From contig JBARPC010000004.1 of assembly GCA_049642725.1 (NCBI GenBank), forward strand, positions 27,052 to 91,051: DNA of 64,000 nucleotides, given 5' to 3'. The stretch comes from Minisyncoccales bacterium. Its GTDB lineage: Bacteria > Patescibacteriota > Minisyncoccia > Minisyncoccales > JAGMDC01. Below are positions 1-64,000 of this stretch, piece by piece. How positions within the stretch are numbered: the stretch's first letter is position 1; each line of letters begins with the position of its first letter. A program made the position numbers and the translations under genes. The notes under the pieces were generated by a model. The model searched no databases, had not been told where the DNA came from, and saw only the letters and a list, made by a program, of their open reading frames with translations.

Positions 1-1015
1 AATCCTTTTTTTTATTGCGTTTAAGAAAATAGGGCTTGAAAATATAGTTTCTGCTCTTTCCAATATTTCAACAATACAGTTTTTTCTTGTCTTTGGGATT
101 ATTATTTTTAGTTTTTTAGTTGGAACTCTACGGCTAAAAACAATATTAAAAACACAGTTATCTGAAAAGATTTCCTTTTTAGATGTTTTAATAGCCAGAA
201 CAATAGGTTTTTCTATAAATTACCTTACGCCAATTGTTTTTGCCGGAGGACAACCCTTAAAGGCATATGTGCTAAAAACAAGAACAAAGGCATCTCTGCA
301 CAAGATAGTTGTTTCCATTATTATATCAGAAGCTATTTTTTTAAGCATATTGTTTTTCTTTGTAATTTTAGGAGCCTTCTTCTTGTTTTTTTCTTTTAAT
401 CTTCCCTGTTTTTTAGAAAATCTAATTTTAGGAATAACATTTTTTTGTTTTATTATATTCTGCCTTTTTTATTACAGAATAATTAAAAAATCCCCGGATA
501 AAAGAGGTTTTTTTACTTTTTTTATTGAGATTCTGCATCTGGATAAAATTGATTTAATTAATAATGCAAAAACGCAAATTGCTGACGTTGAAAAAGAGAT
601 TTTCTATTTTTTTAAACATCAGAAATCCAAATTAGCATTGGTTTCCTTGTTTACAATTATAGAGATTATTCTTTTATTTTTAACTTACTGGCTGATAATA
701 TCATTTTTGGGTGATAAACTAAGTATTGGAGAAATAATTTCAATAAATGCTTTAATAAATTTAGTTTATTTTATTCCTATCCCTGCTGCATTGGGAAGCT
801 TTGAGTGGAGCCAGGCATTAATTTTTAATGTTTTCGGAATGAACTTCAATACAGGAATTGCCTTTAGCTTAATAGTGAGAGTTCTTAATTTAATCTTGGC
901 AGGATTGGGAATTTTTTTACTAATTCACTTTGAAATAAAAACTTTAACTAAAAGGGCGGGAACAACTCTTCAAAAACTATTGAGATTCAACGTCAATAGT
1001 GATAAAATACTATAA
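1..1015 (+). CDS. Polytopic membrane protein, flippase-like / LPG-synthase TM domain (UPF0104)-like; 5' end lies upstream of the window
   Basis: Frame is open from position 2 with no stop before the first Met at 269. Multiple hydrophobic TM segments. Family assignment is from composition and motifs only. Confidence 0.5.
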   Translation, partial: ILFFIAFKKIGLENIVSALSNISTIQFFLVFGIIIFSFLVGTLRLKTILKTQLSEKISFLDVLIARTIGFSINYLTPIVFAGGQPLKAYVLKTRTKASLHKIVVSIIISEAIFLSILFFFVILGAFFLFFSFNLPCFLENLILGITFFCFIIFCLFYYRIIKKSPDKRGFFTFFIEILHLDKIDLINNAKTQIADVEKEIFYFFKHQKSKLALVSLFTIIEIILLFLTYWLIISFLGDKLSIGEIISINALINLVYFIPIPAALGSFEWSQALIFNVFGMNFNTGIAFSLIVRVLNLILAGLGIFLLIHFEIKTLTKRAGTTLQKLLRFNVNSDKIL

Positions 1016-1017
1016 TT

Positions 1018-2232
1018 ATGAGTTTAATGAAATTAAAACTTAAAAAAACAATAATTCTTTTTATTCTATTTCTGTTGCTTGCTGCTTTTGTTAGTTTTGA
1101 AGTTGGCTTTCTTTTTGGTGAAATAGAAGGAAAGAAAAAAGTTTCTCCTTCTGATGAATTGAATTTTTCTCTATTTTGGGAGGTTTATAATACTTTGAAA
1201 GAAAAATATGTGAATCCGGAAGATTTTGACCATGAAGAAATAATTTACGGAGCCATTTCAGGCATGGTGGAAAGCTTAGGAGATCCTTATACGGTTTTTT
1301 TTAATCCTGAAGAAGCAAAGATATTTGAAGAAGATGTTAAAGGAATATTTGAAGGTGTGGGTATGGAAATCGGAATAAGAAAAGAAGGATTAACCGTTAT
1401 TGCGCCTTTAGAAGGAACTCCTGCCCAGAAAGCCGGATTAAGACCGGGCGATAAGATTATAAAAATAGATGATATTTCTACTGTTGATATAGCCATAGAT
1501 GAGGCAGTAAAACTTATTAGGGGGCAAAAAGGAACAGAGGTTTCTCTTACTATTTATAGGGAGGATTGGGGAGAAACAAAAGAAATCAAAATCGTAAGAG
1601 GTATTATAGAGATACCGTCTTTGTCTTGGGAATTAATATCTTCCAGCAAGGAAAGGCAAGATGATATTGCTTATATTAAACTTTATCAGTTTTCTGAAAA
1701 AGCTAGTTATGATTTTAAAACAGCTTCCAGAGAAATTTTAGATTCATCTGCTGAAAGAATTATTTTGGACTTAAGAAATAATCCAGGCGGTTATTTAACC
1801 GTAGCCCAGGATATTACTGGATGGTTTTTAGAAAAAGGACAAATTGTAACTATTGAAGATTTTGGCGAAGAAAAAGAGCAAAAACTATATAAAGCAAAGG
1901 GCCCGGAGAAATTTTTATCATATCCAATAGTAGTTTTAATTAATGAGGGTTCAGCTTCTGGTTCTGAAATTTTGGCTGGCGCTTTGAGAGATAATAGGGG
2001 AATAAAGTTAATTGGAGAAAAGTCATTTGGAAAAGGAACTGTTCAAGAATTAGAATACTTGAGTGAAGGGAGTTTAAAGATTACTATAGCTAATTGGCTT
2101 ACTCCTAAAGGCGAGGTTTTAACTGATAGAGGGTTAGAGCCAGATATAAAAGTAGAAATGACATTAGAGGATTATGAACAAGGGAAAGACCCGCAATTAG
2201 AAAAAGCAGTTGAAATTTTAAAAGAAATGTAG
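1018..2232 (+). CDS. ctpA: Carboxyl-terminal processing protease (peptidase S41, PDZ domain)
   Basis: PDZ-like segment GLRPGDKIIKIDD, S41 tail-specific protease motifs LDLRNNPGGYL and GSASGSEILAGAL, N-terminal signal/TM segment. Confidence 0.85.
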   Translation: MSLMKLKLKKTIILFILFLLLAAFVSFEVGFLFGEIEGKKKVSPSDELNFSLFWEVYNTLKEKYVNPEDFDHEEIIYGAISGMVESLGDPYTVFFNPEEAKIFEEDVKGIFEGVGMEIGIRKEGLTVIAPLEGTPAQKAGLRPGDKIIKIDDISTVDIAIDEAVKLIRGQKGTEVSLTIYREDWGETKEIKIVRGIIEIPSLSWELISSSKERQDDIAYIKLYQFSEKASYDFKTASREILDSSAERIILDLRNNPGGYLTVAQDITGWFLEKGQIVTIEDFGEEKEQKLYKAKGPEKFLSYPIVVLINEGSASGSEILAGALRDNRGIKLIGEKSFGKGTVQELEYLSEGSLKITIANWLTPKGEVLTDRGLEPDIKVEMTLEDYEQGKDPQLEKAVEILKEM

Positions 2233-2280
2233 TACAATAATAAAAAATACCAGGAAACAGGATTTTTTGAATTCTCACGG

Positions 2281-2357
2281 ATTGCTCGGATTCCAAATTT
2301 TCCTCGCGCTTTACCCTAAAGGGCTCCGACGCGTCTCGGAAAATTCAGAATCCTCGC
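2281..2357. repeat. GC-rich structured intergenic element carrying two copies of a 22-nt repeat (cgGATTCCAAATTTTCCtcgcg / cgGAAAATTCAGAATCCtcgcc), with the central 16-mer inverted between the copies
   Basis: Read directly from the sequence. Sharp GC shift relative to the AT-rich flanks. Lies between ctp and rplI. Confidence 0.4.
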
Positions 2358-2399
2358 CATCCTAATTTAAAAAATCTATTTTTTTCGCTATTACTGATT

Positions 2400-2846
2400 A
2401 TGAAAATCATTCTTCTTCAAGATATAGATAAACTTGGGAAAAAGCATGATATTAAGGAGGTGGCAGATGGCTATGCCAGGAATTTTCTTATGCCTAAAGG
2501 ATTGGTTAAATTAGCAACAGAAAAAAATCTTAAGTGGTTAGCAGCCCAGAAAGAAACATTAGAAAAAAAATCAGAAGAAGACCTTAAAAATATTCAGGAT
2601 ATAGCTACAAAAATAGACGGATTAGAAATAACCATCCCGGTTAAAACTGGAAAAGAGAAACAGCTATTTGAATCAATAACTGTTCAAAAAATTTCTGATA
2701 AATTAAAAGAATTGGGTTTTGAAATTAAGAAAGCTCAAGTTGATTTAAAGGAACCGATTAAAGAAATTGGTGAGTATCCAGTTAAAATAAAACTTGAACA
2801 TAATTTAGAAGCAGAAGTTAGAATAATAGTTGTTGAAGAGAAGTAA
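2400..2846 (+). CDS. rplI: 50S ribosomal protein L9
   Basis: N-terminus MKIILLQDIDKLGKKHDIKEVADGYARNFLMPKGL matches the conserved L9 N-terminal domain; 148 aa. Confidence 0.9.
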   Translation: MKIILLQDIDKLGKKHDIKEVADGYARNFLMPKGLVKLATEKNLKWLAAQKETLEKKSEEDLKNIQDIATKIDGLEITIPVKTGKEKQLFESITVQKISDKLKELGFEIKKAQVDLKEPIKEIGEYPVKIKLEHNLEAEVRIIVVEEK

Positions 2847-2847
2847 T

Positions 2848-4467
2848 ATGCCAAAATTTATTTTTGTTGCTGGTGGTGTAATGTCTGGCATTGGCAAAGG
2901 AGTGGCTACCGCCTCAATAGGGAAAATATTACAGAGCAAAGGATTTAAAATAACAGCAGTCAAAATTGACCCTTATATTAATGTCGATGCCGGGACTATG
3001 AATCCCATTGAGCATGGAGAAGTTTTTGTTACCGATGATGGAGTAGAATGTGACCAAGATCTTGGAAATTATGAAAGATTTTTAGATGAAAGTTTATCAA
3101 CTATTAATTACATTACTACCGGCAGGGTATATCAGACAGTAATAAACAAAGAAAGAAATTTAGAATACAGAGGAAGATGCGTAGAGGTTGTTCCCGATAT
3201 TCCTAATGAGGCAATTGCCAGAATATTAAAATCAGCTAAGAAAAATAGAGCTGATTTTGTTTTAATTGAGATAGGCGGAACAGTAGGTGAATATCAGAAT
3301 ATGTTGTTTTTGGAAGCGGCCAGAATGATGAAGATTAAACATCCAGGAGATGTTCTTTTTATTTTGGTGAGTTATTTACCAGTTCCTAAAATGATTGGTG
3401 AAATGAAGACAAAACCAACTCAAAATGCGGTGAGAATGTTAAACGAAGCAGGAATTCAACCAGATATTATTTTAGGCCGTTCTTCCTTTCCTTTAGACAG
3501 ACCAAGAAAAAGGAAAATTTCTATTTTCTGCAATGTAGATATTAAAGATATTATTTCTGCTCCTGATATTAAATCCATTTATGAAGTTCCAATTAATTTT
3601 GAAAAAGAAAACTTAGGTAACCGAATTTTGAAAAAATTTGATTTGAATTCAAGAAAAAGTAATTTAGAAAAATGGGAGAAGTTAGTGAAGATAATAAAAA
3701 AGAAAAAAAAGCCTGTTAGAATTGGCATCGTAGGAAAATACTTTGAAACAGGAAAATTTACTTTAATGGATTCATATATTTCAGTAATTGAAGCAGTTAA
3801 ACACGCTGCCTGGTTTTATAAAAAGAAGCCAGAGATTTATTGGTTATCAGCAGGGAAATTTGAGAAGAATTCTAAATCGTTAAAAGAATTAAAAGATTAT
3901 GATGCTATAATTGTCCCTGGTGGTTTTGGCAATAGGGGAATAGAAGGAAAAATAAAAGCTATCCAATTTTGCCGAAAAGAGAAAATTCCTTTTTTGGGAC
4001 TTTGTCTGGGTATGCAGTTGGCTGTGATTGAATTTGCCAGAAATGTCTGCGGTTTAAAGAAAGCTAACTCCACTGAATTTTCTCCTAATTGCCGAATACC
4101 AGTAATTGATGTTATGCCGGAGCAAAAAGTTCTTTTAAGAGAAAAAAAATATGGTGGGACAATGCGATTAGGCGCTTATAAATGCGAGCTAAAAACAGGC
4201 ACTAAGAGTTGGAAGAGTTATGGTTGCATAAAGAATATATCTGAACGCCATAGGCACCGCTACGAGTTAAATAATGAGTTTAAGGGCGTTTTAGAAAGCA
4301 AGGGCATAATAATGGCTGGTATAAATCCAGAAAAGAATTTAGTGGAAATTATAGAATTAAAAAAACACCCTTTCTTTATCGGAGTGCAGTTTCATCCGGA
4401 ATTTAAATCAAGATTTTTAAATCCTCATCCATTATTCAAAAAATTTATCAAGGCGTCTCTACATTAA
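2848..4467 (+). CDS. pyrG: CTP synthase
   Basis: [19 protein letters not shown]-terminal synthetase motif. C-terminal glutamine amidotransferase domain with GLCLGMQ and HPEF. Start set at the Met just after the rplI stop. Confidence 0.95.
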
Positions 4468-4726
4468 CTATTTTGACTATTCGCTGGCTTTTATCAAACT
4501 TTATTTTTCTTTTAGTAATAAATTTAATAATGCCTTGTTTAACAGCATAAAGAGTGTCATCATTGCCTCGTTTAACATTTGTTCCAGGAACAAACTTTGT
4601 TCCGCGCTGGCGAATAATAATACTACCTGGCTTTGCTTTTTGACCACTATAAAGTTTAACCCCTAAGTATTTGGGACTAGAATCTCTTCCTAACTTTGTT
4701 GCTCCTGTTGCTTTTGTTTTAGCCAT
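4448..4726 (-). CDS. rpmA: 50S ribosomal protein L27
   Basis: [51 protein letters not shown] matches the L27 consensus. Confidence 0.9.
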
Positions 4727-4733
4727 ATATTAT

Positions 4734-4913
4734 ATGTTAGCAAAAATAAAAAAATTTGTCAAACAAAATAAAGAAGATATAATACTCCTAATTGGTGTTA
4801 TTTTAATTTCCTTATTTTCTTTTGCTATGGGATATATTGTTGCTAATGAACAAGAAAAAGAACCAATTCAGTTTGAACAAACAAAAACTGATTTACCATA
4901 TAATAACTTATGA
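4734..4913 (+). CDS. Small hydrophobic protein (hypothetical)
   Basis: The ORF at 4671 overlaps the rpmA 5' end, so the internal Met at 4734 is the likelier start. One TM segment. Weak evidence. Confidence 0.3.
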   Translation: MLAKIKKFVKQNKEDIILLIGVILISLFSFAMGYIVANEQEKEPIQFEQTKTDLPYNNL

Positions 4914-5920
4914 AAATCGCTATTGTTGGAGCAGGTATTTCTGGATTATATTTGGGCTGGAAACTTTCTCAAAAAGGCCATAAAGTAAATATTTTTGAAA
5001 AAAGAAACAGAATCGGAAAAGAAGTTTGTTCGGGACTTTTTAGCCAGAGAATACTTGATTTTATTCCAGAAAGCAATAAATTAATCCGAAATGAAATAAA
5101 ACAAGTATTAGTCCATTTTCCAAGAAAAACCGTAAGATTGGTTTTTAAGCAAAGTTTTTTTGTAATGGATCATTACAAGATAGACAATATGGTTGCTAAA
5201 TTAGCTAAGGAAGCAGGCGCAGAGATTTTTTTAAATCATAGAATAGATGCTTTTCCTCAAGGATTTGACCCCCACACCAAACGAGGACAAAGTATCGAAG
5301 GCAGTAAAATTAACAAAGTTAGTCCTCGTTATAGTGTGGGGGTTGATAAAATAATTGGATGTGATGGACCTAATTCTTTTATTAGAAAAAAACTTAATCT
5401 TTCAGACCCGCAATTTTTTCTGTCTATCCAGGGATTTCTAAAACAAAAAGATAATTCTAATTGTGTAGAAACATGGGCAACTGATTCAGGTTTTATTTGG
5501 AAAATTCCCAGAGGAGAAACAATAGAATATGGAGTAATGGAGGATTTTAAAAAAGCAAACAAATATTTTGATAAGTTTTTGAGAAAAAATAAAATTTATC
5601 TAATAAGAAAAAAAGCAGGAATAATTCCGCAGACATTTAAGCCAATTATTCCTAAAAATTCTAAAACTACACTTTGCGGAGATGCTACCGGACTTACTAA
5701 GCCCTGGTCTGGCGGGGGAGTGGTATGGTCTTTAATATCAGCTGATATTCTCTTGAAAAATTTCCCAGATTTTATAAAATATAAAAAGGACGTTAATAGA
5801 TTTTTTCTTCCAAAAATCATTCTTTCAAAAACAATTAAAAAAATAGTTTATTTCTCTGGAAGAAAATTTCCTTGCTTTCTGCCGAAAGAAGTTAATATAG
5901 AAGGAGATTTTTTGTTTTAA
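4910..5920 (+). CDS. FAD-dependent oxidoreductase (geranylgeranyl reductase-like family)
   Basis: N-terminal Rossmann dinucleotide-binding motif MKIAIVGAGISGLYLGWKL...EKR. CGDATG motif near the C-terminus. Confidence 0.6.
   Translation: MKIAIVGAGISGLYLGWKLSQKGHKVNIFEKRNRIGKEVCSGLFSQRILDFIPESNKLIRNEIKQVLVHFPRKTVRLVFKQSFFVMDHYKIDNMVAKLAKEAGAEIFLNHRIDAFPQGFDPHTKRGQSIEGSKINKVSPRYSVGVDKIIGCDGPNSFIRKKLNLSDPQFFLSIQGFLKQKDNSNCVETWATDSGFIWKIPRGETIEYGVMEDFKKANKYFDKFLRKNKIYLIRKKAGIIPQTFKPIIPKNSKTTLCGDATGLTKPWSGGGVVWSLISADILLKNFPDFIKYKKDVNRFFLPKIILSKTIKKIVYFSGRKFPCFLPKEVNIEGDFLF
5269..5342. repeat. GC-rich inverted repeat (CCCCCACACCAAACGAGGAC ... GTCCTCGTTATAGTGTGGGGG) kept in-frame inside the oxidoreductase CDS
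   Basis: Arms of about 20 nt with a 33-nt loop, read directly. Encodes the DPHTKRGQSIEGSKINKVSPRYSVGV segment. Composition is atypical for the gene. Confidence 0.5.
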
Positions 5921-5932
5921 TTATTTAATTAA

Positions 5933-6607
5933 ATGAAGAACAAAACGCCTTATCATTTAGGAATTATTTTAGACGGCAACAGAAGATGGGCAAAAGAGAA
6001 GAATTTGCCTGTTTTTGAGGGTCATAAAAAGGGCAGAGAAGTAGTAAAAAAAATTATAAAGGCCTGTAAAAACAAAGGAATAAAAATTCTAACTTTGTTT
6101 GTTTTTTCCACTGAGAACTGGAAAAGGCCCAAAAAAGAAATCAATTATTTAATGGAACTGATTAAAGGCGTTATTCTTCTTAAAGAACTTGACAAACAAG
6201 GAATTAGGGTTGTAATAATCGGTCAGAAAGATAGATTATCTCAAGATGTCCAAAAGGTGATAAAAGATATTGAAAATAGGACTAAAAATAATAAGGCAAT
6301 GATTTTGAATATTGCTTTAAGCTATGGCGGCAGAGTTGAAATCGTTGAGGCAATAAAAAATATAATTAAAAAGAAAATTCCAGTTAAAAAAATAACCGAA
6401 GATGTTATTTCTAAAAATCTTTGGGCATCTGAGCTTGATTTGATTATCAGGACTGGCAAAGAAAAAAGAATTTCAAATTTTTTAATTTGGCAGGCAGCCT
6501 ATTCCGAGCTTTATTTTTGCGAGAAATTCTGGCCTGATTTTACTGAAAATGACTTAGACAAGGCACTTGACGAATATTGTCTTCACAAACGCCGCTTCGG
6601 AAAGTAA
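5933..6607 (+). CDS. uppS: Undecaprenyl diphosphate synthase (cis-prenyltransferase)
   Basis: GIILDGNRRWAKEKNLP, LTLFVFSTENWKRP and RTGKEKRISNFLIWQAAYSELYF UppS signature motifs. Confidence 0.9.
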   Translation: MKNKTPYHLGIILDGNRRWAKEKNLPVFEGHKKGREVVKKIIKACKNKGIKILTLFVFSTENWKRPKKEINYLMELIKGVILLKELDKQGIRVVIIGQKDRLSQDVQKVIKDIENRTKNNKAMILNIALSYGGRVEIVEAIKNIIKKKIPVKKITEDVISKNLWASELDLIIRTGKEKRISNFLIWQAAYSELYFCEKFWPDFTENDLDKALDEYCLHKRRFGK

Positions 6608-6614
6608 AGGGGAT

Positions 6615-7553
6615 TTAAATACCATGATATTTTTGGTGTATTTCTCTTAGGTGAGGCTTGGTGACATGGGTATATACTTGAGTGGTAACTATATTTCTGT
6701 GGCCTAAAAATTCTTGAATAACCCTTAAATCAACGCCTTTCATAAGTAAATCTGTTGCAAAACTATGTCTAAGAGTGTGGCAAGAAGTGGTTATAGGAAG
6801 TCCGGCTATAACAGCATATTTTTTAACTGTACGTTCCATACTTCTTACATTTAAACGAGTTCCAGGTTTTTTTCCTCTATAGTTTATAAACAAAGCTTTT
6901 TCTTTATCGCTACGACTATATAGATATTTTTTTAGCCAATTTATAGTCCTTTCTGATAAATAAACAGTTCTAGGATGGCCCCCTTTGCCCATAATACTAA
7001 TTTCTAATTCTTTAGTATCAGGTTTTATTTTAATTTGGTCTCGATTAAGATTTACTAATTCTGCTACCCTTAAACCAGTTGAAAAAAAAGTTTCTAAGAT
7101 GGTCTTATCTCTTAGACCTCTTATATTGGAGTTTTTTGGCGCGTCTAAAAGCCTTTTAACTTGCTCTAAGGTTAGGAAATTTACAGTTCTTTCTTCTTTT
7201 TCTTTAGGTAGTTTTATCTTTTCTGGCGGAAGAGATAAGATATCTTTTTCAGTAAAATAATTCAAAAGTGATCTTAAGGCAATTAAATAATAATTTTGGG
7301 TTGAACGTTTTAAGGGTTTTTTATCCTTCTGAAGATATTGCCTAGAAAGAAATAGTCTGTATTTCCAAATATGGTCTGTTGTTAGTTCGTAGGGTTTTAT
7401 ATTTTCTATCTTATTTATCTTTAGAAAATCAAAAAACTTTTTTAAAAATCTTGAATAATTTTCTTGACTTTTATTAGCTAAACCTTTTTCAAGCTCTAAC
7501 CAGTCCAAATAATCAGAGAGGAGGTCTTTAATTGGTTTGTTTATTTTATCCAT
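6615..7553 (-). CDS. Tyrosine recombinase XerC/XerD family
   Basis: C-terminal catalytic region HTLRHSFATDLLMKGVDLRVIQEFLGHRNIVTTQVYTHV carries the R..H..R..Y pattern. N-terminal SAM-like domain present. Confidence 0.8.
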   Translation of the reverse strand: MDKINKPIKDLLSDYLDWLELEKGLANKSQENYSRFLKKFFDFLKINKIENIKPYELTTDHIWKYRLFLSRQYLQKDKKPLKRSTQNYYLIALRSLLNYFTEKDILSLPPEKIKLPKEKEERTVNFLTLEQVKRLLDAPKNSNIRGLRDKTILETFFSTGLRVAELVNLNRDQIKIKPDTKELEISIMGKGGHPRTVYLSERTINWLKKYLYSRSDKEKALFINYRGKKPGTRLNVRSMERTVKKYAVIAGLPITTSCHTLRHSFATDLLMKGVDLRVIQEFLGHRNIVTTQVYTHVTKPHLREIHQKYHGI

Positions 7554-7671
7554 ATATAATAGCTATTAAGATACATTATACGACACGATATATATCAATA
7601 ATATAACAGCCAAATGACTGTGTCAAGCCCTCCCCCTGTGGATATTTATAGCTTAATTTACTTATTTCTTA

Positions 7672-8190
7672 TTAGCTACTTAAAAAAAGATCTTTAAGTT
7701 TTTGCCACAAGCCCTTATTAGCTTCAGGAATTTCTTGTTTTAATTCTTGTTTTTCTTTTTCAAATTCTTGTTCAATAACAGGTTTTTTTTCAATGATTTT
7801 TTCATTTATGAAACTCTTGATCCAATTCAGTATATTTTGGATCCAGGGCTTGATAGTGTCATACCAGATGTCTGAAAGCCAATTTATTGCTTCATTCCAC
7901 CAGGATTTGATTGTTGGCAAAATATTCTTAAACCAAGGCAAAACTGAAGATTTCCACCAATTAGATGCTTTTTGCCCCATTTTTTGCCAAAAAGGCAGAA
8001 CCTTATTTTGCCAGATGTTTTTCATAGCATTGGGCAGGGGTTTAATCAAACTAATTATAAAATCCTTTGCTTCTGTAAAAGTACTCGGAGCTTCAACTGT
8101 TGTTTGAGCAAAACAAAAATTAGGCAAAATTAAACCGACTATTGACAGAATTATTAAAATTTTGTATAATGATTTATATCTAAAAAGCAT
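7672..8190 (-). CDS. Secreted Trp-rich protein (hypothetical)
   Basis: N-terminal signal peptide MLFRYKSLYKILIILSIVGLILPNFCFA. Many W residues in a repeating PW/WW context. Confidence 0.5.
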   Translation of the reverse strand: MLFRYKSLYKILIILSIVGLILPNFCFAQTTVEAPSTFTEAKDFIISLIKPLPNAMKNIWQNKVLPFWQKMGQKASNWWKSSVLPWFKNILPTIKSWWNEAINWLSDIWYDTIKPWIQNILNWIKSFINEKIIEKKPVIEQEFEKEKQELKQEIPEANKGLWQKLKDLFLSS

Positions 8191-8218
8191 AAATGTTTTT
8201 TAGGAGGTGTGGAAAAAA

Positions 8219-8503
8219 ATGGAAACACAGGAGAGGTATGGTATGAGCGAAATAGAAGTAATGCAGATAAGAGACCTTTTCCGACATATGAGAATATCAA
8301 GGAACCCAGCATGCGGAGAGATTGTATCAAAGATGGAAACATTTGTCTTACAGAGAGATGTCGGAATTCCTCAGGGAATGAGCGATGAGGGAATTATGGA
8401 AATGTTAATACATATCTCGGATTGCCCCGACTGCTCTGTGGAGCGAGATAGAACTTACAAACTGCTGCCGTCGAATGTTTCGGTTTTAAAACCGAAATTT
8501 TAA
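8219..8503 (+). CDS. Small Cys-containing protein with an H-x3-C-x2-C motif (zf-HC2 anti-sigma-like?), GC-shifted
   Basis: Extended -10 TGTATAAT (8163-8170), strong SD AGGAGGTG (8202-8209) 9 nt before the ATG at 8219, terminator hairpin downstream. HISDCPDC motif. About 42% GC against about 30% in the neighbours. Confidence 0.5.
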   Translation: METQERYGMSEIEVMQIRDLFRHMRISRNPACGEIVSKMETFVLQRDVGIPQGMSDEGIMEMLIHISDCPDCSVERDRTYKLLPSNVSVLKPKF

Positions 8504-8520
8504 AAAACAGATAAGGTTTA

Positions 8521-8552
8521 GAGGACACCTTTTTTAAGTCCTCTCTTTTTTT
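8521..8552 (+). terminator. Rho-independent terminator hairpin (GAGGAC-loop-GTCCTC followed by a T-run)
   Basis: Seen in sequence directly downstream of the 8219-8503 gene. Confidence 0.6.
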
Positions 8553-8567
8553 TATTCTTAAACTTTA

Positions 8568-8600
8568 GGAGAACAGTTCTCCTTAGGAGAACTGTTCTCT
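8568..8600. repeat. REP-like double palindrome (GGAGAACAGTTCTCC-tta-GGAGAACTGTTCTC) overlapping the gltX stop
   Basis: Two tandem 14-15 nt perfect palindromes with core GAGAACWGTTCTC. The second copy encodes the last gltX residues (REQFS) and the stop. Confidence 0.7.
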
Positions 8601-10124
8601 GGCTCCCCTTACTCTCTTTAATGTCTTCTCTTTCCCTAAAATTTCTGCGACTTCAAATGGCGGCGCAGACGCCTTTTTCCCTGTCAATGCAACCCTCAAT
8701 GGCCATAAGAGTTCTCCCCTATCCCCTGTTCTTTCAGCTTCAATCATTAGAATCTTTTCTAAGTTTTCTTTATTAAAATCTTTCTCTTCTATTTTTGACA
8801 ATATTTCTTCTAATTTGTCAAGGATTTCAAGAACCTGCTTATAATTCATATCTTTCCACTTCAACAAATTTTTATCATATTCTAATTTGTCTTTGAAAAA
8901 GAAATCAGTCAATTCAGCAATTTCTGATAAATATCTTAACCGCTCCTGATATGCCTTAACAACTTTTTTTAAATAATCGCAGCTAATAACTTCGTCTGTT
9001 TCTTTGATTTTAAACTCTGGTTTTTTTTCTTTGAATAATTCAAATTTTTGAGAACTGTTCTCCTTGGGAGAACAGTTCTCTATAGTTGCTGTCACTTGTT
9101 CTATTAAATTAGCTTTTATTAAATATGGAATACACAATTCCGTTATTTTTTTATCTGATTTCTGGCGGATATAAAAGCCGTTTAAATAATCAAGCCGTTT
9201 GACGTTGAAAACAGCACCTCCTTTTTGAATATTGTCTAAGGAAAATTCTTTAATTAAAGAGACAATATTATATATTTCTCTTTCTGTGCCTGGATTCCAG
9301 CCCAAAAAAGCCATAAAATTAATTAAGGTTTCTAGTAAGACACCTTTTTCTCTGTATTCGGAAATAGCGGTTGCTCCATGCCTTTTGCTTAATTTGCTCC
9401 TGTCCGGGCCTAAAATTAAAGGCAAATGAGCGTATTTTGGCTGGGAAAAGCCTAAGGCCTGCTGAATAAGAATTTGTTTTGGGGTATTGGAAATATGATC
9501 TTCTCCTCTAATGACATGGGAAATTTTCATTTCAAAATCATCTACAGCAGCAGCAAAATTATAAAAAGGTTTTTTAAGACCTTTACTAATAATGAAATCA
9601 CCTATTAAGCTTGAGTCAAATTCAATTTTTTCCCTGACTAAATCCTCAAAAACTATTTTTTTTACTGATTCTGGAATTTTAAACCTGATAACAAAAGGTT
9701 TTTTTTCTTTTAAATTCTTTTCAACTTCTTTTTTAGAAAGCTTTCTGCACTTGCCTGAATAAAGAAGCGCTTGACCCACAGAAATTTGATATTGTTTTTG
9801 AGCTTCTAACTCTTCCTCTGTGCAAAAACAATAATATACTTTATTTTCATCTAAGAGTTTTCTAATATATTTTTCATAAATATCTAATCTTTCACTTTGT
9901 TTATAAAATTCATCGCATTTTAATCCAAGCCATTCCAAGCTTTCCATAATGTTTTTTTCATATTCAGGCCTTGATCTTTCTGAATCAGTATCTTCAATTC
10001 TTAAAATAAACTGGCCCTGATTTTGTTTGGCAAAAATATAGTTAAAAAGAGCTGCTCTGGCAGTACCAATATGTAAAAAGCCCGTAGGAGATGGAGCAAT
10101 TCTTGTTCTAACTTTTTCAATCAT
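8583..10124 (-). CDS. gltX: Glutamyl-tRNA synthetase
   Basis: RIAPSPTGFLHIGTARAALFNY (HIGH region) and KLSKR (KMSKS-like). 513 aa, including in-frame palindromic inserts. Confidence 0.9.
   Translation of the reverse strand: MIEKVRTRIAPSPTGFLHIGTARAALFNYIFAKQNQGQFILRIEDTDSERSRPEYEKNIMESLEWLGLKCDEFYKQSERLDIYEKYIRKLLDENKVYYCFCTEEELEAQKQYQISVGQALLYSGKCRKLSKKEVEKNLKEKKPFVIRFKIPESVKKIVFEDLVREKIEFDSSLIGDFIISKGLKKPFYNFAAAVDDFEMKISHVIRGEDHISNTPKQILIQQALGFSQPKYAHLPLILGPDRSKLSKRHGATAISEYREKGVLLETLINFMAFLGWNPGTEREIYNIVSLIKEFSLDNIQKGGAVFNVKRLDYLNGFYIRQKSDKKITELCIPYLIKANLIEQVTATIENCSPKENSSQKFELFKEKKPEFKIKETDEVISCDYLKKVVKAYQERLRYLSEIAELTDFFFKDKLEYDKNLLKWKDMNYKQVLEILDKLEEILSKIEEKDFNKENLEKILMIEAERTGDRGELLWPLRVALTGKKASAPPFEVAEILGKEKTLKRVRGAREQFS
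9050..9081. repeat. REP-like double palindrome (GAGAACTGTTCTCC-ttg-GGAGAACAGTTCTCT) inserted in-frame inside gltX
   Basis: Same composite element as at 8568-8600. It encodes ENCSPKENSSQ within GluRS. Confidence 0.7.
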
Positions 10125-10146
10125 TATATTTTAAAAATTAAAAATT

Positions 10147-11277
10147 TTATTGCTTAAGATATTCAACAATATATTCAGCAATTATATGGGCTGCTTTTGG
10201 CCTTGAGAATTTTTTTGCTTTTTCTGACATTTCTTTCATTATCTGCCTTTGGGCAAATAAGTGTTTTAGTTTTTCTAAAAAGAAATGAGAGGTAAAATTG
10301 GATTCTTCAATAACTATAGAAGCGCCTGTTTCAGCAAAACAGTAAGCGTTTTTTAATTGATGGTTTTGAGCTGATTCTGGCAAAGGAATTAAAATAGATG
10401 GTTTGCCTAAAGCAGCAATTTCAAAAATAGAACCAGAACCTGCCCGAGAAATAATAAAATCAGAAGCGACATAAGCATTTTTCAAAGTTTTTTCATCTAA
10501 TATTGAAAAGATATGGTAATAGCCCTCTAATTCCTTAGGAATAGCTACTTTAGCTTCAGATTGAACTCCTTTGAGATTTTTCAAGCCAACCTGATGAATT
10601 ATTTCAAACTCTCTTAAAAAATCTGGCAAAATTTCTAAAATTTTGTCATTAATTCTTTGAGCTCCTTGAGAACCGCCTAAAACTAAAATGACTGGCTTTA
10701 CCCCGCTTAATTTTAATAGCATTTGCGCTTCTTTTTTATCTCCTTGCAGGATTTCAGTTCTGATAGGATTTCCAATAGAAATTAGTTTTTCTTGCGGAAG
10801 AAATTTAGTTTTTTGAATAGGAAAAGAAACGAAAATTTCTAATGAAAATTTAGTTAAAATCCTATTAGCCAACCCAGCTACAGTATCAGATTCATGCAAG
10901 AAAATAGGTATTCGCAAAAGCCAACTGGAAAAAACTGCTGGGATTGAACCATATCCTCCCTTGCTGAAAATAAGCTCAGGAGCAAGAGCGAAGACATACC
11001 AGAACGACTGGCAGATTCCAATAGGTGTTTTAAATAAAATATCTATTATATTCTGAAAAAAACTTTTTATGCCTATGTATCTTCTGACTTTTCCAGCCAT
11101 TATGGTTTTAATTTTAATTTCTTCTTTAGAAAGTAAAGCAGAGCCAAAATTATCTTTTGGTCCAATATAATGGAAAGTCAATTCCTGATTCTTACAGATT
11201 TTTTTAATTTCTCTGGTGACAGCGATAATTGGATAGATATGGCCTCCAGTGCCGCCGCCTGTGAATAAAATCTTCAT
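10147..11277 (-). CDS. murG: UDP-GlcNAc:undecaprenyl-PP-MurNAc-pentapeptide GlcNAc transferase
   Basis: MKILFTGGGTGGHIYP N-terminal motif and GT28 C-terminal domain. Start chosen at the Met that abuts the ftsW stop. Confidence 0.9.
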   Translation of the reverse strand: MKILFTGGGTGGHIYPIIAVTREIKKICKNQELTFHYIGPKDNFGSALLSKEEIKIKTIMAGKVRRYIGIKSFFQNIIDILFKTPIGICQSFWYVFALAPELIFSKGGYGSIPAVFSSWLLRIPIFLHESDTVAGLANRILTKFSLEIFVSFPIQKTKFLPQEKLISIGNPIRTEILQGDKKEAQMLLKLSGVKPVILVLGGSQGAQRINDKILEILPDFLREFEIIHQVGLKNLKGVQSEAKVAIPKELEGYYHIFSILDEKTLKNAYVASDFIISRAGSGSIFEIAALGKPSILIPLPESAQNHQLKNAYCFAETGASIVIEESNFTSHFFLEKLKHLFAQRQIMKEMSEKAKKFSRPKAAHIIAEYIVEYLKQ

Positions 11278-11281
11278 ATTT

Positions 11282-12415
11282 TTAAATGTTTTTTGATATA
11301 TTAAACAGTAGTCCGACTCCAATCATTTCTGCTAATAGATGCGACCCGCCATAGCTTATAAAAGGCAAAGGAATACCAGTTAAAGGAAAAATACCAATCA
11401 TAGAACTAATGTGAATTAAGGACTGAATAGAAATCCAAGAGCAAATTCCTAAGACTAGAAGCCTGGCAAACTCATCAGAGGTCTTTTTATAAACTTTGTA
11501 TCCCTCCCAAAAGAGAAACAGAAAAAGCAGAATTAGAAACAGGGCTCCAATAAAACCGGTTTCTTCAGCATATATAGAAAAAATTGAATCAGACATTGAT
11601 TGCGGTAAAAATCCGAATTGTTGAAACGACATTCCTAATCCTAAACCAAATATTCCCCCGGAACCAATAGCTATTAACGACTGTTTTATTTGATAGCTTA
11701 TGCCCATAGGATCTATCTCTGGTTTAAAAAGAGCTAAAATTCTGTTAAACCTATAAGGGGCAGTTTTAATTAAAATCATTAAAGCTGATACTCCTGCTAA
11801 AAATATAAAGATACTATGCCAGAAAGGCGTTCCAACAGAAAAATACATTAAAACAGCTGTTATAATAATAATACCTAAAGTGCTAACATCTGGCTGTTTA
11901 ATTAAGAATAAACTGATTAAACCAATAATAATTAAAAAAGGGGTTAATGTTTTGTATATTGTTTCAGTAATCTGTTTTTTGTTCAATTTTTTTGTCCATT
12001 TTATTCTTTCTTTGCTGTTTTTAATTTCAATACTGAAATTACTTAACCAAGCAGATAAGTAAATAATGAAACTAATCTTTAAAAATTCTGATGGCTGAAA
12101 AGAAATAAATCCTAAATCTATCCAGCGAGAGGCTCCCCCTATATTAGAGCCGATTCCGGGCAGGAAAACTAATCCTAAAAATACCAAATTTCCTAAAAGC
12201 AAAGCTAATGACCACTTTTTTATTAAAGCAAGAGGAATTTTATAAGCTAAAAGGCCTAAAATAATTCCAGGTATTAATCCATATTTGATTTGATGAATTA
12301 AATAATAAGTGCTATAGCCAAACTTTTCTTGAGAAATAGGAGCTGAAATACCAGCTAAGACTATAATGCCTAAACCTATTAAAGTAATTATTATTCCCAA
12401 GAGGACATATCTCAT
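11282..12415 (-). CDS. ftsW: SEDS-family peptidoglycan glycosyltransferase (FtsW/RodA)
   Basis: About ten TM segments, SEDS-family conserved segments, position between murG and murD. Confidence 0.85.
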   Translation of the reverse strand: MRYVLLGIIITLIGLGIIVLAGISAPISQEKFGYSTYYLIHQIKYGLIPGIILGLLAYKIPLALIKKWSLALLLGNLVFLGLVFLPGIGSNIGGASRWIDLGFISFQPSEFLKISFIIYLSAWLSNFSIEIKNSKERIKWTKKLNKKQITETIYKTLTPFLIIIGLISLFLIKQPDVSTLGIIIITAVLMYFSVGTPFWHSIFIFLAGVSALMILIKTAPYRFNRILALFKPEIDPMGISYQIKQSLIAIGSGGIFGLGLGMSFQQFGFLPQSMSDSIFSIYAEETGFIGALFLILLFLFLFWEGYKVYKKTSDEFARLLVLGICSWISIQSLIHISSMIGIFPLTGIPLPFISYGGSHLLAEMIGVGLLFNISKNI

Positions 12416-12438
12416 TAATAATATTATAGCACAAATTT

Positions 12439-13779
12439 TTATAATTTTTTAATGTACTTTTTAAATAAATTTCCTCTTTCTTTATAATCTTTAAAAATAC
12501 CAAAACTTGGTGAAGCCGGCGACAATAAACAGATTTTCCCTTTTTCTGTATGTTTATAGGCAAATTTTACCGCTTCTTTCATATTATTCACAAAGAAAGC
12601 TTTAAATCGTTTTTTAGAAGTAATAGAAATCCAAATTTTTTTACCGGTTTCTGGAAATAAAATTAATGTTTTAACTTTACTTCTTGATATTACTTTACCC
12701 AATTCTTTAAAATCCAGTCCCCTGTCATAACCGCCTAAAATTAAGGTTTGAACATTCTTGCCCAAGGAATTCATTGCCTCTATGGCAGTTTGAGGAATAG
12801 TAGAAAGAGAATCATTGTAAAATTTAATTCCTTTATAAATACCTATAAACTCTAATCGATGCGGTAGAAGTTTAAAATTTTTAATCGCTTTGGTGATTTC
12901 TTTTAAAGAAAGCTTAAATATTTTTCCTACCTCTTTGGCTGCAGATACATTTAAGAGGTTAAATTTTCCTTTAATCGGAATTTTTTTTGCCTTTGATTTT
13001 TTAACAATTTCTTTAACGAGTTTATCTTGAGAATTAAAAATTAAGTAGTCATTTTTGGTTTGCCAGTCAGTAATATTTGCTTTGGCCGAAATATATTCTT
13101 TAAAACTTTTATAATAATCAAGGTGTTCTGGATAAATATTTAAGAAAACGGCAATATTAGGGCTTTTTTTGAGATTATATAACTGATGAGATGATAATTC
13201 ATAGACAAAGATATCATCTTTCTTAGATTTAGGCAGAAAAGATAAAACTGGTTGGCCGATATTTCCGATTAAATGAGCTTTTAATTTAGCATCTTTTAGT
13301 ATTTTATAAATTAAAGAAGCAGTGGTGCTTTTTCCTTTTGTGCCAGTAATCCCAATAGTTGTTCCAAGGCAGTTTTTAAAAAATATCTTTGTCTGTGAAG
13401 TTATCTTTCCTTGTTTTAAAGCCATTTCAACCTCTGGTAAGTGGATTGGGACACCTGGTGATTTAACAATAATATCATAGTTTTTTAATGATTTAACATA
13501 ATTTTCTCCTAGATGTAATCTAATTTTCTTATCTTTTTTTATTAAGTTTGAAAATTGAAAAGCAACCCTACGAGGAGTCCCCCGCCTTTTCGCGGAAAGG
13601 GCGGGGTCCAGGAAAATTGAAAATTCTTTTCTGTCGGCCAGTCCCAAAACTTTATTCGGAAATAATCTTCTCAAAAATTTGAAGTTATCTATTCCCTCTC
13701 TACCTAATCCTAAAATTAAGATTTTTTTGGATTTTAATTCCTCTAATTTCATTTTTTTATCATAACTTAAAATCCTCAA
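12439..13779 (-). CDS. murD: UDP-N-acetylmuramoylalanine--D-glutamate ligase
   Basis: [13 protein letters not shown]-terminal motif. Mur ligase P-loop [11 protein letters not shown]. Conserved mur-cluster context. Confidence 0.9.
13568..13613. repeat. GC-rich hairpin insert (GTCCCCCGCC-ttttcgcggaaag-GGCGGGGTCC) in-frame inside murD
   Basis: Sharp local GC spike. Encodes [13 protein letters not shown]. Stem-loop read from the sequence. Confidence 0.45.
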
Positions 13780-13823
13780 AAAGTCAAAAAAAGAGGAACT
13801 ATTACGGTTCCTATTTTGTTATC

Positions 13824-14024
13824 TTATTCTTTGTGTTTTATCCACTCTTTGCCTTTTTCTGTAAACACTGGGAAGCTGATAGAAATTAATGCCGTTACAT
13901 TTTTAGGCACTATCAGATTTTCTCCGTATGCCCAACTTATCACTACAAGGATATTCTCAATTCCATGTTTTTCTGCTAGCAAATTCAGCTTATTCAATAT
14001 CTCTCTTCTTTCTTCTTCTCCCAT
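13824..14024 (-). CDS. Small hypothetical protein (66 aa)
   Basis: Co-oriented with the flanking mur-cluster genes. Charged, protein-like composition. The antisense ORF 13816-14046 is less plausible. Confidence 0.4.
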   Translation of the reverse strand: MGEEERREILNKLNLLAEKHGIENILVVISWAYGENLIVPKNVTALISISFPVFTEKGKEWIKHKE

Positions 14025-14038
14025 TTATATCACCTCTT

Positions 14039-15511
14039 CTATTTAAGATATAACTTTCTTAAAGCTTTGTCAAAATTTTTAGGCAGATTATTCTGCTTAT
14101 TCCAGGAATTTAATATTCTTTTTGATTCTATTTCAATATTTAAATACCTTGGTAATATTCTCTTCTCAAAATAATTTAAGAGAACTGGAAGTTTGAATTT
14201 TTGTGCATATGCATTTTTTTTCAAATTTTTGTTTTCTTTAAATTTTAGATAGCTTAGATAAAAAGCGATTAAACTTTCTTTTTTTGTGCCTACGCATTCA
14301 AACGGTTTTGTTTTACTCTTTCCTATCAACTCCTTCATTATCGGCAGTAATTCTTTTTTTTCAAAAAGATTCTGGCTAAAGATTTTCATTAATTTTTTTT
14401 CTTCAATAAATGGATATAAAATTGTGAAAACAAACAAGCATTTTGAGCATTTCCCGCACCATTTGCCAGTTGATTTTTTGGTTCCAGAAGCAGTTTTATA
14501 GGCCTCATTACAGCTAAGGAAAACCGGGAAATATTTTGGTAATTTAGAGAATAATCTTGCTATTTGGATTTCATACAAAGGCCTTAGAAAACTAAAATAG
14601 TTTATATCTTTAACTAAATATTTTTTGACATAATTTCTATATTTGTTTTCAAATTCAGAACTTTTAGACCATTGATGATTGATTGTTTTGCCAAGATATT
14701 TTATATTGCCTTCATCAGCGCTTTTTTCGCAGGACATTGCTATATTGTTATGGCCGAATAAAACTCCGCAAAAAACAGCTAAATTAGAAATTACTGCTGT
14801 AATTGGCGTATGGCCGTTTAAAAATCCTTTTTGGTTTAATTTTAATAAAGCAGGATCTATCTTTCTTTGGGCAATGATTGGATTTTTAATTTTAGCAATC
14901 TTTAAAATTTTGAAATGCTCTTTTGTAGGATTAACAATAAAACAATTTTTTTCAAATTTTTTGAGCAATTCTAAGGTAACAATTGAATCTTTTCCCTCGC
15001 CCATTGGTATCAAAACATTATCTTTAAGTAAACTCACGATCGTGAACTTACTGTTATTTTTATTTATTTTATTTAGACAACATATTTTTAGAAAATCAGG
15101 TCTTGTAAAGTCAATTTTGTTTTCAAAGAAAAATTGTCCCATTCCGTTAAAGATAAAATCTTTCCACCATTTTATTTGCTGTTTATCTAAATAGCCGGCT
15201 TTTATTTCAATTATTGGGGAGCAAGCCGCTTTCCAATAACTTGGTATTTCCATTAAACCAATGTGAAAAACAAGGCTATTTAATGCACTCCCACCTACTT
15301 TATCCAAGTTTTTTTTATTAACATTTTTTATAATTATTTCCGGTTTAAAACAAATACTACGAGAACTGTTCTCGTAGTGAGAGATTTTAAAATCAAAAGA
15401 AATTTTCAAATCATTTCCAGATATTCCATAAGAATATCCCTGATAAATAAATTTCGGATATTTTTTTCTTAAAACCTCAACATTTTTCATATTATTTTTA
15501 TTATTACTCAA
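14039..15511 (-). CDS. Hypothetical protein with a PP-loop-like GEGKDS motif and a C-terminal CxxC pair; possible ATP-pyrophosphatase/amidotransferase-like enzyme
   Basis: MGEGKDSIVTLELL resembles the SGGxDS PP-loop. CGKCSKC motif. Embedded in the mur cluster. Carries an in-frame REP insert (YENSSRS). Confidence 0.4.
   Translation of the reverse strand: MSNNKNNMKNVEVLRKKYPKFIYQGYSYGISGNDLKISFDFKISHYENSSRSICFKPEIIIKNVNKKNLDKVGGSALNSLVFHIGLMEIPSYWKAACSPIIEIKAGYLDKQQIKWWKDFIFNGMGQFFFENKIDFTRPDFLKICCLNKINKNNSKFTIVSLLKDNVLIPMGEGKDSIVTLELLKKFEKNCFIVNPTKEHFKILKIAKIKNPIIAQRKIDPALLKLNQKGFLNGHTPITAVISNLAVFCGVLFGHNNIAMSCEKSADEGNIKYLGKTINHQWSKSSEFENKYRNYVKKYLVKDINYFSFLRPLYEIQIARLFSKLPKYFPVFLSCNEAYKTASGTKKSTGKWCGKCSKCLFVFTILYPFIEEKKLMKIFSQNLFEKKELLPIMKELIGKSKTKPFECVGTKKESLIAFYLSYLKFKENKNLKKNAYAQKFKLPVLLNYFEKRILPRYLNIEIESKRILNSWNKQNNLPKNFDKALRKLYLK
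15356..15378. repeat. REP palindrome ACTACGAGAACTGTTCTCGTAGT inserted in-frame in the 14039-15511 CDS
   Basis: Perfect 11-bp arms around a central T. Same element as the copies flanking the RAYT gene. Confidence 0.7.
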
Positions 15512-15580
15512 AACCCTTAAAAAAGCAAAAAAATAAGACCTTTTGAAAGTAGGTCTTTTTTTGTCGGTTTGTTTCTGCTT

Positions 15581-16195
15581 TTAGTAAAATGGATCCCAGG
15601 TATTATATACGATTTTTTGAGATGCTACTCTTCCGAAACATACAATAATAATTTCAATTAGAATTAGCAGTCCAAAAACCGTTAACCAATTACCCTTCAC
15701 AAATACTACTGAATCAGTGTTATAGCTTTTTACCTTAAATGCTCTTTCAAGCCAAAAGGAATCTGGTCTTTCTATGTATAGATATGTATCAGTGTAGCTC
15801 ATTATCCCAGCTCTGTTTTCAATGAAAGCATAATAGGTTTTTTCTAAAAGAGTTCCCTCTAAACCCATGGAGTTGAGGTCAGCAGTGTATCTAGTTACTT
15901 CAAAATCAACATATACTGTCTCATTCGGTTCAACTAATTCAATAAATTGGTTAGCGTCTTTACATTTCATCTCCGGCGCGCCTAATCCTCCTGCGCCGCC
16001 TAAACAAATATTTTTCACAAATTTGTTCTCCACATCTTTGATTTCAACGCCTCTCTCAATTTCTGTTTTAATCGGCAGTGTGGCTTCTCTTTCCTCATAT
16101 ACATAAGCTATTGTCACTGGTATTGCTAATATCACAAGAGCAATAACTGCAATCATTACTACCTTAAACTTTGTTTCTTTTTCCATTTTTTTCAC
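15581..16195 (-). CDS. Membrane-anchored hypothetical protein
   Basis: N-terminal and C-terminal TM helices with a predicted extracytoplasmic domain between them. Confidence 0.5.
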   Translation of the reverse strand: MKKMEKETKFKVVMIAVIALVILAIPVTIAYVYEEREATLPIKTEIERGVEIKDVENKFVKNICLGGAGGLGAPEMKCKDANQFIELVEPNETVYVDFEVTRYTADLNSMGLEGTLLEKTYYAFIENRAGIMSYTDTYLYIERPDSFWLERAFKVKSYNTDSVVFVKGNWLTVFGLLILIEIIIVCFGRVASQKIVYNTWDPFY

Positions 16196-16278
16196 CCCCC
16201 TATTCTTTTTTTAATTTGATGAAAATTTTATTTTCATCCTATTCTCTTTCTAATATTTAATTCAATATTTGTCAAGAT

Positions 16279-17340
16279 TTAACCGAGTAAACGGATGGCT
16301 GTGCCGATGATGGCAAGAACAACTCCGATAATCCAGAAACGCATTGTTACTTGATAAGATGGCCATCCCTTTGCTTCAAAGTGATGATGTATCGGCGTGC
16401 AGAGCCAAATTTTCTTTTTCCGAAACTTTTTGGATAAAAGCTGTAATATAACAGAACTTACTTCAATTACTAATACACCTCCAATTATAGGCAAAACGAT
16501 TAGAGAGTTAGTTAAGAAAGCAACAACAGCTAAAGTAGTGGTTAAGCCCAATATTCCTGTTTCTCCCATATAGAATTTAGCCGGTGGAATATTAAACCAT
16601 AAAAATGCAAACAAGGTTCCTGTAATAGCAATACAAAAAGCAGCTAAATCCACTTTGCCTTGGGAAAAAGCAATAATAGCAAAAGCGCCGAAAATAGAAG
16701 CAAAAACTCCGCCAGCCAAGCCGTCAATACCGTCAACCACCCCGCTGCTCCAGCAGGCCAGCATAGTTACAATAAATAAAAGAATATACCAGATTCCTAA
16801 AGAAAAATCGCCCACTAAGGGAATATGCATAGAATCCCAGCCAAGCTTGTAATAGAACCACCAAGCGCCGATTATGCCAATTATAATTACCATTAGCATC
16901 CGTCTTTTAAATGCCATACCGCCGGCAATATATCTTCCTTTTCCGAAAACCTGTAAAATATCATCGGATAGTCCAACCAAGGAAGCAATTACTAATGTAA
17001 ATAAAGGAAGCCATGTTTCTCCACGGGACAAAAAATTCAAAGACTTTAACCACCAAATATCTGATGTTTTACTTATTAAATAAAATAGAAAAATAACTAC
17101 GAGAACAGAGCCCCAAATTATTAAACCTCCTGCCCTAGGCACACTCACTTCCCTGTCCTTATGCAGGCGGTAAAATACTTCAGCTTTATCTCCAGTAATA
17201 GTTTTAGTCCTTGCTTCTTTTTTCCAGAATTTGATTTTGTATAAAAACTTAATCAGGAAAGGCGCTAAAGCAATAGCGATAATTGCCGTAAAAGACGAAA
17301 TAAGAAAAATTTTAATTATACTAAAAATAAATAAAGTCAT
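16279..17340 (-). CDS. mraY: Phospho-N-acetylmuramoyl-pentapeptide transferase
   Basis: GT4 polytopic membrane protein with DGIDGLAGG and HHHFE motifs. Mur-cluster context. Confidence 0.85.
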   Translation of the reverse strand: MTLFIFSIIKIFLISSFTAIIAIALAPFLIKFLYKIKFWKKEARTKTITGDKAEVFYRLHKDREVSVPRAGGLIIWGSVLVVIFLFYLISKTSDIWWLKSLNFLSRGETWLPLFTLVIASLVGLSDDILQVFGKGRYIAGGMAFKRRMLMVIIIGIIGAWWFYYKLGWDSMHIPLVGDFSLGIWYILLFIVTMLACWSSGVVDGIDGLAGGVFASIFGAFAIIAFSQGKVDLAAFCIAITGTLFAFLWFNIPPAKFYMGETGILGLTTTLAVVAFLTNSLIVLPIIGGVLVIEVSSVILQLLSKKFRKKKIWLCTPIHHHFEAKGWPSYQVTMRFWIIGVVLAIIGTAIRLLG

Positions 17341-18310
17341 AGTTTTTTTCCACCCAGTTTATTAATTTTTTCATTTCTTCAAATTTGTCTTCTGAACCCA
17401 AAATAACGTTTATCATACAACCATTTCCTTTTTTTATAACTAAAAGAAGACATCCTTTTGCTTCAGGGGTCCAGCCAGTTTTGCTTCCAATAATTTTTAT
17501 CTGCCATTCAGGATCTAATAAAAGTTCATTTGTGTTTACAGGAATAAAGTGATGTAAAGAACCATCAGCGTTAAAAATCTCATATGAGGACTTGGAGCTT
17601 ATTTCAAAAATTTCAGGATAGTTGTTAAGGATATATTTGGCAAGTTTTACCAAATCTTGGCTTGTAGAATAATGTTCTGTCTCATTTATTCCTGTAGAAT
17701 TAATGAAATTTGTGTTCTCAAGCCCTAATTTTTCAGCCTCAAGGTTCATTAATTCTATAAATCCTTTTTCGCCAATATATTCATCTTGTCCAACAACTTT
17801 TCCTTCAGCTAAAGCATAAGCAGCGTCATTACTTGACTCAATAAGAATAATATGTAAAAGATTCTTTACAGAAAGAACCTCTCCCGGCTTTAAATCGCCT
17901 TTTTCTTCTTCCTGTTTAATGGCCTCTTTAGTGATTATTAATTCCTGTTCAGGTTCATAATTTTTTAATGCTATTAAAGCAGTAATTATTTTAGTCAAAC
18001 TGGCAATAGGCAGCTTTTCAGAAGCGTTTTTTTGGAAGAGAACTTTTTGCCTTTTTTGAGAGCCAATCCAAACTGAAGCTGCTGATTCAGCGCTTATTTC
18101 TAAATTTTCTGATTCTGGCAAAGAATGATTTATTTTCTTAGGTAAAAATTTGTCGGGCTGATATACTTGAGCAGTAAAAATTTCAGGATTATTTTTAGTA
18201 AATTCAAAGAAAAAAGCATTTTCTAAATTGCTTTCTAAAATATTTATTCCCCACCAAAAAGGCAAACTTAACAAAATTGATACTAAAAAAATTTTTAAAC
18301 CTAATTGCAT
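17321..18310 (-). CDS. D-alanyl-D-alanine carboxypeptidase (peptidase S11, PBP5/6-like)
   Basis: Signal peptide, SxxK motif (ASLTKI), SxN (SSN) and KTG motifs. Confidence 0.8.
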   Translation of the reverse strand: MQLGLKIFLVSILLSLPFWWGINILESNLENAFFFEFTKNNPEIFTAQVYQPDKFLPKKINHSLPESENLEISAESAASVWIGSQKRQKVLFQKNASEKLPIASLTKIITALIALKNYEPEQELIITKEAIKQEEEKGDLKPGEVLSVKNLLHIILIESSNDAAYALAEGKVVGQDEYIGEKGFIELMNLEAEKLGLENTNFINSTGINETEHYSTSQDLVKLAKYILNNYPEIFEISSKSSYEIFNADGSLHHFIPVNTNELLLDPEWQIKIIGSKTGWTPEAKGCLLLVIKKGNGCMINVILGSEDKFEEMKKLINWVEKNYDFIYF

Positions 18311-18334
18311 AATTAATTTTCAATGCCGAGTATT

Positions 18335-19774
18335 TCACTTAGATTTACTCTCTACGACTTTAATATGTAATTCTTTTAATTGTTCGTTAGTAACATCACT
18401 GGGTATCTCCATCATTAAGTCGCGGTTGTCCCCTGTTTTTGGAAAAGCTATTACTTCTCTAATATTCGGTTCGTTTAAGACCACTGCTAAAAATCTATCA
18501 ATTCCCGGAGCAATTCCTGCATGAGGCGGCACTCCATAACTAAATGCCTCAAAATAGTTTTTGAACTTCTTTTTAATATCTGTTTTTTTGTGGCCTAAAA
18601 CTTCAAAAACAGCAGTAAGAACATCTAAATTTGTATTTCTAATACTTCCTCCGCCAATTTCATAACCGTTTAAAACAAAATCATATTGAAAAGCTAAAAT
18701 TTTCTCTGGATTTCTCTTCATTTTTTTAATATCTTCTGTTTGCGGTTTAGTAAAAGGATGGTGCTGGGCTCCCCACTTGCCTGCCGAAGTAGCTTGCCCT
18801 GAGCCTGCCGAAGGGTGCCATTCAAACATAGGAAAATCAGTAATAAATGCGAATGCTAATTCATTTGGGTCTTTTTTATTTCTACGGAGATCCGGTTTAT
18901 CGCTTTTATGTTTTTCCATTGCTTTTTTATACGTTATTCTGGGAAAAGGGATTTTTGTAATTCTTTTTTCCGGAAATATCTTTTTTACTAATGCTATGTA
19001 TAGCTTTTCTATTAAATTCAAAATTTCTTCCTGCTCATCTATAAATGACATTTCAATATCTAATTGCGTATGCTCTGCCTGCCTGTCGCCGCGCGGGTCT
19101 TCGTCTCTTAAACATCTGGCAATTTGAAAATATTTTTCAATGCCTGCTACCATTAAAAGTTGTTTATATTGCTGTGGGCTTTGAGGCAAGGCATAAAATT
19201 TTCCCGGCTGGTTTCGCGAAGGCACTAAAAAGTCCCTGGCTCCTTCCGGTGTTGATTTTGTTAGAATCGGTGTTTCAATCTCTGTAAAACCTTGTTCAAT
19301 TAAATACTCTCTCATAAAATGAATAACTTTCTGGCGGGTTTTTAAATTATTCTGCAACCGTTCTCTTCTTAAATCCAAATAACGATATTTTAACCGCTTT
19401 TCTTCGTTTATTTCAAAACCAGAGTTTTCAATAGAAAAAGGCAGGGTTTTTGCCTTTGATAATATCTTTAAATTCTTTACTTTGATTTCTATGTTTCCAG
19501 TAGCAATTTTAGGGTTGAGCATCCCTTTTGGTCTTTTATTTACAAGACCCTCTACTTCAATTACCCATTCCGGCCTCATTGCCTGGGCTACAATATTTTT
19601 TTCAAATTCTGGTCCGAAAACCATTTGAATCAAACCAGAACTATCTCTTAAATCAATAAAAATAATCTTGCCATGGTCCCTCCGCGAGTTAATCCAACCA
19701 GCGAGTTTGACTTCTTGATTATGATATTTAATTGTTTCAGCAGACAATATCCGTTTCATTTTTTTATTATACAT
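18335..19774 (-). CDS. aspS: Aspartyl-tRNA synthetase, short form lacking the GAD insertion domain
   Basis: Class IIb motifs FEIETPILTKSTPEGARDFLVPS and QSPQQYKQLLMVAGIEKYFQIARCLRDED. C-terminal GLDR motif. Only 479 aa. Confidence 0.9.
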   Translation of the reverse strand: MYNKKMKRILSAETIKYHNQEVKLAGWINSRRDHGKIIFIDLRDSSGLIQMVFGPEFEKNIVAQAMRPEWVIEVEGLVNKRPKGMLNPKIATGNIEIKVKNLKILSKAKTLPFSIENSGFEINEEKRLKYRYLDLRRERLQNNLKTRQKVIHFMREYLIEQGFTEIETPILTKSTPEGARDFLVPSRNQPGKFYALPQSPQQYKQLLMVAGIEKYFQIARCLRDEDPRGDRQAEHTQLDIEMSFIDEQEEILNLIEKLYIALVKKIFPEKRITKIPFPRITYKKAMEKHKSDKPDLRRNKKDPNELAFAFITDFPMFEWHPSAGSGQATSAGKWGAQHHPFTKPQTEDIKKMKRNPEKILAFQYDFVLNGYEIGGGSIRNTNLDVLTAVFEVLGHKKTDIKKKFKNYFEAFSYGVPPHAGIAPGIDRFLAVVLNEPNIREVIAFPKTGDNRDLMMEIPSDVTNEQLKELHIKVVESKSK

Positions 19775-21516
19775 TAAATTTTAAATTGTAGCGAGTAGAA
19801 TTTAAAATATCTACCTTTCTTTTTAATTAATTCTTTATGTATTCCTTCTTCTACTATTTTTCCTTTTTCTAAGACCAATATTTTGTCAGCGTTTCGGACA
19901 GTGCTTAAACGATGAGCAATGATAAAAGTCGTTCGATTTTTTATCAACTTTTCCAATGCGCTCTGAACCAATCTTTCTGATTCCATATCTAAAGAAGAAG
20001 TAGCTTCATCTAAAATTAGGATTTTAGGATCACGGATTAAAGCCCTGGCAATTGCCAAACGCTGTTTCTGGCCAGTAGAAAGCTTAATACCGCGTTCCCC
20101 TACTAATTGTTCATATTTCTTGGGAAATGCTTCTATAAAATTATGAGCGTTGGCAGCTTTTGCCGCCTCTATAATTTCTTGGTCAGTTGCGTTTGGCTTT
20201 CCATAAAGAATGTTATTTTTAACAGTATTATTAAATAAAATTATCTCTTGTGGCACATAAGCAATAATTTTTCTTAAAAACGAAAGGTTTAATTTCTTAA
20301 TATCTACGCCATCAATTAAAATTTTTCCTTGTGTCGGCATAAAATAAAGAGAAATCAAATCTACTAAAGTAGTTTTTCCTTCTCCGCTTCCGCCCACAAT
20401 TGCGATTTTTTTGCCGGCATCGGCTTTAAGACAAATATCTGTTAAAATCGGTTGTTTCTTTTTATATCCAAAACTAACATTTTTGAATTCAACTTCGCCT
20501 TTTGCTTGTTCTAAGATTTCTCCCTCTGAGTTGTAATTTTCCGGCTTGATTGATAGTAATTCTTTTACTCTTTTGATTGTAGTTATTCCTACTCGGAACT
20601 CTTCCCACTGCCAAGCTAAATTATGCAAAGGTCTGCGTAAAATATTTAAGTAACCCAAAAACATTATTAATTTTCCAACTGTAATCATATTTTCCATTAA
20701 AAGTAAAAGGGATAATCCAAATATGCCAATAAAACCAAGAGAAAAGAAAATATTTTGCCAAAGAGATAAAGAATTCCATAACCTAAAATAATCCTTAAAA
20801 ACTGGCCCTAATTTTTGATGATAATCTTTTTGAGTTCTTTGTCTTTGAAAACTTTCCACAGCGCAAGATTTAATTGTTTGAATATTTAAAAACGCATCAT
20901 AAAGATTTCCTGAAACATCCTCAGCAGTTTTGTTTATTTTTTTCTGTACTTCAATAATAGGTCTGGTTTTATAAAGGGTAATTGTAATGAAACCAAAAAA
21001 TAGAAAAGATATCCCTAAACCTAATCGCCACTCTACAAAAAATAAAATCGCAATTCCAACAAAAACAGTAAGAAATTGCGGGAGTGACCAAAAAACAATT
21101 GAATTAATAATCATTCTGATACGAGAAGAGCTTCTTTCAATCTTTGAAAATATACTCCCAATACTTTTTTCTTTATGAAATTTTAATGGAAGCTCTATAA
21201 TATGCCCAGCGCTTTCACAAACTAAATCATTAGACGCATCAATACTTAAAAAACTTCCTCCCTGGTTTACGGTTCTGGTGAAAAAAGCAGCAATGATACT
21301 CATTAACACCCAAATTCCTAAAAGGACAAAAACAAAATCTAAACTAAATACCTCTACAGAAACAGCATCTACTAATCTGCCGTAGATATAAGGAACGAAA
21401 GCTGTGATCGTTGAACTTATAACAGCTAAAACAGCGAGTTTTCTAACCTCTTTTTTGTACTTCCTTAAATATTCCCAGATAATTTTGAATTCTTGAATAA
21501 TTTCCATATTTAACAA
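19774..21516 (-). CDS. ABC transporter, fused permease/ATPase exporter (MsbA-like)
   Basis: Six N-terminal TM helices. Walker A GGSGEGKTT, signature LSTGQKQR, Walker B ILILDEATS. Confidence 0.85.
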   Translation of the reverse strand: MLNMEIIQEFKIIWEYLRKYKKEVRKLAVLAVISSTITAFVPYIYGRLVDAVSVEVFSLDFVFVLLGIWVLMSIIAAFFTRTVNQGGSFLSIDASNDLVCESAGHIIELPLKFHKEKSIGSIFSKIERSSSRIRMIINSIVFWSLPQFLTVFVGIAILFFVEWRLGLGISFLFFGFITITLYKTRPIIEVQKKINKTAEDVSGNLYDAFLNIQTIKSCAVESFQRQRTQKDYHQKLGPVFKDYFRLWNSLSLWQNIFFSLGFIGIFGLSLLLLMENMITVGKLIMFLGYLNILRRPLHNLAWQWEEFRVGITTIKRVKELLSIKPENYNSEGEILEQAKGEVEFKNVSFGYKKKQPILTDICLKADAGKKIAIVGGSGEGKTTLVDLISLYFMPTQGKILIDGVDIKKLNLSFLRKIIAYVPQEIILFNNTVKNNILYGKPNATDQEIIEAAKAANAHNFIEAFPKKYEQLVGERGIKLSTGQKQRLAIARALIRDPKILILDEATSSLDMESERLVQSALEKLIKNRTTFIIAHRLSTVRNADKILVLEKGKIVEEGIHKELIKKKGRYFKFYSLQFKI

Positions 21517-21598
21517 AGTTTGACTTTTTGGGCAATGTATGTTATGTTTTAATTAGCAGATAAAATGTAAATAAGGATAAAAATAAGAGGGATGAAAA

Positions 21599-22135
21599 AT
21601 GAAAGTTTTAATAACTGGAATTGGGATTACCGGGAAAAGCACTTTGCGAAGACTATTAAGCGACATCCTTTCTAAAACCGGAGTAGATGTAAAAGATTTT
21701 GAAACTGATTACGAAAAAATTCCGAAAATTTCGAATAACTTTTTTGAAAATACGATTTATCTCATAGAGGATGTTCATGGGACTTTGTCAAAAGAAGCAG
21801 TGTTGCCCTTAAATTCGTATGACCTGATTCTATATGTCCAGCCATTAGTGATTTCCCATATTCTCTTTTGGGTAAATAGAATGATTTCTTGGTTTAAGAC
21901 AGGACAGTATTCGTGGGATAAAAATTATGGTTGGTATGGCACTAACAGATCATATGACTTTCATAATATTGTTCCGATATTTAGAGCGTTTCTGCATGAT
22001 TTCAAAAATCGGAGAAAATGGATTTCCAGTGACTTGAAGAAAATTGCTCCATTCCCTTATATGGTAGTCCGTTCCCGGTGGACCTATAATGGAATCGAAT
22101 TCAGTATTCGAAAAAATATTAACCACCTTGAATGA
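21599..22135 (+). CDS. P-loop NTPase-like hypothetical protein
   Basis: N-terminal GIGITGKST Walker A-like motif. Confidence 0.4.
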   Translation: MKVLITGIGITGKSTLRRLLSDILSKTGVDVKDFETDYEKIPKISNNFFENTIYLIEDVHGTLSKEAVLPLNSYDLILYVQPLVISHILFWVNRMISWFKTGQYSWDKNYGWYGTNRSYDFHNIVPIFRAFLHDFKNRRKWISSDLKKIAPFPYMVVRSRWTYNGIEFSIRKNINHLE

Positions 22136-22147
22136 TTTTAAATGATT

Positions 22148-23146
22148 TCAGGTGGTTCTTTTTATTATATTTTCAATTTTCATTTTATTTTTATCAAGCA
22201 TTCCAATAAGTCCATCTTCGAAAACTGAATACCAGGCGAATTTTTCATCCTCTTTATCTTTTGTAACTTCTATATACCGCCAGTAAAAAGATAATCCCCT
22301 TTCCAAAACAGCAAATTTTACAGCATCAAATAAATATCTTTTTTCTAAAGCAGTAATTTTACGTTTACTATTGTATCCCTTTAATAAGGCCTTGAAATTA
22401 CTATTACTCCATTTTTTCCAATTATCTATAAAACACCATCCTCTTATTGCCTGTCCTAAATCCAGAATTAGCTTTCCGTAATAACAGCGGTCAAAGTCAA
22501 TAACGCAGGATATCTTATCATTTTTCCAGAGGATATGCCGTTGGCCCAAGTCCTCATGAATCATTCCTTTGGGTAAATTATTTGGAAAATGTAATTTTGA
22601 GAACTCTTGTTCCGCTCTTTTTATAAATTGTGATTTATTCTTAATATCACTTTTTAAAACTATTTTTTTCAACTCTTCAAAATTTTTCTTCGTTTTTTCT
22701 AAATCCCAGATGTGCATTCTTTTATTTTTTGTCTTATATCCTTCTATCAATTTATGAAACCTACCAATTAAACTGCCAAAAATTTCTACTTGGTTTAATG
22801 TTGGTGTTAAATAAGCTATGCCTTTATTGTAATGCCGTAAATAACCAAATTTGTTATTCCACGCGATAATACAGGAATTATCTTTTTTACAAACAGGCGC
22901 TGGAGCCGGGAATTTATTTTTCAAAAGATAATCAATGAGTTCAAGCTCGGCTGCAATTTCTTGTTTTGAGCGCCAACGTTCTCTTTCTGGGCAAATTCTT
23001 AAAATGAATTTTTCCTTAGTTGTTAATATCAAAAAGGTTATATTACCACTTGTTGCTAATGGTTTAATTGTAATAATAGAACCTAAATTATAATCTGATA
23101 ATATTTTTCTAACAACTTTTTTAGAAAAAACAGGTTTCTTTAACAT
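22148..23146 (-). CDS. Phosphotransferase-family kinase (APH/choline-kinase-like fold)
   Basis: Brenner/catalytic motif IHEDLGQRHIL followed by VIDFD (DFG-like). Confidence 0.6.
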   Translation of the reverse strand: MLKKPVFSKKVVRKILSDYNLGSIITIKPLATSGNITFLILTTKEKFILRICPERERWRSKQEIAAELELIDYLLKNKFPAPAPVCKKDNSCIIAWNNKFGYLRHYNKGIAYLTPTLNQVEIFGSLIGRFHKLIEGYKTKNKRMHIWDLEKTKKNFEELKKIVLKSDIKNKSQFIKRAEQEFSKLHFPNNLPKGMIHEDLGQRHILWKNDKISCVIDFDRCYYGKLILDLGQAIRGWCFIDNWKKWSNSNFKALLKGYNSKRKITALEKRYLFDAVKFAVLERGLSFYWRYIEVTKDKEDEKFAWYSVFEDGLIGMLDKNKMKIENIIKRTT

Positions 23147-23240
23147 TATTTACTATATCAAAATAGATGTCAAAAATAAAGCCCCGCTTCCAAATAGGAC
23201 AAACGAGGGCTTTAAAGATTCTTAATCAAAACATTCAATC

Positions 23241-23375
23241 TAAACTCCAGGAGTTGGAGGTGCTTGCGATGTTGGTCCTTGAGGCAGGTTTCCGCCTTTC
23301 TTTTTTTTCATCAAAATGAATCCGGCTACTGCTACTACCACAAGAATTAAAATTATCCAAGTAAGAGTTTCCATA
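23241..23375 (-). CDS. Small single-TM protein (44 aa, hypothetical)
   Basis: Hand-translated METLTWIILILVVVAVAGFILMKKKKGGNLPQGPTSQAPPTPGV. No clear SD. Low confidence. Confidence 0.25.
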
Positions 23376-23479
23376 TTAATTAAGATAATTATTTAATAAA
23401 CTCTACGACCTTTTTAAGGGCTTTCTTGTCTGCCCAAATCGATTATTTTATTATCCCATTATAACACCATATCATCTTG

Positions 23480-24844
23480 TCAAACAATAGCTATCTGTGG
23501 ATAACTTAATTTATAGATATCCCCTGCTCCCATTATAATGAGAATTTCTTTGTCTCTTAAATTCTTTTTTAAATAAGCCGCTGTTTGCTTAATAGATGAA
23601 ATATATTTGACATTTCTTGTCATAGCAAAATTTGTCAAGTTGTTTTTTATTTCTTCAACTAATTTTTCTGAACTAACTTTGCTTTTAATTTTTTTCTCTT
23701 CCCTACCAGCCACATCATAGATGTCTGTAATAATTAACCTATCAATCCAATTTTTATCTATTGCTTGCTTAAAAACTTTAACAAAATCATTAAATAAATA
23801 ATATGTTCTTTGATATTGATGGGGCTGAAAAACACACCAAATTTTCTGTTTGGAAAACTTTTCCCTGCATGCTTTTAAGGTTACTTTTACTTCTGTTGGA
23901 TGATGAGCATAGTCCGAAATAATAAATAATAAATGATTATTGATAGTTGTTTTTTTTATTTCAAAACGGCGCCATGAACCTTTATATTCTGACAATACCT
24001 TATAACTAACCTTATCTGGAATTTTTAAAGTTCTAGCTATACTCAAAGCGGCTAAAGCATTATAAATATTGTGTTCCCCAGGCACCTTTAAAATTTTTTT
24101 TAGTTTCTCGGTATCCTTTTGTTTTATAGAAAAACTTCTTTTTTGTACTTGAATATGTAGTTTTGAAATATTCTTATCTTCTCTATTCGTAATTAGTATC
24201 CCATTTTTTGGTAAATGCGAAACAAACTTTTCAAAAGCTTTTAAGATATTCTTTAAGTTTTTATAATAATCCAAATGTTCTTTTTCAATATTGGTAATAA
24301 TAGCAATTTTAGGCCAATAATTCAAAAATGATTCTTCATATTCGCAGGCCTCAATAATTAAATATTTACTCTTGCCCATGCGAAAATTTGAATTCTTAAA
24401 TTCTTTAACTTTTGTTCCAACAATTACTGTTGGGTCCAATCCAGCTTTAATTAAAATCAAAGCAGTCATTGCTGTGGTTGTGCTTTTTCCGTGAGTGCCG
24501 GTTATGGCAATAGTAAAGTATTTTTTTGTTAATTCTCCCAAAGCTTCTGGATAAGATAAACATTTAATGCCCAATTTTTTCGCCTCTTTTAATTCTGGAT
24601 TATCTTCCTGAACTGCCGGGCTATAAATTACTTTTAAAAATTTATCTTTTTCTCTACCTATAATTTTTGTCAAATTTTTAGCATTATGGGCTCCAATAAA
24701 AATTTTTGGTCCCTGCTTTTTTAATTTTTCAGTGATTTCTGAAGAAACCAAATCAGAACCAGAAACTTGCTCGCCTATTTCTAAATAATATTGAGCTAAA
24801 GCAGAAATGCCTATTCCGCCGATACCGATGAAATGAATTTTCAT
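23480..24844 (-). CDS. murC: UDP-N-acetylmuramate--L-alanine ligase
   Basis: MKIHFIGIGGIGISALAQY N-terminal motif. Mur ligase P-loop GTHGKSTTT. Confidence 0.9.
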   Translation of the reverse strand: MKIHFIGIGGIGISALAQYYLEIGEQVSGSDLVSSEITEKLKKQGPKIFIGAHNAKNLTKIIGREKDKFLKVIYSPAVQEDNPELKEAKKLGIKCLSYPEALGELTKKYFTIAITGTHGKSTTTAMTALILIKAGLDPTVIVGTKVKEFKNSNFRMGKSKYLIIEACEYEESFLNYWPKIAIITNIEKEHLDYYKNLKNILKAFEKFVSHLPKNGILITNREDKNISKLHIQVQKRSFSIKQKDTEKLKKILKVPGEHNIYNALAALSIARTLKIPDKVSYKVLSEYKGSWRRFEIKKTTINNHLLFIISDYAHHPTEVKVTLKACREKFSKQKIWCVFQPHQYQRTYYLFNDFVKVFKQAIDKNWIDRLIITDIYDVAGREEKKIKSKVSSEKLVEEIKNNLTNFAMTRNVKYISSIKQTAAYLKKNLRDKEILIIMGAGDIYKLSYPQIAIV

Positions 24845-25437
24845 AATTTTACGCTTTCTAAAATCGCATACTCCGCTCCCCCACGTTTTAATCTGCTTTC
24901 CATTATTTCAATTGAATTTACTGGAAAGTCTAAAGAAATTTCTTCGTCTATTTCTGGTGTTTCTTCTGGTTCTATTCTTCTCCATTCCCAAACTCTAATT
25001 CTGCCCAAGGTAATATGAGGTGAAAAAACCCTATTTTCTGAAGTAAAATTAATCCCTGAATCAATTAAGGACTTTTCTAAGTCGTTTTTCAAATCAGTTA
25101 ATTCTTTTATTCTTTCTCCTGCTACCCAAACCATTCTTGGAGGTATTTTTTTAGGGGGGCCATAGCAAATTCTATTCAAATTTATAGAAAAGGACTGATG
25201 TCGTACAGCAATTTCTTTAACAGTTTTATTAATTTCTAAAATCTCTTGATTATTCAGATTACCAAGAAAAATTAAGGTAATATGAAGATTGTCTGATTTT
25301 ACCCATTTAATAGGTAAATTCGGCCATTTATCCTGATAACTTAAAAGTTCTCTTTTTATATTTTCAGGCAGATTTATAGCAATAAAAATCCTTTTCATCA
25401 TTAGTTTTAATGTATCAGAATCTTGACTTTGTTTCAA
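24841..25437 (-). CDS. thpR: RNA 2',3'-cyclic phosphodiesterase / 2'-5' RNA ligase (2H phosphoesterase)
   Basis: Two H-x-T-x motifs (HITLIFLG and HITLGRI). Confidence 0.85.
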   Translation of the reverse strand: MKQSQDSDTLKLMMKRIFIAINLPENIKRELLSYQDKWPNLPIKWVKSDNLHITLIFLGNLNNQEILEINKTVKEIAVRHQSFSINLNRICYGPPKKIPPRMVWVAGERIKELTDLKNDLEKSLIDSGINFTSENRVFSPHITLGRIRVWEWRRIEPEETPEIDEEISLDFPVNSIEIMESRLKRGGAEYAILESVKL

Positions 25438-25451
25438 GGTTTTAGTATGAT
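25423..25451 (+). promoter_or_regulatory. Sigma70-like promoter candidate (TTGACT-N17-TATGAT) upstream of the TFB-like gene
   Basis: Hexamers and spacing read directly from the sequence. Overlaps the divergent thpR start codon. Confidence 0.4.
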
Positions 25452-25497
25452 GAGAAAAGAGTTTTGTTATTTAAAAATAGAAAAATTGGTGATAAAA

Positions 25498-26556
25498 ATG
25501 AGCGTAGAAGCTAAAGAAAGATTGAGAGATAATAACGCATCTATTGTCCAGAATAATTATTATAATATAGGCGATGATACAGACATAGAAGGTCCAAATA
25601 GAATAAGAAAATGCCCTGAGTGCAGTTCTAAATGTTTGGTAAAGGATTACAAAAAAGCAGAGATTTTTTGCGCTGATTGCGGTATGGTAATAGCAGAAAA
25701 TATCATAGACCTCGGTCCCGAATGGCGCGCTTTTGACCCTGAACAGACATTAAAAAAGACAAGAGTTGGAGCTCCGATGACTTATAGAATACACGATAAA
25801 GGATTGGGTACTGTTATAAACTGGGGTTCGCCGAGTAAAGAGCAATACAAGTTAAAGAAATTGCATAAGCTGACATATATTACTAAAACAACCGAAAAGA
25901 GCTTTATTTTCGCTCTTTCAGAGATAGACCGTATGGCATGCGCGCTTAAACTACATGTGAATATCATAGAAAGAGCATCTATGTTATACCGAAAGGCGAT
26001 GAAGAAACATTTGATACGCGGAAGAAGCATAGAAGCTTTGACTACCGCTCTCTTATACATTGTCTGCAGACAATACGGAGTGCCGCGAACACTGGACGAA
26101 ATTACAGAATTTTCAAGAGTTAGAAAGAAAGAAATAAGACGAGCGTATTTCTTTCTCTTGCGGGAGCTTGATTTAAAGGTTTCGCCTGCTTCTCCTGTTG
26201 ACTTCGTGCCTCGTTTCTGCTCCTTGCTTAATTTAGGTGGTGATATAAGAGCAAAAGCAATAGAGATAATAAAGAAGGCGGCGGAAACGGAATTGACCAA
26301 TGGGCGAGGGCCGATAGGGATAGCAGCAGCGGCTATTTACATTGCTGCGATTTTAAGCGGTGAGCATCAAAGCCAAAGCGAAATAGCAAAAGTATGCGGC
26401 ACAACACCAGCAACGATAAGAACCAGATATAAAGAAATGACAGTATTGTTAGAAGAGGATACGCTTCCCTTTCTCTGTTCCGATGGACGCGTGTGCAGAG
26501 TACTAAAGGAGAATTCCGAACAAAAAAATATTCTGGACAAAAAACAAAAAATATAG
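25498..26556 (+). CDS. tfb: Transcription initiation factor IIB (TFB/TFIIB) homolog: N-terminal zinc ribbon plus two cyclin-fold repeats
   Basis: CPECSSKCLV...CADCG zinc ribbon. ENIIDLGPEWRAFD B-reader/linker. FALSEIDRMACALKL...IRGRSIEALTTALLYIVCR (cyclin 1) and GRGPIGIAAAAIYIAAIL...IRTRYKEM (cyclin 2) align closely with archaeal TFB. GC and codon usage are visibly shifted from the neighbours. Confidence 0.85.
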   Translation: MSVEAKERLRDNNASIVQNNYYNIGDDTDIEGPNRIRKCPECSSKCLVKDYKKAEIFCADCGMVIAENIIDLGPEWRAFDPEQTLKKTRVGAPMTYRIHDKGLGTVINWGSPSKEQYKLKKLHKLTYITKTTEKSFIFALSEIDRMACALKLHVNIIERASMLYRKAMKKHLIRGRSIEALTTALLYIVCRQYGVPRTLDEITEFSRVRKKEIRRAYFFLLRELDLKVSPASPVDFVPRFCSLLNLGGDIRAKAIEIIKKAAETELTNGRGPIGIAAAAIYIAAILSGEHQSQSEIAKVCGTTPATIRTRYKEMTVLLEEDTLPFLCSDGRVCRVLKENSEQKNILDKKQKI

Positions 26557-26607
26557 GGAATTTGATTTTCCCTGTTTTTTTTACAAAATAATGATAAGAT
26601 AAAAGTA

Positions 26608-27507
26608 GTGAAAGAAGCAATATTATACAAAAAACTTAAAAATAAAGAGGCAGAGCAATTCAACAGGGTGAAATGCCAAAATTGCGCTCATTATTGTGTT
26701 ATTAAGCCAGGCCAGCGAGGAATTTGCGGAGTAAGAGAAAATATCGGCGGTAAATTATATGCTCTCAATTATAACAAAGCAATTGCTCTAAATATTGACC
26801 CGATTGAAAAGAAACCATTATATCGCTTCCTGCCCGGCACACAGTCATTATCTGTAGCTACCGTCGGATGTAATTTTAGATGCGCAAATTGCCAAAATTA
26901 TGATATTTCTCAAATTCCACAGCTCATTGGAAAAATTGAAGGAGAAAACTTGCCTCCAAAAGAAATTGTCAAAATTGCTAAAAAAAATAATCTGCCTTCT
27001 ATCTCTTATACATACACCGAACCAGCTATTTTTTCAGAATATGCTTTAGATACAATGAAATTAGCCAAAAAGCAAGGAATAAAAAATGTCTGGGTCAGTA
27101 ATGGTTTTTGGTCAAAAGAATTATTTGATTTGATTTCACCTTATTTAGACGCAGCTAATATTGATTTAAAAAGTTTTTCTGATGAGTTTTACAGAAAATA
27201 CTGCGGCGGCCGACTTGAGCCTGTTTTAGACACTTTAAAAAGATTAAAAAAGAAAAAAATCTGGATTGAAGTTACAACTTTGATTATTCCTACTTTAAAT
27301 GATAATGAAAAAAATCTAAAAAATATTGCTGATTTTATTAAAAAAGAATTAGGAGCTGGAATACCTTGGCATATCAGCCGATTTTCAGGAGCAATTTCTT
27401 GGAAACTTCAACACTTGCCAGATACTCCGATTGAAACTCTTAAAAAGGCAGAACAAATCGGCAAAAAATCTGGTTTAAAATATATTTATCTCGGTAATAT
27501 TCTATGA
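26608..27507 (+). CDS. Radical SAM enzyme, AmmeMemoRadiSam-system type (AmrS-like)
   Basis: CNFRCANCQNY CX3CX2C radical SAM motif and an N-terminal extra Cys cluster CQNCAHYC. Gene context with AMMECR1 and the LigB/Memo-like gene. Confidence 0.8.
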   Translation: MKEAILYKKLKNKEAEQFNRVKCQNCAHYCVIKPGQRGICGVRENIGGKLYALNYNKAIALNIDPIEKKPLYRFLPGTQSLSVATVGCNFRCANCQNYDISQIPQLIGKIEGENLPPKEIVKIAKKNNLPSISYTYTEPAIFSEYALDTMKLAKKQGIKNVWVSNGFWSKELFDLISPYLDAANIDLKSFSDEFYRKYCGGRLEPVLDTLKRLKKKKIWIEVTTLIIPTLNDNEKNLKNIADFIKKELGAGIPWHISRFSGAISWKLQHLPDTPIETLKKAEQIGKKSGLKYIYLGNIL

Positions 27508-28115
27508 TTTCTTTTGCTTGTTTTTCTCCTCATCCTCCGCTGCTTTTGCCTGAAGTTGGTTCTCCAGAGGATAGAGAAAAAGTTAAAAAAACAATTGAAA
27601 ATTTGAAGTTTTTAGGAAAGAAACTAAAGGCAACTAATCCTGATACTATTATTATTTCCTCTCCTCACCCGGACTGGGGTTTTGATGTTCCTCTTTATTT
27701 TTTAAATCCTAAACAACGTATTCCAAGCAGACAATTATTTATTCCTGACAAAACCCCTGATTTTTATTATGAAAGAGGAAAACAATTTTATAATAAATTA
27801 GAAAAAGATAAAAAGTATGCTTTAATCGCTTCTGGTGATATGTCTCATTGCCTTAAAGAAAATGGTCCTTATGCTTTTCATCCTGACGGGCCGAAATTTG
27901 ACAAAGCCCTGATTGAATACCTAAAGAAAAAAGATATTAAAAGCTTTTTTAAATTAGACGAATATTTTCCAAATGCCGGTGAGTGCGGTTTGCGTTCATT
28001 CTCTTTTATTTTAGGAATTTTAGACGCCTCAAGCATAGATTGGCAGCCAGAAATCCTGTCTTACGAATCCCCTTTCGGCGTCGGCTACCTTGTTGTAAAT
28101 TTCAAATTACGATAA
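27504..28115 (+). CDS. LigB/Memo-superfamily (class III extradiol dioxygenase-like) protein
   Basis: Starts at the amrS stop (4-nt overlap). Size and His/Asp-containing motifs are consistent with the LigB/Memo fold. Assignment is partly by context. Confidence 0.55.
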   Translation: MISFACFSPHPPLLLPEVGSPEDREKVKKTIENLKFLGKKLKATNPDTIIISSPHPDWGFDVPLYFLNPKQRIPSRQLFIPDKTPDFYYERGKQFYNKLEKDKKYALIASGDMSHCLKENGPYAFHPDGPKFDKALIEYLKKKDIKSFFKLDEYFPNAGECGLRSFSFILGILDASSIDWQPEILSYESPFGVGYLVVNFKLR

Positions 28116-28121
28116 TTTCGC

Positions 28122-28150
28122 TTGACATTGGCCATAAAATTTGCTATTTT
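28122..28150 (+). promoter_or_regulatory. Promoter-like TTGACA-N17-TATTTT preceding a candidate ncRNA
   Basis: Read in the intergenic region after 28115. Confidence 0.3.
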
Positions 28151-28156
28151 GATAGT

Positions 28157-28370
28157 ACTCCGACAGTTTAGTAGTGAAAAATATAATGTAGATGCCATAC
28201 ACTACTCAAATAACAGAAAACCAATTTATGATTTCAGTTCGGAGCATACCCGGATAGCGAAACATCTATACCAGAATAAAGGAGAATAAAGGTTCAAATA
28301 ACCTTTACCTTAAATGAGAAGCAAGAGCCAGGAGGTCTTGCACAAAGACAAGGGGCCTTACCCCTTTTCT
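28157..28370 (+). ncRNA. Candidate small RNA (about 210 nt) bounded by a promoter-like site and a hairpin/T-run terminator (AGGGGccttaCCCCTTTTCT)
   Basis: No ORF with SD. Terminator hairpin at 28351-28370. Identity unknown. Confidence 0.3.
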
Positions 28371-28403
28371 CCGGGTATACAGTAAATTTAAAATTGAATA
28401 AAA

Positions 28404-28476
28404 GAGTGCGTAGCTTAGTGGCAAAGCCGCCGAGTGAAATCGGAGGAGACCGCCGGTTCGAATCCGGCCGTACCCA
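28404..28476 (+). tRNA. tRNA-like element: canonical D-arm and T-arm (GGTTCGAATCC) but an A2-C71 mismatch and a non-canonical anticodon arm (4-bp stem with 6-nt loop GTGAAA); possible pseudo-tRNA or atypical tRNA
   Basis: Folded by hand: acceptor GAGTGCG/CGTACCC, U8, D-arm GCTT-AGTGGCA-AAGC, T-arm GCCGG-TTCGAAT-CCGGC. Confidence 0.45.
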
Positions 28477-28587
28477 TTTAGAGGAAAATCATTAAATCTC
28501 CCTCTTTTTTATTTGCTCAAATCATTGTAGAAGAATTTTTGAATAAAAAAAGCAGACATGATAATTTTGTCTGCTATATTCTATATA

Positions 28588-29412
28588 CTATTCGTACCCA
28601 TTTAAGACGTCTTTCTTTATAAGATTTCGGGATTCCTGGTTAGTTAACAACTCCATCGTTTCTAAGCGGGCTAGAACATAACCTATCCAACGGCCTGCTT
28701 TCCCCGAAGTATTATTCATCTTTTTGATTTCTTCTGACATCCATAGTAGATGAGAGGGTAAATCAGTGATTCCTTGCCTTGGTTTTGCTTTTGGAAAGTT
28801 CTTTTTTATGATGTTTGTAATTGCTTCTATAGTGTTAGGATAGTATTTTATTTCGTTCTTTTCTGCTGCTAATTTTGCTTGTAAAAATCGGTTGGACTGA
28901 TAAAAACTCTCTACTGTTCCAGAATCCCACCATCCTTTAATCTCTGGCTCTCTTATAAGGTTAGACCTGTGAAAAGGAACTTTTCCCGGAGACAGGATGA
29001 CACTCAAAGGATGCATTCCTTTTTCTTGTCTGATACGAATTAACTTTTTGCCCTGAAAACATAGTCCCATTCTAATCAGCACTCGGCGAATAGCAATATC
29101 CTGGATGTGTGTTCGCGGTGTTTCTTGTTTTAAGTAATCAAATCCTGACTCAATATTTGATGGTTCGTCATCATAGACATTTACTGCCTCGGTAGTAAGC
29201 TGTTCCAGAATGTCTGGATTGTCTTGCAAAAATTTATAGTAGGCATCCTCATATAAAGTACAAACGCCGAGAAAACCAACGAATGTCTCACCGACTTCCC
29301 ATACTAAACGCCAATTTTCTTTACCGTATTCTTCATTCCATTCTTTGTGTCTTCTCTCACGATACTTTCCTATATACCCAGGTCGTCCAATCTTCACCCA
29401 TTTTTCTTTCAT
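28588..29412 (-). CDS. Hypothetical protein (274 aa), GC-shifted and foreign-looking
   Basis: Long ORF with higher GC and different third-position usage than its neighbours. Adjacent to the tRNA-like element. No family recognised. Confidence 0.5.
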   Translation of the reverse strand: MKEKWVKIGRPGYIGKYRERRHKEWNEEYGKENWRLVWEVGETFVGFLGVCTLYEDAYYKFLQDNPDILEQLTTEAVNVYDDEPSNIESGFDYLKQETPRTHIQDIAIRRVLIRMGLCFQGKKLIRIRQEKGMHPLSVILSPGKVPFHRSNLIREPEIKGWWDSGTVESFYQSNRFLQAKLAAEKNEIKYYPNTIEAITNIIKKNFPKAKPRQGITDLPSHLLWMSEEIKKMNNTSGKAGRWIGYVLARLETMELLTNQESRNLIKKDVLNGYE

Positions 29413-29573
29413 TTTTTCCTATCACCTATTTGTTTTACATTCTCTTATTAAATTTGGAAGGTTACTAATAATATAACTTATCACAGGACAGAACTCTTTG
29501 TCAAATTTTTAGACATCAAAATGGGGTTTTTGACCCTCTTTTTTATTTGACTGAATCGTTGTAAAATAAGTTT

Positions 29574-30140
29574 ATGGACATATATATTTCAATAGCAAAA
29601 AAAGCAGTTGAAATTTATATCAATCAAGGAGAAATTATAAAACCGCCAAAGGATCTGCCTAAAGAATTTTTAAATGAAAAAGCTGGTGTTTTTGTTAATA
29701 TTGAAAACCAGGGCAAATTACGGGGATGTATCGGCACTTATTTACCAACAAAAGAAAATATTGCCCGGGAAATTATTCATAACGCTATTGCTGCGGCTAC
29801 TGAAGATTATCGCTTCTCCCCTATTCAGGAAGAAGAACTTCCCGAGCTTTCTTATACTGTATATGTTTTAGATAAACCAGAACAAATAAAGAGCATAGAT
29901 GAATTAGATCCGAAAAAATACGGCATCCTTGTAAAATCCCAGTCCTTCTCTCCTGGCTCTGATGTTATTTTTGAACCTGCGCCAAGAGCTAATTCTAAAT
30001 CAGGATTGCTTCTGCCTGATTTAGAAGGAATAAATACCGTTGAAAAGCAAATCTCTGTTGCCTGCCAAAAAGGAGGCATAAATCCAGATCTTGAAAAAAT
30101 AATTATTTATAGATTTACAGTAGAAAAATTTGAGCAATAG
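29574..30140 (+). CDS. AMMECR1-domain protein (AmrA-like)
   Basis: AGVFVNIENQGKLRGCIGTY and IHNAIAAATEDYRFSP AMMECR1 signature. Confidence 0.8.
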   Translation: MDIYISIAKKAVEIYINQGEIIKPPKDLPKEFLNEKAGVFVNIENQGKLRGCIGTYLPTKENIAREIIHNAIAAATEDYRFSPIQEEELPELSYTVYVLDKPEQIKSIDELDPKKYGILVKSQSFSPGSDVIFEPAPRANSKSGLLLPDLEGINTVEKQISVACQKGGINPDLEKIIIYRFTVEKFEQ

Positions 30141-30145
30141 CGAAA

Positions 30146-30182
30146 ACCCCCTCCTTTTGCGCAAGCGCGAAAAGAAGGGGGT
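30146..30182 (+). terminator. GC-rich hairpin (CCCCCTCCTTTTGCGC ... GCGCGAAAAGAAGGGGG) downstream of the AMMECR1 gene
   Basis: Near-perfect inverted repeat read in the sequence. No strong T-run, so terminator function is uncertain. Confidence 0.4.
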
Positions 30183-30226
30183 GCACGACTTTGTTGCTCT
30201 TCGCTTCGCTCAGAGACAAAATCGGC

Positions 30227-30895
30227 ATGGCTAATGAGAAAATCGCTAAAATATTATATGAGATAGAAGAATTGTTGAAAATAAAAGGGGTATCTTTTAA
30301 ACCGCAGGCTTACCATAAAGCTGCTTTGGCTTTGGAAAATTTAGAGGAAGATATCTTTGATATTTATAAGAAAAGAGGCGTCAAGGGTTTGAAGGAAATT
30401 TCCGGGATAGGCAAAAGTATTGCCGATAAAATTGAAGAATATCTGAAAAAAGGCAGGATTAAATATTATGAGAAATTAAAAGAAGAAACCGCTGTCCGTC
30501 AGATTATTACCCATTACTTTCAAACCAAAGGACTTAGCTTGCGCGAGCTCAAACAAAATGCTAAGAAAAGAAAGATTATTTATTCCCGGTTTACCAGGCC
30601 GGCAAAACAGCTTTTGGACTTAGCCGGTTCAATGGAAAAAGCAAAAAAAGCTATTACAACGGTTGCTGAATGGGCAAAATCCAGAAATCTGGATTATGCT
30701 ATTGAAACAGTGTTTAAAAAATGGCTGGAATTAGACCGGTTAAAGCCAAAAGAGATTGTTAAAAAGCCATTTTATAGAGGCGACCCAATGGTCTGGTCAA
30801 AATCAAAAAGAAAATGGTATGTTATTGACAAAGACGGCCAATGGCTGGAATTTGCCGACAAGGAATTAAAAATTGAGTGGAAAATCGTAAAATAA
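30227..30895 (+). CDS. PolX (DNA polymerase beta-like) N-terminal HhH/8-kDa-domain protein lacking a polymerase core
   Basis: IAKILYEIEELLKIKGVSFKPQAYHKAALALENL...ISGIGKSIADKIEEYLKKGRI matches the PolX N-terminal lyase/HhH domain. No palm or thumb domain. Start chosen at MANEK. Confidence 0.6.
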   Translation: MANEKIAKILYEIEELLKIKGVSFKPQAYHKAALALENLEEDIFDIYKKRGVKGLKEISGIGKSIADKIEEYLKKGRIKYYEKLKEETAVRQIITHYFQTKGLSLRELKQNAKKRKIIYSRFTRPAKQLLDLAGSMEKAKKAITTVAEWAKSRNLDYAIETVFKKWLELDRLKPKEIVKKPFYRGDPMVWSKSKRKWYVIDKDGQWLEFADKELKIEWKIVK

Positions 30896-30902
30896 TCTAT
30901 CT

Positions 30903-31463
30903 ATGCTTTCTTTTAATGAATTAGAAAAAGGAATAACAATTATTATAGACAAGCAGCCGTATGAAATTTTAGAGGCCTCCCGCCTATTCAAAGGAAGAGG
31001 TCATTCTGTTTTACAGGTAAAAATAAAAAATCTTATCACTGGAGCTACTATTCCTAAAACATTTCATCCCTCAGATAGTTTTGAAGAAGCAGAGATTAAA
31101 AAATTTAAAGCAAAATTTTTGTATTTTCATCGTAGCCAATTTTTCTTTTGTGAGGAAAAAAATCCCTCCAAGAGATTTAGCTTGGAAGAAAAACAGATTG
31201 CCCAGCAATCTAAATTTCTTAAAGCAAACCAAATTGTACAAGGCATTATTTTTGATAATAAAGTTATTAATATTTTTCTTCCCATAAAAATAAATTTAAA
31301 AGTTATTGAGGCGCCACCCGGAGTCCAGGGCAACCGTTCCCAACCAGGAACAAAAACAGTTGTTCTGGAAACAAAAGCAAAAATAGCCTGTCCTTTATTT
31401 ATAAAACAAGGAGATACAATTGAAATCAATACAGAAACAAGCGAATACGTCCGCAGAATTTAA
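30903..31463 (+). CDS. efp: Elongation factor P
   Basis: N-terminal KOW-like domain ...KGRGHSVLQVKIKNLITGA... matches the EF-P pattern (KPGKG loop equivalent). 186 aa. Confidence 0.9.
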   Translation: MLSFNELEKGITIIIDKQPYEILEASRLFKGRGHSVLQVKIKNLITGATIPKTFHPSDSFEEAEIKKFKAKFLYFHRSQFFFCEEKNPSKRFSLEEKQIAQQSKFLKANQIVQGIIFDNKVINIFLPIKINLKVIEAPPGVQGNRSQPGTKTVVLETKAKIACPLFIKQGDTIEINTETSEYVRRI

Positions 31464-31628
31464 TTGACTTTTTTATTATAATAGCTTATAATTTAAATTA
31501 AATGTAAGTTATCTCAATAGATTTTCTCTTTCCTTATACGAATTTTTTAGGAAGAAAAATTAAAATGAGAAAAGGTCGTCTTGCATAAATAAATTCATAT
31601 AAGGAAATTAAAAAAAATAAGAAAATAT

Positions 31629-31961
31629 ATGAACAAAAAATTGTATATTGGCGGTTTATCCTACGATACTACTGAAGATGGATTAAAAGATGCTTTTTCT
31701 AAAGCCGGCACTGTTGAATCAGCGACTATTATCATTGATAAGGTCTCTGGCCGTTCAAAAGGATTTGGCTTTGTGGAAATGGCTTCTGAAGAAGAAGCTC
31801 AAAAAGCAATGGAAATGTGGAATGAGAAAGAACTTGATGGTCGCACTCTCACTGTGAATGAAGCTCGCCCTTTGGAGGCTCGTCCTCAAGGGAGAGATTT
31901 CAATCGCGGCGGCGGAGGTGGCCGGGATTCTAGGAGGAATGACCGTAATAACCGTTGGTAA
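31629..31961 (+). CDS. RRM-domain RNA-binding protein with a Gly/Arg-rich tail
   Basis: RNP2 LYIGGL and RNP1 KGFGFVEM motifs. C-terminal RGGGGGRD. Confidence 0.8.
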   Translation: MNKKLYIGGLSYDTTEDGLKDAFSKAGTVESATIIIDKVSGRSKGFGFVEMASEEEAQKAMEMWNEKELDGRTLTVNEARPLEARPQGRDFNRGGGGGRDSRRNDRNNRW

Positions 31962-31987
31962 AAAATAACTGTTATTCTAAACTAAAA

Positions 31988-32028
31988 AAAAACAGCTGCT
32001 TGATTCCAAGCAGCTGTTTTTTTTAGTT
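31988..32028. terminator. Bidirectional rho-independent terminator (ACAGCTGCTTG-attcc-AAGCAGCTGT) flanked by A- and T-runs
   Basis: Perfect 11-bp stem. Lies between the convergent RRM gene and xseB. Confidence 0.75.
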
Positions 32029-32247
32029 GTCTTCTTTAATATCTACTTCTTTTTTTATTTCTTCAAATTCGTTTTCAATCTCTTTAAGCCGCTCTTTGCT
32101 TGCCTTAATAAGGGCTACCGCCTCTTTTACTTTTTTCAACCCTTCTTCAACGTCAATCTCCTTCTGGTCATTAAACCAATCAGTAATTTCAGACAAACGT
32201 TTTAGATGATTATTTAAATTTTTGGTATCTGATTTTTTTTCTGGCAT
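32023..32247 (-). CDS. xseB: Exodeoxyribonuclease VII small subunit
   Basis: Small coiled-coil protein LKRLSEITDWFNDQKEIDVEEGLKKVKEA, directly downstream of xseA. Confidence 0.8.
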   Translation of the reverse strand: MPEKKSDTKNLNNHLKRLSEITDWFNDQKEIDVEEGLKKVKEAVALIKASKERLKEIENEFEEIKKEVDIKEDN

Positions 32248-33386
32248 ATTTTTTTATTCACTTTAACAGAGTGAATATTTTTAACTTCTGAAATAATTTT
32301 CCCGTCTGCAACCCTTAAATCTATGTTTTCTCCTATTTTAGTGTCATCAATTCGTCTAATTATCTTTCCATAGTGGCTAGCGATGCTGTAACCAAGACGA
32401 AGCTGTCGCTCCGGATTATTAAGCTCAACGAGCTTAACAGAATGCTCAAGTTGCTGGCTGATTACTGACAATAACGACTTAAATCCAAATACAGATTTTT
32501 CCCACGAGTTCTTTAGGTTAATTTTAACATTTTCCAACACATTTCCATAACCGCCGACAATAGCCATCTCATATCTTTCCAGAAACAGAATAGCCTGTTT
32601 CCACGATTCATTAAGAAGCCCTGCGACAGCAGTAGGGGTAGAAACCGAAACATCGGCCGCTAAAGCGACAAGCGGTTCATTTTTATGGTGTCCTATTCCT
32701 GCGATTACTGGAACCGGAAAGTTAGCCGCCTCTCTAACTAACAATTCATTATTAAATGCCATCATTGATTCTAATGATCCTCCGCCGCGAATTATGACAA
32801 GAACATCAATATCCTGTTTTTTGAATGTTTTTATTGACAACAAAAGATCCGCTACTGCCGCTTGACCCTCAACGCGAGAATCAATCATTTTAACTTTAAA
32901 ACCAAATTTCCCTAAATTATTTAAAAAATCTGCAAGAACCGCACCTTGCTTTGAGGTAATTATCCCGACCTTCTGTGGATATTTTGGAATTGGTTGTTTT
33001 TTATCTTCAGCAAAAACACCTTGTTCGGTTAGTTTTTTCTTTAATCTCTCATACTCTTTTCTTAATTCACCCTCTCCGGCATATTCAATTGTTTCTGCTA
33101 TAAAAGAAAATCCATACAATGGATGCATGCTCGGACTTCCGAAAGCAATAATTTTATCCCCCATCTTTAATTCAATGCCATAAATACTATATTTAGATTT
33201 CCAAATTATACATTTTATCATACTTCCGTCTTTTTCGTCTTTTAAAGAAAAATAGACATGGCCAGTAGGTCCAAAACTAATCTCGCTTACTTCTCCTATA
33301 ATTTTTGCTCTATATTTTTTTAATTCTGTATTGAGAATATTAATATATTCAGAAACAGAAAAAATTTTATCTTTGTTATTCTCCAT
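32214..33386 (-). CDS. xseA: Exodeoxyribonuclease VII large subunit
   Basis: N-terminal OB-fold. Catalytic region with IRGGGS and GIGHH motifs. Confidence 0.85.
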   Translation of the reverse strand: MENNKDKIFSVSEYINILNTELKKYRAKIIGEVSEISFGPTGHVYFSLKDEKDGSMIKCIIWKSKYSIYGIELKMGDKIIAFGSPSMHPLYGFSFIAETIEYAGEGELRKEYERLKKKLTEQGVFAEDKKQPIPKYPQKVGIITSKQGAVLADFLNNLGKFGFKVKMIDSRVEGQAAVADLLLSIKTFKKQDIDVLVIIRGGGSLESMMAFNNELLVREAANFPVPVIAGIGHHKNEPLVALAADVSVSTPTAVAGLLNESWKQAILFLERYEMAIVGGYGNVLENVKINLKNSWEKSVFGFKSLLSVISQQLEHSVKLVELNNPERQLRLGYSIASHYGKIIRRIDDTKIGENIDLRVADGKIISEVKNIHSVKVNKKICQKKNQIPKI

Positions 33387-33430
33387 ACCTTTTTAAAAAT
33401 AACATATTTTTTTCAAATTTGTCAAACTAA

Positions 33431-36343
33431 TTATCTCTGCGCGAAGTCGCAGATGTCTTTGAAGTCGCAGAATGTGCATTGCCAGCCAGGCGTTGGGTTG
33501 AAATCGCTCTTTTTTATTTCCTCAATTTCTTGGATTATTTTTTCTTTTATCCTGTTTTTTTCTTTTTCAGAACCCAGGAAAGACGCTTTTTTGTTGTCGT
33601 TTAGATAATGATAAACCAGTTCACTTGGATTTATTTTGAAAATTTCTTCAGCCGCTATTTGATAAATCAACAATTGCTCTTTATTATCCAAAGCTAATTT
33701 TTCTTTTGAATTTCCTGTTTTGTAATCAATAATCACTGCTCCCCCTTGTTTTTCATCAATCCTGTCTATTCTGCCTCGCAAAGTATTGTCCCTTATTTTC
33801 AAATTAAACGGTATTTCCAAAGCCAAAACATTGTTGATTTTTAAAATCTTTGGCGGATTTTTTGAAAATTCGCTGTAAAAATCTTTAACTATTTTTTTGC
33901 CGAGCTTGTAATATTCCTCTTTCTGTTTTTTATTTTCATACCATTCGTCAATCCAGTTTTTCTCATATATCTCAATAATAGAATCTAATCCCAAAACATT
34001 TTCTTTTTCCTTAAATCCTAATAAACTGCTTTGCTTGCTTTTATTGTTTTCATTTACCTGCTTTAAAAAGGCATATAAAGTGTTGTGCATTGTTTTTCCA
34101 AATGAAAACATTGATTTGCCCCTTATCGGAATTTTTAAGATAAAAGCGAACTTATACTGCAGAGGGCATTTACTAAAAGCCGCCAATTGCGAAAAAGAAA
34201 AATGTTCTGGCAGATAACCAGAATTTATTTTTTCTCTGTCTGCAGAAGGCACAGATTTTTTTTCTAATAATCCATTAACGAATTTTTCCTCTTTTTCTTC
34301 TTTCTGATAGCCCATTTCTGTTAAAAAACGCGACAATTTCTTTTTTCTCGTCCCGCCGTAATCTTCGGCTGAAGTAAAATAAAGCCCTTTTTTAGCCCTG
34401 GTCATTGCCACATAACAGATACGCCTTTCTTCCTGCAGATGGATATCGCCAGATGGTTTTAAATCTTTAATTAAATCTTCGGGAAGTTCAATCAAATCTT
34501 TCCTTTCAATAGTCGGAAACCTTTTATCTACCATATTGACTAAAAAGACATATTTGAATTCTAAGCCCTTAGCTCCGTGGATAGTCATTACTTTTATCAT
34601 GTCAGGGCCCTGTTCCGGATCAAATTCAAGCCTTCCATCTTCACCTGATTCTATTTCCAGATTTATTTCCAGCATAAAATTATTTAAAGTCGGCTCTATT
34701 ATTGTTTCTTCAAAATTTTTTACTTTTTTATAAAATTGATTAAGCAAATCAATCTGTTCTTTGTTTTCTTTATTTACTAAATATTTCAGATAACCTGAAT
34801 CTTCAAGAAAAGCCACCAGTATTTCTGAAACCGTTTTTTCCTGCGCAAGGACACTGTGTTTTTTAATTAAACTCAAAACAAAAGCGATTTTTTCCTGTGT
34901 CTTTTGGGAAATCCCTGGAATCAAAGGAAGTTCTTCCATTGCTTCATAAAGCGATTTTGTTTTTTTATGGCTGTATTGCGTAAGCTTTATTATGTCTTGC
35001 GGCGGAATTTCCAAAAACGGCATATTTAAAATCCTGTAAACCGCTGTGCTTTCGTGGTAATTATCCAAAAGCTTGAAATACGAAACAATGTCCAAAACTA
35101 CGGGCTTGGAATAAAGGCCCTTTGAGGCTAAAAATTGATAAGGCAAGCCAGCGCGCTCCAGCGCCTTGGTAAAAAGATTTGCCGCATCATTTGCTCTTAC
35201 CAAAACCGCAAAATCGTTATAAGAAGCATCCTTGTCCTTTTTAAGAATCTCTAAAATTTTCTTTACTGTTTTTCCGACTTCTTCGTCTAAGCTCTTGGCA
35301 AAAATGTGTTCAATCGTCCCGTTTGCTTTTTCCTGGGCAAGCAGTTTTTTATTAATTTTATTTACGTATTCAAGCCGGTCTGGATCGTTGGCTTTTATAA
35401 ATCTGTAAGCCAAATCCAAAATATTTTGAGTAGATCTATAATTTTTAACCAAAGAAATTTCTTTAGCTTTGGAAAAGTCCTTTTTAAATTGTATGATATT
35501 TGAAAAAGAAGCTCCCCTCCACTTATAAATTGATTGATCATCGTCAGCGCAGACCGTCAGATTATTCTTTGGCTCTGCTAAAATTTTTATAAGTTCATAT
35601 TGCGCCCAGTTTGTATCCTGAAACTCATCAACTAAAATGTATTTGAATTTTTCCCTATATTTTTTTAAAATAACCGGCCTTTTTTGAAAAAGCTTTAAAC
35701 AATAATTAATCAAATCGCCAAAATCCAATGAGCTGTTTTTCAAAAGCAAACGTTGATAAACATGATATGCGTTTGCGACTTCTTTTATTCTCTCTGATTC
35801 ATTGTCTTCAGGCAAATCAGTAAGATTAGTTTTCAGCTCCTCGGCGTATTTTAAATAATCTTCTGGATAAATTGCCTGGTCTTTGCAATGAGAAAAATGA
35901 GACATCAGGGCCCGGATAAATTTTGTCGGGTTACCCAAAGGCTTGTAATAATCAAGCTCAAACCTGTCTAAATTCCGATAAACCAAAAGCCAGCCGGCTG
36001 TATTGTCTAAAATTTTGAAATCAGCAGGCAAGCCGATATCCAAGGCATTGTCCCTTAAAATTCTTTCGCAGAAAGAATGAAAAGTGGAAATCCATAAATC
36101 AACATAACCGTAAGGCAAAAGCTTATCAACCCTTTCTTCCATTTCTTCGGCTGCTTTCTCAGTAAAAGTAACAGCCAGAATTTCCTCTACCTTAGCTTCC
36201 CCTTTTTCTATCAAATAAACAATTCTCCGGGTAATAACCGTTGTTTTTCCTGTTCCAGCGCCAGCAACAATCAAAAGCGGACCATTGCCATGAATCACAG
36301 CTTTTCTCTGCTCCTCATTTAGTTTTTTTAAATCCAATGCCAT
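33431..36343 (-). CDS. UvrD/PcrA-family SF1 helicase fused to a C-terminal PD-(D/E)xK Cas4/RecB-like nuclease with a 4-Cys cluster
   Basis: AGAGTGKTT Walker A and UvrD motifs. C-terminal IIDYKTG and CTFCDFKDICDF (Fe-S/Cas4-like). Confidence 0.8.
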   Translation of the reverse strand: MALDLKKLNEEQRKAVIHGNGPLLIVAGAGTGKTTVITRRIVYLIEKGEAKVEEILAVTFTEKAAEEMEERVDKLLPYGYVDLWISTFHSFCERILRDNALDIGLPADFKILDNTAGWLLVYRNLDRFELDYYKPLGNPTKFIRALMSHFSHCKDQAIYPEDYLKYAEELKTNLTDLPEDNESERIKEVANAYHVYQRLLLKNSSLDFGDLINYCLKLFQKRPVILKKYREKFKYILVDEFQDTNWAQYELIKILAEPKNNLTVCADDDQSIYKWRGASFSNIIQFKKDFSKAKEISLVKNYRSTQNILDLAYRFIKANDPDRLEYVNKINKKLLAQEKANGTIEHIFAKSLDEEVGKTVKKILEILKKDKDASYNDFAVLVRANDAANLFTKALERAGLPYQFLASKGLYSKPVVLDIVSYFKLLDNYHESTAVYRILNMPFLEIPPQDIIKLTQYSHKKTKSLYEAMEELPLIPGISQKTQEKIAFVLSLIKKHSVLAQEKTVSEILVAFLEDSGYLKYLVNKENKEQIDLLNQFYKKVKNFEETIIEPTLNNFMLEINLEIESGEDGRLEFDPEQGPDMIKVMTIHGAKGLEFKYVFLVNMVDKRFPTIERKDLIELPEDLIKDLKPSGDIHLQEERRICYVAMTRAKKGLYFTSAEDYGGTRKKKLSRFLTEMGYQKEEKEEKFVNGLLEKKSVPSADREKINSGYLPEHFSFSQLAAFSKCPLQYKFAFILKIPIRGKSMFSFGKTMHNTLYAFLKQVNENNKSKQSSLLGFKEKENVLGLDSIIEIYEKNWIDEWYENKKQKEEYYKLGKKIVKDFYSEFSKNPPKILKINNVLALEIPFNLKIRDNTLRGRIDRIDEKQGGAVIIDYKTGNSKEKLALDNKEQLLIYQIAAEEIFKINPSELVYHYLNDNKKASFLGSEKEKNRIKEKIIQEIEEIKKSDFNPTPGWQCTFCDFKDICDFAQR

Positions 36344-36357
36344 TGTTTTATTTCCAA

Positions 36358-37485
36358 TTATTTTAGATATTTCTTCCCCTTTAGTTTATCTGGAAGTAAA
36401 TCTTCTTTAGTATACTGCTCATATCCTTTTCCATAATTTAATTTTTTCATAAATTTTGTCGGAGCATTCCGCAACGATAAAGGGATTGGCAGATTTCCAT
36501 GTTTCTTGACATCTTCCATTGCAGATATATAAGCGCTATAAGCGCTTCTGTCTTTCTTGCTTTTAGACAAATACATTGCGCCATGAGCTAAATTAATACC
36601 GCACTCTGGCAGTCCGATTATCTCTACTGCCCTGAATACATCATTTGCCACCACTAAAGCTGTTGGCTGAGCTATCCCAATATCTTCAGAAGCAAAAATA
36701 ACCATTCTTCTTGCTATAAATTTAGGATCCTCTCCAGAATCAATCATCCTAGCCAGATAATACAAGGCAGCATCTGGCTGGGAAGCTCTCATGCTTTTAA
36801 TAAAGGCCGAAATAGTATTGTAATGTTCTTCTCCTTTCTTATCATACCTTAAAAACTTTGACTGAAGAGTATTTTTCAAACTTTCTATGGTAATTTCATT
36901 ATAAAGCTGGGACGCGCTTTCTAACATTGTAATGGCCTGTCTTGCATCTCCGTTTGCCATAGCAACCAGCCAGTCCTTTGCTTTTTTATCTATTTTAAAT
37001 CCAGTTCGTTTAATAATGGCTATCATTTCTTTTTCTGAAAGCTCATTTAAAACAAAAACCCTGCAACGTGAAAGCAAGGGCGGAATCATTTCAAAACTTG
37101 GGTTTTCTGTAGTGGCTCCAATAAGGGTTATCTCTCCTCTTTCTATAAGCGGAAGCAGGAAGTCCTGCTGGGACTTATTGAAACGGTGAGTTTCATCTAA
37201 AAATAAAATCTTGGATTCCTTTCCGGAATCTTCAGCCACTATCTTTCTAATATCTGCTTTTCCAGCAGAAACAGCAGACAGCTCGTAAAAACGCGCTTTT
37301 AAACTATTGGCATATATTTTTGCCAAAGTGGTCTTCCCTGTTCCCGGAGGGCCCCAAAGAATAAAAGAAAACAGATGCTTTTGTTTTATAGCAATATTCA
37401 AGGGTTTTCCTTCCCCTGCTAAATGTTCCTGCCCGACAAATTCCTCTAATGTTTTTGGCCGTATTTTTGAAGCTAAAGGTTCCAT
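36358..37485 (-). CDS. rarA: Replication-associated recombination protein A (AAA+ ATPase)
   Basis: WGPPGTGKTTLA Walker A, LFLDETHRF Walker B, MgsA C-terminal domain. Confidence 0.85.
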   Translation of the reverse strand: MEPLASKIRPKTLEEFVGQEHLAGEGKPLNIAIKQKHLFSFILWGPPGTGKTTLAKIYANSLKARFYELSAVSAGKADIRKIVAEDSGKESKILFLDETHRFNKSQQDFLLPLIERGEITLIGATTENPSFEMIPPLLSRCRVFVLNELSEKEMIAIIKRTGFKIDKKAKDWLVAMANGDARQAITMLESASQLYNEITIESLKNTLQSKFLRYDKKGEEHYNTISAFIKSMRASQPDAALYYLARMIDSGEDPKFIARRMVIFASEDIGIAQPTALVVANDVFRAVEIIGLPECGINLAHGAMYLSKSKKDRSAYSAYISAMEDVKKHGNLPIPLSLRNAPTKFMKKLNYGKGYEQYTKEDLLPDKLKGKKYLK

Positions 37486-37743
37486 TTATTTTTTCTTTAA
37501 ACTCACAAAATTAGATTGAAGAAAATGCTCAATGCCTAAAACTGTTTCTTTTTTTAATTTTGCAGGACTTTCAGCTACCCAAACAGCAAAATTATAAAGA
37601 ATTTTATCTTTATATTTTATAAAAAGAGTTATCACTGGGGTAATATCAGAATTTGAATAATCAATCCTTCCATCTAGGAGTTTTGGCAATTCTTTGGCAA
37701 ATTCTCTGATTGTGTTTAATATACTCTTTTCTTTGGTATCCAT
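37486..37743 (-). CDS. Hypothetical protein (85 aa)
   Basis: Fills the co-directional gap between rarA and the flavoprotein gene. Protein-like composition. Confidence 0.4.
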   Translation of the reverse strand: MDTKEKSILNTIREFAKELPKLLDGRIDYSNSDITPVITLFIKYKDKILYNFAVWVAESPAKLKKETVLGIEHFLQSNFVSLKKK

Positions 37744-37751
37744 AAAATAAG

Positions 37752-38333
37752 TTAAGAAATAAGTTTCTTGCCTAATTGTATTAGTTTATCTTTTTCAACT
37801 TCAGGTTCGCTATTAATAGCATATACACTGCCAATTATTTTCAAACCCAATTGGTTGCAAAAATTTTCCATACTCGTTATGCATTTTTGGACAGTTTCTT
37901 GCATTTTTACTTTAATAATTGGATTTTTTATTGCTTCTTCTGGATTAAAATTATCTAACCATTTAACTTCTTCTTTTTTGAAATTACCTATTGCCACTAA
38001 AGCAGATTTTTTACCCTTCAAAGTTCTTGAAAAATATAATGGCAAGCATCTATCCATAAAAATTTTCATATAGCTAGACACATTATCAAAATATGTTGGG
38101 CTTCCTAAAACAATAATATCAGCTTTTGATAATTTATCATATAATTCTTGCATATCGTCATTTACTATACATTTATGGGATTTATAACAACTGCCGCAAG
38201 CATTACAAGGTTTAATGTTTTTATCTTTTAGAATAACTAATTCATAATTATATCCTGTTGCATTAAGAACAGTTTTTAACATATAATTTGTATTTTTATT
38301 TCTTGGGCTTCCAGATATGCCAATAATTCTCAT
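37752..38333 (-). CDS. NAD(P)H-dependent FMN reductase / iron-sulfur flavoprotein-like (flavodoxin fold with a Cys cluster)
   Basis: MRIIGISGSPRNKNTN flavodoxin-like N-terminus. CNACGSC...C cysteine cluster. Confidence 0.7.
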   Translation of the reverse strand: MRIIGISGSPRNKNTNYMLKTVLNATGYNYELVILKDKNIKPCNACGSCYKSHKCIVNDDMQELYDKLSKADIIVLGSPTYFDNVSSYMKIFMDRCLPLYFSRTLKGKKSALVAIGNFKKEEVKWLDNFNPEEAIKNPIIKVKMQETVQKCITSMENFCNQLGLKIIGSVYAINSEPEVEKDKLIQLGKKLIS

Positions 38334-38440
38334 AATTTTATTTTACCGTATCTGTCTGAAGCTCGCAATAGCGAAGGAAAACAAAAAACCGCCTGTGCCA
38401 GCTGACATATTGGCGATTTTTAAAAATATTTTAGTATTCT

Positions 38441-38685
38441 AATTTTACTCCAATTTTTTCAGCAATTTGCTGGAACCATTTTTCGTGACGGTCAACTTTG
38501 CGCGACAACATTACCATTTCTTGAAATATGTGTCTGCTTTCTTGGCATATGCGTCAACAGAAGTTTGAAGATTATTAAAATCATCTTTAGTTGTAAGATT
38601 TTTTACAGCTTCTTTTAAATCATCTTTAGTGGCAAACACATCTATCAATTTTTTAACATCTTCATCAGTAAACATATTATAAAGT
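38441..38685 (-). pseudogene. Small coiled-coil protein gene split by a -1 frameshift (MFTDEDVKKLIDVF...KKW* then MVMLSRKVDRHEKWFQQIAEKIGVKLEY)
   Basis: Hand translation shows two overlapping frames joined at AAATGGTAATG. Either a pseudogene or a sequencing error. Confidence 0.3.
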
Positions 38686-38811
38686 CAATTTATTTTTCTA
38701 ATAACATTTTATCTCTCTCATATATCTTAATTATACTTGATCTAAAAGCAGTGTCAAATAACCTATTGGATACATATTGGACATCGCATGTCCAACTCTT
38801 CAAAAAATCTC

Positions 38812-39357
38812 TTAATCAAAAATTCTACTTTGGCGATAAAATTTTATTTTCAATTTAGCCAAATCAGAATTTTCTGAAATTTCAAAAATTTTGGCAAACT
38901 CTTTTTCCGTATCAGGAAGAATACTCCTGTTAAGATTCTCTTCTTCCGACAGCCAATAATTGGCTTTATAGGAAGCAACAAATTTTCTCTCTTCTCCATC
39001 AATAAAATAAACGGTTGAAAGATTAATTGAATCTTTTCTTTTATTTAAAACTTTCACTTTTACTTTCACAAACTTTCCCTCTGTTTTCAAATCCTTTATT
39101 CTTTTTAATTCCTCTTCATTAACAGGCGGAGACACTATTTCTGCCGCTTTTAAGATATTTCCTATTTCCTTAACTTCTAAAATCTCGCAACTAACGTTTC
39201 TTGACTCAACTGATTTTTCAGGCAGACAATTAATTTGAATAGTGTGCAGCTTTTCCATTGAAACAAAAAAGCAAAAAATTCCTCCAAAAACCAAAAACAC
39301 TCCTATTATTCCACCCAAAATCCCGATTAGAATAATTCTTTTTTCTTGATTTTCCAT
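38812..39357 (-). CDS. Membrane-anchored hypothetical protein with an extracytoplasmic domain
   Basis: N-terminal TM IILIGILGGIIGVFLVFGGIFCFFV followed by a soluble domain. Confidence 0.5.
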   Translation of the reverse strand: MENQEKRIILIGILGGIIGVFLVFGGIFCFFVSMEKLHTIQINCLPEKSVESRNVSCEILEVKEIGNILKAAEIVSPPVNEEELKRIKDLKTEGKFVKVKVKVLNKRKDSINLSTVYFIDGEERKFVASYKANYWLSEEENLNRSILPDTEKEFAKIFEISENSDLAKLKIKFYRQSRIFD

Positions 39358-39450
39358 AAATTTATTTTAATTTATCACTTTTTTGGCCGCAAAAATGGCA
39401 AAAAAGTCAGAAACGTCCCTACTTTCTCTTTCTTCTTCTTTCAACCGTGG

Positions 39451-39609
39451 CTACTTCCCACAATTTTTTCCTTTTGTTTTGGCCTTACATTCGTCACAAA
39501 ACTCGCCTGTAGTAGGCTTGCTATATTTCTCCTCGTATCCTGAAGTTGGCCAGTTGTTGCAGTTGCGGCACCAATGCCAGGTGTCGCTTCCTTTTCTTTT
39601 TCTGTACAT
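39451..39609 (-). CDS. Unannotated 52-aa zinc-ribbon-like protein (MYRKRKGSDTWHWCRNCNNWPTSGYEEKYSKPTTGEFCDECKAKTKGKNCGK)
   Basis: Hand-translated. Strong SD GGAGGT 9 nt upstream of the ATG. CxxC...CxxC...C pattern. Below the 60-aa cutoff of the ORF track. Confidence 0.5.
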   Translation of the reverse strand: MYRKRKGSDTWHWCRNCNNWPTSGYEEKYSKPTTGEFCDECKAKTKGKNCGK

Positions 39610-39774
39610 AAAATTTTTACCTCCACCTGTTTAATTATTATAGTGAGTCACCGGTGGCATAACTCTTTTATTCTCGACCTTTTAACCCCAATTATATGCG
39701 TCGGAGTGTAAAATACCCCTAAACGCTTTATTATTTTATACTACCTCTTTTTTCGGGTTTTTTCAATATTCTAA

Positions 39775-39798
39775 GGTGTGCTTAACCCGGTTAAGCAC
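39775..39798. terminator. Perfect 24-nt palindrome GTGTGCTTAACCCGGTTAAGCACAC just 3' of the ABC-F gene
   Basis: Read directly. Flanked by T-rich sequence on the plus strand. Confidence 0.5.
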
Positions 39799-39801
39799 AC
39801 T

Positions 39802-41403
39802 CTATTTATTTGAATAGAGATAATCTTTATAATTCCCTAAATATGCTTTTAATTTCTTATTTTTAATTTCCCAAATATTATTACATACTTTATTGAGAAT
39901 ATAACGGTCATGGGAAACTAAAAGAATCGTGCCATTGTATTCTTTAAGCATATTAGTCACAACTTCTTTGCTTGGAAGGTCTAAATGATTTGTTGGCTCG
40001 TCTAATACAAGAAAATTTGATTTTTGCAGTATTAACTCAGCCAAAGCAACTCTTGCCCGCTCTCCGCCGCTTAATTGATGAATTTTTTTAGCGGTCTGGT
40101 TTTGGGTAAACAAAAGGCAGCCTAAAACATTTCTGATTTTTTCTTCATCGAATATTGTTTTAAACGCTACTTCTTCTAATATACTTTTTTCCGGATCCAA
40201 TTCTTCATGCGCTTGCGCGTAATAACCTATTTTTATTCCTTGCGTTATTTTTACTTTTCCAGCGATGTTCTGGCGTTCGTCAATAATAGTTTTTAACAAA
40301 CTTGATTTCCCTGTTCCGTTATTGCCTATAATGCCAATCTTATTTCCCCAATTTACTTCTATTTTGTCTTGTATTTCAAATAAAGGCGACTGCCCGTTGC
40401 CAATGATTAAATTATTAATTTCTAAGACCCTTGTGCAAGTTTTTTCTGTAATATCAAAATTGATTTTGATATCGCTGCTTGTTTTCGGTTTTTCTACTTG
40501 CTCTACTTTTGCTAATTGCTTAATCCTGCCTTGAACCTGTCCGGCTATTGCCGCCTTATATCTGAAACGGTCAATAAATTCCTGCTGCTTCTTGAAATAC
40601 TTTTGCTGATTTTTATAATTCTTTTTCTGCATTTCAACACGTTTCTCTTTTTCTTTTATATATTCGGAATAAGAACAATAATATTTTTGCAATCCCTGCC
40701 TGGTTAATTCAAATGTCTTATCGCACATTTTATCCAAAAATAATCTATCGTGAGATACGCATATTATTGTTTTATTCCAATTTAATAAAAATTGTTCCAG
40801 CCATTCTATTGTTTTTAAGTCAAGATGATTAGTCGGTTCGTCTAAAATCAACAAATTAGGTTTAGACGCTAAAATTTTAGCCAACGCTATCTTTGTCCTT
40901 TCTCCGCCGCTTAATGTCTTAATTTTCCTTTGCAGATATTGTTCTGAAAAACCAAAATTTTCTAAAAGATTTTTTATCAATCCTTCGTAGCGGTGGCTGT
41001 TCAGTTTTAGTGTTTCCGCGTCTACTGAATGCATTTCCTCTAAAAGCGTGTTTTGAAGAGATTTCCAATGAGTTTCTTGCGGCAAATATCCTATTTTGAG
41101 ATTTTTGTTTTTGCTGATATTTCCTTCGTCTGCTTCCTCTGTTCCTATAATTATTTTTAAAAGAGTGCTTTTGCCTGTTCCATTTGCGCCCACAATAGTG
41201 ATTCTGTCATTACAATTTATTGTTAAATCAATAGCAGAAAACAGGTCCTCTTCTCTATAGGATTTTGAAATACCACGTAGAATCAATAAAGGATTTTTAA
41301 CTTTCTTTGATTGGTTCTCGTAAAAAAATTTTGGAATTTTTATATTATTTTTGTCCATAAAAAAAACAGGGATTAAATAATTCAACACAACAGCCAAATA
41401 CAT
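39802..41403 (-). CDS. ABC-F family ATPase (tandem ABC domains, no TM; EttA/Uup-like translation factor)
   Basis: Two Walker A sites (GANGTGKST, GNNGTGKSS), two signatures LSGGERTK and LSGGERARV, an inter-domain linker. The true start may be the internal MDKNN Met. Confidence 0.85.
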   Translation of the reverse strand: MYLAVVLNYLIPVFFMDKNNIKIPKFFYENQSKKVKNPLLILRGISKSYREEDLFSAIDLTINCNDRITIVGANGTGKSTLLKIIIGTEEADEGNISKNKNLKIGYLPQETHWKSLQNTLLEEMHSVDAETLKLNSHRYEGLIKNLLENFGFSEQYLQRKIKTLSGGERTKIALAKILASKPNLLILDEPTNHLDLKTIEWLEQFLLNWNKTIICVSHDRLFLDKMCDKTFELTRQGLQKYYCSYSEYIKEKEKRVEMQKKNYKNQQKYFKKQQEFIDRFRYKAAIAGQVQGRIKQLAKVEQVEKPKTSSDIKINFDITEKTCTRVLEINNLIIGNGQSPLFEIQDKIEVNWGNKIGIIGNNGTGKSSLLKTIIDERQNIAGKVKITQGIKIGYYAQAHEELDPEKSILEEVAFKTIFDEEKIRNVLGCLLFTQNQTAKKIHQLSGGERARVALAELILQKSNFLVLDEPTNHLDLPSKEVVTNMLKEYNGTILLVSHDRYILNKVCNNIWEIKNKKLKAYLGNYKDYLYSNK

Positions 41404-41742
41404 TAGTCGTTTTCGGCTATTTGCAATTAATTACTTCCCTGTTAACACGCTCTCATATATTCTATTGTTTGAACAAAAACTCTCATCATAGTTTATATTA
41501 TACAAATTAAAAATTATGTCAACGTTATTCTATGCTGGCAACCCCGGTCTGATACCAAGATTTTAAGAATAATTTTGGCCATTTTAAAGGATGTCTCATT
41601 ACGCCATTCGGTCTGGGCTATTTAGACTATTTTAACACAAAATGAGAGATATAAAAAAAAGCGACTTTCCGGTAACTTTTTTCAATAATCAAGTTAAGGA
41701 TTAAGTCGCATGCAGATTTTCTCTATTTACGTATTCGCTCTT

Positions 41743-42219
41743 TTATTCTATTGAAACGACAGGTGAAGTTATCCATCCATATAAGTCGTCCGGATCAGTG
41801 CTATCAAGAGATTTAAAGTATAGCTCTCTACCTACACGCAAACATATTATTCTGCATGTGGTAAATTCAAACGTCTTTGAAGCACAGGATACTTTTCGCT
41901 CTCCTCTTTTGTTCGGTTCACTAAATTCGTAGATAGAATCATTTTTAGTAATTACCTTGATAGGCGCATTTGAAAACTCTTCTGGCACCCCAGGCGGTTT
42001 AACACCTAAAGGTTTTTGTGTCTCTCCTTTTTCAAAACACTTATTCCTTTCTTGCCAGCAAAAAGCGCAAAAAGATCCTGTCTCTCCTTTTGGCACTAAA
42101 GGTCCATTGTGTACGAATACACATCCCAACTCTCCACAATCACTACATACTTTACCCGCAAAACCTCCTCGTACTGTATCTACCATTTCTATCACCTCTT
42201 TTTTTTGGTGGTCTACCAT
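41743..42219 (-). CDS. Cys-rich hypothetical protein (158 aa), GC-shifted
   Basis: CSDCGELGC...CAFCWQERNKC pattern. Higher GC than the flanks. Confidence 0.4.
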   Translation of the reverse strand: MVDHQKKEVIEMVDTVRGGFAGKVCSDCGELGCVFVHNGPLVPKGETGSFCAFCWQERNKCFEKGETQKPLGVKPPGVPEEFSNAPIKVITKNDSIYEFSEPNKRGERKVSCASKTFEFTTCRIICLRVGRELYFKSLDSTDPDDLYGWITSPVVSIE

Positions 42220-42491
42220 TATTTTTTTAGGTAGCCCAACCTATCTGCCAATCCTGAGTTTATCGAAGGACTGACAAACACATTGGGATACCTAAATTTT
42301 CTAAAAGAACTTGTAATATAATATCCTACAATGCTATTTAAATAAGTCAAGACCAAACAAAAAACCGTCGTTTTAGCGATTTTTTATTTTGTCTTGTTTT
42401 GGCACATAACAATAATTACAATTAAAATCACAACCAGAAAGTTGGATTGTAAATACTTTACTACATTTTGAAATTCTAATTTTTTAACTAT

Positions 42492-42737
42492 TTATATCGG
42501 AACAGACCATATATTTTCAACTAAACCTAAAAACTTTGGTGACCAAACTTCTTTCATGGATGCTGAAAACCATTCTTTATTATCCATATAATCCTTATAT
42601 CTAAAATATGTATCAAGCACTTTTTTATCTTTTCGTTCTTGCCCACTACCTTCTATTTTAGCAATTAAATATTTCCCATTTTTCATCATTCGTGGTCTAA
42701 TAATATCAGCTCTTTTTGATGGATTAAAAAAAATCAT
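42492..42737 (-). CDS. Hypothetical protein (81 aa)
   Basis: ORF only. Confidence 0.3.
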   Translation of the reverse strand: MIFFNPSKRADIIRPRMMKNGKYLIAKIEGSGQERKDKKVLDTYFRYKDYMDNKEWFSASMKEVWSPKFLGLVENIWSVPI

Positions 42738-42913
42738 ATATTCTATTAAAAAATCTCCTCCTTACAAGAAATTCCTTCGTTTTTTGTTATTTTTTCTCTT
42801 TTTACCACTATTTTACTATACAAATTTGAGAAAAAGGTACCTGACCCCTTTTTCTCTGACCCCTTTTTCTCCCTTTAAAAAATAGAGTTGGCTTCTATTT
42901 TCCCAGACAGGGT

Positions 42914-43750
42914 TTACTTCTGGCATTTTGGACAAAAATGGGCGGTCCGGCCGCCAATTTTCAGAGCCACAATTTTTGCCTGACAGCGAAAACAGGGCTG
43001 GCCTTCTCGTCTATAAACTTTAAGCAAAGGCAGATAATTACCCGGTCTGCCTTTTGCGTCAACATACAAATCAGCTGAAGTGCCTCGCTTATGAATAGCG
43101 GCTGATAAAATCAATTTAATTCCTTGATAAATTTTTTCAATTTCTGCGGACTTCAGTGTCTTGACTTGACGACTGGGCTGAACTCGGGCATAAAATAAAA
43201 CTTCATCGCTATAAATATTGCCAATACCAGCCACAAAGGTCTGGTCCATTAAAAGCGGTTTAATTTTAGTTCTTGGCTTTTGGCTCAATAATTTTTTAAA
43301 CAAAGCCAAACTAAATTCTTTTGACAACGGCTCAGGACCATAATTCTCTTTTTGTTCTAATGATTTTGGTAACTCCTCAATCGGCGCTAATTTAACATAG
43401 CCGAACTGACGCATATCATTATGGAGCATTTGACTGTTATCAAAAAAAGTATAAACAAGATGAGTATGTTTCCCTATTTTCTGTCCCCTGTTTTTTACTG
43501 CCTGATAAATGATTTGGCCAGACATTTTCAAATGAATCACTAAAACATAGCCGCTAGACAATTCAATTAGCAGTAACTTAGCCCGACGTTTAATATTTTT
43601 TACTGTGGCGCCAAGTACTGCTTTTTTGAATTTAAATAAAGAACACTTAACTAAACGCGGCAATCTAACCTCAATATTTTTTATTTTCTTTCCCTTGATT
43701 TCTTTATTTAATTGTCTCCTAATTGTCTCAACTTCCGGCAACTCCGGCAT
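42914..43750 (-). CDS. mutM: Formamidopyrimidine-DNA glycosylase
   Basis: N-terminal MPELPEVETIRRQL (catalytic Pro2/Glu3). C-terminal zinc finger CFRCQ...HFCPKCQ. Confidence 0.9.
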   Translation of the reverse strand: MPELPEVETIRRQLNKEIKGKKIKNIEVRLPRLVKCSLFKFKKAVLGATVKNIKRRAKLLLIELSSGYVLVIHLKMSGQIIYQAVKNRGQKIGKHTHLVYTFFDNSQMLHNDMRQFGYVKLAPIEELPKSLEQKENYGPEPLSKEFSLALFKKLLSQKPRTKIKPLLMDQTFVAGIGNIYSDEVLFYARVQPSRQVKTLKSAEIEKIYQGIKLILSAAIHKRGTSADLYVDAKGRPGNYLPLLKVYRREGQPCFRCQAKIVALKIGGRTAHFCPKCQK

Positions 43751-43829
43751 AATAGTTATTTTAATTTATCATTTTTTTTGATTACCACTTTTCCTTTTTT
43801 TTCATAGATTACTCAGCTAAGAATCAATC

Positions 43830-44225
43830 TTATAGAATTATTTTTACTATTATTTTTCTTGTTCTTGGACCGTCAAATTCGACTAAAAAAATCTGCTGCC
43901 AAGTTCCCCGAATCACTTCCTTATTTTTAAGTGGCAAAATTTTTCCTTGACCAATCAAGCCGGAAAGGATATGAGAATCAGCGTTATCATCAATTCTATT
44001 ATGTAAAAAGTCAAAGCCGGAAACTAATTTCTTTAAGACGCTTATCCAATCTTTTTTCAACCCTTCTTCGTTCTCGGTCAAAATAATGCCGGCTGTGGAA
44101 TGAGGGACAAAAACAAAAACCAATCCCTCCTTGGCCCCGCCTTCTTTAACTATTTCTTCCACTTTTTCCGTAATATCAACTAACTGATACCTATTCTCTG
44201 TTGAAATACTAAATTCCTTAAACAT
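43830..44225 (-). CDS. YjbQ/UPF0047 family protein (secondary thiamine-phosphate synthase-like)
   Basis: VPHSTAGI, DDNADSH and GTWQQIFLVEFDGPRTRK are characteristic YjbQ motifs. Confidence 0.8.
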   Translation of the reverse strand: MFKEFSISTENRYQLVDITEKVEEIVKEGGAKEGLVFVFVPHSTAGIILTENEEGLKKDWISVLKKLVSGFDFLHNRIDDNADSHILSGLIGQGKILPLKNKEVIRGTWQQIFLVEFDGPRTRKIIVKIIL

Positions 44226-44343
44226 AACTTTAATTTAACTCATTTTTGGGTTTTTATCAATGTTTTAAAGTTATAAAAACGAAAGACGGTCGTCAGTAAA
44301 GTATGTAAAATAAAAATTCCGAAATACTCTCGGAATTTTTTTG

Positions 44344-44414
44344 CTGCCGGGTTTGGATTCGAACCAAAATAGTCACCTCCAAGGGGTGATGTCCTACCAT
44401 TAGACGACCCGGCA
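44344..44414 (-). tRNA. tRNA, probably Gln (anticodon UUG), U1-A72 and G73
   Basis: Hand-folded: acceptor UGCCGGG/CCCGGCA, U8, D-arm GTCT-AATGGTA-GGAC, anticodon stem TCACC/GGTGA with loop CCTTGGA, T-arm TTTGG-TTCGAAT-CCAAA. C33 is unusual. Confidence 0.65.
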
Positions 44415-44425
44415 ATTTTTTATTT

Positions 44426-45538
44426 TTATTTTTCTACAATTATTTCTACGATTGCTAATTCCAGAGGCAGTTGCGGTATTGATGCGTATTTAATTCTGTT
44501 CTCGGCTTGGAGAAAAAGATTTATTATTTTTTGAAGTTCTTGTGTTGTAAATTTTTCTGTTTGCTTTTCAAGGTTCTGGGTTTCTTCTTTGGTTAAACCG
44601 GTAATTAGCGGATTATTCTCGCTTACTCCTCCACTTATTTTTAAAAGCAATGCCTGCCTTAAATAATTTACCAATGCTCTGTTGAATTCCTGGACATCCT
44701 GGCCCTTATTAATGAGCTCATTTAAAAAATCAATTGCTTGCGCCGGTTCTTTTTGAATAATCAAATCAGTAAATTTACTTACCTGGTTAATTTCTACCAA
44801 ACCTAATATATCTTTAATGTCTTCTGCTTTTATCTCATTTTTCCTATCTATGCTAAAGGCAGAAACCCTGTCTAATAAACTTTCAGCATCCCTTACTGCT
44901 CCGCCGGCATTCAAAGCGATTAATTCTAAAGCTGGCTTTTCAATCTTAATCCCCTCTTTTTCACAAATAAATTCTAACCTTTTAATAATTTCTTCTAATG
45001 TGAGTTTGCAAAAATCAAATCTCTGGCAGCGGGAAATAATAGTAGGAATCATTTTATGTATTTCAGTAGTGGCTAAAATAAATATGGCGTATGACGGCGG
45101 TTCTTCTAATGTTTTTAATAAAGCATTTGATGCTTCTTTGGTCAATTGATGTGACTCATCAATAATAAACACTTTGTATTTTGATTTTGTCGGACCAAAT
45201 CTGATGCCATCTCTTAAATCCCTCATTTCATCAATCCCTCTGTGTGAAGCAGCGTCAATCTCAATTAAATCTATTGCTTTGCCCTGCTTGATTTCTAAAC
45301 AAGAATAGCATTTATTGCAAGGCTCAAAACTGTTTTGCTTTCTGTCTTCACAATTTACCGCTTTTGCCAAAATCCGTGCAATGGAGGTTTTTCCGCTGCC
45401 GCGCGGCCCGGAAAACAAATAAGCATGGGAAATCATGCCTGAAACAAGAGCGTTAGTCAGGGTCCTAACAATATACTCCTGACCAACAACTTCTTTAAAT
45501 GTCTGGGGTCTGTATTTGCGATATAGTGCTAAAGACAT
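44426..45538 (-). CDS. dnaX: DNA polymerase III subunit gamma/tau (short form)
   Basis: GPRGSGKTSIARILAK Walker A, zinc module C..C..C..C, DESHQL Walker B, SRC motif. Confidence 0.85.
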   Translation of the reverse strand: MSLALYRKYRPQTFKEVVGQEYIVRTLTNALVSGMISHAYLFSGPRGSGKTSIARILAKAVNCEDRKQNSFEPCNKCYSCLEIKQGKAIDLIEIDAASHRGIDEMRDLRDGIRFGPTKSKYKVFIIDESHQLTKEASNALLKTLEEPPSYAIFILATTEIHKMIPTIISRCQRFDFCKLTLEEIIKRLEFICEKEGIKIEKPALELIALNAGGAVRDAESLLDRVSAFSIDRKNEIKAEDIKDILGLVEINQVSKFTDLIIQKEPAQAIDFLNELINKGQDVQEFNRALVNYLRQALLLKISGGVSENNPLITGLTKEETQNLEKQTEKFTTQELQKIINLFLQAENRIKYASIPQLPLELAIVEIIVEK

Positions 45539-45559
45539 GTAAATAATAATGAGCTTCGC

Positions 45560-46156
45560 TTATTTTTTAAAAACGATGAATTTATAGCCGAGGAAGTTCC
45601 AGGTTAAGCCGGCAAAGGAAGCGGTAATTGCTCCCATATTAGCCCATTGAGCCAGATTCAAATTAAATTGAGGCCCGACTAAATTTACTATTATAGAAGC
45701 AGTGCCAATATTTATTCCAAAACCGATAGCGCTAATAACAAAGAACTGTAAAAATTCTTTTTTCGGCTTAACGGTTTTTTTCTTTTCAAATGTCCAATAT
45801 TTATTCCAAAAATAACTGTTTATTGTTGCCGCGACAAAGGAAATTCCTTTAAATAAAGAATAGTATGAACCCAGAACAATTCCTGAAAATAACATTAAAA
45901 GATTCAGAATTCCCAAGTCAATAACTGTGTTTAATACTCCTACCAAGATAAATTTAGCCAATTGCCAGAATACTTTTATTTTCCGGCTTAAAATATGAGC
46001 TATATAAAGACAAGTCAAACAAAAAACAGGCAGAAAAACAGGCAGAATCCAATATAACAACCTTACTTCCAAACCGAGATTCTTTAAAATCCCGAAGCTT
46101 AATAAAGCAATTAGCTCTCCAATAACAAGAGCTACAATAATATCTGTCTTTTTCAT
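45560..46156 (-). CDS. GtrA-family membrane protein
   Basis: FAKFILVGVLNTVIDLGILNLLM and YFWNKYWTF GtrA-like motifs. Four or more TM segments. Confidence 0.65.
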   Translation of the reverse strand: MKKTDIIVALVIGELIALLSFGILKNLGLEVRLLYWILPVFLPVFCLTCLYIAHILSRKIKVFWQLAKFILVGVLNTVIDLGILNLLMLFSGIVLGSYYSLFKGISFVAATINSYFWNKYWTFEKKKTVKPKKEFLQFFVISAIGFGINIGTASIIVNLVGPQFNLNLAQWANMGAITASFAGLTWNFLGYKFIVFKK

Positions 46157-46366
46157 GTTCTTTTATATTATCAAACTTGTTCTGTCTTGACAAGGTTTTA
46201 TAATCTGATAAACTGAAAATAGAATATGGTTTATCAAACTAAAAAAACTTGTTGCTGTTGCTGCTGTTTAATCTCTTTAAGGAAGAGACCGGTTTAGTTT
46301 CAAATAATAATAAATATAAATAAGTTAAATTGGTCTCTTTCTAAAAAGAGATTTTTTATTAAAAAT

Positions 46367-46438
46367 GGCCTGGTAGCCAAGTAGAAAGGCAACTGTCTGC
46401 AAAACAGTTACACGTGGGTGCAATTCCCGCCCAGGCCT
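46367..46438 (+). tRNA. tRNA-Cys (GCA)
   Basis: Hand-folded: acceptor GGCCTGG/CCAGGCC, U8A9, anticodon stem ACTGT/ACAGT with loop CTGCAAA (GCA), T-arm GTGGG-TGCAATT-CCCGC, discriminator U. Immediately upstream of cysK-cysS. Confidence 0.8.
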
Positions 46439-46454
46439 CAAGTAGTAAAAAAAT

Positions 46455-47342
46455 ATGTTTTCCAATATTTTGAAGTTAATCGGTAATACTCCTTTAGTAG
46501 AGATAAAGAAATTAAATCCTAATAAAAAAGTAAGGATTTTTGCTAAACTTGAGTTTTTTAATCCAGGAGGTTCAATTAAAGACAGAATAGCCCTTTTTAT
46601 GATTGAAGGGGCAGAAAAAAGAGGAGAATTAAACAAAAATAAGATTATTTTGGAAGGAACAAGCGGAAATACAGGAATTGGCTTGGCTTTAGTTTGTGCA
46701 GTAAAAAAATATAAACTGCTTTTAACGATGCCGGAATCAACAAGTTTAGAAAGAAGAAAAATCTTAAAAGCTTTCGGCGCTGAAATTTTACTTACCCCGG
46801 CTAAAGATGGTACTGATGGAGCCATTGAAAAAGCTTATGAAATAGCGAGAAAAAATAAAAAATATTGGTTAGCTGACCAATTTAATAATCCTGATAACTG
46901 GAAAGCTCATTATTATGGTACGGCTGAAGAAATATGGCGGGATACTCACGGCAAAATCACTCACTTCATTGCAGGCATGGGAACAAGCGGCACCTTGATG
47001 GGGATATCAAAACGATTAAAAAAATACAATTCCAAAATTCAAATTATAGGGATAGAACCATTTTTAGGCCACAAAATTCAAGGATTAAAAAATATGAAAG
47101 AGTCCTACAAACCCGGCATCTTTAATAAAAATTATTTAAATGAGAAAATAAACATTAGAGATAAAGATGCTTTTGAGATGGCTAGATTATTAGTTAAAAA
47201 AGAAGGAATTTTTGTCGGTATGTCTTCGGGGGCGGCAATGTCCGGCGCCTTAAAAAAAATAAAAGGAATTAAACAGGGCTTAATGGTGGTTTTACTGCCA
47301 GATAGCGGAGAACGTTATTTAAGCACTAAACTTTATGCTTAG
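46455..47342 (+). CDS. cysK: Cysteine synthase (O-acetylserine sulfhydrylase), PLP-dependent
   Basis: PLP-lysine motif SIKDR, GTSGNTG loop, GMGTSGT. Confidence 0.85.
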   Translation: MFSNILKLIGNTPLVEIKKLNPNKKVRIFAKLEFFNPGGSIKDRIALFMIEGAEKRGELNKNKIILEGTSGNTGIGLALVCAVKKYKLLLTMPESTSLERRKILKAFGAEILLTPAKDGTDGAIEKAYEIARKNKKYWLADQFNNPDNWKAHYYGTAEEIWRDTHGKITHFIAGMGTSGTLMGISKRLKKYNSKIQIIGIEPFLGHKIQGLKNMKESYKPGIFNKNYLNEKINIRDKDAFEMARLLVKKEGIFVGMSSGAAMSGALKKIKGIKQGLMVVLLPDSGERYLSTKLYA

Positions 47343-48753
47343 ATTTTATAATACCTTAACTCGAAAAAAAGAGGTTTTCAAACCTTTTAAAAAGGGAATA
47401 GTCGGAATTTATTCTTGTGGGCCTACAGTTTATGATTTTGCTCATATTGGAAATTTTCGCTCTTATATTTTCGCTGATATTTTAAAACGATATTTGGAAT
47501 ACAAAGGATATGAAGTAAAACACATAATGAATATCACCGATATTGATGATAAGACCATCAAACGGTCAAAAGTAGAAAAAAAGAATTTAAAAGAACTCAC
47601 CAGAAAATATATCCAGGAGTTTTTCAAAGATTTAAAAATACTGAATATCAGAAAATCTAATGTCTATCCCAGAGCAACGGAACATATAAAAGAAATGATA
47701 AGCGCGGTTGAGGTTTTAGAAAAAAAAGGATATGCCTATGAAAAACTACATAGTGTTTACTTTAATATCTCAAAATTCAAAGATTATGGCAAGCTTTCTA
47801 GAATTGATCTTAAAAAAATAAAACCTGGAGCTAGAGTTGATTTGGAAGAATATGAAAAAGAGCATCCGGCTGATTTTACTTTATTCAAAAGAAGCACTTT
47901 AGATGAACTTAAAAGAGGAATTTTTTATCAAACAAAATGGGGAAAAGTAAGGCCTGGTTGGCATCTTGAATGTTCGGTCATGAGTATGAAATATTTAGGA
48001 GAAACTTTTGATATTCATACCGGGGGGATTGATTTAATTTTCCCCCATCACGAAAATGAAATTGCTCAAAGCCAAGCTTTGACTGGAAAGAAATTTGTTA
48101 ATTTCTGGCTTCATAATGAACACCTTTTTATTAACGGAAAAAAGATGAGTAAATCCTTGGGCAATTATTACACCTTGAGAGATTTAATTAAAAAGGGTTT
48201 TTCTTGGCAAACCATCCGTTACTTTTTAATAAGCACTTATTACAAACAAAGAGCAAATCTCACTTTTAAAAAGCTTGAGGTAGCAGAGAAAAGTTTGAAA
48301 AGAATAAACGACTTTATAGAAAAACTTTATCGGTTTTCAGTTAACAAGGGACAGTCCTCCGCTAAATCTGAAAAGCAATTATTGAGAATTTTAAAAGAAA
48401 CTAATAGAGATTTTGAAATGGCAATGGATGATGATTTGAACACTCCAAAGGCCTTGGCTGCCTTTTTTGATTTCATTAAAAGAACAAATAAGGTTACTAA
48501 AATGGATGCTAAAACAGCCAAGCAGTTTTTAAACCTGGTAGCTCAATTTGATTCTGTTTTGGGCTTAAAGATTTTAGAAAGAAAAAGAAAAAAAGTTAAA
48601 ATTCCCAAAGAGGTTTTATTATTGATAAAACAAAGAGAGAAATTACGTCAGAGAAAACAATGGAAATTAGCTGATGAAATAAGAAAAAATATCAAAGAAA
48701 CGGGTTTTTGGATTGAAGATACCGAGGAGGGACCAAAAATAAGAAGAATTTGA
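47335..48753 (+). CDS. cysS: Cysteinyl-tRNA synthetase
   Basis: CGPTVYDFAHIGN (HIGH-like), zinc-binding Cys and His residues, KMSKSLGN. Confidence 0.9.
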   Translation: MLRFYNTLTRKKEVFKPFKKGIVGIYSCGPTVYDFAHIGNFRSYIFADILKRYLEYKGYEVKHIMNITDIDDKTIKRSKVEKKNLKELTRKYIQEFFKDLKILNIRKSNVYPRATEHIKEMISAVEVLEKKGYAYEKLHSVYFNISKFKDYGKLSRIDLKKIKPGARVDLEEYEKEHPADFTLFKRSTLDELKRGIFYQTKWGKVRPGWHLECSVMSMKYLGETFDIHTGGIDLIFPHHENEIAQSQALTGKKFVNFWLHNEHLFINGKKMSKSLGNYYTLRDLIKKGFSWQTIRYFLISTYYKQRANLTFKKLEVAEKSLKRINDFIEKLYRFSVNKGQSSAKSEKQLLRILKETNRDFEMAMDDDLNTPKALAAFFDFIKRTNKVTKMDAKTAKQFLNLVAQFDSVLGLKILERKRKKVKIPKEVLLLIKQREKLRQRKQWKLADEIRKNIKETGFWIEDTEEGPKIRRI

Positions 48754-48777
48754 GGGCAAAAAAATAAGAGAGTATAA

Positions 48778-48948
48778 TTATACTCTCCTTATGCCTGCTA
48801 TTCCTGAAATTTTTTCCGCTTCTGTTTTTTCTATTTTAGGATAGATCTTTTTATTTCCGCGATATATTCTGGAAATAAACTCCTTTGCCTGTAATAAAGC
48901 AATTATCTCTGATATTTTTATCAACTTTCCTTTCTCTTCTTCTTTCAT
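48778..48948 (-). CDS. Unannotated 56-aa protein with a strong SD (AGGAGGTGA-6 nt-ATG)
   Basis: Hand-translated MKEEEKGKLIKISEIIALLQAKEFISRIYRGNKKIYPKIEKTEAEKISGIAGIRRV. Directly downstream of the 48967-49545 gene on the same strand. Confidence 0.45.
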   Translation of the reverse strand: MKEEEKGKLIKISEIIALLQAKEFISRIYRGNKKIYPKIEKTEAEKISGIAGIRRV

Positions 48949-48966
48949 TTCTCACCTCCTTTGATT

Positions 48967-49545
48967 TTATTTAATCTCCTCTAGGGACAGCTCTTCAAAC
49001 TTCCCTTCCCAGTTAGTTGGTATAAACCGGACCATCTTGCCTGACTTTTTGATTTTCAGATATAATTCAAGAAATTTCTTGATGTATTCCCAGAATCTCT
49101 CAAATTCATCGTACCACTCTCCAGTCTCTATTCTTACAAAGGAGATAGTTTCCATTATCTCTTCAGGTTTTATGTCTTTTTTCTCCCCTGTTTTTGTCTT
49201 TAATACAAAACTGTTGGCTTTAAAGAAAATCGCTTCCCATCCTCCGTTCCAAAGCTTCATCGGAAATCCCTCGGGCCCTTCCAATTCATCACTGGGAATC
49301 TTAAAGCCAAAACCTTGTAGGCAATCCTTATCTTTTCCGTTTTTTGGATGAGTATCAGGAAGGTTTCTTTCTCCTGTTACTATATTTTGTGTGTTCGGAA
49401 GTATCCCTCCATCTACTTTTTTTATTACCTTTACTGTTTTCTCTATAATTGCTATTCTTCTCTGTTTTTCTGTTTCGCTTAATTCCGGTTTTCCTATATC
49501 TTCTAACGTCTTTTCTATACCTTCTAAAAACTCTATTTCTTCCAT
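48967..49545 (-). CDS. Hypothetical protein (192 aa)
   Basis: ORF with protein-like composition. Forms a two-gene unit with the 56-aa gene. Confidence 0.5.
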   Translation of the reverse strand: MEEIEFLEGIEKTLEDIGKPELSETEKQRRIAIIEKTVKVIKKVDGGILPNTQNIVTGERNLPDTHPKNGKDKDCLQGFGFKIPSDELEGPEGFPMKLWNGGWEAIFFKANSFVLKTKTGEKKDIKPEEIMETISFVRIETGEWYDEFERFWEYIKKFLELYLKIKKSGKMVRFIPTNWEGKFEELSLEEIK

Positions 49546-49630
49546 ATCTTTTTTCCTCCTTTAATTTTTCAGGAACTGTTTTTAATATAGCACATTAACA
49601 TAACTCTGTCAAGATTTACAAAATTTCTGG

Positions 49631-51040
49631 ATGAGTTATATTAGAAATATGAATGGAGGTATTTCTAAAAATGAATTACCGGAAAAACTTCCGCCTCAAA
49701 ACATAGAAGCAGAAAAATCCCTGCTTGGTTCTTTAATGATTGATAAAAACGCTATTGTTAAAGTAATTGATTTTTTACAGTCAAAAGATTTTTATCAAGG
49801 CATACACCAGCAAATTTACCAAGCAATGACAGAACTCTTTGAAAGAAAAGAGCCTGTTGATTTGCTTTCTGTTTCTAATCGGCTTAAAGAAAAAGAGCAA
49901 TTAGAAGCAATCGGAGGAAATAGTTATCTAACTCAATTAATAAACTCTGTCCCTAACGCGCTCCATGTTATAAATTATGCTAAAATTGCCCAAAGAAAAA
50001 GGATTCTAAGGGATTTAATAAGCGCTTCTTATGAAATTGGCTTAATGGGCTATAATGAAACAGATGATGTAGATGTTTTATTAGACAATGCAGAAAAAAG
50101 AATTTTCAGTATTGCCCAAAAATCACTTTCTCAAAAGTTTATTCCAATAAAAGACACCCTGGAAGAAGCATTTGAACGGCTTGATGCTTTGTCAAAACAG
50201 AAAGCAGGCATAAGAGGAGTGCCAACCGGTTTTATTGATTTAGACAATAAGTTGTCCGGCCTTCAAAAATCTGACCTTATTATTTTAGCTTCCCGGCCAT
50301 CTTTGGGAAAAAGCAGTTTAGCCCTTGATATTGCCCGCAATGCTGCGGTTCATCATAAAATTACAGTGGGAATATTTAGTTTAGAAATGTCAAAAGACCA
50401 GGTAGTAGATAGAATTATTGCCAGTACAGCTAATGTTGATTTATGGCGTTTTAGAACAGGCCGTTTGTCAAGCGAAGGAGAAAATAATGATTTTTCCAAA
50501 ATTCAGCAGTCATTAGGCATACTGTCTGAAGCACCAATCTATATTGATGATGCTGCCACATCTAATATTCTTCAAATGAGAGCAATGGCGCGGCGTCTAC
50601 AAGCAGATAAAGGATTGGGCTTGATTATTGTTGACTATCTCCAGCTTATGGATCCAAGAACCATGAACAGCACTATGGTTCAGCAAATGACTGAAATTTC
50701 GCGTTCCTTAAAAGGACTTGCTCGAGAGATTAATATTCCAGTCTTAGCTCTTTCGCAACTATCAAGAGCAGTGGAACAGCGCTCTCCGCAGATTCCGCGC
50801 TTATCAGATTTACGCGAAACCGGAGCTCTTGAACAGGATGCTGATATAGTTTTGTTTATTCATCGGGAAGATAAATACAGGCCTGATACAGCCCGCAAAA
50901 ATATTGCAGATATTATTATAGCTAAACACCGCAATGGTCCACCGGGAAAAGTGGAATTATACTTTAACGAACAAAAAGCCAGTTTTAGAAGCTTAGAAAA
51001 AGCAGAAAAAGAAGAATTCGGCGAATCAGAATATGAATAA
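49631..51040 (+). CDS. dnaB: Replicative DNA helicase
   Basis: N-terminal PPQNIEAEKSLLGSLM (DnaB N-domain). RecA-like core with Walker A ASRPSLGKSS, IVDYLQLM and H4 motifs. Confidence 0.9.
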   Translation: MSYIRNMNGGISKNELPEKLPPQNIEAEKSLLGSLMIDKNAIVKVIDFLQSKDFYQGIHQQIYQAMTELFERKEPVDLLSVSNRLKEKEQLEAIGGNSYLTQLINSVPNALHVINYAKIAQRKRILRDLISASYEIGLMGYNETDDVDVLLDNAEKRIFSIAQKSLSQKFIPIKDTLEEAFERLDALSKQKAGIRGVPTGFIDLDNKLSGLQKSDLIILASRPSLGKSSLALDIARNAAVHHKITVGIFSLEMSKDQVVDRIIASTANVDLWRFRTGRLSSEGENNDFSKIQQSLGILSEAPIYIDDAATSNILQMRAMARRLQADKGLGLIIVDYLQLMDPRTMNSTMVQQMTEISRSLKGLAREINIPVLALSQLSRAVEQRSPQIPRLSDLRETGALEQDADIVLFIHREDKYRPDTARKNIADIIIAKHRNGPPGKVELYFNEQKASFRSLEKAEKEEFGESEYE

Positions 51041-51665
51041 TTATCCCCCATCTATTCAAAAACTTATTGACATATTTTCTCATTTTCCTACTGTTGGCCC
51101 GCGAACCGCGGCTCGTTTTGTTTTTTATTTAATGCGGCTTTCTGAAACAGAAATAAAAGAGCTTTTGGATTCTGTTTCTGAACTGAAAAATAAAATAAAA
51201 ACTTGTTCTTTCTGTTTCAATCCCTTTGAAGCAACTAATACTAAAGAAAATCTTTGTGTAATTTGTGAAAACAAAAACAGGAATAGGAACCTGCTTTGCG
51301 TTGTTGAGAAAGAAACTGATTTAATTATTCTTGAAAAAACTAAAAAATACAATGGTCTTTACTTTATCTTAGGCGGAACTGTCTCTAAACTCAAAGAAGA
51401 CGCTCTTAAAAAATTAAGAGGTGAAGAATTGATAGAAAGAATAAAAAATCCAGAAAAATTTGAAATTTCTGGAGCTGATTTTCAAGAAATCATTATTGCC
51501 ACCAATCCTACTACTGAAGGCGAAGCCACTGCTTTATATTTAGAACGGCTATTAAGTCCGTTAGGTAAAAAAACAACCCGGTTAGGCAAAGGATTGCCTG
51601 TTGGCGCAGAATTAGAATACGCTGACCAAGAAACACTTTCCTCTGCTCTTGAAAGCAGAAAATAA
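51033..51665 (+). CDS. recR: Recombination protein RecR
   Basis: HhH N-terminus HFPTVGPRTAARF, C4 zinc finger CSFCFN...CVIC, Toprim domain. Confidence 0.9.
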   Translation: MNNYPPSIQKLIDIFSHFPTVGPRTAARFVFYLMRLSETEIKELLDSVSELKNKIKTCSFCFNPFEATNTKENLCVICENKNRNRNLLCVVEKETDLIILEKTKKYNGLYFILGGTVSKLKEDALKKLRGEELIERIKNPEKFEISGADFQEIIIATNPTTEGEATALYLERLLSPLGKKTTRLGKGLPVGAELEYADQETLSSALESRK

Positions 51666-51788
51666 AATATTTTTTTCACAAATATTAAAAACACCATTTA
51701 AGGTGTTTTTTAGATTCTTTTCCTTTTTCTAATTGACAAAAATTTTGTCCGCTAGAAAAAAGAAAAAATAGGGAGAGGTTGAAATTAT

Positions 51789-52241
51789 TCAATCACTCTT
51801 GGGTCTAACATAGAAATTAGTATATTCCAAAAATGAATTAGGTGCGTCGGTTGTCTCATTAGTAGAGATTTCTATCTTTATAGTTTGTATAACGTCTATA
51901 AATTCCGAACTTACTATGATCTCTGGTACTTCTAACGCTGTTTCTGCCGGGTTTACCGAAAAAATCTTTCTGGTAACTATATTATTATCTGTATGTTTGA
52001 ATATACTCATTTCTTCCTCTTCTTCTCCCCACTTTATTTTTACAGGGCAAGACGACCATCGCATTTGTTCGTAGATTTCACTGACATTACTTCCATCGAT
52101 TAACTTCAATTCTGCTTCTGCAAATATGCCTACTGTATCTTCTTTTGCTATTTCAAGCCCTTTCTGTACTCCTGTCGCGAATACACCCCTAATTACTGCT
52201 CCTAATACTACTACACATAGTAGTTTGTTATGTATTTTCAT
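51789..52241 (-). CDS. Secreted hypothetical protein (150 aa)
   Basis: Signal peptide MKIHNKLLCVVVLGAVIRGVFA. Confidence 0.5.
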   Translation of the reverse strand: MKIHNKLLCVVVLGAVIRGVFATGVQKGLEIAKEDTVGIFAEAELKLIDGSNVSEIYEQMRWSSCPVKIKWGEEEEEMSIFKHTDNNIVTRKIFSVNPAETALEVPEIIVSSEFIDVIQTIKIEISTNETTDAPNSFLEYTNFYVRPKSD

Positions 52242-52410
52242 TTTTTTTTCTTTTTCACCTCCATAGGCAAGAAACCATCAAGAAACTATTTTGACTTCTT
52301 ATCTACGAAGGTGAATTTTCTCTCCCTATTTTTGATAATTATTTCAAAGAACTATTTTATGCTTAAAGCATAGCATACATTGAATTATTTGTCAAGCTCT
52401 AAAATAAAAT

Positions 52411-52449
52411 TAGTAATAATCTTGCGACCGCAATATTATTACTAATGGA
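52411..52449. repeat. 18-bp-arm inverted repeat (ATTAGTAATAATCTTGCG-acc-CGCAATATTATTACTAAT) downstream of rplU
   Basis: One mismatch in the arms, read directly. AT-rich stem with a GC clamp at the loop. Confidence 0.4.
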
Positions 52450-52476
52450 AATTTTGATACTTTAAATTATCCTGTT

Positions 52477-52788
52477 TTAATTTTCGATTTTTAGGATTTC
52501 AACCTCTGTAAATAGCTGGCGATGGCCGGTTTTTTTTCTATATCTTTTTTTTGCTTTATATTTAAAAATAATTACTTTTTTGCCTTTTCCCTGCTTTAAA
52601 ATCTTTCCAATAACTTTAGCTCCCTTAACAAACGGAGTTCCAATTTCTAATTTCTTATTTTTTTCCAATAACAAAACCTCTTTAAAGGTTATTTCTTTTT
52701 CCTCTTTTGCGTCAAGTTTCTCTATTTTTAATTTTGTTCCTGGCTCGACAAGATACTGCTTGCCGCCAGTTTTAATCACTGCAAACAT
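52477..52788 (-). CDS. rplU: 50S ribosomal protein L21
   Basis: MFAVIKTGGKQYLVEPGTKLKIEKL matches the L21 N-terminus. Confidence 0.9.
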   Translation of the reverse strand: MFAVIKTGGKQYLVEPGTKLKIEKLDAKEEKEITFKEVLLLEKNKKLEIGTPFVKGAKVIGKILKQGKGKKVIIFKYKAKKRYRKKTGHRQLFTEVEILKIEN

Positions 52789-52789
52789 A

Positions 52790-53836
52790 TTATTCTGGTT
52801 TTTCTAATTGCAACGGCTGAACCTTTTTTTCTTTATTAGTTATTTTTGCAACATCTTTATCAATCTTGCCAAACTCCTTATACGCCTGATTGTAAGTATT
52901 TACTGTTGTGCTAATATTATTCCCCAACCTCTGCAGAAAACTGTCGTAATTTAGCAAATGCTTTTGCAAACTCTCAACCTGCTTTCTAATTTGTTTTGCT
53001 GATTCTTCTATTTGCAGGGCGCGCAAACCCTGAAGCACGGTTTGTAAATAAGCATAAAAAGAAGTCGGAGAAACAATAATAACATGTTTTTCTTTAAAGG
53101 CATATTCAATTAAGTCGTAAGTAGTTATCTTTATAGCACCAATTTGATTAATTAGCAAGTCATAATAAATGCCTTCAGAAGGAATAAACATAAAAGCAAA
53201 GTCCATTGTCCCCTCATCAGGCCTGATGTATTTGGCTGTTTCCTCAATTCTCGTTTTCAAATCCTGTTTAAATATTTTTTCTAATTTCTCTCTTCTCTCC
53301 GGCTCTTTTTCTTCTAAAATTTTATTATAGTTTTCTAAAGAAAATTTTGAATCAATTGGGACTATTTTATCTTTAATAAAAATTACTGCGTCAACAATGT
53401 CTCCGTCTTTGAATTGATACTGAAGCTTATACTGGTTTGGTTGAAAAACATTTTTTAATAATGTCTCTAAAAAATACTCGCCCAAAATTCCTCTTTGTTT
53501 TGGATTTGCTAAAACATCAGTTAATTTACCAAGCTGAGATTTTACATCTAAAACATTTTTGTGATCACTATGGATTTTCTCCAACTGGCTCGTGACATCT
53601 CTAACAATCTTACTGCTTTCATTAAGTTGCTTTTGTAAAGATTCTATATTTTTTTCACTTGTTTTCTCTATCTTTTCTCTGATTTCTTTTAATTCCTGTT
53701 GAAACAAATTAAAAATCGGTTCATCTTCTTTATTCTTTTTTAACGAGCTAAGCTCCTTTCTAACCAAAAAAACCAAGAGTACCACTCCCCCGCTAACAAT
53801 CAGAAATATTATTAAAATAAAAACAAAATCAGCCAT
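52790..53836 (-). CDS. rmuC: DNA recombination protein RmuC
   Basis: N-terminal TM, long coiled coil, C-terminal RmuC nuclease-like domain with FMFIPSEGIYYD. Confidence 0.8.
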   Translation of the reverse strand: MADFVFILIIFLIVSGGVVLLVFLVRKELSSLKKNKEDEPIFNLFQQELKEIREKIEKTSEKNIESLQKQLNESSKIVRDVTSQLEKIHSDHKNVLDVKSQLGKLTDVLANPKQRGILGEYFLETLLKNVFQPNQYKLQYQFKDGDIVDAVIFIKDKIVPIDSKFSLENYNKILEEKEPERREKLEKIFKQDLKTRIEETAKYIRPDEGTMDFAFMFIPSEGIYYDLLINQIGAIKITTYDLIEYAFKEKHVIIVSPTSFYAYLQTVLQGLRALQIEESAKQIRKQVESLQKHLLNYDSFLQRLGNNISTTVNTYNQAYKEFGKIDKDVAKITNKEKKVQPLQLEKPE

Positions 53837-53880
53837 TGTGAGAACAATTTTGAATTAAAAAATTTAACAGAAATCCGTTC

Positions 53881-54093
53881 TTATTTTTTCCAGTATTTTT
53901 TGATTCTTTCTATCGCTCTTTTTTCTTCTAAATCTAAGAGGAATATCTTTTTTAAGGTTTCAAATAACTTTAATCTTTCTTCTTCATCTAATTGAGGCAC
54001 TCTCTCAAGCAGGGCTGATTTTCTTTCTGGGTCAATCTTGAGTTTCTTAATAAGGCTTCTTAATGCTGGATTGGTAATAAATGGATTAGACAT
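53881..54093 (-). CDS. Hypothetical protein (70 aa)
   Basis: ORF co-oriented with its flanks. Confidence 0.4.
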   Translation of the reverse strand: MSNPFITNPALRSLIKKLKIDPERKSALLERVPQLDEEERLKLFETLKKIFLLDLEEKRAIERIKKYWKK

Positions 54094-54100
54094 ATTTTTT

Positions 54101-56002
54101 CTATTTATTTTCTTCTTCTTTCTTAGAAGCGAAAATAAACTTCACTAATTCTATAAAATAATCCAAAAGTCCTTTTTCTGATTTTCTGGTTTCACCCCAA
54201 AGTACACCTGCCTTTTCTTGATTTTCAATGAAGTTTCGTATTTCCTCTTCAGATGTTTCTATACCTTGGTTTTTGCGAAAATAGTTTTCAATAATCCCTG
54301 GGTCTTCTTCTATATCACCGCTTATTTTATCAAGTCCTCCTTTTCCTTCCATAATTTCAGACATAAATCTATGAGTGTCTTCCATCATTCCCTTTACTTC
54401 ATATTCTTTTTTTAGTTTTTCTAATTCCTCAGCAGTTTTTTTCTGTTTTTTGGCTCCTTCTTTCAAATCTTCATCAATCAATTTTCCTTTAACCCTATCA
54501 AATAAACCCTGTATTCCTTTTTCTGCTTTCTCCGGTGAGCCAGCTATCGCTTTGATTTCCTCATTGATTATTTTCTTTACTTCCTCATCACGAATTCTCT
54601 TTTTCTCATCCCATTCTCTCCCTAATTCATCTTCTGATTTATCATTAACTTCTTTGTTATAATCTTCCATTCTTTCTTTAAGAAATTCCGAGAATTCTTT
54701 ATACTTCACTGTATCTTTTTTTCCATCGGTCTTTCTAAGTTCAACTAATGTATCTAAACGTTTTAATCTGATTTCTTCAACATCATATCCCGCATTCATT
54801 AAAGCTAATATCTTTTCATCATCCACGGTCATCATTTTCTTTGGATATGCTTCTTTTAATTTCTTTTTAATCTCATCCATCTTTTCTCCAAATTTCTTGT
54901 CAAATTTTTCTTTATAAAAATCGCTCATATCTTCCCATCTTTTAAAAGTCATTTCCTCGCCTAATAGTAATTTAGATTTTTTACAAAATTCCTCGCCTTG
55001 TTTTCTTTCGTCTAAGAGTTTCTCAATATAAGAATCTTTATTTTCTAAAAGTCCTGCCTTATTTTCAGCAAAATCTTCTAAATTCATTCCTTCTAATCCC
55101 TTGATTTTCGCAGTTAATTCTTTTATATCTTCAAATAAATTTCCTAATTCTTTCAATTTTTCATTTATTTCTATTTCTGGTCTTCCACTTTCTTCCATTC
55201 TCGTTAATTCTCCTTTCATTTTCTCAATTCTTTTATCTAATGTATTTAAAACCAAAATCTGCCCCTCAATTGAACAATCCTTTCTTTTATCAAAATCCGC
55301 GCTTATAACATATATGTTTTCTATATCTATCTTGTCTTCTTTATACTTCTTTTTTGTCCATAACTCTTCAAAGGCGCCATTTCTCATTGCGATTTCAGCT
55401 TTCTTGTCTCTTAAAAGTTCAAGATCCGAAGATATTCCTTCTTTTTTCTCAAGTTGTCTTCTATGTTCGTCAAACCATTTTACGGCAAATTCAATTCTTC
55501 TTTCGTCTTTCTCTTTTAGGAGCACATCTTTAATATTCTTTTCTCTGTCCGGATCCAATTTAAATTTTTCAGTAAATTCATTAAGCAACCGAGTTTCGTC
55601 CTCTCGCGCTGTTCCCTCATAAAAACGAGGAATTCTTTCAGGTTTTCTTTCTCTTTTTTCTTCTTTTTCTCCTACCTCTTTTTTTTCATCTTTTACTTTT
55701 CTTTCTTCCGTTTCTTTTCTTCTCTCTTCCAGTATTTTTTCAATCTCTTCCTTTGACATATCAGAAGTTATTAAGGTCTCATCCTCTTTATTGGCTATTT
55801 TTTCTCCTTTTTCTTTTTCTCCCATATTTTTGTTATTATTATTTTCATCTTTTCGTTCCGACCTTTTTAGTTCTTCTTTTGTTTTATCTGTAAAATTATC
55901 ATCTTCCTTTTCTTCAACCGAAACATCCCAGCCCGTCTTTTTGCCCGCCTCTTTTATATCTTTAAGTATTTCTTTTCCTAATTTTCTTTCTCCTTTACTC
56001 AT
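54101..56002 (-). CDS. Large E/K-rich coiled-coil hypothetical protein (633 aa, no TM)
   Basis: Extreme Glu/Lys content and heptad-like repeats. Immediately downstream of the T4CP-like ATPase gene. Confidence 0.5.
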   Translation of the reverse strand: MSKGERKLGKEILKDIKEAGKKTGWDVSVEEKEDDNFTDKTKEELKRSERKDENNNNKNMGEKEKGEKIANKEDETLITSDMSKEEIEKILEERRKETEERKVKDEKKEVGEKEEKRERKPERIPRFYEGTAREDETRLLNEFTEKFKLDPDREKNIKDVLLKEKDERRIEFAVKWFDEHRRQLEKKEGISSDLELLRDKKAEIAMRNGAFEELWTKKKYKEDKIDIENIYVISADFDKRKDCSIEGQILVLNTLDKRIEKMKGELTRMEESGRPEIEINEKLKELGNLFEDIKELTAKIKGLEGMNLEDFAENKAGLLENKDSYIEKLLDERKQGEEFCKKSKLLLGEEMTFKRWEDMSDFYKEKFDKKFGEKMDEIKKKLKEAYPKKMMTVDDEKILALMNAGYDVEEIRLKRLDTLVELRKTDGKKDTVKYKEFSEFLKERMEDYNKEVNDKSEDELGREWDEKKRIRDEEVKKIINEEIKAIAGSPEKAEKGIQGLFDRVKGKLIDEDLKEGAKKQKKTAEELEKLKKEYEVKGMMEDTHRFMSEIMEGKGGLDKISGDIEEDPGIIENYFRKNQGIETSEEEIRNFIENQEKAGVLWGETRKSEKGLLDYFIELVKFIFASKKEEENK

Positions 56003-56030
56003 ATTTTTCTATTTTTTATTTTAATTTACT

Positions 56031-58463
56031 TTAATAAAGTTTTGACCTTTCCATAATTTCTCTTTCCACCAGAGCCCTGGGTCTGCCATATTTCAGTTTG
56101 GAGATTTTTTTGACTGGTTCTATAATTTTTGGATTGCCCTCAATCGGTTTAATTGTTTTCACCTTGAATGGACTGGAAAGCTTGTTGTCTATCATCATCT
56201 TAACAATAAATTGGAAATTATCAAGATTAACCAAATCATAACGGGAGAATTCCGGCTCAAACTGCTTTTCTAAAAATTCAGCGTCAGTGGCGCCAATTCT
56301 GAAAGCAGAAATTGTCCCCACGTTTCCGATCACAGCGTCTCTAATCTGTTCTGTTAATTGAGGGATAAACTGGTGAGCTAAAATTAAATCCAAACGGTAT
56401 TTTCTTGCCTCTGATAAAATAGTAGCAATAGTATCAGTAGTAAAATTCTGAAATTCATCAATATACAAATAAAAATCTTTTCTCTGTTCTTCTGGCAATC
56501 TTCCTCTTTTCATCGCTGCTAATTGCATTTTAGACACTAAAATCAAACCTAATAAAGAACTGTTCATTTCACCTGTTTGTCCTTTTGACAAATTGGCTAA
56601 AAATATTTTTCCTTCATCCATAATCTTTGCCAGATCAAACCCTGAATGCGACTGGCCAATAATATTTCTCATCATCTCATTTTCAACAAACCTGCCAACT
56701 TTTGAAACAACATAGCCAAGCATGTCTGAACGGGTTTCACCGGTTGTCTGCGCCCATTCTTTCAACCAAAACTGCCTTACTAAAGGATCTCTTACTTTTT
56801 CTAACCGTTCTTTCATAAAATCATCGTCTGTAAAAATTCTTGGGATTTCCACTAATGTCCCAGGATCATCCTTATCCGCCATTAAAGCAAGCATGGCGTT
56901 CCTCATATAATGCTCAAACATAGGGCCAATAATTTCTGGAGGGAAAAGTTTGGAAAAGATGGCAATCATTTCAGAAGCGGCAAAATCTTTTTGTTCAGGC
57001 GTATCCCATTCCAGCATATTTAATCCGCAAGGCCTTTCTAGGTCAAACGGTTCAAACAAAACTACATCTTCAGCCCTTTCTTTTGGAATATTGGCCAAGA
57101 TATCTTCAATTAAATCACCGTGAGGGTCAATAACCCCGACTCCTCGTCCTTGTTCAATATCCTGACGGATCATTTCTCTCAATAAAGATGATTTACCAGT
57201 TCCGGTTTGACCTATAATATAACAATGGCGGCGTCTGTCGTTTTCCGTTGCAAAATAAACTTCTTTTTCTTCACTGCGAAAAACTGCCTTGCCTATTAAA
57301 TTAAGTCCAGTAGAAGGCAATTCAGTTGGCGGAGCCACTTCTTTTGTTTTTACCCATTTAATCTGGGGACTTTCAATATGAGACAAAGGAAAATGATAAA
57401 TACTGGTTAGTTCTTCTAAATTTAAAATACTTCTCTGGTTTTTATTAAAAACACGAAAGCTGAAATTGTAAATAAATTGCTTTAGCTTATTTTTTTTAAC
57501 TTTTATTGAATTCAATTCATTAAAATTATTATAAAACTGGGAAAAACCGCTTTCTAAATGACTTAAAATTTCTTCTGCCCTTGACTGCTCTTGGGCAACT
57601 CCTAATAAGCGAATATTCACATCAAAAACCGGTTTTTGGATTTTGGTTTTAATTGCTTCAAAACTGGGCTCTTCAAACGGCTTTTCTTTTTCCTTTTCCA
57701 AGAAACTTTTTTTCTCATCTTCTTTTTTAGAAGACATTGCTTCAAGAAATGAGTCAAAAAACTTCATTATTCCGCTTTTTTCTGTTTCAGCAATAGCTGT
57801 TAAGGCGGTTTTTCCTTCTCTAATTTTAGAAAGAACTTTTTCTCCCTTGTATTTCAAATCTTTTGAACAAGGCCTAAGAATTATTTGGACTGCTGCTCCT
57901 TCATCAGGATTAATCTTGCTTAAAGTATTGGTAATACTTGCCAAAGGATCTTTTTCCAGGTTTTTATAAGTGTTAATGGGAAAATAAATCGCTTTTTTTA
58001 ATTTTAAATAAGAACCAGCTATTTTTCCGCTTGGTTCAAAGACAGTGTAATCTTCGGGGACTTTTTCTACTTGAGCGCCCGGATATACCCCCTGAATATT
58101 TTTCTCTAATCCGGTTTCCAAGTTGGTTGGCACCGCAACATAAAATGAAATATCACTGCCGCCCACTTGCGAAGCAATTTCTAAAGCAATTCTTGGTGAA
58201 CCCTGAAAAAATCTTTTAATAAAATTCGGCTTCTCTAAATACAAAAAATTAGAGTATATTTGCTCCATTATTCCAATCACTGATTTTATATCCTGTTTCT
58301 CTTTTTCTTCTTTCTTTTCATACTTCGGCAACCTCACCAAAAACAAAGCCATATCCAATGACTTTGTTAATTGCTTGATTTTTCTTTTCTTGGCGGCCAA
58401 AAACCAACCTATTCCAAAAAGAATTAAAATAATTATACCTAAAATTATCAATAAAAAATCCAT
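56031..58463 (-). CDS. Membrane-anchored AAA-like ATPase of the VirD4/TraG/TrwB (type IV coupling protein, DUF87-like) class
   Basis: N-terminal TM. Walker A GQTGTGKSS, Walker B LYIDEFQNF. TraG/TraD-like C-terminal region. Family call from motifs only. Confidence 0.55.
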   Translation of the reverse strand: MDFLLIILGIIILILFGIGWFLAAKKRKIKQLTKSLDMALFLVRLPKYEKKEEKEKQDIKSVIGIMEQIYSNFLYLEKPNFIKRFFQGSPRIALEIASQVGGSDISFYVAVPTNLETGLEKNIQGVYPGAQVEKVPEDYTVFEPSGKIAGSYLKLKKAIYFPINTYKNLEKDPLASITNTLSKINPDEGAAVQIILRPCSKDLKYKGEKVLSKIREGKTALTAIAETEKSGIMKFFDSFLEAMSSKKEDEKKSFLEKEKEKPFEEPSFEAIKTKIQKPVFDVNIRLLGVAQEQSRAEEILSHLESGFSQFYNNFNELNSIKVKKNKLKQFIYNFSFRVFNKNQRSILNLEELTSIYHFPLSHIESPQIKWVKTKEVAPPTELPSTGLNLIGKAVFRSEEKEVYFATENDRRRHCYIIGQTGTGKSSLLREMIRQDIEQGRGVGVIDPHGDLIEDILANIPKERAEDVVLFEPFDLERPCGLNMLEWDTPEQKDFAASEMIAIFSKLFPPEIIGPMFEHYMRNAMLALMADKDDPGTLVEIPRIFTDDDFMKERLEKVRDPLVRQFWLKEWAQTTGETRSDMLGYVVSKVGRFVENEMMRNIIGQSHSGFDLAKIMDEGKIFLANLSKGQTGEMNSSLLGLILVSKMQLAAMKRGRLPEEQRKDFYLYIDEFQNFTTDTIATILSEARKYRLDLILAHQFIPQLTEQIRDAVIGNVGTISAFRIGATDAEFLEKQFEPEFSRYDLVNLDNFQFIVKMMIDNKLSSPFKVKTIKPIEGNPKIIEPVKKISKLKYGRPRALVEREIMERSKLY

Positions 58464-58466
58464 AAC

Positions 58467-58856
58467 TTATTTCTCTAAAAATTTCTTAAATAATCCCTTT
58501 TTTGCTAAAGTATCATGGAATAAATCCAGCAAATATGGGTCATCCATTTTTCTGGCTACTTCTACAGCGTAAGCCAAACCCTGGGATTGAGCCAAATCCA
58601 AAAGATGCTGGATTTTTCCCTTAACAGTTCCCTTTTTTATATCTTCGGCTTGCTTCCGGGCTTGGACTTTTGCTTGGGGAGATAATTTGACCTTTTCAAT
58701 CTCTTTTTCTATTTCCTTCTTTACTTCTTTTTCTTCCTCGGTTAATTCTTTCTTTTCTAAAATCTCTTCCCTCTTTTTTATGGTTTCTTTAGGAAAAATC
58801 TCTTCCCTATATTCCTTTCCCGGCTCTTTTTCAATTTTTTTATCAAATTCTTCCAT
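58467..58856 (-). CDS. Charged hypothetical protein (129 aa)
   Basis: ORF co-oriented and tightly spaced (3 nt) upstream of the ATPase gene. Confidence 0.4.
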   Translation of the reverse strand: MEEFDKKIEKEPGKEYREEIFPKETIKKREEILEKKELTEEEKEVKKEIEKEIEKVKLSPQAKVQARKQAEDIKKGTVKGKIQHLLDLAQSQGLAYAVEVARKMDDPYLLDLFHDTLAKKGLFKKFLEK

Positions 58857-58963
58857 ATCTTGATTCTATCATAATTTAACTAAAAATAAAGACCTATTTT
58901 CAATTTTTGGCTCACCCCGTAAAGCTTCGCCACGGGGCACGAATTTTTCCCGCATATTATACT

Positions 58964-58986
58964 ACTACGAGAACAGTTCTCGTAGT
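58964..58986. repeat. REP palindrome ACTACGAGAACAGTTCTCGTAGT (GTAG-type), 3' flank of the RAYT gene
   Basis: Perfect 11-bp arms. Preceded by a CCCCGT...ACGGGG hairpin plus T-run at 58906-58950. Confidence 0.75.
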
Positions 58987-58988
58987 GT

Positions 58989-59699
58989 TTAGTTTATTAA
59001 TATTTCTTTGAAATTAGAATCAGCCATTTGTTTTTTAAGCGAAATCCATTCTTTAACAAAATGACGGCTGTTATCTATACTGCCCATTAAGTTAGATAAT
59101 AACTCTCTGTTTGTTAATAAAGGATAATTCTTCTTGCCCAAATAATCAGGATAGCTTGACCATTTATAGTTTTCTAAAAATTTAATAACATCTTCTATAT
59201 TTTTGGTTTTTATCCCCTCTTCTTTCCATTTAGGAGCTATAATAGCTACAGGATTGGTATGAATGTAAACAAATAATGTTTTTAATTGCTCATCGTTTTT
59301 TACAATAACTGCCCTGAATCTCCCGTCAAAAACATGGCCCTTTCTTTCGTATTTCTTATTATAATACATTCCATATCCAGCTCCAATCTTTCTCATAAAC
59401 TTACTAATCCCTTGGCCTCTAACTTGTTTAATTAATAGATGAACATGATTTGGCATTAAACAAAAAGTCAAAATTTCCACCAACATTTTTCTTTCCTTCT
59501 TTATTCTACCACTACGAGAACTGTTCTCGTAGTGTTGACGATAAGACCAAATAGTGGGATTTTTGTCGTTAAATTCAAATAAATTATGAAGAGAACGAAA
59601 ATAATCCCTTTCGTCTCTAAAAAGCTTCATTCCTTCCACTGCCCTAATTACAATATGGTATATTTCTCCGTTTACTAATGGTGGTCTTTTAATTGGCAT
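58989..59699 (-). mobile_element. REP-associated tyrosine transposase (RAYT; IS200/IS605-family Y1 HuH transposase TnpA)
   Basis: HuH motif CLMPNHVHLLIKQ and catalytic Tyr motif YIHTNPV. Flanked on both sides by the 23-nt REP palindrome. Confidence 0.8.
59511..59533. repeat. REP palindrome ACTACGAGAACTGTTCTCGTAGT lying in-frame inside the RAYT CDS (encodes YENSSRS)
   Basis: Identical to the flanking REPs. Located in the N-terminal third of the transposase gene. Confidence 0.75.
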
Positions 59700-59727
59700 A
59701 TTATATTATATTTTATCTTACTTACGC

Positions 59728-59750
59728 ACTACGAGAACTGTTCTCGTAGT
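59728..59750. repeat. REP palindrome ACTACGAGAACTGTTCTCGTAGT, 5' flank of the RAYT gene
   Basis: Lies between the RAYT start (59699) and the stop of the adjacent CaCA gene (59753). Confidence 0.75.
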
Positions 59751-59752
59751 GT

Positions 59753-60706
59753 TTATTTGACGAGGATTTCGGTTATTACAAAAGCGATGTAAACGCCTAA
59801 AAGGAATAATCCTTCTTTTTTTGTGATTTTTCTATCAGTGCGGACAAAAATAAGAAAGAATAAAGCAGCCATTACCAAGAAAAACCGGGCAACAGCATAA
59901 GGAGAAAAACTGGCAATTTCAATCGGACAAATAATAGCCACAATGCCTAAAACCAATGTAGAAGCAACAATAACAACGCCCATTAAATCGCCTAAAAGCA
60001 TCCAATTCTGGCCTTGCCTGGCTGAAAGAATGGTAAAGTATGCTTCTGGAAAAGCGTTGCCAATAGCAACAACAAACATTCCGATAAAAACCAAAGAAAA
60101 ATGAAAGGTCTCTCCAAAATAAAAAGCAGCTTCTACCATTCCTTTAGAAGCTGCGAGTAAAATAATTATTCCAAAAGCTACTTTCCCCAAACCCTTAAAA
60201 AAATCTTTAAAATCCTTTACACTAACTTTATTCCCATTATATGTCTTACTAAACCTTTCTTTTTTTGAAAAGAGCCAAAAAACATAAAACACAAAGGCAG
60301 AAATTAAAACTGCTCCGTCGCCTCTTGATAAGATACCGTCAAAAATTAGAAAAAGAGGCAGAATAGCAATAAAAAAGGTAAAAACTGCTGATGACTGGAC
60401 CATCTTGCTTCTAGCTGGTATTCCCTTGCTTACAAAAACAGACAGAGCAATAATAACCGTTAAATCAATAAGGTTTCCGCCAATAGTATCTCCGAAAGAA
60501 AGCTGAGGAACTCCTTTAAGAGCAGACAGAATGCCAAAGAAAAAATTAGGAGCAGAACCAGCAACAGCAACGATAAAAAAAGCAATAACAAATTCCCTTA
60601 ATTTCAAAAAACAAGCCATTTTTACTAATCCGTCAACCAGCCATTTTCCAGACCAGAAAAGCAAAAAACAAGAAATAAGAAAAAGTAAGATATAAAAATA
60701 AAACAT
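59753..60706 (-). CDS. Ca2+:cation antiporter (CaCA family, YrbG-like)
   Basis: Two alpha-repeat motifs (GDTIGGNLIDL and GNAFPEAYF). About ten TM segments. Confidence 0.8.
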   Translation of the reverse strand: MFYFYILLFLISCFLLFWSGKWLVDGLVKMACFLKLREFVIAFFIVAVAGSAPNFFFGILSALKGVPQLSFGDTIGGNLIDLTVIIALSVFVSKGIPARSKMVQSSAVFTFFIAILPLFLIFDGILSRGDGAVLISAFVFYVFWLFSKKERFSKTYNGNKVSVKDFKDFFKGLGKVAFGIIILLAASKGMVEAAFYFGETFHFSLVFIGMFVVAIGNAFPEAYFTILSARQGQNWMLLGDLMGVVIVASTLVLGIVAIICPIEIASFSPYAVARFFLVMAALFFLIFVRTDRKITKKEGLFLLGVYIAFVITEILVK

Positions 60707-60709
60707 AGA

Positions 60710-61669
60710 TTATTGAATTAATAATTCACAAAAGACAAAAGTAATATAAATGCCTAATAAAAATATAGCTTCTTTTTTTGTAATTTTACTACCACTCCGA
60801 ACACAGAAGAAAAAGAACAAAGCTGAAAAAATTAAGAAAAACCGGGCAATAGCAAAAGAAGAAAAATTAATCATTTCAATCGGACAAATCAAAGCAACAA
60901 TTCCTAAGACCAAAGTAGCCGGCACTATTACTGAACCCATTAAATTGCCTAAAATCATTCCTGTCTCACCCTTTTTAGCAGAAATAATAGCAAAATACAT
61001 TTCAGGCAAGGCATTTCCCAGACCTACGATTAAAATACCGATTAAAGGTAAAGACAAATTCCAGTTCTGAGCGAAAAAAGAAGCTGACCTCACTATTCCT
61101 TCTGCTGCTGCCAAAAGTAAAATCAGGGATAAGGATACTGCAACTAAACTCTTTATAAAAAGTTTAAATCCTATAATTGTATCTTTTTCTTTTTCATTAT
61201 AAACTCTTTTAAATCTTTCTTTTTTTGAAAAGAGCCAAAAAACATAAAATACAAAGGCAGAAATTAATAAAATCCCGTCTCCTCTGCCTAATGTCCCGTC
61301 TAAAATTAAAACTATTGGCAAAACCGCTATAGCAATTGTAAAAATTGAAGAAGTTTGAATAAGCTCGCCTTTTGCTGGAATAAATGCTTTTGAAATTAAG
61401 ACCGCCAAAGCCACTGCTAAAGTTAAATCAATAACATTGCCCCCTACTACATCTCCAAAAGAAAGCTCGGGAATTTTGTAAAGAGCTGAATTAATTCCAA
61501 CAAAAAGATTTGGCACAGAGCCGGCAAAAGCCATCACAAAAAAGGCAACCACAAATTCCTTCCATTTTAAAAACCTTGCCATTCTAATTAATCCTTCAAC
61601 CAGTATCTTTCCTGACCAAAGAAGAATTATGCAGGAAAATATAAAAATAAAAGTATAAAAACCAATCAT
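60710..61669 (-). CDS. Ca2+:cation antiporter (CaCA family), tandem paralog
   Basis: GDVVGGNVIDL and GNALPEMYF alpha-repeats. Clear paralog of the adjacent gene. Confidence 0.8.
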   Translation of the reverse strand: MIGFYTFIFIFSCIILLWSGKILVEGLIRMARFLKWKEFVVAFFVMAFAGSVPNLFVGINSALYKIPELSFGDVVGGNVIDLTLAVALAVLISKAFIPAKGELIQTSSIFTIAIAVLPIVLILDGTLGRGDGILLISAFVFYVFWLFSKKERFKRVYNEKEKDTIIGFKLFIKSLVAVSLSLILLLAAAEGIVRSASFFAQNWNLSLPLIGILIVGLGNALPEMYFAIISAKKGETGMILGNLMGSVIVPATLVLGIVALICPIEMINFSSFAIARFFLIFSALFFFFCVRSGSKITKKEAIFLLGIYITFVFCELLIQ

Positions 61670-64000
61670 GCTCTTTGTTTTTTAGTTATAAAATACCATT
61701 TTGTCGCCTCAATTAATGCTATATTAAAAACCACAACCCATAAAATTAATTTCCAGTCATACCAGCTTAATGGCACAGTTTGCAAAAGCGTTTGCAAAGC
61801 CGGAACATACAAAGCAGCTACTAAAGCTGTTAATCCGGCAATCCAGCTCAAAATTAAAAATTTATTGGAAAAAAGATTTATATTCCAAATATTTCTTCTC
61901 AAGCTCTTGCATGGAAAAATATAGAAAAGGGAATTCATAGCTAAAGCGGCAAAAATGATTGACTGAATATGCATATGGCTATAACCAGAATACCTTAAAA
62001 GCCAAAAAAACAGCGCTAAAAGCAGGATATCTGTAATGATTCCAATAATAAAAATCAAAACCTTCATTTCCTTTGTTAAAAGAGGACTGCCTTTTTCTTG
62101 CGGTTTTCGCTTCATTAAGTCCTTTTCTTTTGGCTCAAAACTCAAAGTTATGCTTGGCAAACTATCTACAATTAAGTTCACCCATAAGATTTGAACAGCG
62201 ATAACAGGCAATGGCAGGCCTAAAACAATACTTACGCCGACTAAAATGGTCTCTGTAAAAGAATTGGAAAGCAAATAAGTAATTACTTTTCTAATATTAT
62301 CAATTATTGCTCTTCCTTCTTCTACTGTAGCTACAATAATATTAAAATTATCTGTTAATAAAATTAGATCTGAAACTTCTTTTGCTACATCAGTGCCTGA
62401 ACCCAAAGCTATGCCAATATCAGCTTTTTTAAGAGCTGGCGCATCATTAATCCCATCACCAGTCATTGCCACTACTTCTCCTTTTCTCTGCCAGGCCTGA
62501 ATTATTCTCAATTTATGCTTTGGCTCAACCCGGGCATAAACCTGTATATCTTTAATTCTTTTTTCAAATTCTTCATCTGAAAGCTCATCTAATTCTTTGC
62601 CTTCTATAATATTTTTTTCTTTTATTCTAAATCCTATTTCCTTAGCTACTGCTTTGGCAGTTAACTTATGGTCTCCGGTAACAATCATTGGCCTCATGCC
62701 CGCTTTTTTACAAATCCTTATTGCCTCTTTCGCCTCTTTTCTGACAGGGTCTTTAAGAGCAATAAACCCTAAAAAAGTTAAATTATTAACCTCTTCTTCT
62801 ATATTTTTTACCCTGTTAAATTGCTTTGCACACCAACTCGTCGGGGATTTAACAGGGTGAATTTTTCTCTGTGCTGTTGCCACGACTCTTAGTCCTTTTT
62901 TAGTCAATTCTTCCAATTGTTTATTTAATTTCTGTTTGAATTTATCATTTAATATTCTATTTCTGCTCTTGACTAACAAATGAGAAGAAAGAGAAATAAT
63001 TTTTTCAGGCGCGCCTGAAACATACAAAATATTTCCCTTTTTATTTTCCTGACGCAAGCTGGCAATAAATTTATTTTCAGGATTAAAAGGAATTTCGTCA
63101 ATTTCCAAACATTCTTTTTCTAGCTTTGGTTTTTCAAAACCAAGCTTGGCGCCGGCTGAAATAAATGCTTTGTCAGTAGGCTCGCCATGAATCTGCCAAA
63201 CAGGATAAAGAGCTTCAGGATTCTCTATAAATGCTTCACTGCACAAAACAGCGGCTTTTAAAGCCAGCTTCTCTGTCTTTTTATCAGAACTAATAATTCC
63301 CGCCACTTCCATCCTCCCTTCAGTCAGAGTTAATGTTTTGTCAGTGGCAATAACAGAAGTGCTCCCTAATGTTTCTGCCGCTATTAGTTTTCTTACCAGG
63401 CCTTTTCTTTTCAGAATTCTCGTCATTCCAAGAGCTAAAATTACAGTTACAGCAATCGGAAGTCCTTCTGGAATAGCGGCTACGGCAACAGCTATGGCTA
63501 CTTCAAACATTTCTAAAGCGCATTGGTCCTTAAGCAGGCCTGCTAAGAAAATATAGACAGCGAAAATAGTAACAATGAGTCCGATTTTCTTGCTCAAAAC
63601 AGCTATTCTTTTCTGGAGAGGTGTTTTTTCTTCTTTAGTTTCTTTGATTAAATCAGCTACTCTGCCTATTTCTGTATCTTTGCCAGTCTCAGTAATTACT
63701 GCTTTGCCTTTCCCATATTCTATAACGCAACCCATATATACCATATTATCCCTATCAGCTATTGAAGTTTTTTGAGGCAAAATATCTGTTGTTTTTTTAG
63801 CTGACAGCCACTCGCCAGTTAAAGGCGATTCATTTATTTTGAGTCCGTAATTCTCAATTAAACGGCCGTCAGCCGGCACCTTATCTCCGGAAGACAAAAC
63901 AATAATATCTCCCGGCACAAGATCTTCAGCATCAATTTTTTTCTCTCTGCCATCTCTAATGACTTTGGCTTCTATTTTAATTATTTTCTTTAATTCTCTT
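61666..64000 (-). CDS. P-type ATPase, type IIA-like (Ca2+-transporting); N-terminus lies beyond the window
   Basis: TGDGINDAPALKKADIGIA hinge, P-domain motifs. Phosphorylation-site variant DKTLTLT instead of DKTGTLT. The ORF is open to the window edge. Confidence 0.85.
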   Translation of the reverse strand, partial: RELKKIIKIEAKVIRDGREKKIDAEDLVPGDIIVLSSGDKVPADGRLIENYGLKINESPLTGEWLSAKKTTDILPQKTSIADRDNMVYMGCVIEYGKGKAVITETGKDTEIGRVADLIKETKEEKTPLQKRIAVLSKKIGLIVTIFAVYIFLAGLLKDQCALEMFEVAIAVAVAAIPEGLPIAVTVILALGMTRILKRKGLVRKLIAAETLGSTSVIATDKTLTLTEGRMEVAGIISSDKKTEKLALKAAVLCSEAFIENPEALYPVWQIHGEPTDKAFISAGAKLGFEKPKLEKECLEIDEIPFNPENKFIASLRQENKKGNILYVSGAPEKIISLSSHLLVKSRNRILNDKFKQKLNKQLEELTKKGLRVVATAQRKIHPVKSPTSWCAKQFNRVKNIEEEVNNLTFLGFIALKDPVRKEAKEAIRICKKAGMRPMIVTGDHKLTAKAVAKEIGFRIKEKNIIEGKELDELSDEEFEKRIKDIQVYARVEPKHKLRIIQAWQRKGEVVAMTGDGINDAPALKKADIGIALGSGTDVAKEVSDLILLTDNFNIIVATVEEGRAIIDNIRKVITYLLSNSFTETILVGVSIVLGLPLPVIAVQILWVNLIVDSLPSITLSFEPKEKDLMKRKPQEKGSPLLTKEMKVLIFIIGIITDILLLALFFWLLRYSGYSHMHIQSIIFAALAMNSLFYIFPCKSLRRNIWNINLFSNKFLILSWIAGLTALVAALYVPALQTLLQTVPLSWYDWKLILWVVVFNIALIEATKWYFITKKQRA

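Follow-up and report, generated by a model that had tools for sequence, protein, structure and literature searches.

An ANME-1-type transcription factor B kept in a clade of Minisyncoccales bacteria, and its possible action on archaeal host transcription

TFB/TFIIB is a hallmark of archaeal and eukaryotic transcription and, to our knowledge, is considered absent from bacteria. How, then, did a gene for such a factor come to lie in the genome of a Minisyncoccales bacterium, and on what does its product act? We considered the 64,000-nucleotide stretch of contig surrounding the gene (the window), for which an initial annotation had claimed a protein with full TFB architecture and had quoted its characteristic motifs. 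The open reading frame, all of the motifs, Pfam, PDB and the predicted fold agree with that description. The protein matches a database entry exactly (P0001; NCBI MGB2762013.1), which NCBI annotates with 369 residues, 17 codons longer and with an ATG that falls inside the -10 hexamer of the promoter given below; the ATG at 25498, when aligned with all orthologs, is the start common to them. The gene and its parts are as follows:

25498..26556, plus strand: TFB/TFIIB coding sequence, 352 amino acids and stop codon (open reading frame, Pfam and PDB matches)
25612..25695, plus strand: zinc ribbon, residues 39-66, CPEC...CADC (PF08271)
25696..25824, plus strand: B-reader helix/loop and B-linker, residues 67-109, ENIIDLGPEWRAFD...RVGAPMTYRIHDKGLGT
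25825..25887, plus strand: hypervariable connector from B-linker to core, residues 110-130 (identity comparison, indels)
25888..26181, plus strand: first cyclin repeat, residues 131-228, including LIRGRSIE (PF00382)
26182..26469, plus strand: second cyclin repeat with the HTH/BRE-reading helix, residues 229-324 (PF00382, superposition on 1D3U_B)
26470..26553, plus strand: AT-rich C-terminal extension, residues 325-352, ...LCSDGRVCRVLKENSEQKNILDKKQKI (tail comparison)

The Pfam matches are to Zn_Ribbon_TF (PF08271; 4e-17, 61.9 bits against a cut-off of 29) and, twice, to the TFIIB cyclin repeat (PF00382; 1.5e-41, 140.8 bits against a cut-off of 23.6), and the PDB sequences matched include human TFIIB (2e-54) and the Pyrococcus TFB core (2e-48). 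AF2 models the cyclin domains with pLDDT values above 90 over residues 131-320, and Foldseek matches the modelled core to P. woesei TFBc (PDB ID: 1D3U_B) with an rmsd of 1.1 Å over 193 columns and a TM score of 0.91. The NCBIfam model for transcription initiation factor IIB (NF001658) gives 365.8 bits, just under its 384-bit cut-off, which is consistent with the generic name used by NCBI, "TFIIB-type zinc ribbon-containing protein"; the assignment to the TFB family by Pfam and fold is unaffected by this small shortfall.

When near-universal sites are defined as those conserved in at least 95% of 133 archaeal TFBs, the window protein retains 95 of 101. The zinc ribbon, for which three strands are predicted and whose four cysteines (C39, C42, C58 and C61) are invariant, keeps 11 of 11, and the B-reader and B-linker, with the motif DLGPEWRAFD...R.GAPMTYRIHDKGL, keep 18 of 19 (11/12 and 7/7, respectively). 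The first cyclin repeat, modelled with pLDDT above 90, keeps all 35, and the second keeps 31 of 35, E304P being among the changes. The C-terminal extension, with a predicted helix at residues 332-351, is partly common to two orthologs (L004 and L044) and is lacking from typical archaeal TFBs, where the median tail is 11 residues. The architecture is thus that of archaeal TFB as seen in the P. woesei TFBc-TBP-DNA complex (PDB IDs: 1D3U; 1AIS), with the four cysteines, B-reader, B-linker and both cyclin repeats kept. It differs from archaeal TFB in its AT-rich N- and C-terminal extensions, hypervariable connector, altered BRE-reading helix and faster evolution, and in its setting on a bacterial chromosome behind a sigma70-type promoter and a ribosome-binding site, with no TBP or archaeal RNAP seen nearby.

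That setting is unambiguously bacterial over the whole 64 kb, as had been proposed at the outset. Pfam identifies L9, EF-P, MurC/D/G, MraY, FtsW, DnaB, DnaX, RecR, ExoVII and Fpg in the window, and tblastn adds L27 and L21. Genes for TBP or archaeal RNAP were found neither in the window nor in the fetched ortholog flanks, and a search of the window and all fetched loci with a Pyrococcus TBP query gave no match; this covers 64 kb plus the flanks, so that other parts of the genome could still encode TBP or further archaeal factors. The immediate neighbours of the TFB gene are:

24841..25401, minus strand: thpR, RNA 2',3'-cyclic phosphodiesterase, divergent from the TFB gene (Pfam, NCBIfam, synteny)
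26608..28115, plus strand: amrS and amrB, AmmeMemoRadiSam radical SAM enzyme and LigB/Memo-like protein (Pfam, NCBIfam, synteny)

The search for orthologs in synteny with thpR and amrS, suggested in the initial annotation, found a TFB ortholog at the same position (murC-thpR, then TFB, then the amr genes) in at least eight independent bacterial assemblies, originating from NCBI, ENA, JGI and Logan. The insertion site is the same in L004, L044, L045, L046, L085/L086, L087 and L089/L090, whose contigs are up to 164 kb long. The left neighbour, thpR, is conserved in all bacterial TFB loci, and amrS and amrB are the conserved right neighbours, with L044 lacking the amr genes. Ortholog contigs reach 330 kb at about 33% GC, the longest carrying a cluster member labelled "Ca. 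Parcubacteria bacterium" (MCK4520413.1). On either side of the TFB gene we saw no convincing direct repeats or scars left by mobile elements. Neither an orphan reading frame at 28588-29412 (274 residues) nor a companion gene of about 200 residues in other loci matches anything in Pfam, NCBIfam or PDB.

The gene is also fitted with signals of bacterial type:

25423..25451, plus strand: sigma70-type promoter, -35 box TTGACT at 25423-25428, N17, -10 box TATGAT at 25446-25451 (scan)
25466..25474, plus strand: leader motif GTTATTTAA, invariant among orthologs (alignment)
25488..25492, plus strand: Shine-Dalgarno-like GGTGA, 5 nt before the ATG
26553..26585, plus strand: terminator-like hairpin and T-run, directly after the stop codon

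The promoter TTGACT-N17-TATGAT proposed earlier is indeed present and kept in orthologous loci; position 25423 marks its -35 box rather than a start codon, and transcription is predicted to begin near 25458. By itself the pattern is not above chance (4 sites found against 5.1 expected); across five orthologous loci its TTGACTTT is invariant and is accompanied by a -10-like hexamer at equal spacing. GGAG or GGTG stands at the position of the Shine-Dalgarno-like element in most of the five aligned loci. A metagenome-wide scan with the conserved promoter and leader pattern gave 24 matches, none of them with TFB or thpR, and so added no orthologs.

The composition of the gene had been taken as a further sign of foreign origin, and here the claim survives in part. 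An excess of GC is real, though modest (GC 0.40 and GC3 0.36, against 0.334 +/- 0.033 and 0.275 +/- 0.046 for the genes of the window), and is limited to the conserved core; both terminal tails are host-like, with a GC of 0.328. The supposed preference for CGC, GCG and CCG codons does not hold, with CGC+CGG at 0.15 in TFB against 0.14 and GCG+GCC at 0.25 against 0.27. We also considered whether the excess marks a recent transfer and rejected this, as it is common to all orthologs except L089 despite dS values of at least 0.7, and the synonymous codons are host-like.

Where the gene came from can be stated with more precision than the horizontal acquisition of an archaeal-type TFB first proposed, a claim strengthened by the syntenic assemblies, the donor assignment and the selection described below. 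For three different bacterial TFB queries the top non-bacterial matches are ANME-1/Methanophagales proteins at 65-77% identity, and the window protein reaches at most 75-77% identity to any archaeal TFB. Two ANME-1/Methanophagales TFBs (P0003 and P0013) have the identical domain order and 70-77% identity over the conserved core, and the gene for the nearest archaeal homolog has ordinary archaeal surroundings. All 11 bacterial TFBs score best against an HMM of crown ANME-1 (435-553 bits, against at most 438 for other orders), and 13 alignment columns hold residues that are specific to the bacterial copies and common among them. Neighbour-joining trees (100 bootstraps; 66- and 65-taxon sets) recover bacterial monophyly in 3-4% of replicates and crown ANME-1 in 15%; with a topology this weak, the donor call rests on the group HMM scores, the ranking of matches, the synteny and the 13 shared columns. 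Distances between TFBs correlate with those of thpR, murC and amrS at r = 0.12-0.27, a comparison of HSP-derived and partly saturated sequences that is not evidence either way. A viral vector was not apparent, since IMG/VR (2.9 million viral contigs) holds no close homolog and only three relatives, at 28-33% identity.

We are therefore highly confident that a full-length archaeal TFB from the ANME-1 lineage was acquired by an ancestor of a Minisyncoccales/Nealsonbacteria clade (Patescibacteria/CPR), became fixed, with thpR on one side and the amrS operon on the other, carrying a sigma70-type promoter, a Shine-Dalgarno sequence and a terminator, and was from then on passed down vertically, under purifying selection but with a faster pace of change than archaeal TFBs show. 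The transfer is old, preceding the divergence of these bacteria, because dS is about 0.7-2.0 for every pair except one that is near-identical. In 27 of 28 bacterial pairs dN/dS is 0.15-0.29; the near-identical pair (L046/L087) has a dN/dS of 0.50 at a dS of just 0.03. A bacterial clade has thus kept a TFB under selection for a long time. The known host-to-episymbiont transfers of CPR and DPANN organisms, such as the form II/III RuBisCO exchange between CPR and DPANN, offer a parallel, as there too a gene crossed domains into the streamlined genome of a symbiont and was then inherited vertically. However, all such cases known to us concern autonomous metabolic or envelope genes, whereas TFB is informational and its normal partners are not seen in the window or the fetched flanks. 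Our literature search found no publication describing a TFB in these bacteria, which agrees with the earlier remark that no role for TFB in bacteria is established, and the bacterial TFB of this clade appears not to have been discussed.

Selection has not acted evenly along the protein. The B-reader and B-linker are conserved, and yet the AF2 model gives pLDDT values below 50 at residues 76-80 and 87-110, so that this region has no order on its own; conservation of such a segment implies a binding partner. In the connector that follows, mean pairwise identity is 0.28 for the bacterial copies, whereas crown ANME-1 has 0.79. Overall, the bacterial copies carry 5-14 changes at near-universal sites, against an archaeal mean of 1.1, and their pairwise identities of 0.62-0.72 are as low as those across all sampled archaeal orders. 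In the BRE-reading helix the archaeal TEVTIRNRY has become TPATIRTRY in the window protein, with R308 and R310 kept and E304P, V305A and N309T changed. A sister subclade has SVATIGA or SVST(V/I)G here and has lost DNA-contact arginines (R308G/V and R174N/C/W).

What, then, is the partner? The initial annotation offered a regulator, a decoy or an interaction with a mobile-element polymerase as possible roles. The reading that we tentatively prefer, while giving it somewhat less than an even chance, is that the selected target of the bacterial TFB is the archaeal-type transcription machinery of an archaeal host, probably ANME-1, on which these ultra-small bacteria would live. With its zinc ribbon, B-reader and B-linker kept, the protein could still dock into archaeal RNAP, and with its cyclin core kept it could still bind TBP-DNA. 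Judging from the sequences, the relaxed connector and altered DNA-reading residues suggest that the protein competes or serves as a decoy, or re-programmes initiation in the host, rather than working as a genuine initiation factor inside the bacterium. More speculatively, the bacterial TFB might enter ANME-1 cells, compete with the native TFB for RNAP and TBP, and throttle or re-programme host transcription, a cross-domain weapon stolen from the host.

Several observations bear on this proposal. Some of the TFB-bearing MAGs carry the isolate prefix "CSMAG", which we take, from the name and from PMC10491686, to denote the global cold-seep genome catalog, as do ANME-1 MAGs among the same matches. 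Published work (PMC13293708, PMC10936435, PMC12281837) describes Minisyncoccus and "Ca. Nealsonbacteria", relatives of this clade, as parasites or ectosymbionts of methanogenic archaea. Papers linking this clade physically with ANME-1 were not found in our literature search. By eye, the N-terminus of the bacterial TFB is charged, with no Sec-type hydrophobic segment, and no secretion genes adjoin the gene, the nearest T4SS-like one being a VirD4/TraD-like ATPase 30 kb away. The missing export signal counts against a classical effector but not against action on host machinery. The C-terminal extension was considered as a universal translocation tag and rejected, being absent from L045, L046 and P0049.

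Mimicry of host transcription is familiar from other systems, for instance nucleomodulins, TAL effectors, phage sigma factors, T4 AsiA, ATV RIP/ORF145 and the TFIIB-like genes of giant viruses. The last of these are mentioned in PMC7700475. The proposed likeness is that a parasite encodes a component or mimic of the host's transcription machinery so as to redirect or block that machinery. A similar picture emerges from the specialised or truncated TFB paralogs of Archaea, which are modulatory and not housekeeping initiation factors, such as Sulfolobus TFB3 and members of the haloarchaeal multi-TFB families, some of which act mainly via RNAP and TBP contacts with weakened DNA reading. Unlike those paralogs, which work in their own cell beside the native machinery, the window TFB is encoded by a bacterium. 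We know of no effector in the interaction of CPR bacteria with archaeal hosts, and the TFB is a concrete, cloneable candidate. It also points to ANME-1, key marine methane oxidisers, as the probable hosts of one particular Minisyncoccales clade, which could affect the view of methane-cycling consortia. If host-directed, this would be the first example of an archaeal general transcription factor put to use by a bacterium, and if the weapon reading is true, the first basal-transcription-factor mimic exchanged between domains, with ANME-1 identified as host of an uncultured clade.

The alternative to be weighed most seriously, which we consider rather unlikely, is that the TFB has been co-opted inside the bacterium, where it would attach to the cell's own RNAP and compete with sigma or supplement it, or would act on AT-rich DNA as a conventional regulator. 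The conserved bacterial transcription and translation signals fit such a role, as do the lack of an export signal and the purifying selection in loci (the window and fetched flanks) where no archaeal partner genes are seen, and the invariant leader motif could be an operator. Multisubunit RNAPs, that of bacteria included, share their cleft, clamp coiled-coil and dock architecture, and since the cleft is shared, conservation of the B-reader and B-linker alone cannot tell host RNAP from the bacterium's own. However, the sites of the ribbon, B-reader and B-linker are in archaeal states, and remodelling would be expected if the partner were bacterial beta', which is different in the dock and lid. 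TFB without TBP binds DNA poorly, the DNA-contact arginines have been lost in one subclade, and the gene is not tied to a single downstream operon, as the locus without amr genes shows. Should the TFB work with bacterial RNAP instead, this would be of direct relevance to the long debate on whether sigma factors and TFB are functionally equivalent.

The relaxation noted above might also be read as decay, the gene being a near-neutral passenger or relic of host-to-symbiont transfer, or one with a role outside transcription, for instance as a cyclin-fold scaffold. We judge this improbable. The much faster evolution of the bacterial copies than of archaeal ones, the truncated C-terminus of L045 and the NCBIfam score under its cut-off all speak for a relic, but reading frames are intact in all eleven bacterial cluster representatives, the low dN/dS values are found despite dS of at least 0.7, and the regulatory signals are conserved. 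In addition, CPR genomes are streamlined, so that a useless 1-kb gene is not expected to persist in them, and conservation is highest in a segment that plays no structural part by itself. A very improbable alternative is that the TFB works for a mobile element or virus of archaeal type residing in the bacterium, or acts on imported archaeal DNA. At most indirectly in its favour, CPR bacteria import foreign DNA, and related parasites express ComEC and pili at high levels (PMC10936435). The TFB gene has no adjacent polymerase, integrase or repeat structure, the locus is chromosomal and syntenic across species, and no close homolog is found among the viral contigs.

Finally, a chimeric assembly, mis-binned archaeal fragment or archaeal contig, as might be suspected from a GC raised by about 2 SD and from one related 1.4-kb contig labelled Methanophagales, is effectively refuted by replication across assemblies, rather than by the read mapping first suggested, as the same junctions recur in at least eight of them, bacterial genes lie within tens of bases on both sides, the identity to archaeal TFBs is too low for a pasted archaeal read set, and the AT-rich tails and promoter are host-like. 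TFB matches in "bacterial" MAGs are not automatically contamination, and short TFB contigs can conversely be mis-binned as archaeal. The 1.4-kb contig with the Methanophagales label (P0048) is an example, its TFB being partial only since the contig ends.

The translation of the open reading frame at 25423–26556 (+) carries every motif quoted in the initial annotation, and the full transcription factor B (TFB) architecture proposed there is borne out by Pfam, with a match to the TFIIB zinc ribbon (PF08271, 4e-17) and two to the TFIIB cyclin repeat (PF00382, 1.5e-41). The best relatives of solved structure, by sequence, are human TFIIB (2e-54, residues 38–312) and the Pyrococcus TFB core (2e-48). 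An AlphaFold2 model, made with an alignment of 39 sequences, has pLDDT above 90 in both cyclin repeats, about 80 in the ribbon and below 50 at residues 76–80 and 87–110, inside the B-reader/B-linker segment. Its core fits P. woesei TFBc, as seen in the TBP-BRE-TATA complex (1D3U_B), to 1.1 Å over 193 columns, and its top full-length structural matches are TFIIB chains of Pol II pre-initiation complexes. The protein belongs to a known family, and the cautious name of the identical database protein (MGB2762013.1, 'TFIIB-type zinc ribbon-containing protein [Minisyncoccales bacterium]', 134.8-kb contig) is due to a score of 365.8 bits against the NCBIfam TFIIB model, slightly below the 384-bit cut-off.

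The surroundings are bacterial, as had been claimed. When Pfam is run over the 56 window ORFs that reach 110 aa and do not lie inside a longer ORF, it recovers L9, CTP synthase, UppS, a XerC-like recombinase, GltX, MurG, FtsW, MurD, MraY, a PBP5-type carboxypeptidase, AspS/AsnS, MurC, EF-P, ExoVII, an AddA-like helicase-nuclease, DnaX, CysS, DnaB, RecR, Fpg and RmuC, to which tblastn adds two ribosomal proteins:

about 4511–4726 (−): L27
about 52483–52788 (−): L21

The window was found to encode neither TBP nor TFE, nor any subunit of an archaeal RNAP. Mean gene GC is 0.334 ± 0.033; values near 0.33 are typical of CPR genomes.

An assembly artefact is practically excluded. Bacterial genes flank TFB closely on both sides (thpR about 100 bp upstream, amrS about 50 bp downstream), and, more decisively, the arrangement recurs in independent ENA, NCBI, JGI and Logan assemblies, where the order is murC, thpR (−), TFB (+), (small unknown gene), amrS, amrB, AMMECR1, HHH_8 and efp. 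The ortholog loci include:

L004: ENA, 7.9-kb contig
L044: 'Ca. Nealsonbacteria' CSMAG_2115, 19.5-kb contig
L045: 'Ca. Nealsonbacteria' CSMAG_2411, 135-kb contig
L046: 'bacterium' CSMAG_2101, 13.9-kb contig
L085/L086: GCA_030630045.1, 92.5-kb contig
L087: ENA, 164.5-kb contig
L089/L090: JGI, contig of about 3.6 kb

Every bacterial TFB contig in this set has a GC of 32–34%, and a further cluster member, MCK4520413.1 ('transcription initiation factor IIB [Candidatus Parcubacteria bacterium]'), lies on a 330-kb contig. The nearest archaeal homolog, P0003, is set among L21e, RNase HII and NucS on a contig of 46% GC, and another archaeal TFB, P0111, adjoins AglB. One TFB labelled 'Methanophagales archaeon' (MCK4731673.1, on JAGLVH010000349.1, 1424 bp, GC 38%) bears bacteria-specific residues such as T90, Q120 and M314; its contig probably comes from a patescibacterium and was binned into an ANME-1 MAG by mistake.

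The proposed horizontal acquisition from archaea is upheld, with ANME-1 as the closest source. A database of 5.8 billion proteins was queried with the window TFB and two divergent bacterial orthologs, and for all three the best non-bacterial matches are ANME-1/Methanophagales TFBs (65–77% identity), followed by Archaeoglobi, Methanosarcinales, Methanocellales and Thermoplasmatota (at most 60%). Profile HMMs made for seven archaeal groups agree: the crown ANME-1 model is top for 11/11 bacterial TFBs (435–553 bits), the deep ANME-1/Alkanophagales model second (414–524 bits), and the remaining groups reach at most 438 bits. In neighbour-joining trees the bacterial proteins form long branches that arise inside the ANME-1 cluster or at its base, with negligible bootstrap support. 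The shared insertion site supports a single acquisition, and so do 13 alignment columns where 4 or more bacterial copies have in common a residue that fewer than 2% of 133 archaeal TFBs carry (for example L63M, P196S and L314M/I). Between bacterial orthologs dS is about 0.7–2.0, which is saturated, and dN/dS is 0.15–0.29, except for the near-identical L046/L087 pair (0.03 and 0.50); on these rates the transfer is older than the radiation of these species, with purifying selection since.

The gene had also been called a compositional outlier, which holds for GC (0.40, GC3 0.36, against the mean of 0.334) but not for codon use, since its synonymous choices for Arg, Ala and Gly are those of the rest of the window. 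The GC excess, common to all orthologs except L089, is limited to the conserved core (0.416), and the N- and C-terminal tails, which are specific to the lineage, have a host-like GC (0.328). The foreign look thus stems mainly from amino-acid composition. An 18-nt inverted repeat (25544–25561/26523–26540, 89% complementary) joins the coding regions of the two terminal extensions, probably by chance in AT-rich DNA.

We compared the bacterial copies at the 101 sites where conservation over the 133 archaeal TFBs reaches 95% or more. Archaeal TFBs miss 1.1 of these on average; the window TFB keeps 95 (ribbon 11/11, B-reader 11/12, B-linker 7/7, cyclin-1 35/35, cyclin-2 31/35) and other bacterial copies 87–96. 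The B-reader and B-linker have no stable structure of their own in the model, and in known Pol II–TFIIB complexes they are ordered only within the RNAP cleft, so their near-perfect conservation argues that selection still acts on this protein for binding to a multisubunit RNAP, as the activity that is kept. Between the B-linker and the core, the connector (aa 110–130) is far looser, with a pairwise identity of 0.28 and indels among bacterial copies against 0.79 in ANME-1. The BRE-reading helix, TEVTIRN in archaea, is TPATIRT in the window TFB; in the subclade of L046 and the database proteins P0047, P0050 and P0060 it is SVATIGA or SVST(V/I)G(T/V), with loss of R308 and also of R174 in the LIRGRS DNA-contact loop. 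Divergence among the bacterial copies equals that between TFBs of different archaeal orders, and by sequence their evolution is accelerated yet constrained.

The thpR–TFB spacer, roughly 100 bp long, is conserved across five loci. The predicted signals in it and 3′ of the gene are:

25423–25428 (+): −35 element TTGACTTT, invariant in the five loci
25446–25451 (+): −10-like hexamer 17 nt downstream of the −35 (TATGAT, TAGAAT or TTAGAT)
25466–25474 (+): leader GTTATTTAA, invariant in the five loci
25488–25492 (+): putative ribosome-binding site GGAG/GGTG, in most of the five
25498 (+): start, AAAAATGA conserved
26553–26585 (+): hairpin and T-run 3′ of the TFB stop codon

The sigma70-like promoter match described initially is there, though as a single match it is not above chance in AT-rich DNA (4 found in the window, 5.1 expected); it gains weight from its conservation among orthologous loci. 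The longer NCBI start (369 aa, ATG at 25447–25449) falls within the TATGAT hexamer and is probably wrong, the ortholog-conserved start being 25498. A promoter-like TTGACTTTTTATCAAG...GTTATTTAA motif also lies immediately 5′ of a distant amrS homolog (45% identity) on two unrelated metagenome contigs (L100:5857–5906 (−) and L101:3410–3459 (+)); TFB may have come to lie behind a promoter that served amrS in the ancestor, or the motif may be no more than a promoter form widespread in CPR.

These comparisons establish a domesticated archaeal TFB, under selection and with conserved predicted bacterial expression signals. The partners of TFB are archaeal-type RNAP and TBP, which would account for the conservation pattern. 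Several TFB-bearing MAGs carry the isolate prefix 'CSMAG', which ANME-1 MAGs among the search results also bear; it is presumably that of the global cold-seep genome catalog (PMC10491686). The relatives that have been cultured or enriched, Minisyncoccus archaeiphilus, 'Ca. Nealsonbacteria' and 'Ca. Yanofskyibacterium', live on methanogenic archaea as parasites or ectosymbionts (PMC13293708, PMC10936435, PMC12281837). Given these relatives, the shared prefix and the fact that no archaeal-type RNAP or TBP is seen in the bacterium, the most economical reading, held tentatively, is that the protein would act on the transcription machinery of an archaeal host, either competing with it or serving as a decoy, or else re-programming initiation. 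A decoy fits better than a precise initiation factor, since both BRE reading and the coupling of RNAP and promoter modules are relaxed. This reading is weakest in two respects: neither an export signal in the protein nor a linked secretion system in the window turned up, and the literature searched reports no physical association with ANME-1. The chief rival, a role inside the bacterium with its own RNAP or DNA, would be even more unexpected and we consider it unlikely; a relic or an unrelated role is improbable, and a mobile-element partner very improbable indeed.

Three IMG/VR contigs (L117, L118 and L119) encode distant TFB/TFIIB-like proteins (28–33% identity to the window TFB), which are unrelated to the bacterial transfer but are evidence that presumed archaeal viruses can carry TFB genes. 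Bearing on how any effector could leave the cell, a VirD4/TraD/TrwB-like coupling ATPase (56031–58463 (−)) lies with a large orphan ORF (54101–56002), a 129-aa orphan and an IS200/Y1-transposase-like gene (58989–59699) in a cluster at 54101–59699 (−) that may be part of a DNA/protein translocation system or mobile element.

Full-text literature searches, including Patescibacteria or Parcubacteria with TFIIB, found no paper describing TFB in these bacteria and none on Nealsonbacteria with ANME-1, the results of the broader searches being judged by title and abstract; the parasitism paper in mBio (2024) says nothing of a bacterial TFB, and the NCBI records bear automatic names only. What is new is the stable residence of TFB in bacteria; should the protein be host-directed, it would also be a cross-domain effector of a new kind.

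Most orthologous loci have, directly 3′ of TFB, a fast-evolving K/E-rich gene of about 200–225 aa:

L004: 3104–3781
L087: 8033–8653
L085: 8048–8653
L044: about 7076–7747
L046: about 2226–2858

Pfam, NCBIfam and PDB give no match for it, and it is 47–77% identical between some loci and hardly detectable in others. It is absent from the window, where amrS follows TFB directly at 26608, and may be a functional partner lost in this lineage. In L004 amrS (3781–6432) is split by an intein that includes a LAGLIDADG homing-endonuclease domain; the gene encodes 883 aa there and 299 aa in the window. A window tRNA gene (28404–28476 (+), Rfam 39.8 bits), possibly tRNA-His (GTG) although ARAGORN assigns no anticodon, stands beside an orphan 274-aa ORF (28588–29412 (−), raised GC of 0.384) without family or PDB match; the pair is apparently missing at the corresponding position in L045 and L085 and has the look of an insertion into the amr gene cluster that is specific to this lineage. 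A 110-aa protein with a eukaryote-type RNA recognition motif (RRM_1) is encoded at 31629–31961 (+); no other gene of the window has so high a GC (0.441), and it is kept at the same position in L085/L086.

Follow-up and report, generated by a model that had tools for sequence, protein, structure and literature searches.

What is a coupling-protein-like ATPase doing in a bacterial chromosome with no conjugation genes beside it? A chromosomal locus of a member of the Minisyncoccales (Patescibacteria/CPR) raises this question, and we analyzed it within a 64-kb stretch of DNA, referred to here as the window. The original prediction had described a four-gene operon centered on a Glu/Lys-rich (E/K-rich) protein and containing a VirD4/TraG-like membrane ATPase and two small charged proteins. 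The ORF listing of the window places these genes on the minus strand in the order of a 129-aa small charged protein (up129, 58467..58856), an 810-aa ATPase (56031..58463), the 633-aa E/K-rich protein (EK633, 54101..56002), and a basic helical protein of 70 aa directly after it (dn70, 53881..54093). The intergenic gaps are 3, 28, and 7 nt, so the tight, co-directional spacing was as described. RmuC (52790-53836) and rplU, encoding L21 (52477-52788), continue in the same direction, 44 nt beyond the 70-aa gene and 1 nt beyond RmuC, respectively; consequently, the co-directional run comprises six genes, not four. The gene order is identical in a second assembly of this organism that was built independently (Logan SRR28062514, L088), which means that the arrangement is not an assembly artifact, and the GC content of the module is that of the surrounding sequence.

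Upstream of the 129-aa gene, the intergenic region (58857..58988, minus strand) carries one REP-like palindrome and an AT-rich stretch, ttgaaa...tatgat/tagaat, that may serve as a promoter. The predicted contact with a RAYT/REP locus was found as well: a RAYT/IS200-like gene (Y1_Tnp, 1.8e-11 in the Pfam scan) lies at the upstream end of the module, flanked by two near-identical REP-like palindromes at 58963-58987 and 59726-59752 that were located by sequence scan. This proximity is incidental, because a RAYT gene is near the ATPase in only 3 of the 82 related loci.

Every feature that had been claimed for the 810-aa protein could be located. A hydropathy scan detected only one hydrophobic segment, an N-terminal transmembrane (TM) helix at residues 3 to 24 (58392..58457, minus strand), with a KKRKIK patch after it; applied to this patch, the positive-inside rule predicts a cytoplasmic location for the rest of the protein. 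Between the anchor and the ATPase domain lies an alpha/beta domain, DUF8128 (precomputed Pfam PF26449; residues ~40 to 385, 57309..58346), which is annotated on all 120 ATPase homologs among the matches listed and for which a literature search under the name DUF8128 returned no papers. The P-loop NTPase domain (residues ~390 to 780, 56124..57296) contains Walker A GQTGTGKSS (residues 418 to 426, 57186-57212) and Walker B LYIDEFQNF (residues 666 to 674, 56442-56468). Both GQTGTGKS (418 to 425) and the DEFQ-containing strand (666 to 674) are invariant in an alignment of 17 diverse homologs (A1). An AF2 model built from 17 close homologs places eight helices at residues ~489 to 616, between the two Walker motifs, with a pLDDT of ~60 to 85 there; the mean pLDDT of 58 limits the use of this model to a coarse Foldseek ranking.

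Profile and sequence searches converge on the type IV coupling proteins (T4CPs). In Pfam, the 810-aa protein exceeded the cut-offs of TrwB_AAD_bind (5.5e-11, 42.4 bits against 20.5) and T4SS-DNA_transf (3.4e-8, 33.2 bits against 20.1, residues 395 to 706). TrwB was also its best solved-structure relative in a PDB sequence search (4.7e-7), with an alignment that reaches the P-loop and Walker B regions, and the top Foldseek matches of the low-confidence model (pLDDT 58) were TrwK, Cag-beta, DotL, and TrwB. In tblastn, plasmids of Bacillus, Streptomyces, Clostridium, haloarchaea, and Sulfolobus gave matches that take in the greater part of the protein; in 19 records, query coverage reached at least 80%. 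When the ATPase family profile was aligned with plasmid T4CPs by hhalign, probabilities of 99.8 to 100% were obtained over ~650 to 670 columns (E, 1.9e-28 and 3.3e-45). The VirB4-like proteins encoded in the two plasmid clusters reached probabilities of only 2.7% and 52.8%; VirB4 models were likewise absent among its Pfam and NCBIfam matches.

A housekeeping chromosome translocase of the FtsK/SpoIIIE or HerA type, misread as a T4CP, is extremely unlikely in light of these scores. Such proteins belong to the same ASCE superfamily as T4CPs, DUF87 (the HerA central domain) scored above its cut-off over a 62-residue stretch (7.2e-9), and HerA is among the Foldseek matches, at a lower rank (1e-6). 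However, FtsK_SpoIIIE (15.3 bits against a cut-off of 24, on the P-loop only), HerA_C (14.7 bits against 22), and NCBIfam HerA (20.7 against 970) all remained below threshold, and the full-length homology goes to T4CPs, so that an FtsK or HerA identity is refuted at the family level by the sub-threshold scores and the hhalign results. Among the partner proteins, Pfam and PADLOC gave no matches to nuclease or Sir2 families, the partner type of HerA. Matches of the ATPase to PHROG terminase/FtsK-like profiles and to PADLOC mad8 were set aside as generic P-loop similarity. The protein thus combines a single-helix N-terminal membrane anchor, intact Walker A and B motifs, and a profile match stronger than that to the sister families. 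From its sequence, we classify it as a chromosomal orphan T4CP of the VirD4/TraG/TrwB class, in agreement with the original prediction, and place it in a DUF8128 subfamily that descends from conjugation coupling proteins of the monoderm/archaeal type.

The orphan condition had also been anticipated, and a scan of the ORFs of the 64-kb window indeed found no relaxase, VirB4, VirB6, or pilin gene. The large ORFs scanned in the flanks of the 82 related loci yielded no T4SS or relaxase family. The one exception found is a closed Nealsonbacteria genome (L087), in which a set of three genes, one T4SS_pilin-like, one of 825 aa, and one for PrgI, begins 5.6 kb downstream of the T4CP. Sharing a locus with a relaxase and/or mating-pair-formation genes (VirB4, VirB6, and others), which the window T4CP does not, is described as a contextual feature of T4CPs rather than a strict requirement (PMC12102498). 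According to the same report, 5,713 VirD4-like T4CPs occur in 2,918 of 3,035 Patescibacteria genomes, with 148 of them near virB4, and T4CP homologs are present in 96% of the genomes compared with 80% for VirB4; some genomes may therefore keep a T4CP without a T4SS. In the Patescibacteria, the linkage of the T4CP to a relaxase has been lost, and that to VirB4 has usually been lost.

Orphan T4CPs in Patescibacteria were already reported in 2025 (Quinonero-Coronel et al. 2025, PMC12102498). Most of them are described there as remote from virB4 and lacking a relaxase, like the window T4CP, and the two are almost certainly the same gene set. In that report, we found no account of the DUF8128 architecture, of the constant 130-aa partner, of a core-like conservation, or of the E/K-rich/70-aa pair.

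Across loci, the identity of the ATPase is 61 to 68%, compared with 55 to 73% for L21, 56 to 65% for DnaB, 48 to 64% for RmuC, and 41 to 50% for RecR. By this measure it is about as conserved as L21 and DnaB and evolves like a core gene; its homologs, ~810 aa in size, number more than 5,800. The ATPase sits amid housekeeping genes, and its neighbors are often involved in DNA metabolism (RmuC, RecR, DnaB, and AddA-like helicases). RmuC and L21 are near it in ~20 loci, on either side. Since side and distance vary between clades, the RmuC/L21 and RmuC/RecR/DnaB neighborhoods look like regional synteny rather than an operon.

The partner that does follow the ATPase is the 129-aa protein. A homolog of up129 was found by tblastn in 77 of the 82 related loci, and in about 75 of the 82 it is the gene immediately upstream of the ATPase, in the same orientation; among 75 loci, the gap is below 100 nt in 60, and the genes overlap by 4 nt in 9. 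In the neighbor clustering, these homologs form cluster c1. The N-terminal part of the protein is acidic/basic and variable; its C-terminal part is helical and conserved, with the consensus ...KI.HLLDLAQ..G..YAVEVA.KM.DPYLLDLFHD.LAK.GLFKKF. Residues L88, G93, D111, H114, and D115 of up129 are invariant, and its AF2 model (pLDDT 68) has six helices, with residues 1 to 37 disordered. A profile search recovered 855 representative clusters at E<=1e-3, and the best 150 of these were standalone proteins of ~64 to 190 aa. The family had no match in Pfam, NCBIfam, or PHROG, and a Foldseek search with the model of pLDDT 68 returned no significant match from either PDB or BFVD (best E values, 3.3 and 3.6). 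In PADLOC, up129 showed a marginal PtuA match (0.0034). The ~130-aa protein is a Patescibacteria-specific constant companion of the T4CP, often translationally coupled to it. A third component was considered in the form of c2, a membrane-anchored protein of ~200 aa found directly before the up129-ATPase pair in 43 loci; it was left out of the module because its homolog in the studied genome (38812-39357) stands 17 kb away.

The two downstream proteins behave differently from up129. As had been predicted, EK633 is extremely rich in Glu and Lys (18.6% and 17.4%, with a net charge of -21), and its hydropathy profile has no TM-like window. Residues 1 to 120 have an extreme content of charged residues, and other family members conserve them poorly or often lack them; in residues 120 to 633, aromatic and hydrophobic positions are conserved, as is a hydrophobic helix close to the C-terminus. 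A search of 5.8 billion proteins returned six homologs; low-complexity candidates saturated the word index in this search, which leaves the true spread uncertain. With a local iterated HMM, EK633 was recovered from no more than 11 of 83 loci, in each of them on the downstream side of the T4CP; dn70 was found in 10 loci by HMM, with L054 added by tblastn, so that the two proteins always co-occur and only in these 11 loci. Where the T4CP keeps 62 to 66% identity, EK633 keeps 24 to 32% and dn70 30 to 51%; both members of the pair evolve fast. Pfam, NCBIfam, PADLOC, and PHROGs contained no family match to EK633, and dn70 matched no Pfam or NCBIfam family above any threshold. The charged, variable downstream proteins of other loci (240 to 760 aa) also had no Pfam families.

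With up129 tied to the ATPase in ~75 of 82 loci and EK633 with dn70 present in 11 of 83, the core unit is up129 plus the ATPase, and the EK633/70-aa pair is a lineage-restricted add-on. The proposed four-gene operon centered on the E/K-rich protein therefore stands in part: its up129-ATPase association is conserved among relatives, whereas the association with EK633 and dn70 is not widely so.

Canonical T4CPs such as TrwB, VirD4, and Cag-beta usually have two TM helices and no DUF8128. TrwB (R388), VirD4, and Cag-beta are P-loop ATPases of the same clade as the window T4CP and, like it, are anchored in the membrane; their helical insertion between the Walker motifs may correspond to the helices that the low-confidence model of the window T4CP has at this position. 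They work with a relaxosome, whereas the window T4CP locus has no relaxase, and sequence similarity to TrwB is confined to the P-loop, with a sub-threshold match at Walker B. VirB4/TrwK proteins resemble the window T4CP in size (~800 aa) and in their two-part layout of N-domain and ATPase, and have its top Foldseek E-values, but with TM-scores of only 0.27 to 0.30 on a low-confidence model, the weak profile matches given above, and no Pfam or NCBIfam match.

Closer counterparts are found on plasmids. The T4CPs WP_345805471.1 (a "DUF87 domain-containing protein" of B. subtilis plasmid NZ_CP154917) and WP_331738717.1 (an Embleya plasmid) have the architecture of the window T4CP throughout, apart from the N-terminus, with DUF8128-type and VirD4-like domains, and their Walker motifs agree with it, although the identity is only ~22 to 29%. 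They adjoin a replication-relaxation protein, a VirB4-like ATPase, PrgI, and an NlpC/P60 cell-wall hydrolase, none of which is near the window T4CP. Furthermore, phages carry full-length relatives: the phrog_5156 profile matches residues 59 to 807 (E, 5.2e-97), and Bacillus phage homologs (phage G gp156, SPO1-like SP8, and the "DNA helicase or translocase" of 0105phi7-2) align by tblastn over residues ~90 to 803 at ~22% identity. The DUF8128 region is common to plasmid and phage homologs, with matches that begin at query residues 66 to 140. In contrast to both groups, the window T4CP is chromosomal, with core-like evolution and a small upstream partner; the up129-like partner is absent from the plasmid and phage loci, and HMMs of up129, the 70-aa protein, the E/K-rich protein, and c2 had no matches in those that carry T4CP homologs.

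How this unit works can be proposed by homology. The best explanation, to which we give a probability of about one half, is that the orphan T4CP and a small adaptor feed a T4SS encoded elsewhere, with the EK633 pair as an add-on. The ATPase would form a membrane-bound hexamer that uses ATP, recruits substrates, and passes them to the pilus-bearing, relaxase-less T4SS that the genomes of most Patescibacteria carry at another site; these substrates would more likely be proteins than relaxase-bound DNA. CagZ with Cag-beta (PDB 8dol) and IcmS/IcmW/LvgA with DotL (PDB 6sz9) are small soluble proteins dedicated to and encoded with a T4CP, like up129. By analogy, up129 would act on the ATPase as its obligate adaptor or regulator, although no sequence or fold similarity to these proteins was detected. 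EK633 and dn70, the fast-evolving addition of this lineage, could be a substrate and its chaperone, or they could form an accessory scaffold that the C-terminal hydrophobic helix of EK633 tethers. The T4SS-like genes near the T4CP of the closed Nealsonbacteria genome favor coupling to a T4SS. On the other side, conservation at the level of core genes is unusual for a conjugation-derived coupling protein, and full-length homologs occur in Bacillus phages without a T4SS. In Ca. Southlakia epibionticum, the T4SS cluster has no recognizable coupling protein (Wang et al. 2023); the T4CP homolog of this species is reported as non-essential for epibiotic growth, compared with other T4SS genes that are essential (PMC12102498).

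It is possible, if tentative, that the T4CP and up129 have instead been exapted as a self-contained, T4SS-independent core machine of Patescibacteria. It might, for example, be a membrane pump that takes up, exports, or segregates DNA or nucleoprotein and needs a VirB4-type channel no longer. The authors of PMC12102498 entertain exaptation, and their figures (96% against 80% of genomes, and 148 of 5,713 copies near virB4) are consistent with it, as are the L21/DnaB-level conservation, the common DNA-metabolism neighbors, and the homologs in SPO1-like phages and phage G. However, a single-pass anchor offers no obvious channel of its own, the shifting side and distance of RmuC, RecR, and DnaB point to regional synteny, MAG incompleteness could account for part of the gap between 96% and 80%, and the T4CP of one closed genome lies within 5.6 kb of T4SS-like genes. 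Rather doubtful is the proposal of a core machine, near-universal in Patescibacteria, in which a former conjugation ATPase, the T4CP, acts with its 130-aa partner as a housekeeping translocase without a VirB4-type channel, moving, for example, DNA or nucleoprotein at the membrane, with the fast-evolving, highly charged downstream proteins as lineage-specific cargo or scaffold. The setting for such a translocase would be an organism obliged to scavenge nucleotides.

The defense-type system and the surface-appendage ATPase raised by the original prediction have no specific support; the context of the locus is housekeeping. An anti-phage or anti-plasmid module of a HerA/mad8-like ATPase with effector partners is improbable: the PADLOC mad8 match (1.5e-18, residues 410 to 751), the weak HerA matches, and the fast evolution of the accessory proteins would suit it, but the mad8 match, the only one in PADLOC, is confined to the generic ATPase domain, and the other mad components of a MADS locus are absent, with the three neighbors lacking significant matches. 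Moreover, the surroundings are housekeeping in all loci examined, a slowly evolving and near-universal ATPase is atypical of defense genes, and the closest full-length relatives are conjugation T4CPs. Even less credible is the idea that the locus is what remains of an integrated element, conjugative or mobile, in decay, as might be suspected from the RAYT gene and REP-like palindromes directly upstream and from the plasmid-borne relatives of the T4CP. This reading is largely refuted by the intact ORF, the catalytic motifs invariant in 17 diverse homologs, and the conserved housekeeping synteny; the more than 5,800 homologs of ~810 aa, the rarity of RAYT at related loci, and a GC content equal to that of the surroundings also argue against it.

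The Patescibacteria make up a large, mostly uncultured share of bacterial diversity, and in the single species studied in this respect, epibiotic growth depends on the T4SS. A widespread orphan ATPase is now placed in the coupling-protein family of monoderm conjugation systems. To this are added its core-gene-like evolution, its constant small partner, of which a literature search found no description, and the lineage-restricted pair of charged proteins. The T4CP, up129, and EK633/dn70 are concrete candidates for interaction, secretion, and knockout work, and these findings let a T4SS-linked role of the coupling protein be tested cleanly against another role.

The module comprises four co-directional, tightly spaced minus-strand ORFs, as the original prediction had described: a 129-aa protein (up129; 58467-58856), the 810-aa ATPase (56031-58463), a 633-aa E/K-rich protein (EK633; 54101-56002) and a 70-aa basic protein (dn70; 53881-54093), separated in that order by 3, 28 and 7 nt. 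On the same strand, the genes for RmuC (52790-53836) and then L21 (ribosomal protein; 52477-52788) prolong the run beyond dn70, and a second, independently built assembly of this organism has an identical gene order. The window has a low GC content (about 0.30-0.37), and its ATPase is identical to a protein deposited from Minisyncoccales (Patescibacteria) on a 134.8-kb contig. The predicted membrane anchor, motifs and composition were likewise confirmed: the ATPase has a single membrane anchor (hydrophobic helix 3-24) and intact catalytic motifs (GQTGTGKSS, 418-426; LYIDEFQNF, 666-674), and EK633, a putative coiled-coil protein, contains 18.6% Glu and 17.4% Lys, with zero TM-like segments. The RAYT/REP locus does abut the module, as an IS200-like Y1 transposase gene (RAYT; 58989-59699, minus strand) lies directly upstream, bracketed by two near-identical palindromes (58963-58987 and 59726-59752; core ACTACGAGAAC.GTTCTCGTAGT); among 82 related loci, just 3 have a RAYT near the ATPase gene.

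Judging from its sequence, the 810-aa ATPase belongs to the type IV coupling proteins (T4CPs) of the monoderm/archaeal conjugation lineage, since its Patescibacteria profile aligns with two plasmid coupling proteins (672 columns, probability 99.8%, E 1.9e-28; 651 columns, probability 100%, E 3.3e-45) but poorly with the VirB4-like ATPases of the same two clusters (probability only 2.7% and 52.8%). Together with these alignments, the Pfam models TrwB_AAD_bind (42.4 bits) and T4SS-DNA_transf (33.2 bits, residues 395-706), both above cut-off, bear out the VirD4/TraG-type class proposed originally; DUF87 also exceeded its cut-off. A reading as an FtsK/HerA translocase is poorly supported, as FtsK_SpoIIIE and HerA_C scored below their cut-offs; all NCBIfam equivalogs were far under theirs, and the FtsK/SpoIIIE classification that would have refuted the original proposal was not obtained. 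The best solved-structure relative of the family profile was TrwB (4.7e-7), with further matches to 9x1l, deposited as "DNA helicase" (2e-4), and DotL; for the low-confidence AF2 model (pLDDT 58), TrwK/VirB4, Cag-beta, DotL and TrwB ranked before HerA. The precomputed N-terminal domain PF26449 (DUF8128) was carried by every ATPase homolog among the matches listed. By tblastn, plasmid matches from Bacillus, Streptomyces, Clostridium, haloarchaeal and Sulfolobus hosts spanned most of the protein (about residues 70-800), and at least 80% of the query was covered in 19 records. Two homologs, one carried by a 27.5-kb B. subtilis plasmid and the other by an Embleya plasmid, belong to conjugation gene sets with a replication-relaxation protein, a VirB4-like ATPase, PrgI, NlpC/P60 and "conjugal transfer" proteins. 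The assignment accords with the position published for the Patescibacteria T4SS, adjacent to the MPF-FATA class.

The genomic context is that of an orphan gene among housekeeping genes. All scanned window ORFs were either housekeeping genes or had no relation to T4SS (tRNA synthetases, Mur ligases, FtsW, MraY, an AddA-like helicase, ABC proteins, DnaB, RecR, DnaX, Fpg and EF-P), and none of those scanned across the 64 kb matched a VirB4, VirB6, pilin or relaxase family, in line with the earlier impression that other T4SS parts were missing. Across 82 related Patescibacteria loci (ATPase identity 60-92%), no T4SS family occurred among the most frequent Pfam hits of 50 large flanking ORFs, and two further long-contig contexts were also housekeeping. 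The exception was a closed Nealsonbacteria genome (CP179892.1), in which T4SS-like genes start 5.6 kb downstream of the T4CP (18035-22454 of that locus) and encode a T4SS_pilin-like protein of 410 aa, an 825-aa protein without family match, a 140-aa protein and PrgI (VirB3-like); it is one of the rare cases of an orphan T4CP near T4SS genes. A published survey (PMC12102498) counts 5,713 VirD4-like T4CPs, present in 2,918 of the 3,035 Patescibacteria genomes covered; just 148 lie near virB4, relaxases are rare and VirB4 occurs in 2,417 genomes. The ATPase, which has more than 5,800 close homologs, almost certainly belongs to this set of already reported orphan T4CPs.

The original prediction depended on a conserved gene association, which stood for up129 but not for EK633 and dn70, present in only 11 of 83 loci. 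By tblastn up129 was found in 77 of the 82 loci, and in 75 an intact up129 ORF immediately precedes the ATPase on the same strand (gap below 100 nt in 60, 4-nt overlap in 9), a linkage recovered also by clustering all neighbouring ORFs. No Pfam, NCBIfam or PHROG family covers it, and the plasmid and phage loci with T4CP homologs lack it. Among 1.84 billion representatives searched, 855 clusters matched its profile (E<=1e-3), the best 150 being standalone proteins, mostly of 120-150 aa, with no fusions. In the AF2 model, a variable, disordered N-terminal part precedes a conserved helical C-terminal part (pLDDT ~85) holding the invariant residues L88, G93, D111, H114 and D115; the fold had no match in PDB or BFVD. 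The closest relatives have up129 and the T4CP separated by an additional gene encoding about 240 aa (214-245 aa; 6251-6973 in related locus L002, also in L003, L004, L006 and L011, gaps 778-1382 nt); it has no Pfam family and is absent from the window. A 181-aa protein (38812-39357, minus strand; E 2.1e-33), 17 kb from the module, belongs to a ~200-aa membrane-anchored family without Pfam match, found directly upstream of the up129/T4CP pair in 43 other loci and often after a MacAB-like ABC transporter. EK633 and dn70 always occur together, directly after the ATPase or with 1-2 extra charged proteins between, in loci scattered over non-Staskawiczbacteria clades of the ATPase tree. Only six EK633 homologs were found database-wide; what the family conserves is aromatic residues at scattered positions and, close to the C-terminus, a hydrophobic helix.

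Other window features were also recorded. A 377-aa TFB-like protein (25423-26556, plus strand; TFIIB zinc ribbon 4e-17, two cyclin repeats 1.5e-41) matches human TFIIB (2.8e-54) and archaeal TFB cores (~2e-48); such a full-length transcription factor B of archaeal/eukaryotic type, flanked by bacterial LigT/MurC and EF-P genes, is unexpected in a Patescibacteria contig and could reflect horizontal transfer from an archaeon or chimeric assembly. A tRNA-like gene (28404-28476, plus strand; ARAGORN "tRNA-???", two-base anticodon), scoring 39.8 bits with Rfam tRNA versus 57-59 for two other window tRNAs, shares a slightly GC-richer stretch (0.35-0.37) with the TFB-like gene. An AmmeMemoRadiSam-type set (26608-30140: radical SAM, 26608-27507; LigB/Memo-like, 27504-28115; AMMECR1, 29574-30140) lies between LigT (24841-25437) and HHH_8/EF-P (30191-31463), and related locus L089 has the same set at the same position without the TFB-like gene. 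A tyrosine recombinase/integrase (6615-7553, minus strand; Phage_integrase 1.6e-38), whose neighbours are cell-wall and tRNA-synthetase genes, may be XerC/D-like rather than mobile-element-derived.

Across more distant loci, identity to the window protein was 61-68% for the T4CP, comparable with L21 (55-73%) and DnaB (56-65%); thus the coupling protein behaves like a core gene, which is unusual for a conjugation-derived protein. RmuC (48-64%), RecR (41-50%), up129 (30-46%), dn70 (30-51%) and EK633 (24-32%) were also compared. Such conservation favors the main rival, an exapted T4CP acting as a core translocase independently of any T4SS, as do the greater prevalence of T4CPs than of VirB4 and a T4CP reported as non-essential in Southlakia, both from the survey, whose authors explicitly allow exaptation. 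Homologs in phages point the same way, and still we consider this rival rather unlikely. Full-length, distant homologs (~22% identity) of the DUF8128-T4CP architecture (phrog_5156) sit in large Bacillus phages and in one phage where plasmid-partition genes lie close by (JN638751, Bacillus phage G gp156; MW001214, SP8; OQ317942, 0105phi7-2), and no T4SS genes were annotated in two regions examined around them. The defence-type system that had been suggested, and a decaying mobile element, are both poorly supported readings.

A full-text literature search found no description of the assignment of the T4CP to the DUF8128 subfamily found on monoderm conjugative plasmids, its core-like conservation, the constant 130-aa partner or the restricted EK633/dn70 pair. 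An essential Saccharibacterial T4SS has been described without recognisable coupling or relaxase proteins (Wang et al. 2023). As a coupling protein, the membrane-bound ATPase would form a hexamer, picking up substrates and handing them over to a T4SS encoded elsewhere, with up129 as a putative adaptor or regulator and EK633/dn70 possibly serving as substrate and chaperone, or as a scaffold.

What the first reader, a model, noticed from the sequence alone, without database searches (positions are those of the whole stretch)
58906..59760. Complete REP/RAYT unit: IS200-like Y1 transposase bracketed by identical 23-nt GTAG-type palindromes
The 236-aa protein at 58989-59699 has the HuH motif (HVHLL) and the catalytic-Tyr motif (YIHTNPV) of IS200/IS605 TnpA. 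Identical perfect palindromes ACTACGAGAAC[A/T]GTTCTCGTAGT lie immediately outside both ends of the gene, at 58964-58986 and 59728-59750. Their terminal CTAC/GTAG tetranucleotides match the conserved GTAG head of known REPs. The gene has no IS200 subterminal hairpin context and is flanked by REPs, which is the defining arrangement of REP-associated tyrosine transposases. A GC hairpin plus T-run (58906-58950) adjoins the left REP.
Basis: partly seen in the sequence, partly recalled or inferred. Interest (0 to 1): 0.75.

Follow-up and report, generated by a model that had tools for sequence, protein, structure and literature searches.

The report
RAYT-like gene carrying its own hairpin
A single-copy, vertically inherited relative of the REP-associated tyrosine transposases in a tiny-genome (Patescibacteria) bacterium is bracketed by its own short perfect DNA palindrome, carries a third copy inside its own coding sequence, and has seeded further copies inside essential genes; this is a new variant of a known kind of system, not a new kind.

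Summary
The 236-aa ORF (58989-59699, minus strand) is an HuH/Y1 enzyme: Pfam Y1_Tnp, and its best structural match is the E. coli RAYT structure 4ER8. Exact 23-nt palindromes flank it.

- One lies inside the gene (59511-59533) and encodes HYENSSRS.
- One lies inside a MurL-like gene (15356-15378) and encodes the same peptide.

Across 80 related loci at 39-67% protein identity, the same three-site layout recurs: upstream, in the coding loop before the HuH motif, and downstream.
- The palindrome differs between loci but matches within a locus (0/2000 permutations reach the observed similarity).
- It covaries with almost no G·T pairs.
- It occupies all three codon phases.
- It stays unit-specific for three paralogs within one genome.

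The gene is syntenic with a 77%-identical ortholog, which indicates vertical inheritance.

Dispersed copies are few, about 1 per 35 kb. Several sit in-frame in conserved genes (MurL-like, GluRS, Pth, MltG-like). At orthologous sites in different species they are 21/21 identical, while the flanking coding DNA is 51-69% identical.

This works like a RAYT/REPtron but fails two canonical features. It has no 5' GTAG guide (the polarity is reversed and the motif is not conserved in the family), and it scores below the NCBIfam RAYT cutoff. REPs inside RAYT genes and inside other genes have precedents (subclass 2.4; Di Nocera 2013). Verdict: new variant of a known kind.

The parts
58989..59699 (-). 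RAYT-like HuH/Y1 enzyme gene (236 aa; HuH at N84-H85-V86-H87, catalytic Y145 in YIHTNP, C-terminal tail with a WSSY motif)
   Evidence: ORF and translation. Pfam Y1_Tnp E=1.8e-11. NCBIfam REP_Tyr_transpos 46.2 bits, below the cutoff of 80, and IS200 16.9 bits. AF2 model pLDDT 88. Foldseek best hit 4er8_A, E=4.4e-6. 100% identical to P0001, named 'MAG: transposase [Minisyncoccales bacterium]'.
59727..59751 (.). Upstream cognate palindrome CACTACGAGAAC-W-GTTCTCGTAGTG (12-bp stem). It lies 28 nt before the ATG and 1-2 nt after the stop codon of the neighbouring Na/Ca-exchanger gene.
   Evidence: ssDNA dG -10.9 kcal/mol, z -5.85. The equivalent position holds a cognate hairpin in most of 80 related units.
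59510..59534 (.). Internal cognate palindrome inside the coding sequence. It encodes H56-Y-E-N-S-S-R-S63 in the loop between helix 30-42 and the strands that carry the HuH motif.
   Evidence: Residues 58-63 are the only internal low-confidence segment of the AF2 model. A cognate internal hairpin occurs at +128 to +213 in 53/80 units, in all three codon phases.
58963..58987 (.). Downstream cognate palindrome (11-bp stem, central base inverted relative to the other two), 2 nt after the stop codon
   Evidence: Downstream cognate hairpins occur in most related units.
15356..15378 (.). Dispersed exact copy of the palindrome inside the MurL-like gene (ORF 14039-15511, minus strand), translated in frame as HYENSSRS at a beta-turn
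   Evidence: 100 of 120 orthologs have an empty site (KI-EPD-I) here. Pfam MurL_N and MurL_epimerase_C hit the ortholog.
9049..9081 (.). Related but non-cognate second palindrome family (GGAGAACWGTTCTCC) as an inverted doublet. It is translated in frame (IENCSPKENSSQ) in the inter-domain linker of GluRS (ORF 8583-10124, minus strand).
   Evidence: The GluRS linker has about 37 extra residues relative to solved GluRS. A RAYT homolog with this hairpin type exists elsewhere (L036: CGGAGAACAGTTCTCCG).
8568..8600 (.). Second inverted doublet of the GGAGAAC family. It overlaps the 3' end of the GluRS gene and supplies its last residues (REQFS) and its stop codon.
   Evidence: ssDNA dG -14.6 kcal/mol, z -7.0. 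The alignment to solved GluRS ends just before these residues.

Best explanation
This is a resident, vertically inherited RAYT-like system (class 2 of the TnpA-Y1 HuH family) that is typical of a large Patescibacteria clade.

The enzyme's cognate substrate is a short perfect DNA palindrome held at three fixed positions: just upstream of the gene, inside the coding sequence in a disordered loop before the HuH motif, and just downstream.

By analogy with E. coli TnpA(REP) and IS608 TnpA, the enzyme most likely binds the palindrome when it is extruded as a single-stranded DNA hairpin. This could happen at the replication fork or during transcription. It would then cleave next to the hairpin through Tyr145 and the HuH-bound metal, and rejoin strands.

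Repeated cleavage and strand transfer between copies would do two things. It would keep the three copies of a unit identical to one another while they co-diverge with the protein. It would also occasionally copy the hairpin to other places. Such copies survive only between genes, at gene ends where they can supply the stop codon, or inside genes in the two stop-free frames at tolerant positions.

Shown here:
- the fold and catalytic motifs;
- the three-site architecture and its family-wide cognate covariation;
- unit specificity among paralogs within one genome;
- synteny of the gene with a diverged ortholog;
- intragenic, in-frame copies that are far more conserved than their flanking coding sequence.

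Inferred:
- hairpin binding and cleavage by the protein;
- that the protein is what spreads and homogenises the copies;
- that the internal copy has a function, most plausibly self-regulation through the enzyme binding its own gene or transcript.
For: Enzyme:
- Pfam Y1_Tnp. HuH and Tyr are invariant in 114 homologs.
- The class-2 'Y---NP' signature, as defined in PMC6006769, is present as YIHTNP.
- AF2 model pLDDT 88. The best fold hit is 4er8_A, the E. coli RAYT bound to a REP hairpin (E=4.4e-6, TM 0.69 on the target). It ranks ahead of the IS608, ISDra2 and IS200 transposases.

Architecture in 80 non-redundant units:
- Same-locus hairpins share 16.5-18.3 of 25 positions, against about 9.3 between loci. 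No permutation out of 2000 reached the observed value.
- All three sites are cognate in 39 units, and the internal copy is cognate with a flank in 53. Several further units have internal copies with 1-3 mismatches.

Selection on DNA rather than on the peptide:
- Stem positions 2-10 are 83-100% Watson-Crick paired, with 2-4 pair types and 0-4 G·T pairs of 53.
- Codon phases are 18/15/7.
- The syntenic 77% ortholog encodes its hairpin in the other frame, PRTVLG against YENSSRS.

Co-evolution:
- Mantel rho is 0.34, with 0 of 1000 permutations reaching it.
- Three paralogs (64-73% identical) in one 271-kb contig each keep their own triplet. They share the CGAGAAC core but have different outer stems.

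Residency:
- The same gene order (cation ATPase, two Na/Ca exchangers, Y1) occurs in the sister genome.
- No relatives were found in IMG/VR viral contigs.

Spread:
- The exact 21-mer occurs in 19 stretches from about 10 Patescibacteria MAGs, many inside long ORFs, and always in a stop-free frame where it lies inside a long ORF.
- The MurL-like site is empty in 100 of 120 orthologs.
- Orthologous Pth and MltG-like copies are 21/21 identical, against 51-69% identity in the flanks.
Against: - No biochemical evidence exists. Binding and cleavage are inferred from homologs that are only about 15% identical.
- The canonical RAYT recognition element, an unpaired 5' GT[AG]G guide, is absent. The palindromes are perfect on both strands, so the known strand-specific recognition cannot be transferred directly. 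In the characterised systems the reverse complement (iREP) is inactive (PMC8266576).
- The NCBIfam RAYT equivalog cutoff is not reached.
- Copy number outside the units is low: 1 extra copy in the 64-kb window, 12 in about 420 kb of related loci, and 2 in 62 kb of one genome. 'Proliferation' is therefore weak.
- About 8 units with good flanking hairpins lack any internal copy, and 13 units have no hairpins at all, so none of the sites is indispensable.
- Loop orientation among the three sites is not consistent between loci.
- The Pth copy is a length-neutral replacement in a core strand rather than an insertion, which a simple cut-and-paste or copy-in model does not predict.
Confidence: 0.7

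Rival explanations
1. The internal copy is a functionless passenger. The enzyme acts preferentially close to where it is made, so the hairpin is repeatedly inserted or re-copied into the one loop of its own protein that tolerates extra residues. The conserved position would reflect tolerance and target preference, not function.
For: - REP insertions inside RAYT genes that keep the frame are already known for subclass 2.4, where they are interpreted as tolerated peripheral insertions (PMC6006769).
- The encoded residues are the only disordered internal segment of the model.
- The loop is long and hypervariable whether or not a hairpin is recognisable (median 33 against 30 residues, p=0.09).
- Some units with good flanking hairpins lack an internal copy.
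- L088 and L059 have second internal copies.
Against: - The same loop is occupied in at least 53 of 80 units down to about 40% identity, while other surface loops are almost never hit. There is one case at +513.
- The internal copy stays matched to the flanks in each of three paralogous units within one genome.
- It is kept as a perfect palindrome while the frame and the flanking peptide change between 77%-identical orthologs.
This degree of maintenance needs either selection or a very active homogenising process.
Confidence: 0.35
2. The unit is an ordinary autonomous IS200/IS605-type insertion sequence. Its left and right subterminal hairpins are the flanking palindromes, and the whole 0.8-kb unit transposes.
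For: - It is a Y1 transposase fold with hairpins close to both gene ends.
- Public annotation calls it a 'transposase'.
Against: - The Y motif is YIHTNP, not the Y---Q of subclass 1.1 (PMC6006769).
- The NCBIfam IS200 model gives 16.9 bits against a cutoff of 55.
- There is one copy in the window.
- Paralogs in one genome are only 62-73% identical, not near-identical.
- The gene sits in the same syntenic slot in a genome whose orthologs are about 71-77% identical.
- No tnpB-sized ORF adjoins the gene.
- No copies occur in viral contigs.
Confidence: 0.07
3. The palindromes are double-stranded operator or terminator sites. The dimeric Y1 protein, or another factor, binds them as duplex DNA to autoregulate or insulate the gene, and there is no DNA cleavage or mobilisation. 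Copies elsewhere arise by chance convergence or template-switch 'palindromisation'.
For: - Perfect two-fold symmetry with virtually no G·T pairs is what duplex operators look like.
- The two flanking copies plus T-rich tails score as terminator-like on the antisense strand.
- Copy number outside the unit is low.
- Template-switch correction of quasi-palindromes is an established mutational route to perfect palindromes (general knowledge).
Against: - The catalytic HuH and Tyr residues are invariant across 114 homologs, which argues for retained nuclease/ligase chemistry.
- Identical 21-27-nt copies at unrelated loci, and in different species within genes whose flanks are 51-69% identical, cannot be convergence.
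- An operator in the middle of MurL-like, GluRS, Pth and MltG-like genes has no obvious regulatory logic.
Confidence: 0.12
4. The repeats are assembly or sequencing artefacts, or chance palindromes.
For: Palindromes can cause assembly problems. Some family representatives begin matching the profile right after the hairpin position.
Against: - The same architecture is found in about 80 independent contigs from many projects and assemblers.
- The reading frames are intact.
- None is expected by chance.
Confidence: 0.01

Closest known systems
E. coli TnpA(REP)/RAYT and its REPtron (Bertels group 2 / subclass 2.2; PDB 4ER8)
   Same: - HuH/Y1 fold; it is the best structural match.
- The Y---NP motif is present.
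- It is a single-copy, vertically inherited gene flanked by its own cognate palindromes that also occur elsewhere in the genome.
- The protein and the palindrome co-evolve.
   Different: - About 15% sequence identity, and below the NCBIfam RAYT cutoff.
- 236 aa against 165 aa, with a long loop before the HuH motif and a roughly 90-aa tail.
- The palindromes here are perfect, with no bulge and no unpaired 5' GTAG guide.
- They are low-copy rather than present in hundreds of copies.
- Many dispersed copies are intragenic.
- A third copy lies inside the gene.
Subclass 2.4 (Bertels group 4) TnpA(REP) of Cyanobacteria and Bacteroidetes, with REPs inserted in-frame inside tnpA(REP) (Quentin et al. 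2018, PMC6006769)
   Same: The cognate REP sits inside the enzyme's own gene without breaking the frame, in a peripheral region of the protein. REPs also flank the gene.
   Different: [quoted passage not shown] Here the copy lies before the HuH motif, between helix A and the next strand.
- Subclass 2.4 REPs are long and carry a 5' GT[AG]G, some with the 'double foot' 5'-GTAG...CTAC-3'. Here the arrangement is 5'-CTAC...GTAG-3' and is not conserved in the family.
- The motif set and length differ: about 194 aa, WQ and YIxNNP in subclass 2.4, against about 238 aa, FQ and YIHTNP here.
- The host phylum is different.
Subclass 2.1 / TIRYT 'TIRtrons' (Di Nocera et al. 2013, PMC3733652; Quentin et al. 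2018)
   Same: - Closest match of published key motifs and size: NHVH, FQ, Y[IV]HxNP, median 238 aa, and a tail with an SS motif (table read; family consensus).
- Some TIRs are self-complementary and form small repeat families.
   Different: - Subclass 2.1 is described as lacking REP-like hairpins, and its TIRs share GGGGWSAS. Here short perfect palindromes of a different sequence flank the gene and lie within it.
- No HTH-type Pfam domain was detected in the tail at E<=0.1.
- Membership could not be tested with the authors' HMMs.
Group 3 RAYTs with perfect-palindrome REPs (S. maltophilia, Marinomonas; Corneloup et al. 2021, PMC8266576)
   Same: Short perfect stems (8 bp and a 3-nt loop, compared with 7-12 bp and 1-3 nt here). 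The loop and stem sequence contribute to specific recognition, and the pairs co-evolve.
   Different: Those REPs still carry the 5' GTAG guide that selects the CT/CA cleavage site, and only one strand is active. No equivalent unpaired guide is evident here.
Rickettsia palindromic elements (RPEs) and other intragenic REPs (Ogata et al. 2000, from my own knowledge; Di Nocera et al. 2013)
   Same: Palindromic repeats are translated in-frame inside conserved, presumably functional genes of a reduced-genome bacterium. tRNA synthetases are among the hosts.
   Different: - RPE-1 elements are 100-150 bp and no mobilising enzyme is known for them. Here the repeats are 17-27 nt single units or 31-33 nt doublets.
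- Here there is an identifiable cognate Y1 gene.
- At least one copy here (Pth) is length-neutral.
Rolling-circle HuH Rep proteins whose origin hairpin lies inside their own gene (pT181 repC, phiX174 gene A; from my own knowledge)
   Same: An HuH enzyme's specific hairpin substrate is embedded in its own coding sequence and co-varies with the protein's specificity.
   Different: Those are replication initiators of plasmids and phages. Here the gene is chromosomal, syntenic and of the Y1 transposase type. There is no evidence of an episome.

Membership tests
TnpA(Y1) HuH superfamily (Pfam PF01797) | Pfam Y1_Tnp match above the gathering score | tested here: met
   44.6 bits against a cutoff of 23, E=1.8e-11. 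The match covers residues 69-148 only, because the long loop interrupts the N-terminal part.
TnpA(Y1) HuH superfamily (Pfam PF01797) | HuH motif and catalytic tyrosine conserved; HuH/Y1 fold | tested here: met
   H85, H87 and Y145 are invariant in 114 homologs. The AF2 model (pLDDT 88) matches 4er8, 2xm3, 2a6o and 2f4f with probability 1.00.
Class 2 TnpA(REP)/RAYT (Quentin et al. 2018) | Y-motif signature Y---NP (against Y---Q in IS200-type enzymes) | tested here: met
   YIHTNP, with Y145, N149 and P150 invariant or nearly so. The definition was read.
Class 2 TnpA(REP)/RAYT (Quentin et al. 2018) | NCBIfam REP_Tyr_transpos (NF047646) equivalog cutoff | tested here: not met
   46.2 bits against a cutoff of 80. 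It is still far better than the IS200 model, which gives 16.9 bits.
REPtron (RAYT plus REP system) | Gene flanked on both sides by its own cognate palindromes | tested here: met
   For the window. The upstream and downstream hairpins are cognate (at least 18 of 25 positions) in 53 of 80 related units, with 0 of 2000 permutations reaching the observed similarity.
REPtron (RAYT plus REP system) | Canonical REP: an unpaired 5' GT[AG]G guide at the foot of the hairpin | tested here: not met
   The window palindrome reads 5'-CACTACGAG...CTCGTAGTG-3'. CTAC and GTAG are paired within the stem and have reversed polarity. Relatives use CACGGGT..., TTACGAGG..., TATTGATTT... and others, with no conserved GTAG.
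REPtron (RAYT plus REP system) | The same palindrome family is dispersed in many, mostly extragenic copies in the host genome | tested here: inconclusive
   Dispersed copies exist but are few: 1 in the 64-kb window, 12 in about 420 kb, and 2 in 62 kb of one genome. For the CGAGAAC family, about 12 of 20 dispersed copies are intragenic. No complete genome was available for a census.
REPtron (RAYT plus REP system) | Low gene copy number, divergent paralogs each with their own repeat family, vertical inheritance | tested here: met
   One copy in the window. At least four paralogs, 62-73% identical, lie in one contig, and three of them have unit-specific hairpins. The gene order is conserved with a 77%-identical ortholog.
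REPtron (RAYT plus REP system) | The enzyme binds and cleaves its folded single-stranded cognate REP | not testable with these tools
   This requires purified protein and a cleavage and strand-transfer assay, as in PMC8266576.
IS200/IS605 insertion sequence (subclass 1.1) | Y---Q motif; NCBIfam transpos_IS200 cutoff; about 150 aa core-only protein | tested here: not met
   The motif is YIHTNP. The score is 16.9 bits against a cutoff of 55. The protein is 236 aa with a tail domain.
IS200/IS605 insertion sequence (subclass 1.1) | Multiple near-identical copies per genome, often with tnpB | tested here: not met
   There is a single copy in 64 kb. Paralogs are at most 73% identical. The neighbours are Na/Ca-exchanger genes and a 129-aa ORF, with no TnpB-sized ORF.
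Subclass 2.4 RAYT (REP inside tnpA) | [quoted passage not shown] | tested here: not met
   The in-frame internal palindrome is present, but it encodes residues 56-63, upstream of HuH (H85/H87). The only copy found between HuH and Y is in L088 at +513.
Subclass 2.1 / TIRYT | Motif set NHVH / FQ / Y[IV]HxNP, about 238 aa, tail with an SS motif | tested here: met
   The family consensus contains PNHVHLL, GHLFQG (GHVFDG in the window protein), YIHTNP and RWSSY, and the proteins are 230-250 aa. This comparison was by motif inspection only, against Table 1 of PMC6006769.
Subclass 2.1 / TIRYT | No REP-like hairpins; flanking TIRs with GGGGWSAS; HTH-like C-terminal Pfam domain | tested here: not met
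   Perfect hairpins flank the gene and lie within it. No GGGGWSAS-type TIR was seen. There is no Pfam hit other than Y1_Tnp at E<=0.1.

The most novel reading that the evidence does not exclude
The internal hairpin is an obligatory cis element rather than a passenger. In this reading, a whole clade of HuH/Y1 enzymes (at least 544 clusters at 50% identity) keeps its own DNA substrate inside its coding sequence and uses it for self-targeting control. The enzyme would bind or nick its own gene, or bind its transcript.

The same enzyme would continually rewrite hairpin copies in place. That would explain three observations: unit-specific triplets in genomes with several paralogs; 100% identical palindromes at orthologous sites inside essential genes whose flanks have diverged to 51-69%; and a length-neutral overwrite of a core beta-strand of Pth.

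This would make the system a sequence-specific, hairpin-templated editor of chromosomal DNA rather than a transposase of miniature elements.
Probability: 0.3. Interest if true: 0.75.

Novelty: new variant of a known kind. Interest (0 to 1): 0.55.

Why it matters
RAYT/REP systems are a main example of a domesticated transposase living with its repeats, yet what the enzyme does in vivo is still unsettled.

This Patescibacteria clade offers a stripped-down version: very small genomes, very few repeat copies, short perfect hairpins, and a substrate copy built into the enzyme's own gene at a fixed site. Three kinds of comparison make maintenance, homogenisation and specificity switching directly tractable:
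- three unit-specific triplets within one genome;
- orthologous intragenic copies that stay identical while their host genes diverge;
- empty and filled orthologous sites.

It also has practical value for annotation of candidate-phyla genomes. Odd 6-12-residue peptides such as YENSSRS, TTRTVLVV or ENSSP in housekeeping proteins, and C-terminal tails such as REQFS, are repeat-derived and should not be read as lineage-specific protein features.

Tried and rejected
- First AF2 run with a 21-sequence alignment gave pLDDT 49.5 and was discarded. The 114-sequence alignment gave pLDDT 88.
- A sequence-only PDB search with the family profile found only a marginal ISDra2 hit (E=0.09) and not 4ER8. Fold comparison was needed.
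- I expected units with an internal hairpin to have a longer loop than units without, as a signature of insertion. The difference was not significant (33 against 30 residues, p=0.09). Several 'flanks-only' units turned out to hold decayed internal copies.
- I looked for a fixed relative orientation of the three hairpins from their loop bases, as in inverted REPs of a REPtron. The window, L020, L049 and L060 show up = internal and down inverted, but L025, L064, L078 and L091 do not. No rule emerged.
- The promoter scan found no sigma-70-like site upstream of the gene. The terminator scan only re-found the palindromes, on the antisense strand. This was not informative in a 33% GC genome.
- The GC hairpin plus T-run at 58906-58950 was rejected as part of the unit (z -0.32; absent in sister locus L100).
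- Rfam at gathering thresholds found nothing in the region, only three tRNAs elsewhere.
- The viral-contig scan found no relatives.
- tblastn found no second Y1 gene in the window that could be cognate to the GGAGAAC doublets.
- The literature search 'RAYT' plus 'Patescibacteria' returned only noise from word-start matching. 'REP-associated tyrosine transposase' plus 'candidate phyla radiation' returned one paper, which only mentions the KEGG term. A search for palindromic in-frame insertions in Parcubacteria found nothing.
- The palindrome at 4578-4603 was checked as a possible repeat copy. It was rejected because it lies within the ribosomal protein L27 gene in what I judge, from my own knowledge of L27, to be ordinary conserved coding sequence.
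- A pure 'insertion' model for intragenic copies was rejected as general. The Pth copy aligns without gaps to solved Pth structures.


Full report
**1. What is in the window**

ORF 58989-59699 (minus strand) encodes a 236-aa protein with PNHVHLL and YIHTNPV.
- It matches Pfam Y1_Tnp (E=1.8e-11, 44.6 bits against a cutoff of 23). Only residues 69-148 match.
- NCBIfam ranks the RAYT model first (REP_Tyr_transpos, 46.2 bits) but below its cutoff of 80. The IS200 model scores 16.9 bits.
- There are four exact copies in the window against 0.00 expected. The third is inside the gene at 59511-59533. The fourth is at 15356-15378, inside a 490-aa ORF on the minus strand.
- Both intragenic copies are read in the same frame as HYENSSRS.
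- As single-stranded DNA the copies fold with dG -8.8 to -10.9 kcal/mol, z -4.3 to -5.9.
- A related palindrome, GGAGAACWGTTCTCC, occurs as two inverted doublets, each a perfect 31-nt palindrome. One lies in the middle of the GluRS gene. The other overlaps its 3' end, where it supplies the last residues and the stop codon.
- The 'GC hairpin plus T-run' at 58906-58950 is no better than shuffled sequence (z -0.32).

**2. The source and the family**

The protein is identical to a 'transposase' of a Minisyncoccales MAG, on a contig of 134,803 nt.
- The word-indexed search found 2,252 relatives, all about 230-250 aa. Every source name that identifies a lineage is Patescibacteria; a few say only 'bacterium'.
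- A profile search of 1.84 billion representatives found 544 clusters (at 50% identity) at E<=1e-30 and 9,867 at E<=1e-10.
- No relatives are in IMG/VR viral contigs.
- With a 114-sequence alignment, AlphaFold gives pLDDT 88 and pTM 0.84.
- The best solved match is 4ER8, the E. coli RAYT bound to a REP hairpin (E=4.4e-6, TM 0.69 on the target). It ranks ahead of the IS608, ISDra2 and IS200 transposases.
- The only low-confidence internal stretch of the model is residues 58-63, within the palindrome-encoded residues 56-63. It lies between helix 30-42 and the strands that carry the HuH motif.

**3. The three-site architecture is a property of the family**

In the alignment of the 120 closest homologs, the same loop nearly always encodes a palindrome-like peptide.
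- It appears in one frame as YENSSRS, YENGSRD or YEKRSRS, or in another as TRTVLV, ARTVLA or PRTVLG.
- I fetched 80 metagenomic loci at 39-67% identity and scanned them for palindromes.
- Most show the same palindrome at three conserved places: 12-117 nt upstream of the start, +128 to +213 inside the coding sequence, and just after the stop.
- The palindrome differs between loci. Examples are CACGGGTTGAACCCGTG, TTACGAGGCTAAGCCTCGTAA, GCGGAGACCCGGTCTCCGC and TATTGATTTACGAAATCAATA.
- Centre-anchored 25-mers of the same locus share 16.5-18.3 positions, against about 9.3 for different loci. No permutation out of 2000 reached the observed value.
- All three sites are cognate in 39 of 80 units, and the internal copy matches a flank in 53 of 80. 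Several of the remaining units have internal copies with 1-3 mismatches.
- In those 53 internal hairpins, positions 2-10 from the centre are 83-100% Watson-Crick paired, with 2-4 pair types per position. G·T pairs are almost absent, 0-4 of 53.
- The hairpin centre falls in all three codon phases, 18/15/7.

The constraint is therefore on a symmetric DNA element, not on the peptide, and it does not look like an RNA structure.

**4. Co-evolution, paralogs and inheritance**

- Hairpin similarity tracks protein similarity (Mantel rho 0.34, 0 of 1000 permutations).
- One 271-kb Nealsonbacteria contig holds at least four paralogs that are 62-73% identical. Three of them keep their own hairpin set: two have all three sites, and P0060 has the upstream and internal copies only.
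- These sets share the CGAGAAC core but have different outer stems: ATAGAGCGAGAA..., ATAGGTCGAGAAC... and AACTGACGAGAAC.... The fourth paralog has no hairpins.
- The closest relative of the window protein (77% identity) lies in the same gene order: cation ATPase, two Na/Ca-exchanger genes, then Y1.
- Its hairpins keep the CGAGAAC core with symmetric changes in the outer stem. Its internal hairpin is read in the other frame (PRTVLG).

The gene is thus an old resident of this chromosomal position. It behaves like a RAYT: single copy, divergent paralogs, each with its own repeat. It does not behave like an IS.

**5. Copies elsewhere, including inside genes**

The exact 21-nt core occurs in 19 stretches from about ten Patescibacteria MAGs of different species.
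- Two of these stretches are homologous three-copy units.
- Of about 20 other copies, about 12 lie inside long ORFs, always in one of the two stop-free frames (YENS/CSRS or TTRTVLVV). The third frame contains TAG and appears at gene ends as ...REQFS-stop.
- The host of the window's dispersed copy is a MurL-like protein. In 100 of 120 orthologs the site is an empty beta-turn (KI-EPD-I). About 20 orthologs carry palindrome-type inserts there, and other orthologs carry such peptides elsewhere in the protein.
- In the sister genome, the MurL-site copy is homologous but has a compensatory A-T to G-C change. Its core, CGAGGACAGACCTCG, equals that genome's own downstream RAYT hairpin.
- GluRS has about 37 extra residues in its inter-domain linker, where the doublet lies.
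- Pth genes and MltG/YceG-like genes, each compared between two species, carry the palindrome at the same site. The MltG identification is from the PEGFLFPDTY motif and my own knowledge.
- In both gene pairs the palindrome is 21/21 identical while the 150-nt flanks are 51-69% identical. That excludes neutral vertical descent of the palindrome.
- The Pth copy aligns without gaps to solved Pth structures. NTTRTVLVV takes the place of the native GIYPEELVV, so it is a length-neutral replacement in a core strand and not a simple insertion.
- Outside the CGAGAAC family, dispersed copies are rare and mostly intergenic: 12 in about 420 kb, 11 of them not in long ORFs.

**6. Comparison with what is known**

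- Quentin et al. 2018 (PMC6006769) divide TnpA(Y1) proteins into 12 subclasses. Class 2 (RAYT-like) is defined by Y---NP, which is met here.
- The motif set and size of the present family (NHVH, FQ, YIHTNP, SS tail, about 238 aa) resemble their subclass 2.1 (TIRYT), which is described as having no REP-like hairpins.
- Di Nocera et al. 2013 (PMC3733652) documented intragenic REPs, including in tRNA synthetases. They also noted REP termini that supply stop codons, and self-complementary TIR families.
- Corneloup et al. 2021 (PMC8266576) showed that RAYTs act on folded single-stranded REPs, that the 5' GTAG acts as a guide for CT/CA cleavage, and that group 3 REPs are perfect palindromes.
- The window palindrome has CTAC at its 5' end and GTAG at its 3' end, both paired in the stem. 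This is the reverse of the canonical arrangement, and the relatives have no conserved GTAG.

The system therefore works like a REPtron but is not a canonical GTAG REPtron. I found no description of this clade or of its pre-HuH internal hairpin in the searchable library.

**7. Mechanism, and what remains inferred**

The most likely mechanism is as follows.
- The enzyme recognises its palindrome as an extruded single-stranded hairpin and performs Tyr-mediated cleavage and rejoining next to it.
- Exchange between copies keeps a unit's three copies matched and occasionally writes the hairpin elsewhere.
- Purifying selection then leaves only copies that are intergenic, at gene ends, or in-frame at tolerant sites.
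- Template-switch correction of quasi-palindromes, an established mutational process, may help to keep the stems perfect.

The role of the internal copy is open. Three features favour a cis function such as self-regulation: its positional conservation, its unit-specific matching in multi-paralog genomes, and its persistence through frame changes. Three features favour a tolerated passenger: its absence from some units, the disordered and hypervariable loop, and the subclass 2.4 precedent. No binding or cleavage has been shown.

**8. Verdict**

The RAYT-like interpretation is broadly right, but the 'GTAG-type', 'complete unit' and 'adjoining terminator' details are not. The finding is a new variant of a known kind. 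It has moderately high interest because it provides a compact, comparative-genomics-ready model for how a domesticated HuH enzyme maintains its repeats.

Noticed in passing
window 8568-8600 and 9049-9081 (GluRS ORF 8583-10124, minus strand): A second palindrome family (GGAGAACWGTTCTCC) is present as two inverted doublets. One is translated in the GluRS inter-domain linker, and the other supplies the C-terminal REQFS and the stop codon. No cognate Y1 gene is in the window, but a homolog with this hairpin type exists in locus L036.
   Followed up: partly
window 39776-39800: A perfect 25-nt palindrome, GTGTGCTTAACCCGGTTAAGCACAC (12-bp stem), lies 1 nt after the stop codon of an ABC-F-type ATPase gene (39802-41403, minus strand). 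It is unrelated in sequence to the CGAGAAC family. It could be a terminator or a copy of another hairpin family.
   Followed up: partly
window 31985-32024: A 40-nt palindrome with A8 and T8 arms, AAAAAAAACAGCTGCTTG-ATTC-CAAGCAGCTGTTTTTTTT, looks like a bidirectional intrinsic terminator.
   Followed up: no
window 59753-60706 and 60710-61669: Two tandem Na/Ca-exchanger paralogs (317 and 319 aa) share about 71-73% nucleotide identity over long stretches. The same tandem pair precedes the Y1 gene in the sister genome (L100).
   Followed up: partly
L100 10761-13206, compared with window 58857-58988: Between the Y1 gene and the conserved 129-aa gene, the sister genome has three extra genes (302 aa, 198 aa, and a 279-aa Fic-domain protein) that the window lacks. 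This is an indel of about 2.5 kb directly next to the downstream hairpin.
   Followed up: no
L102 4001-5461 and window 14039-15511 (MurL-like orthologs); alignment of P0121-P0240: Ortholog lengths vary from 426 to 603 aa, and several orthologs carry palindrome-type peptides at other positions (AENSSPLKLAENSSPQ, NMPRTVLGI, NTTRTVLVI). The same beta-turn holds different palindrome variants in different lineages, including a double insert (SNNSENSSRSKLDENCSRQ).
   Followed up: partly
Representative proteins P0254, P0261, P0274, P0292, P0297, P0328, P0337, P0343: A number of family representatives start matching the profile only at positions about 53-71, directly at or after the internal hairpin. 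Some have unrelated N-terminal sequence. This could reflect assembly breaks at the palindrome or real rearrangements at the hairpin.
   Followed up: no
L013 2948-2993; L056 about -53 to -16 relative to the gene; L034 +722 to +752; L024 +732 to +790: Hairpin copies often occur as closely spaced inverted pairs, like REPINs or BIMEs. These include a pair of the exact window-type 21-mer separated by 4 nt in L013.
   Followed up: partly
window 12439-15511: The MurL-like epimerase gene lies next to a MurD-like ligase gene, with a small 66-aa ORF between them. The same pairing is seen in the sister genome.
   Followed up: no
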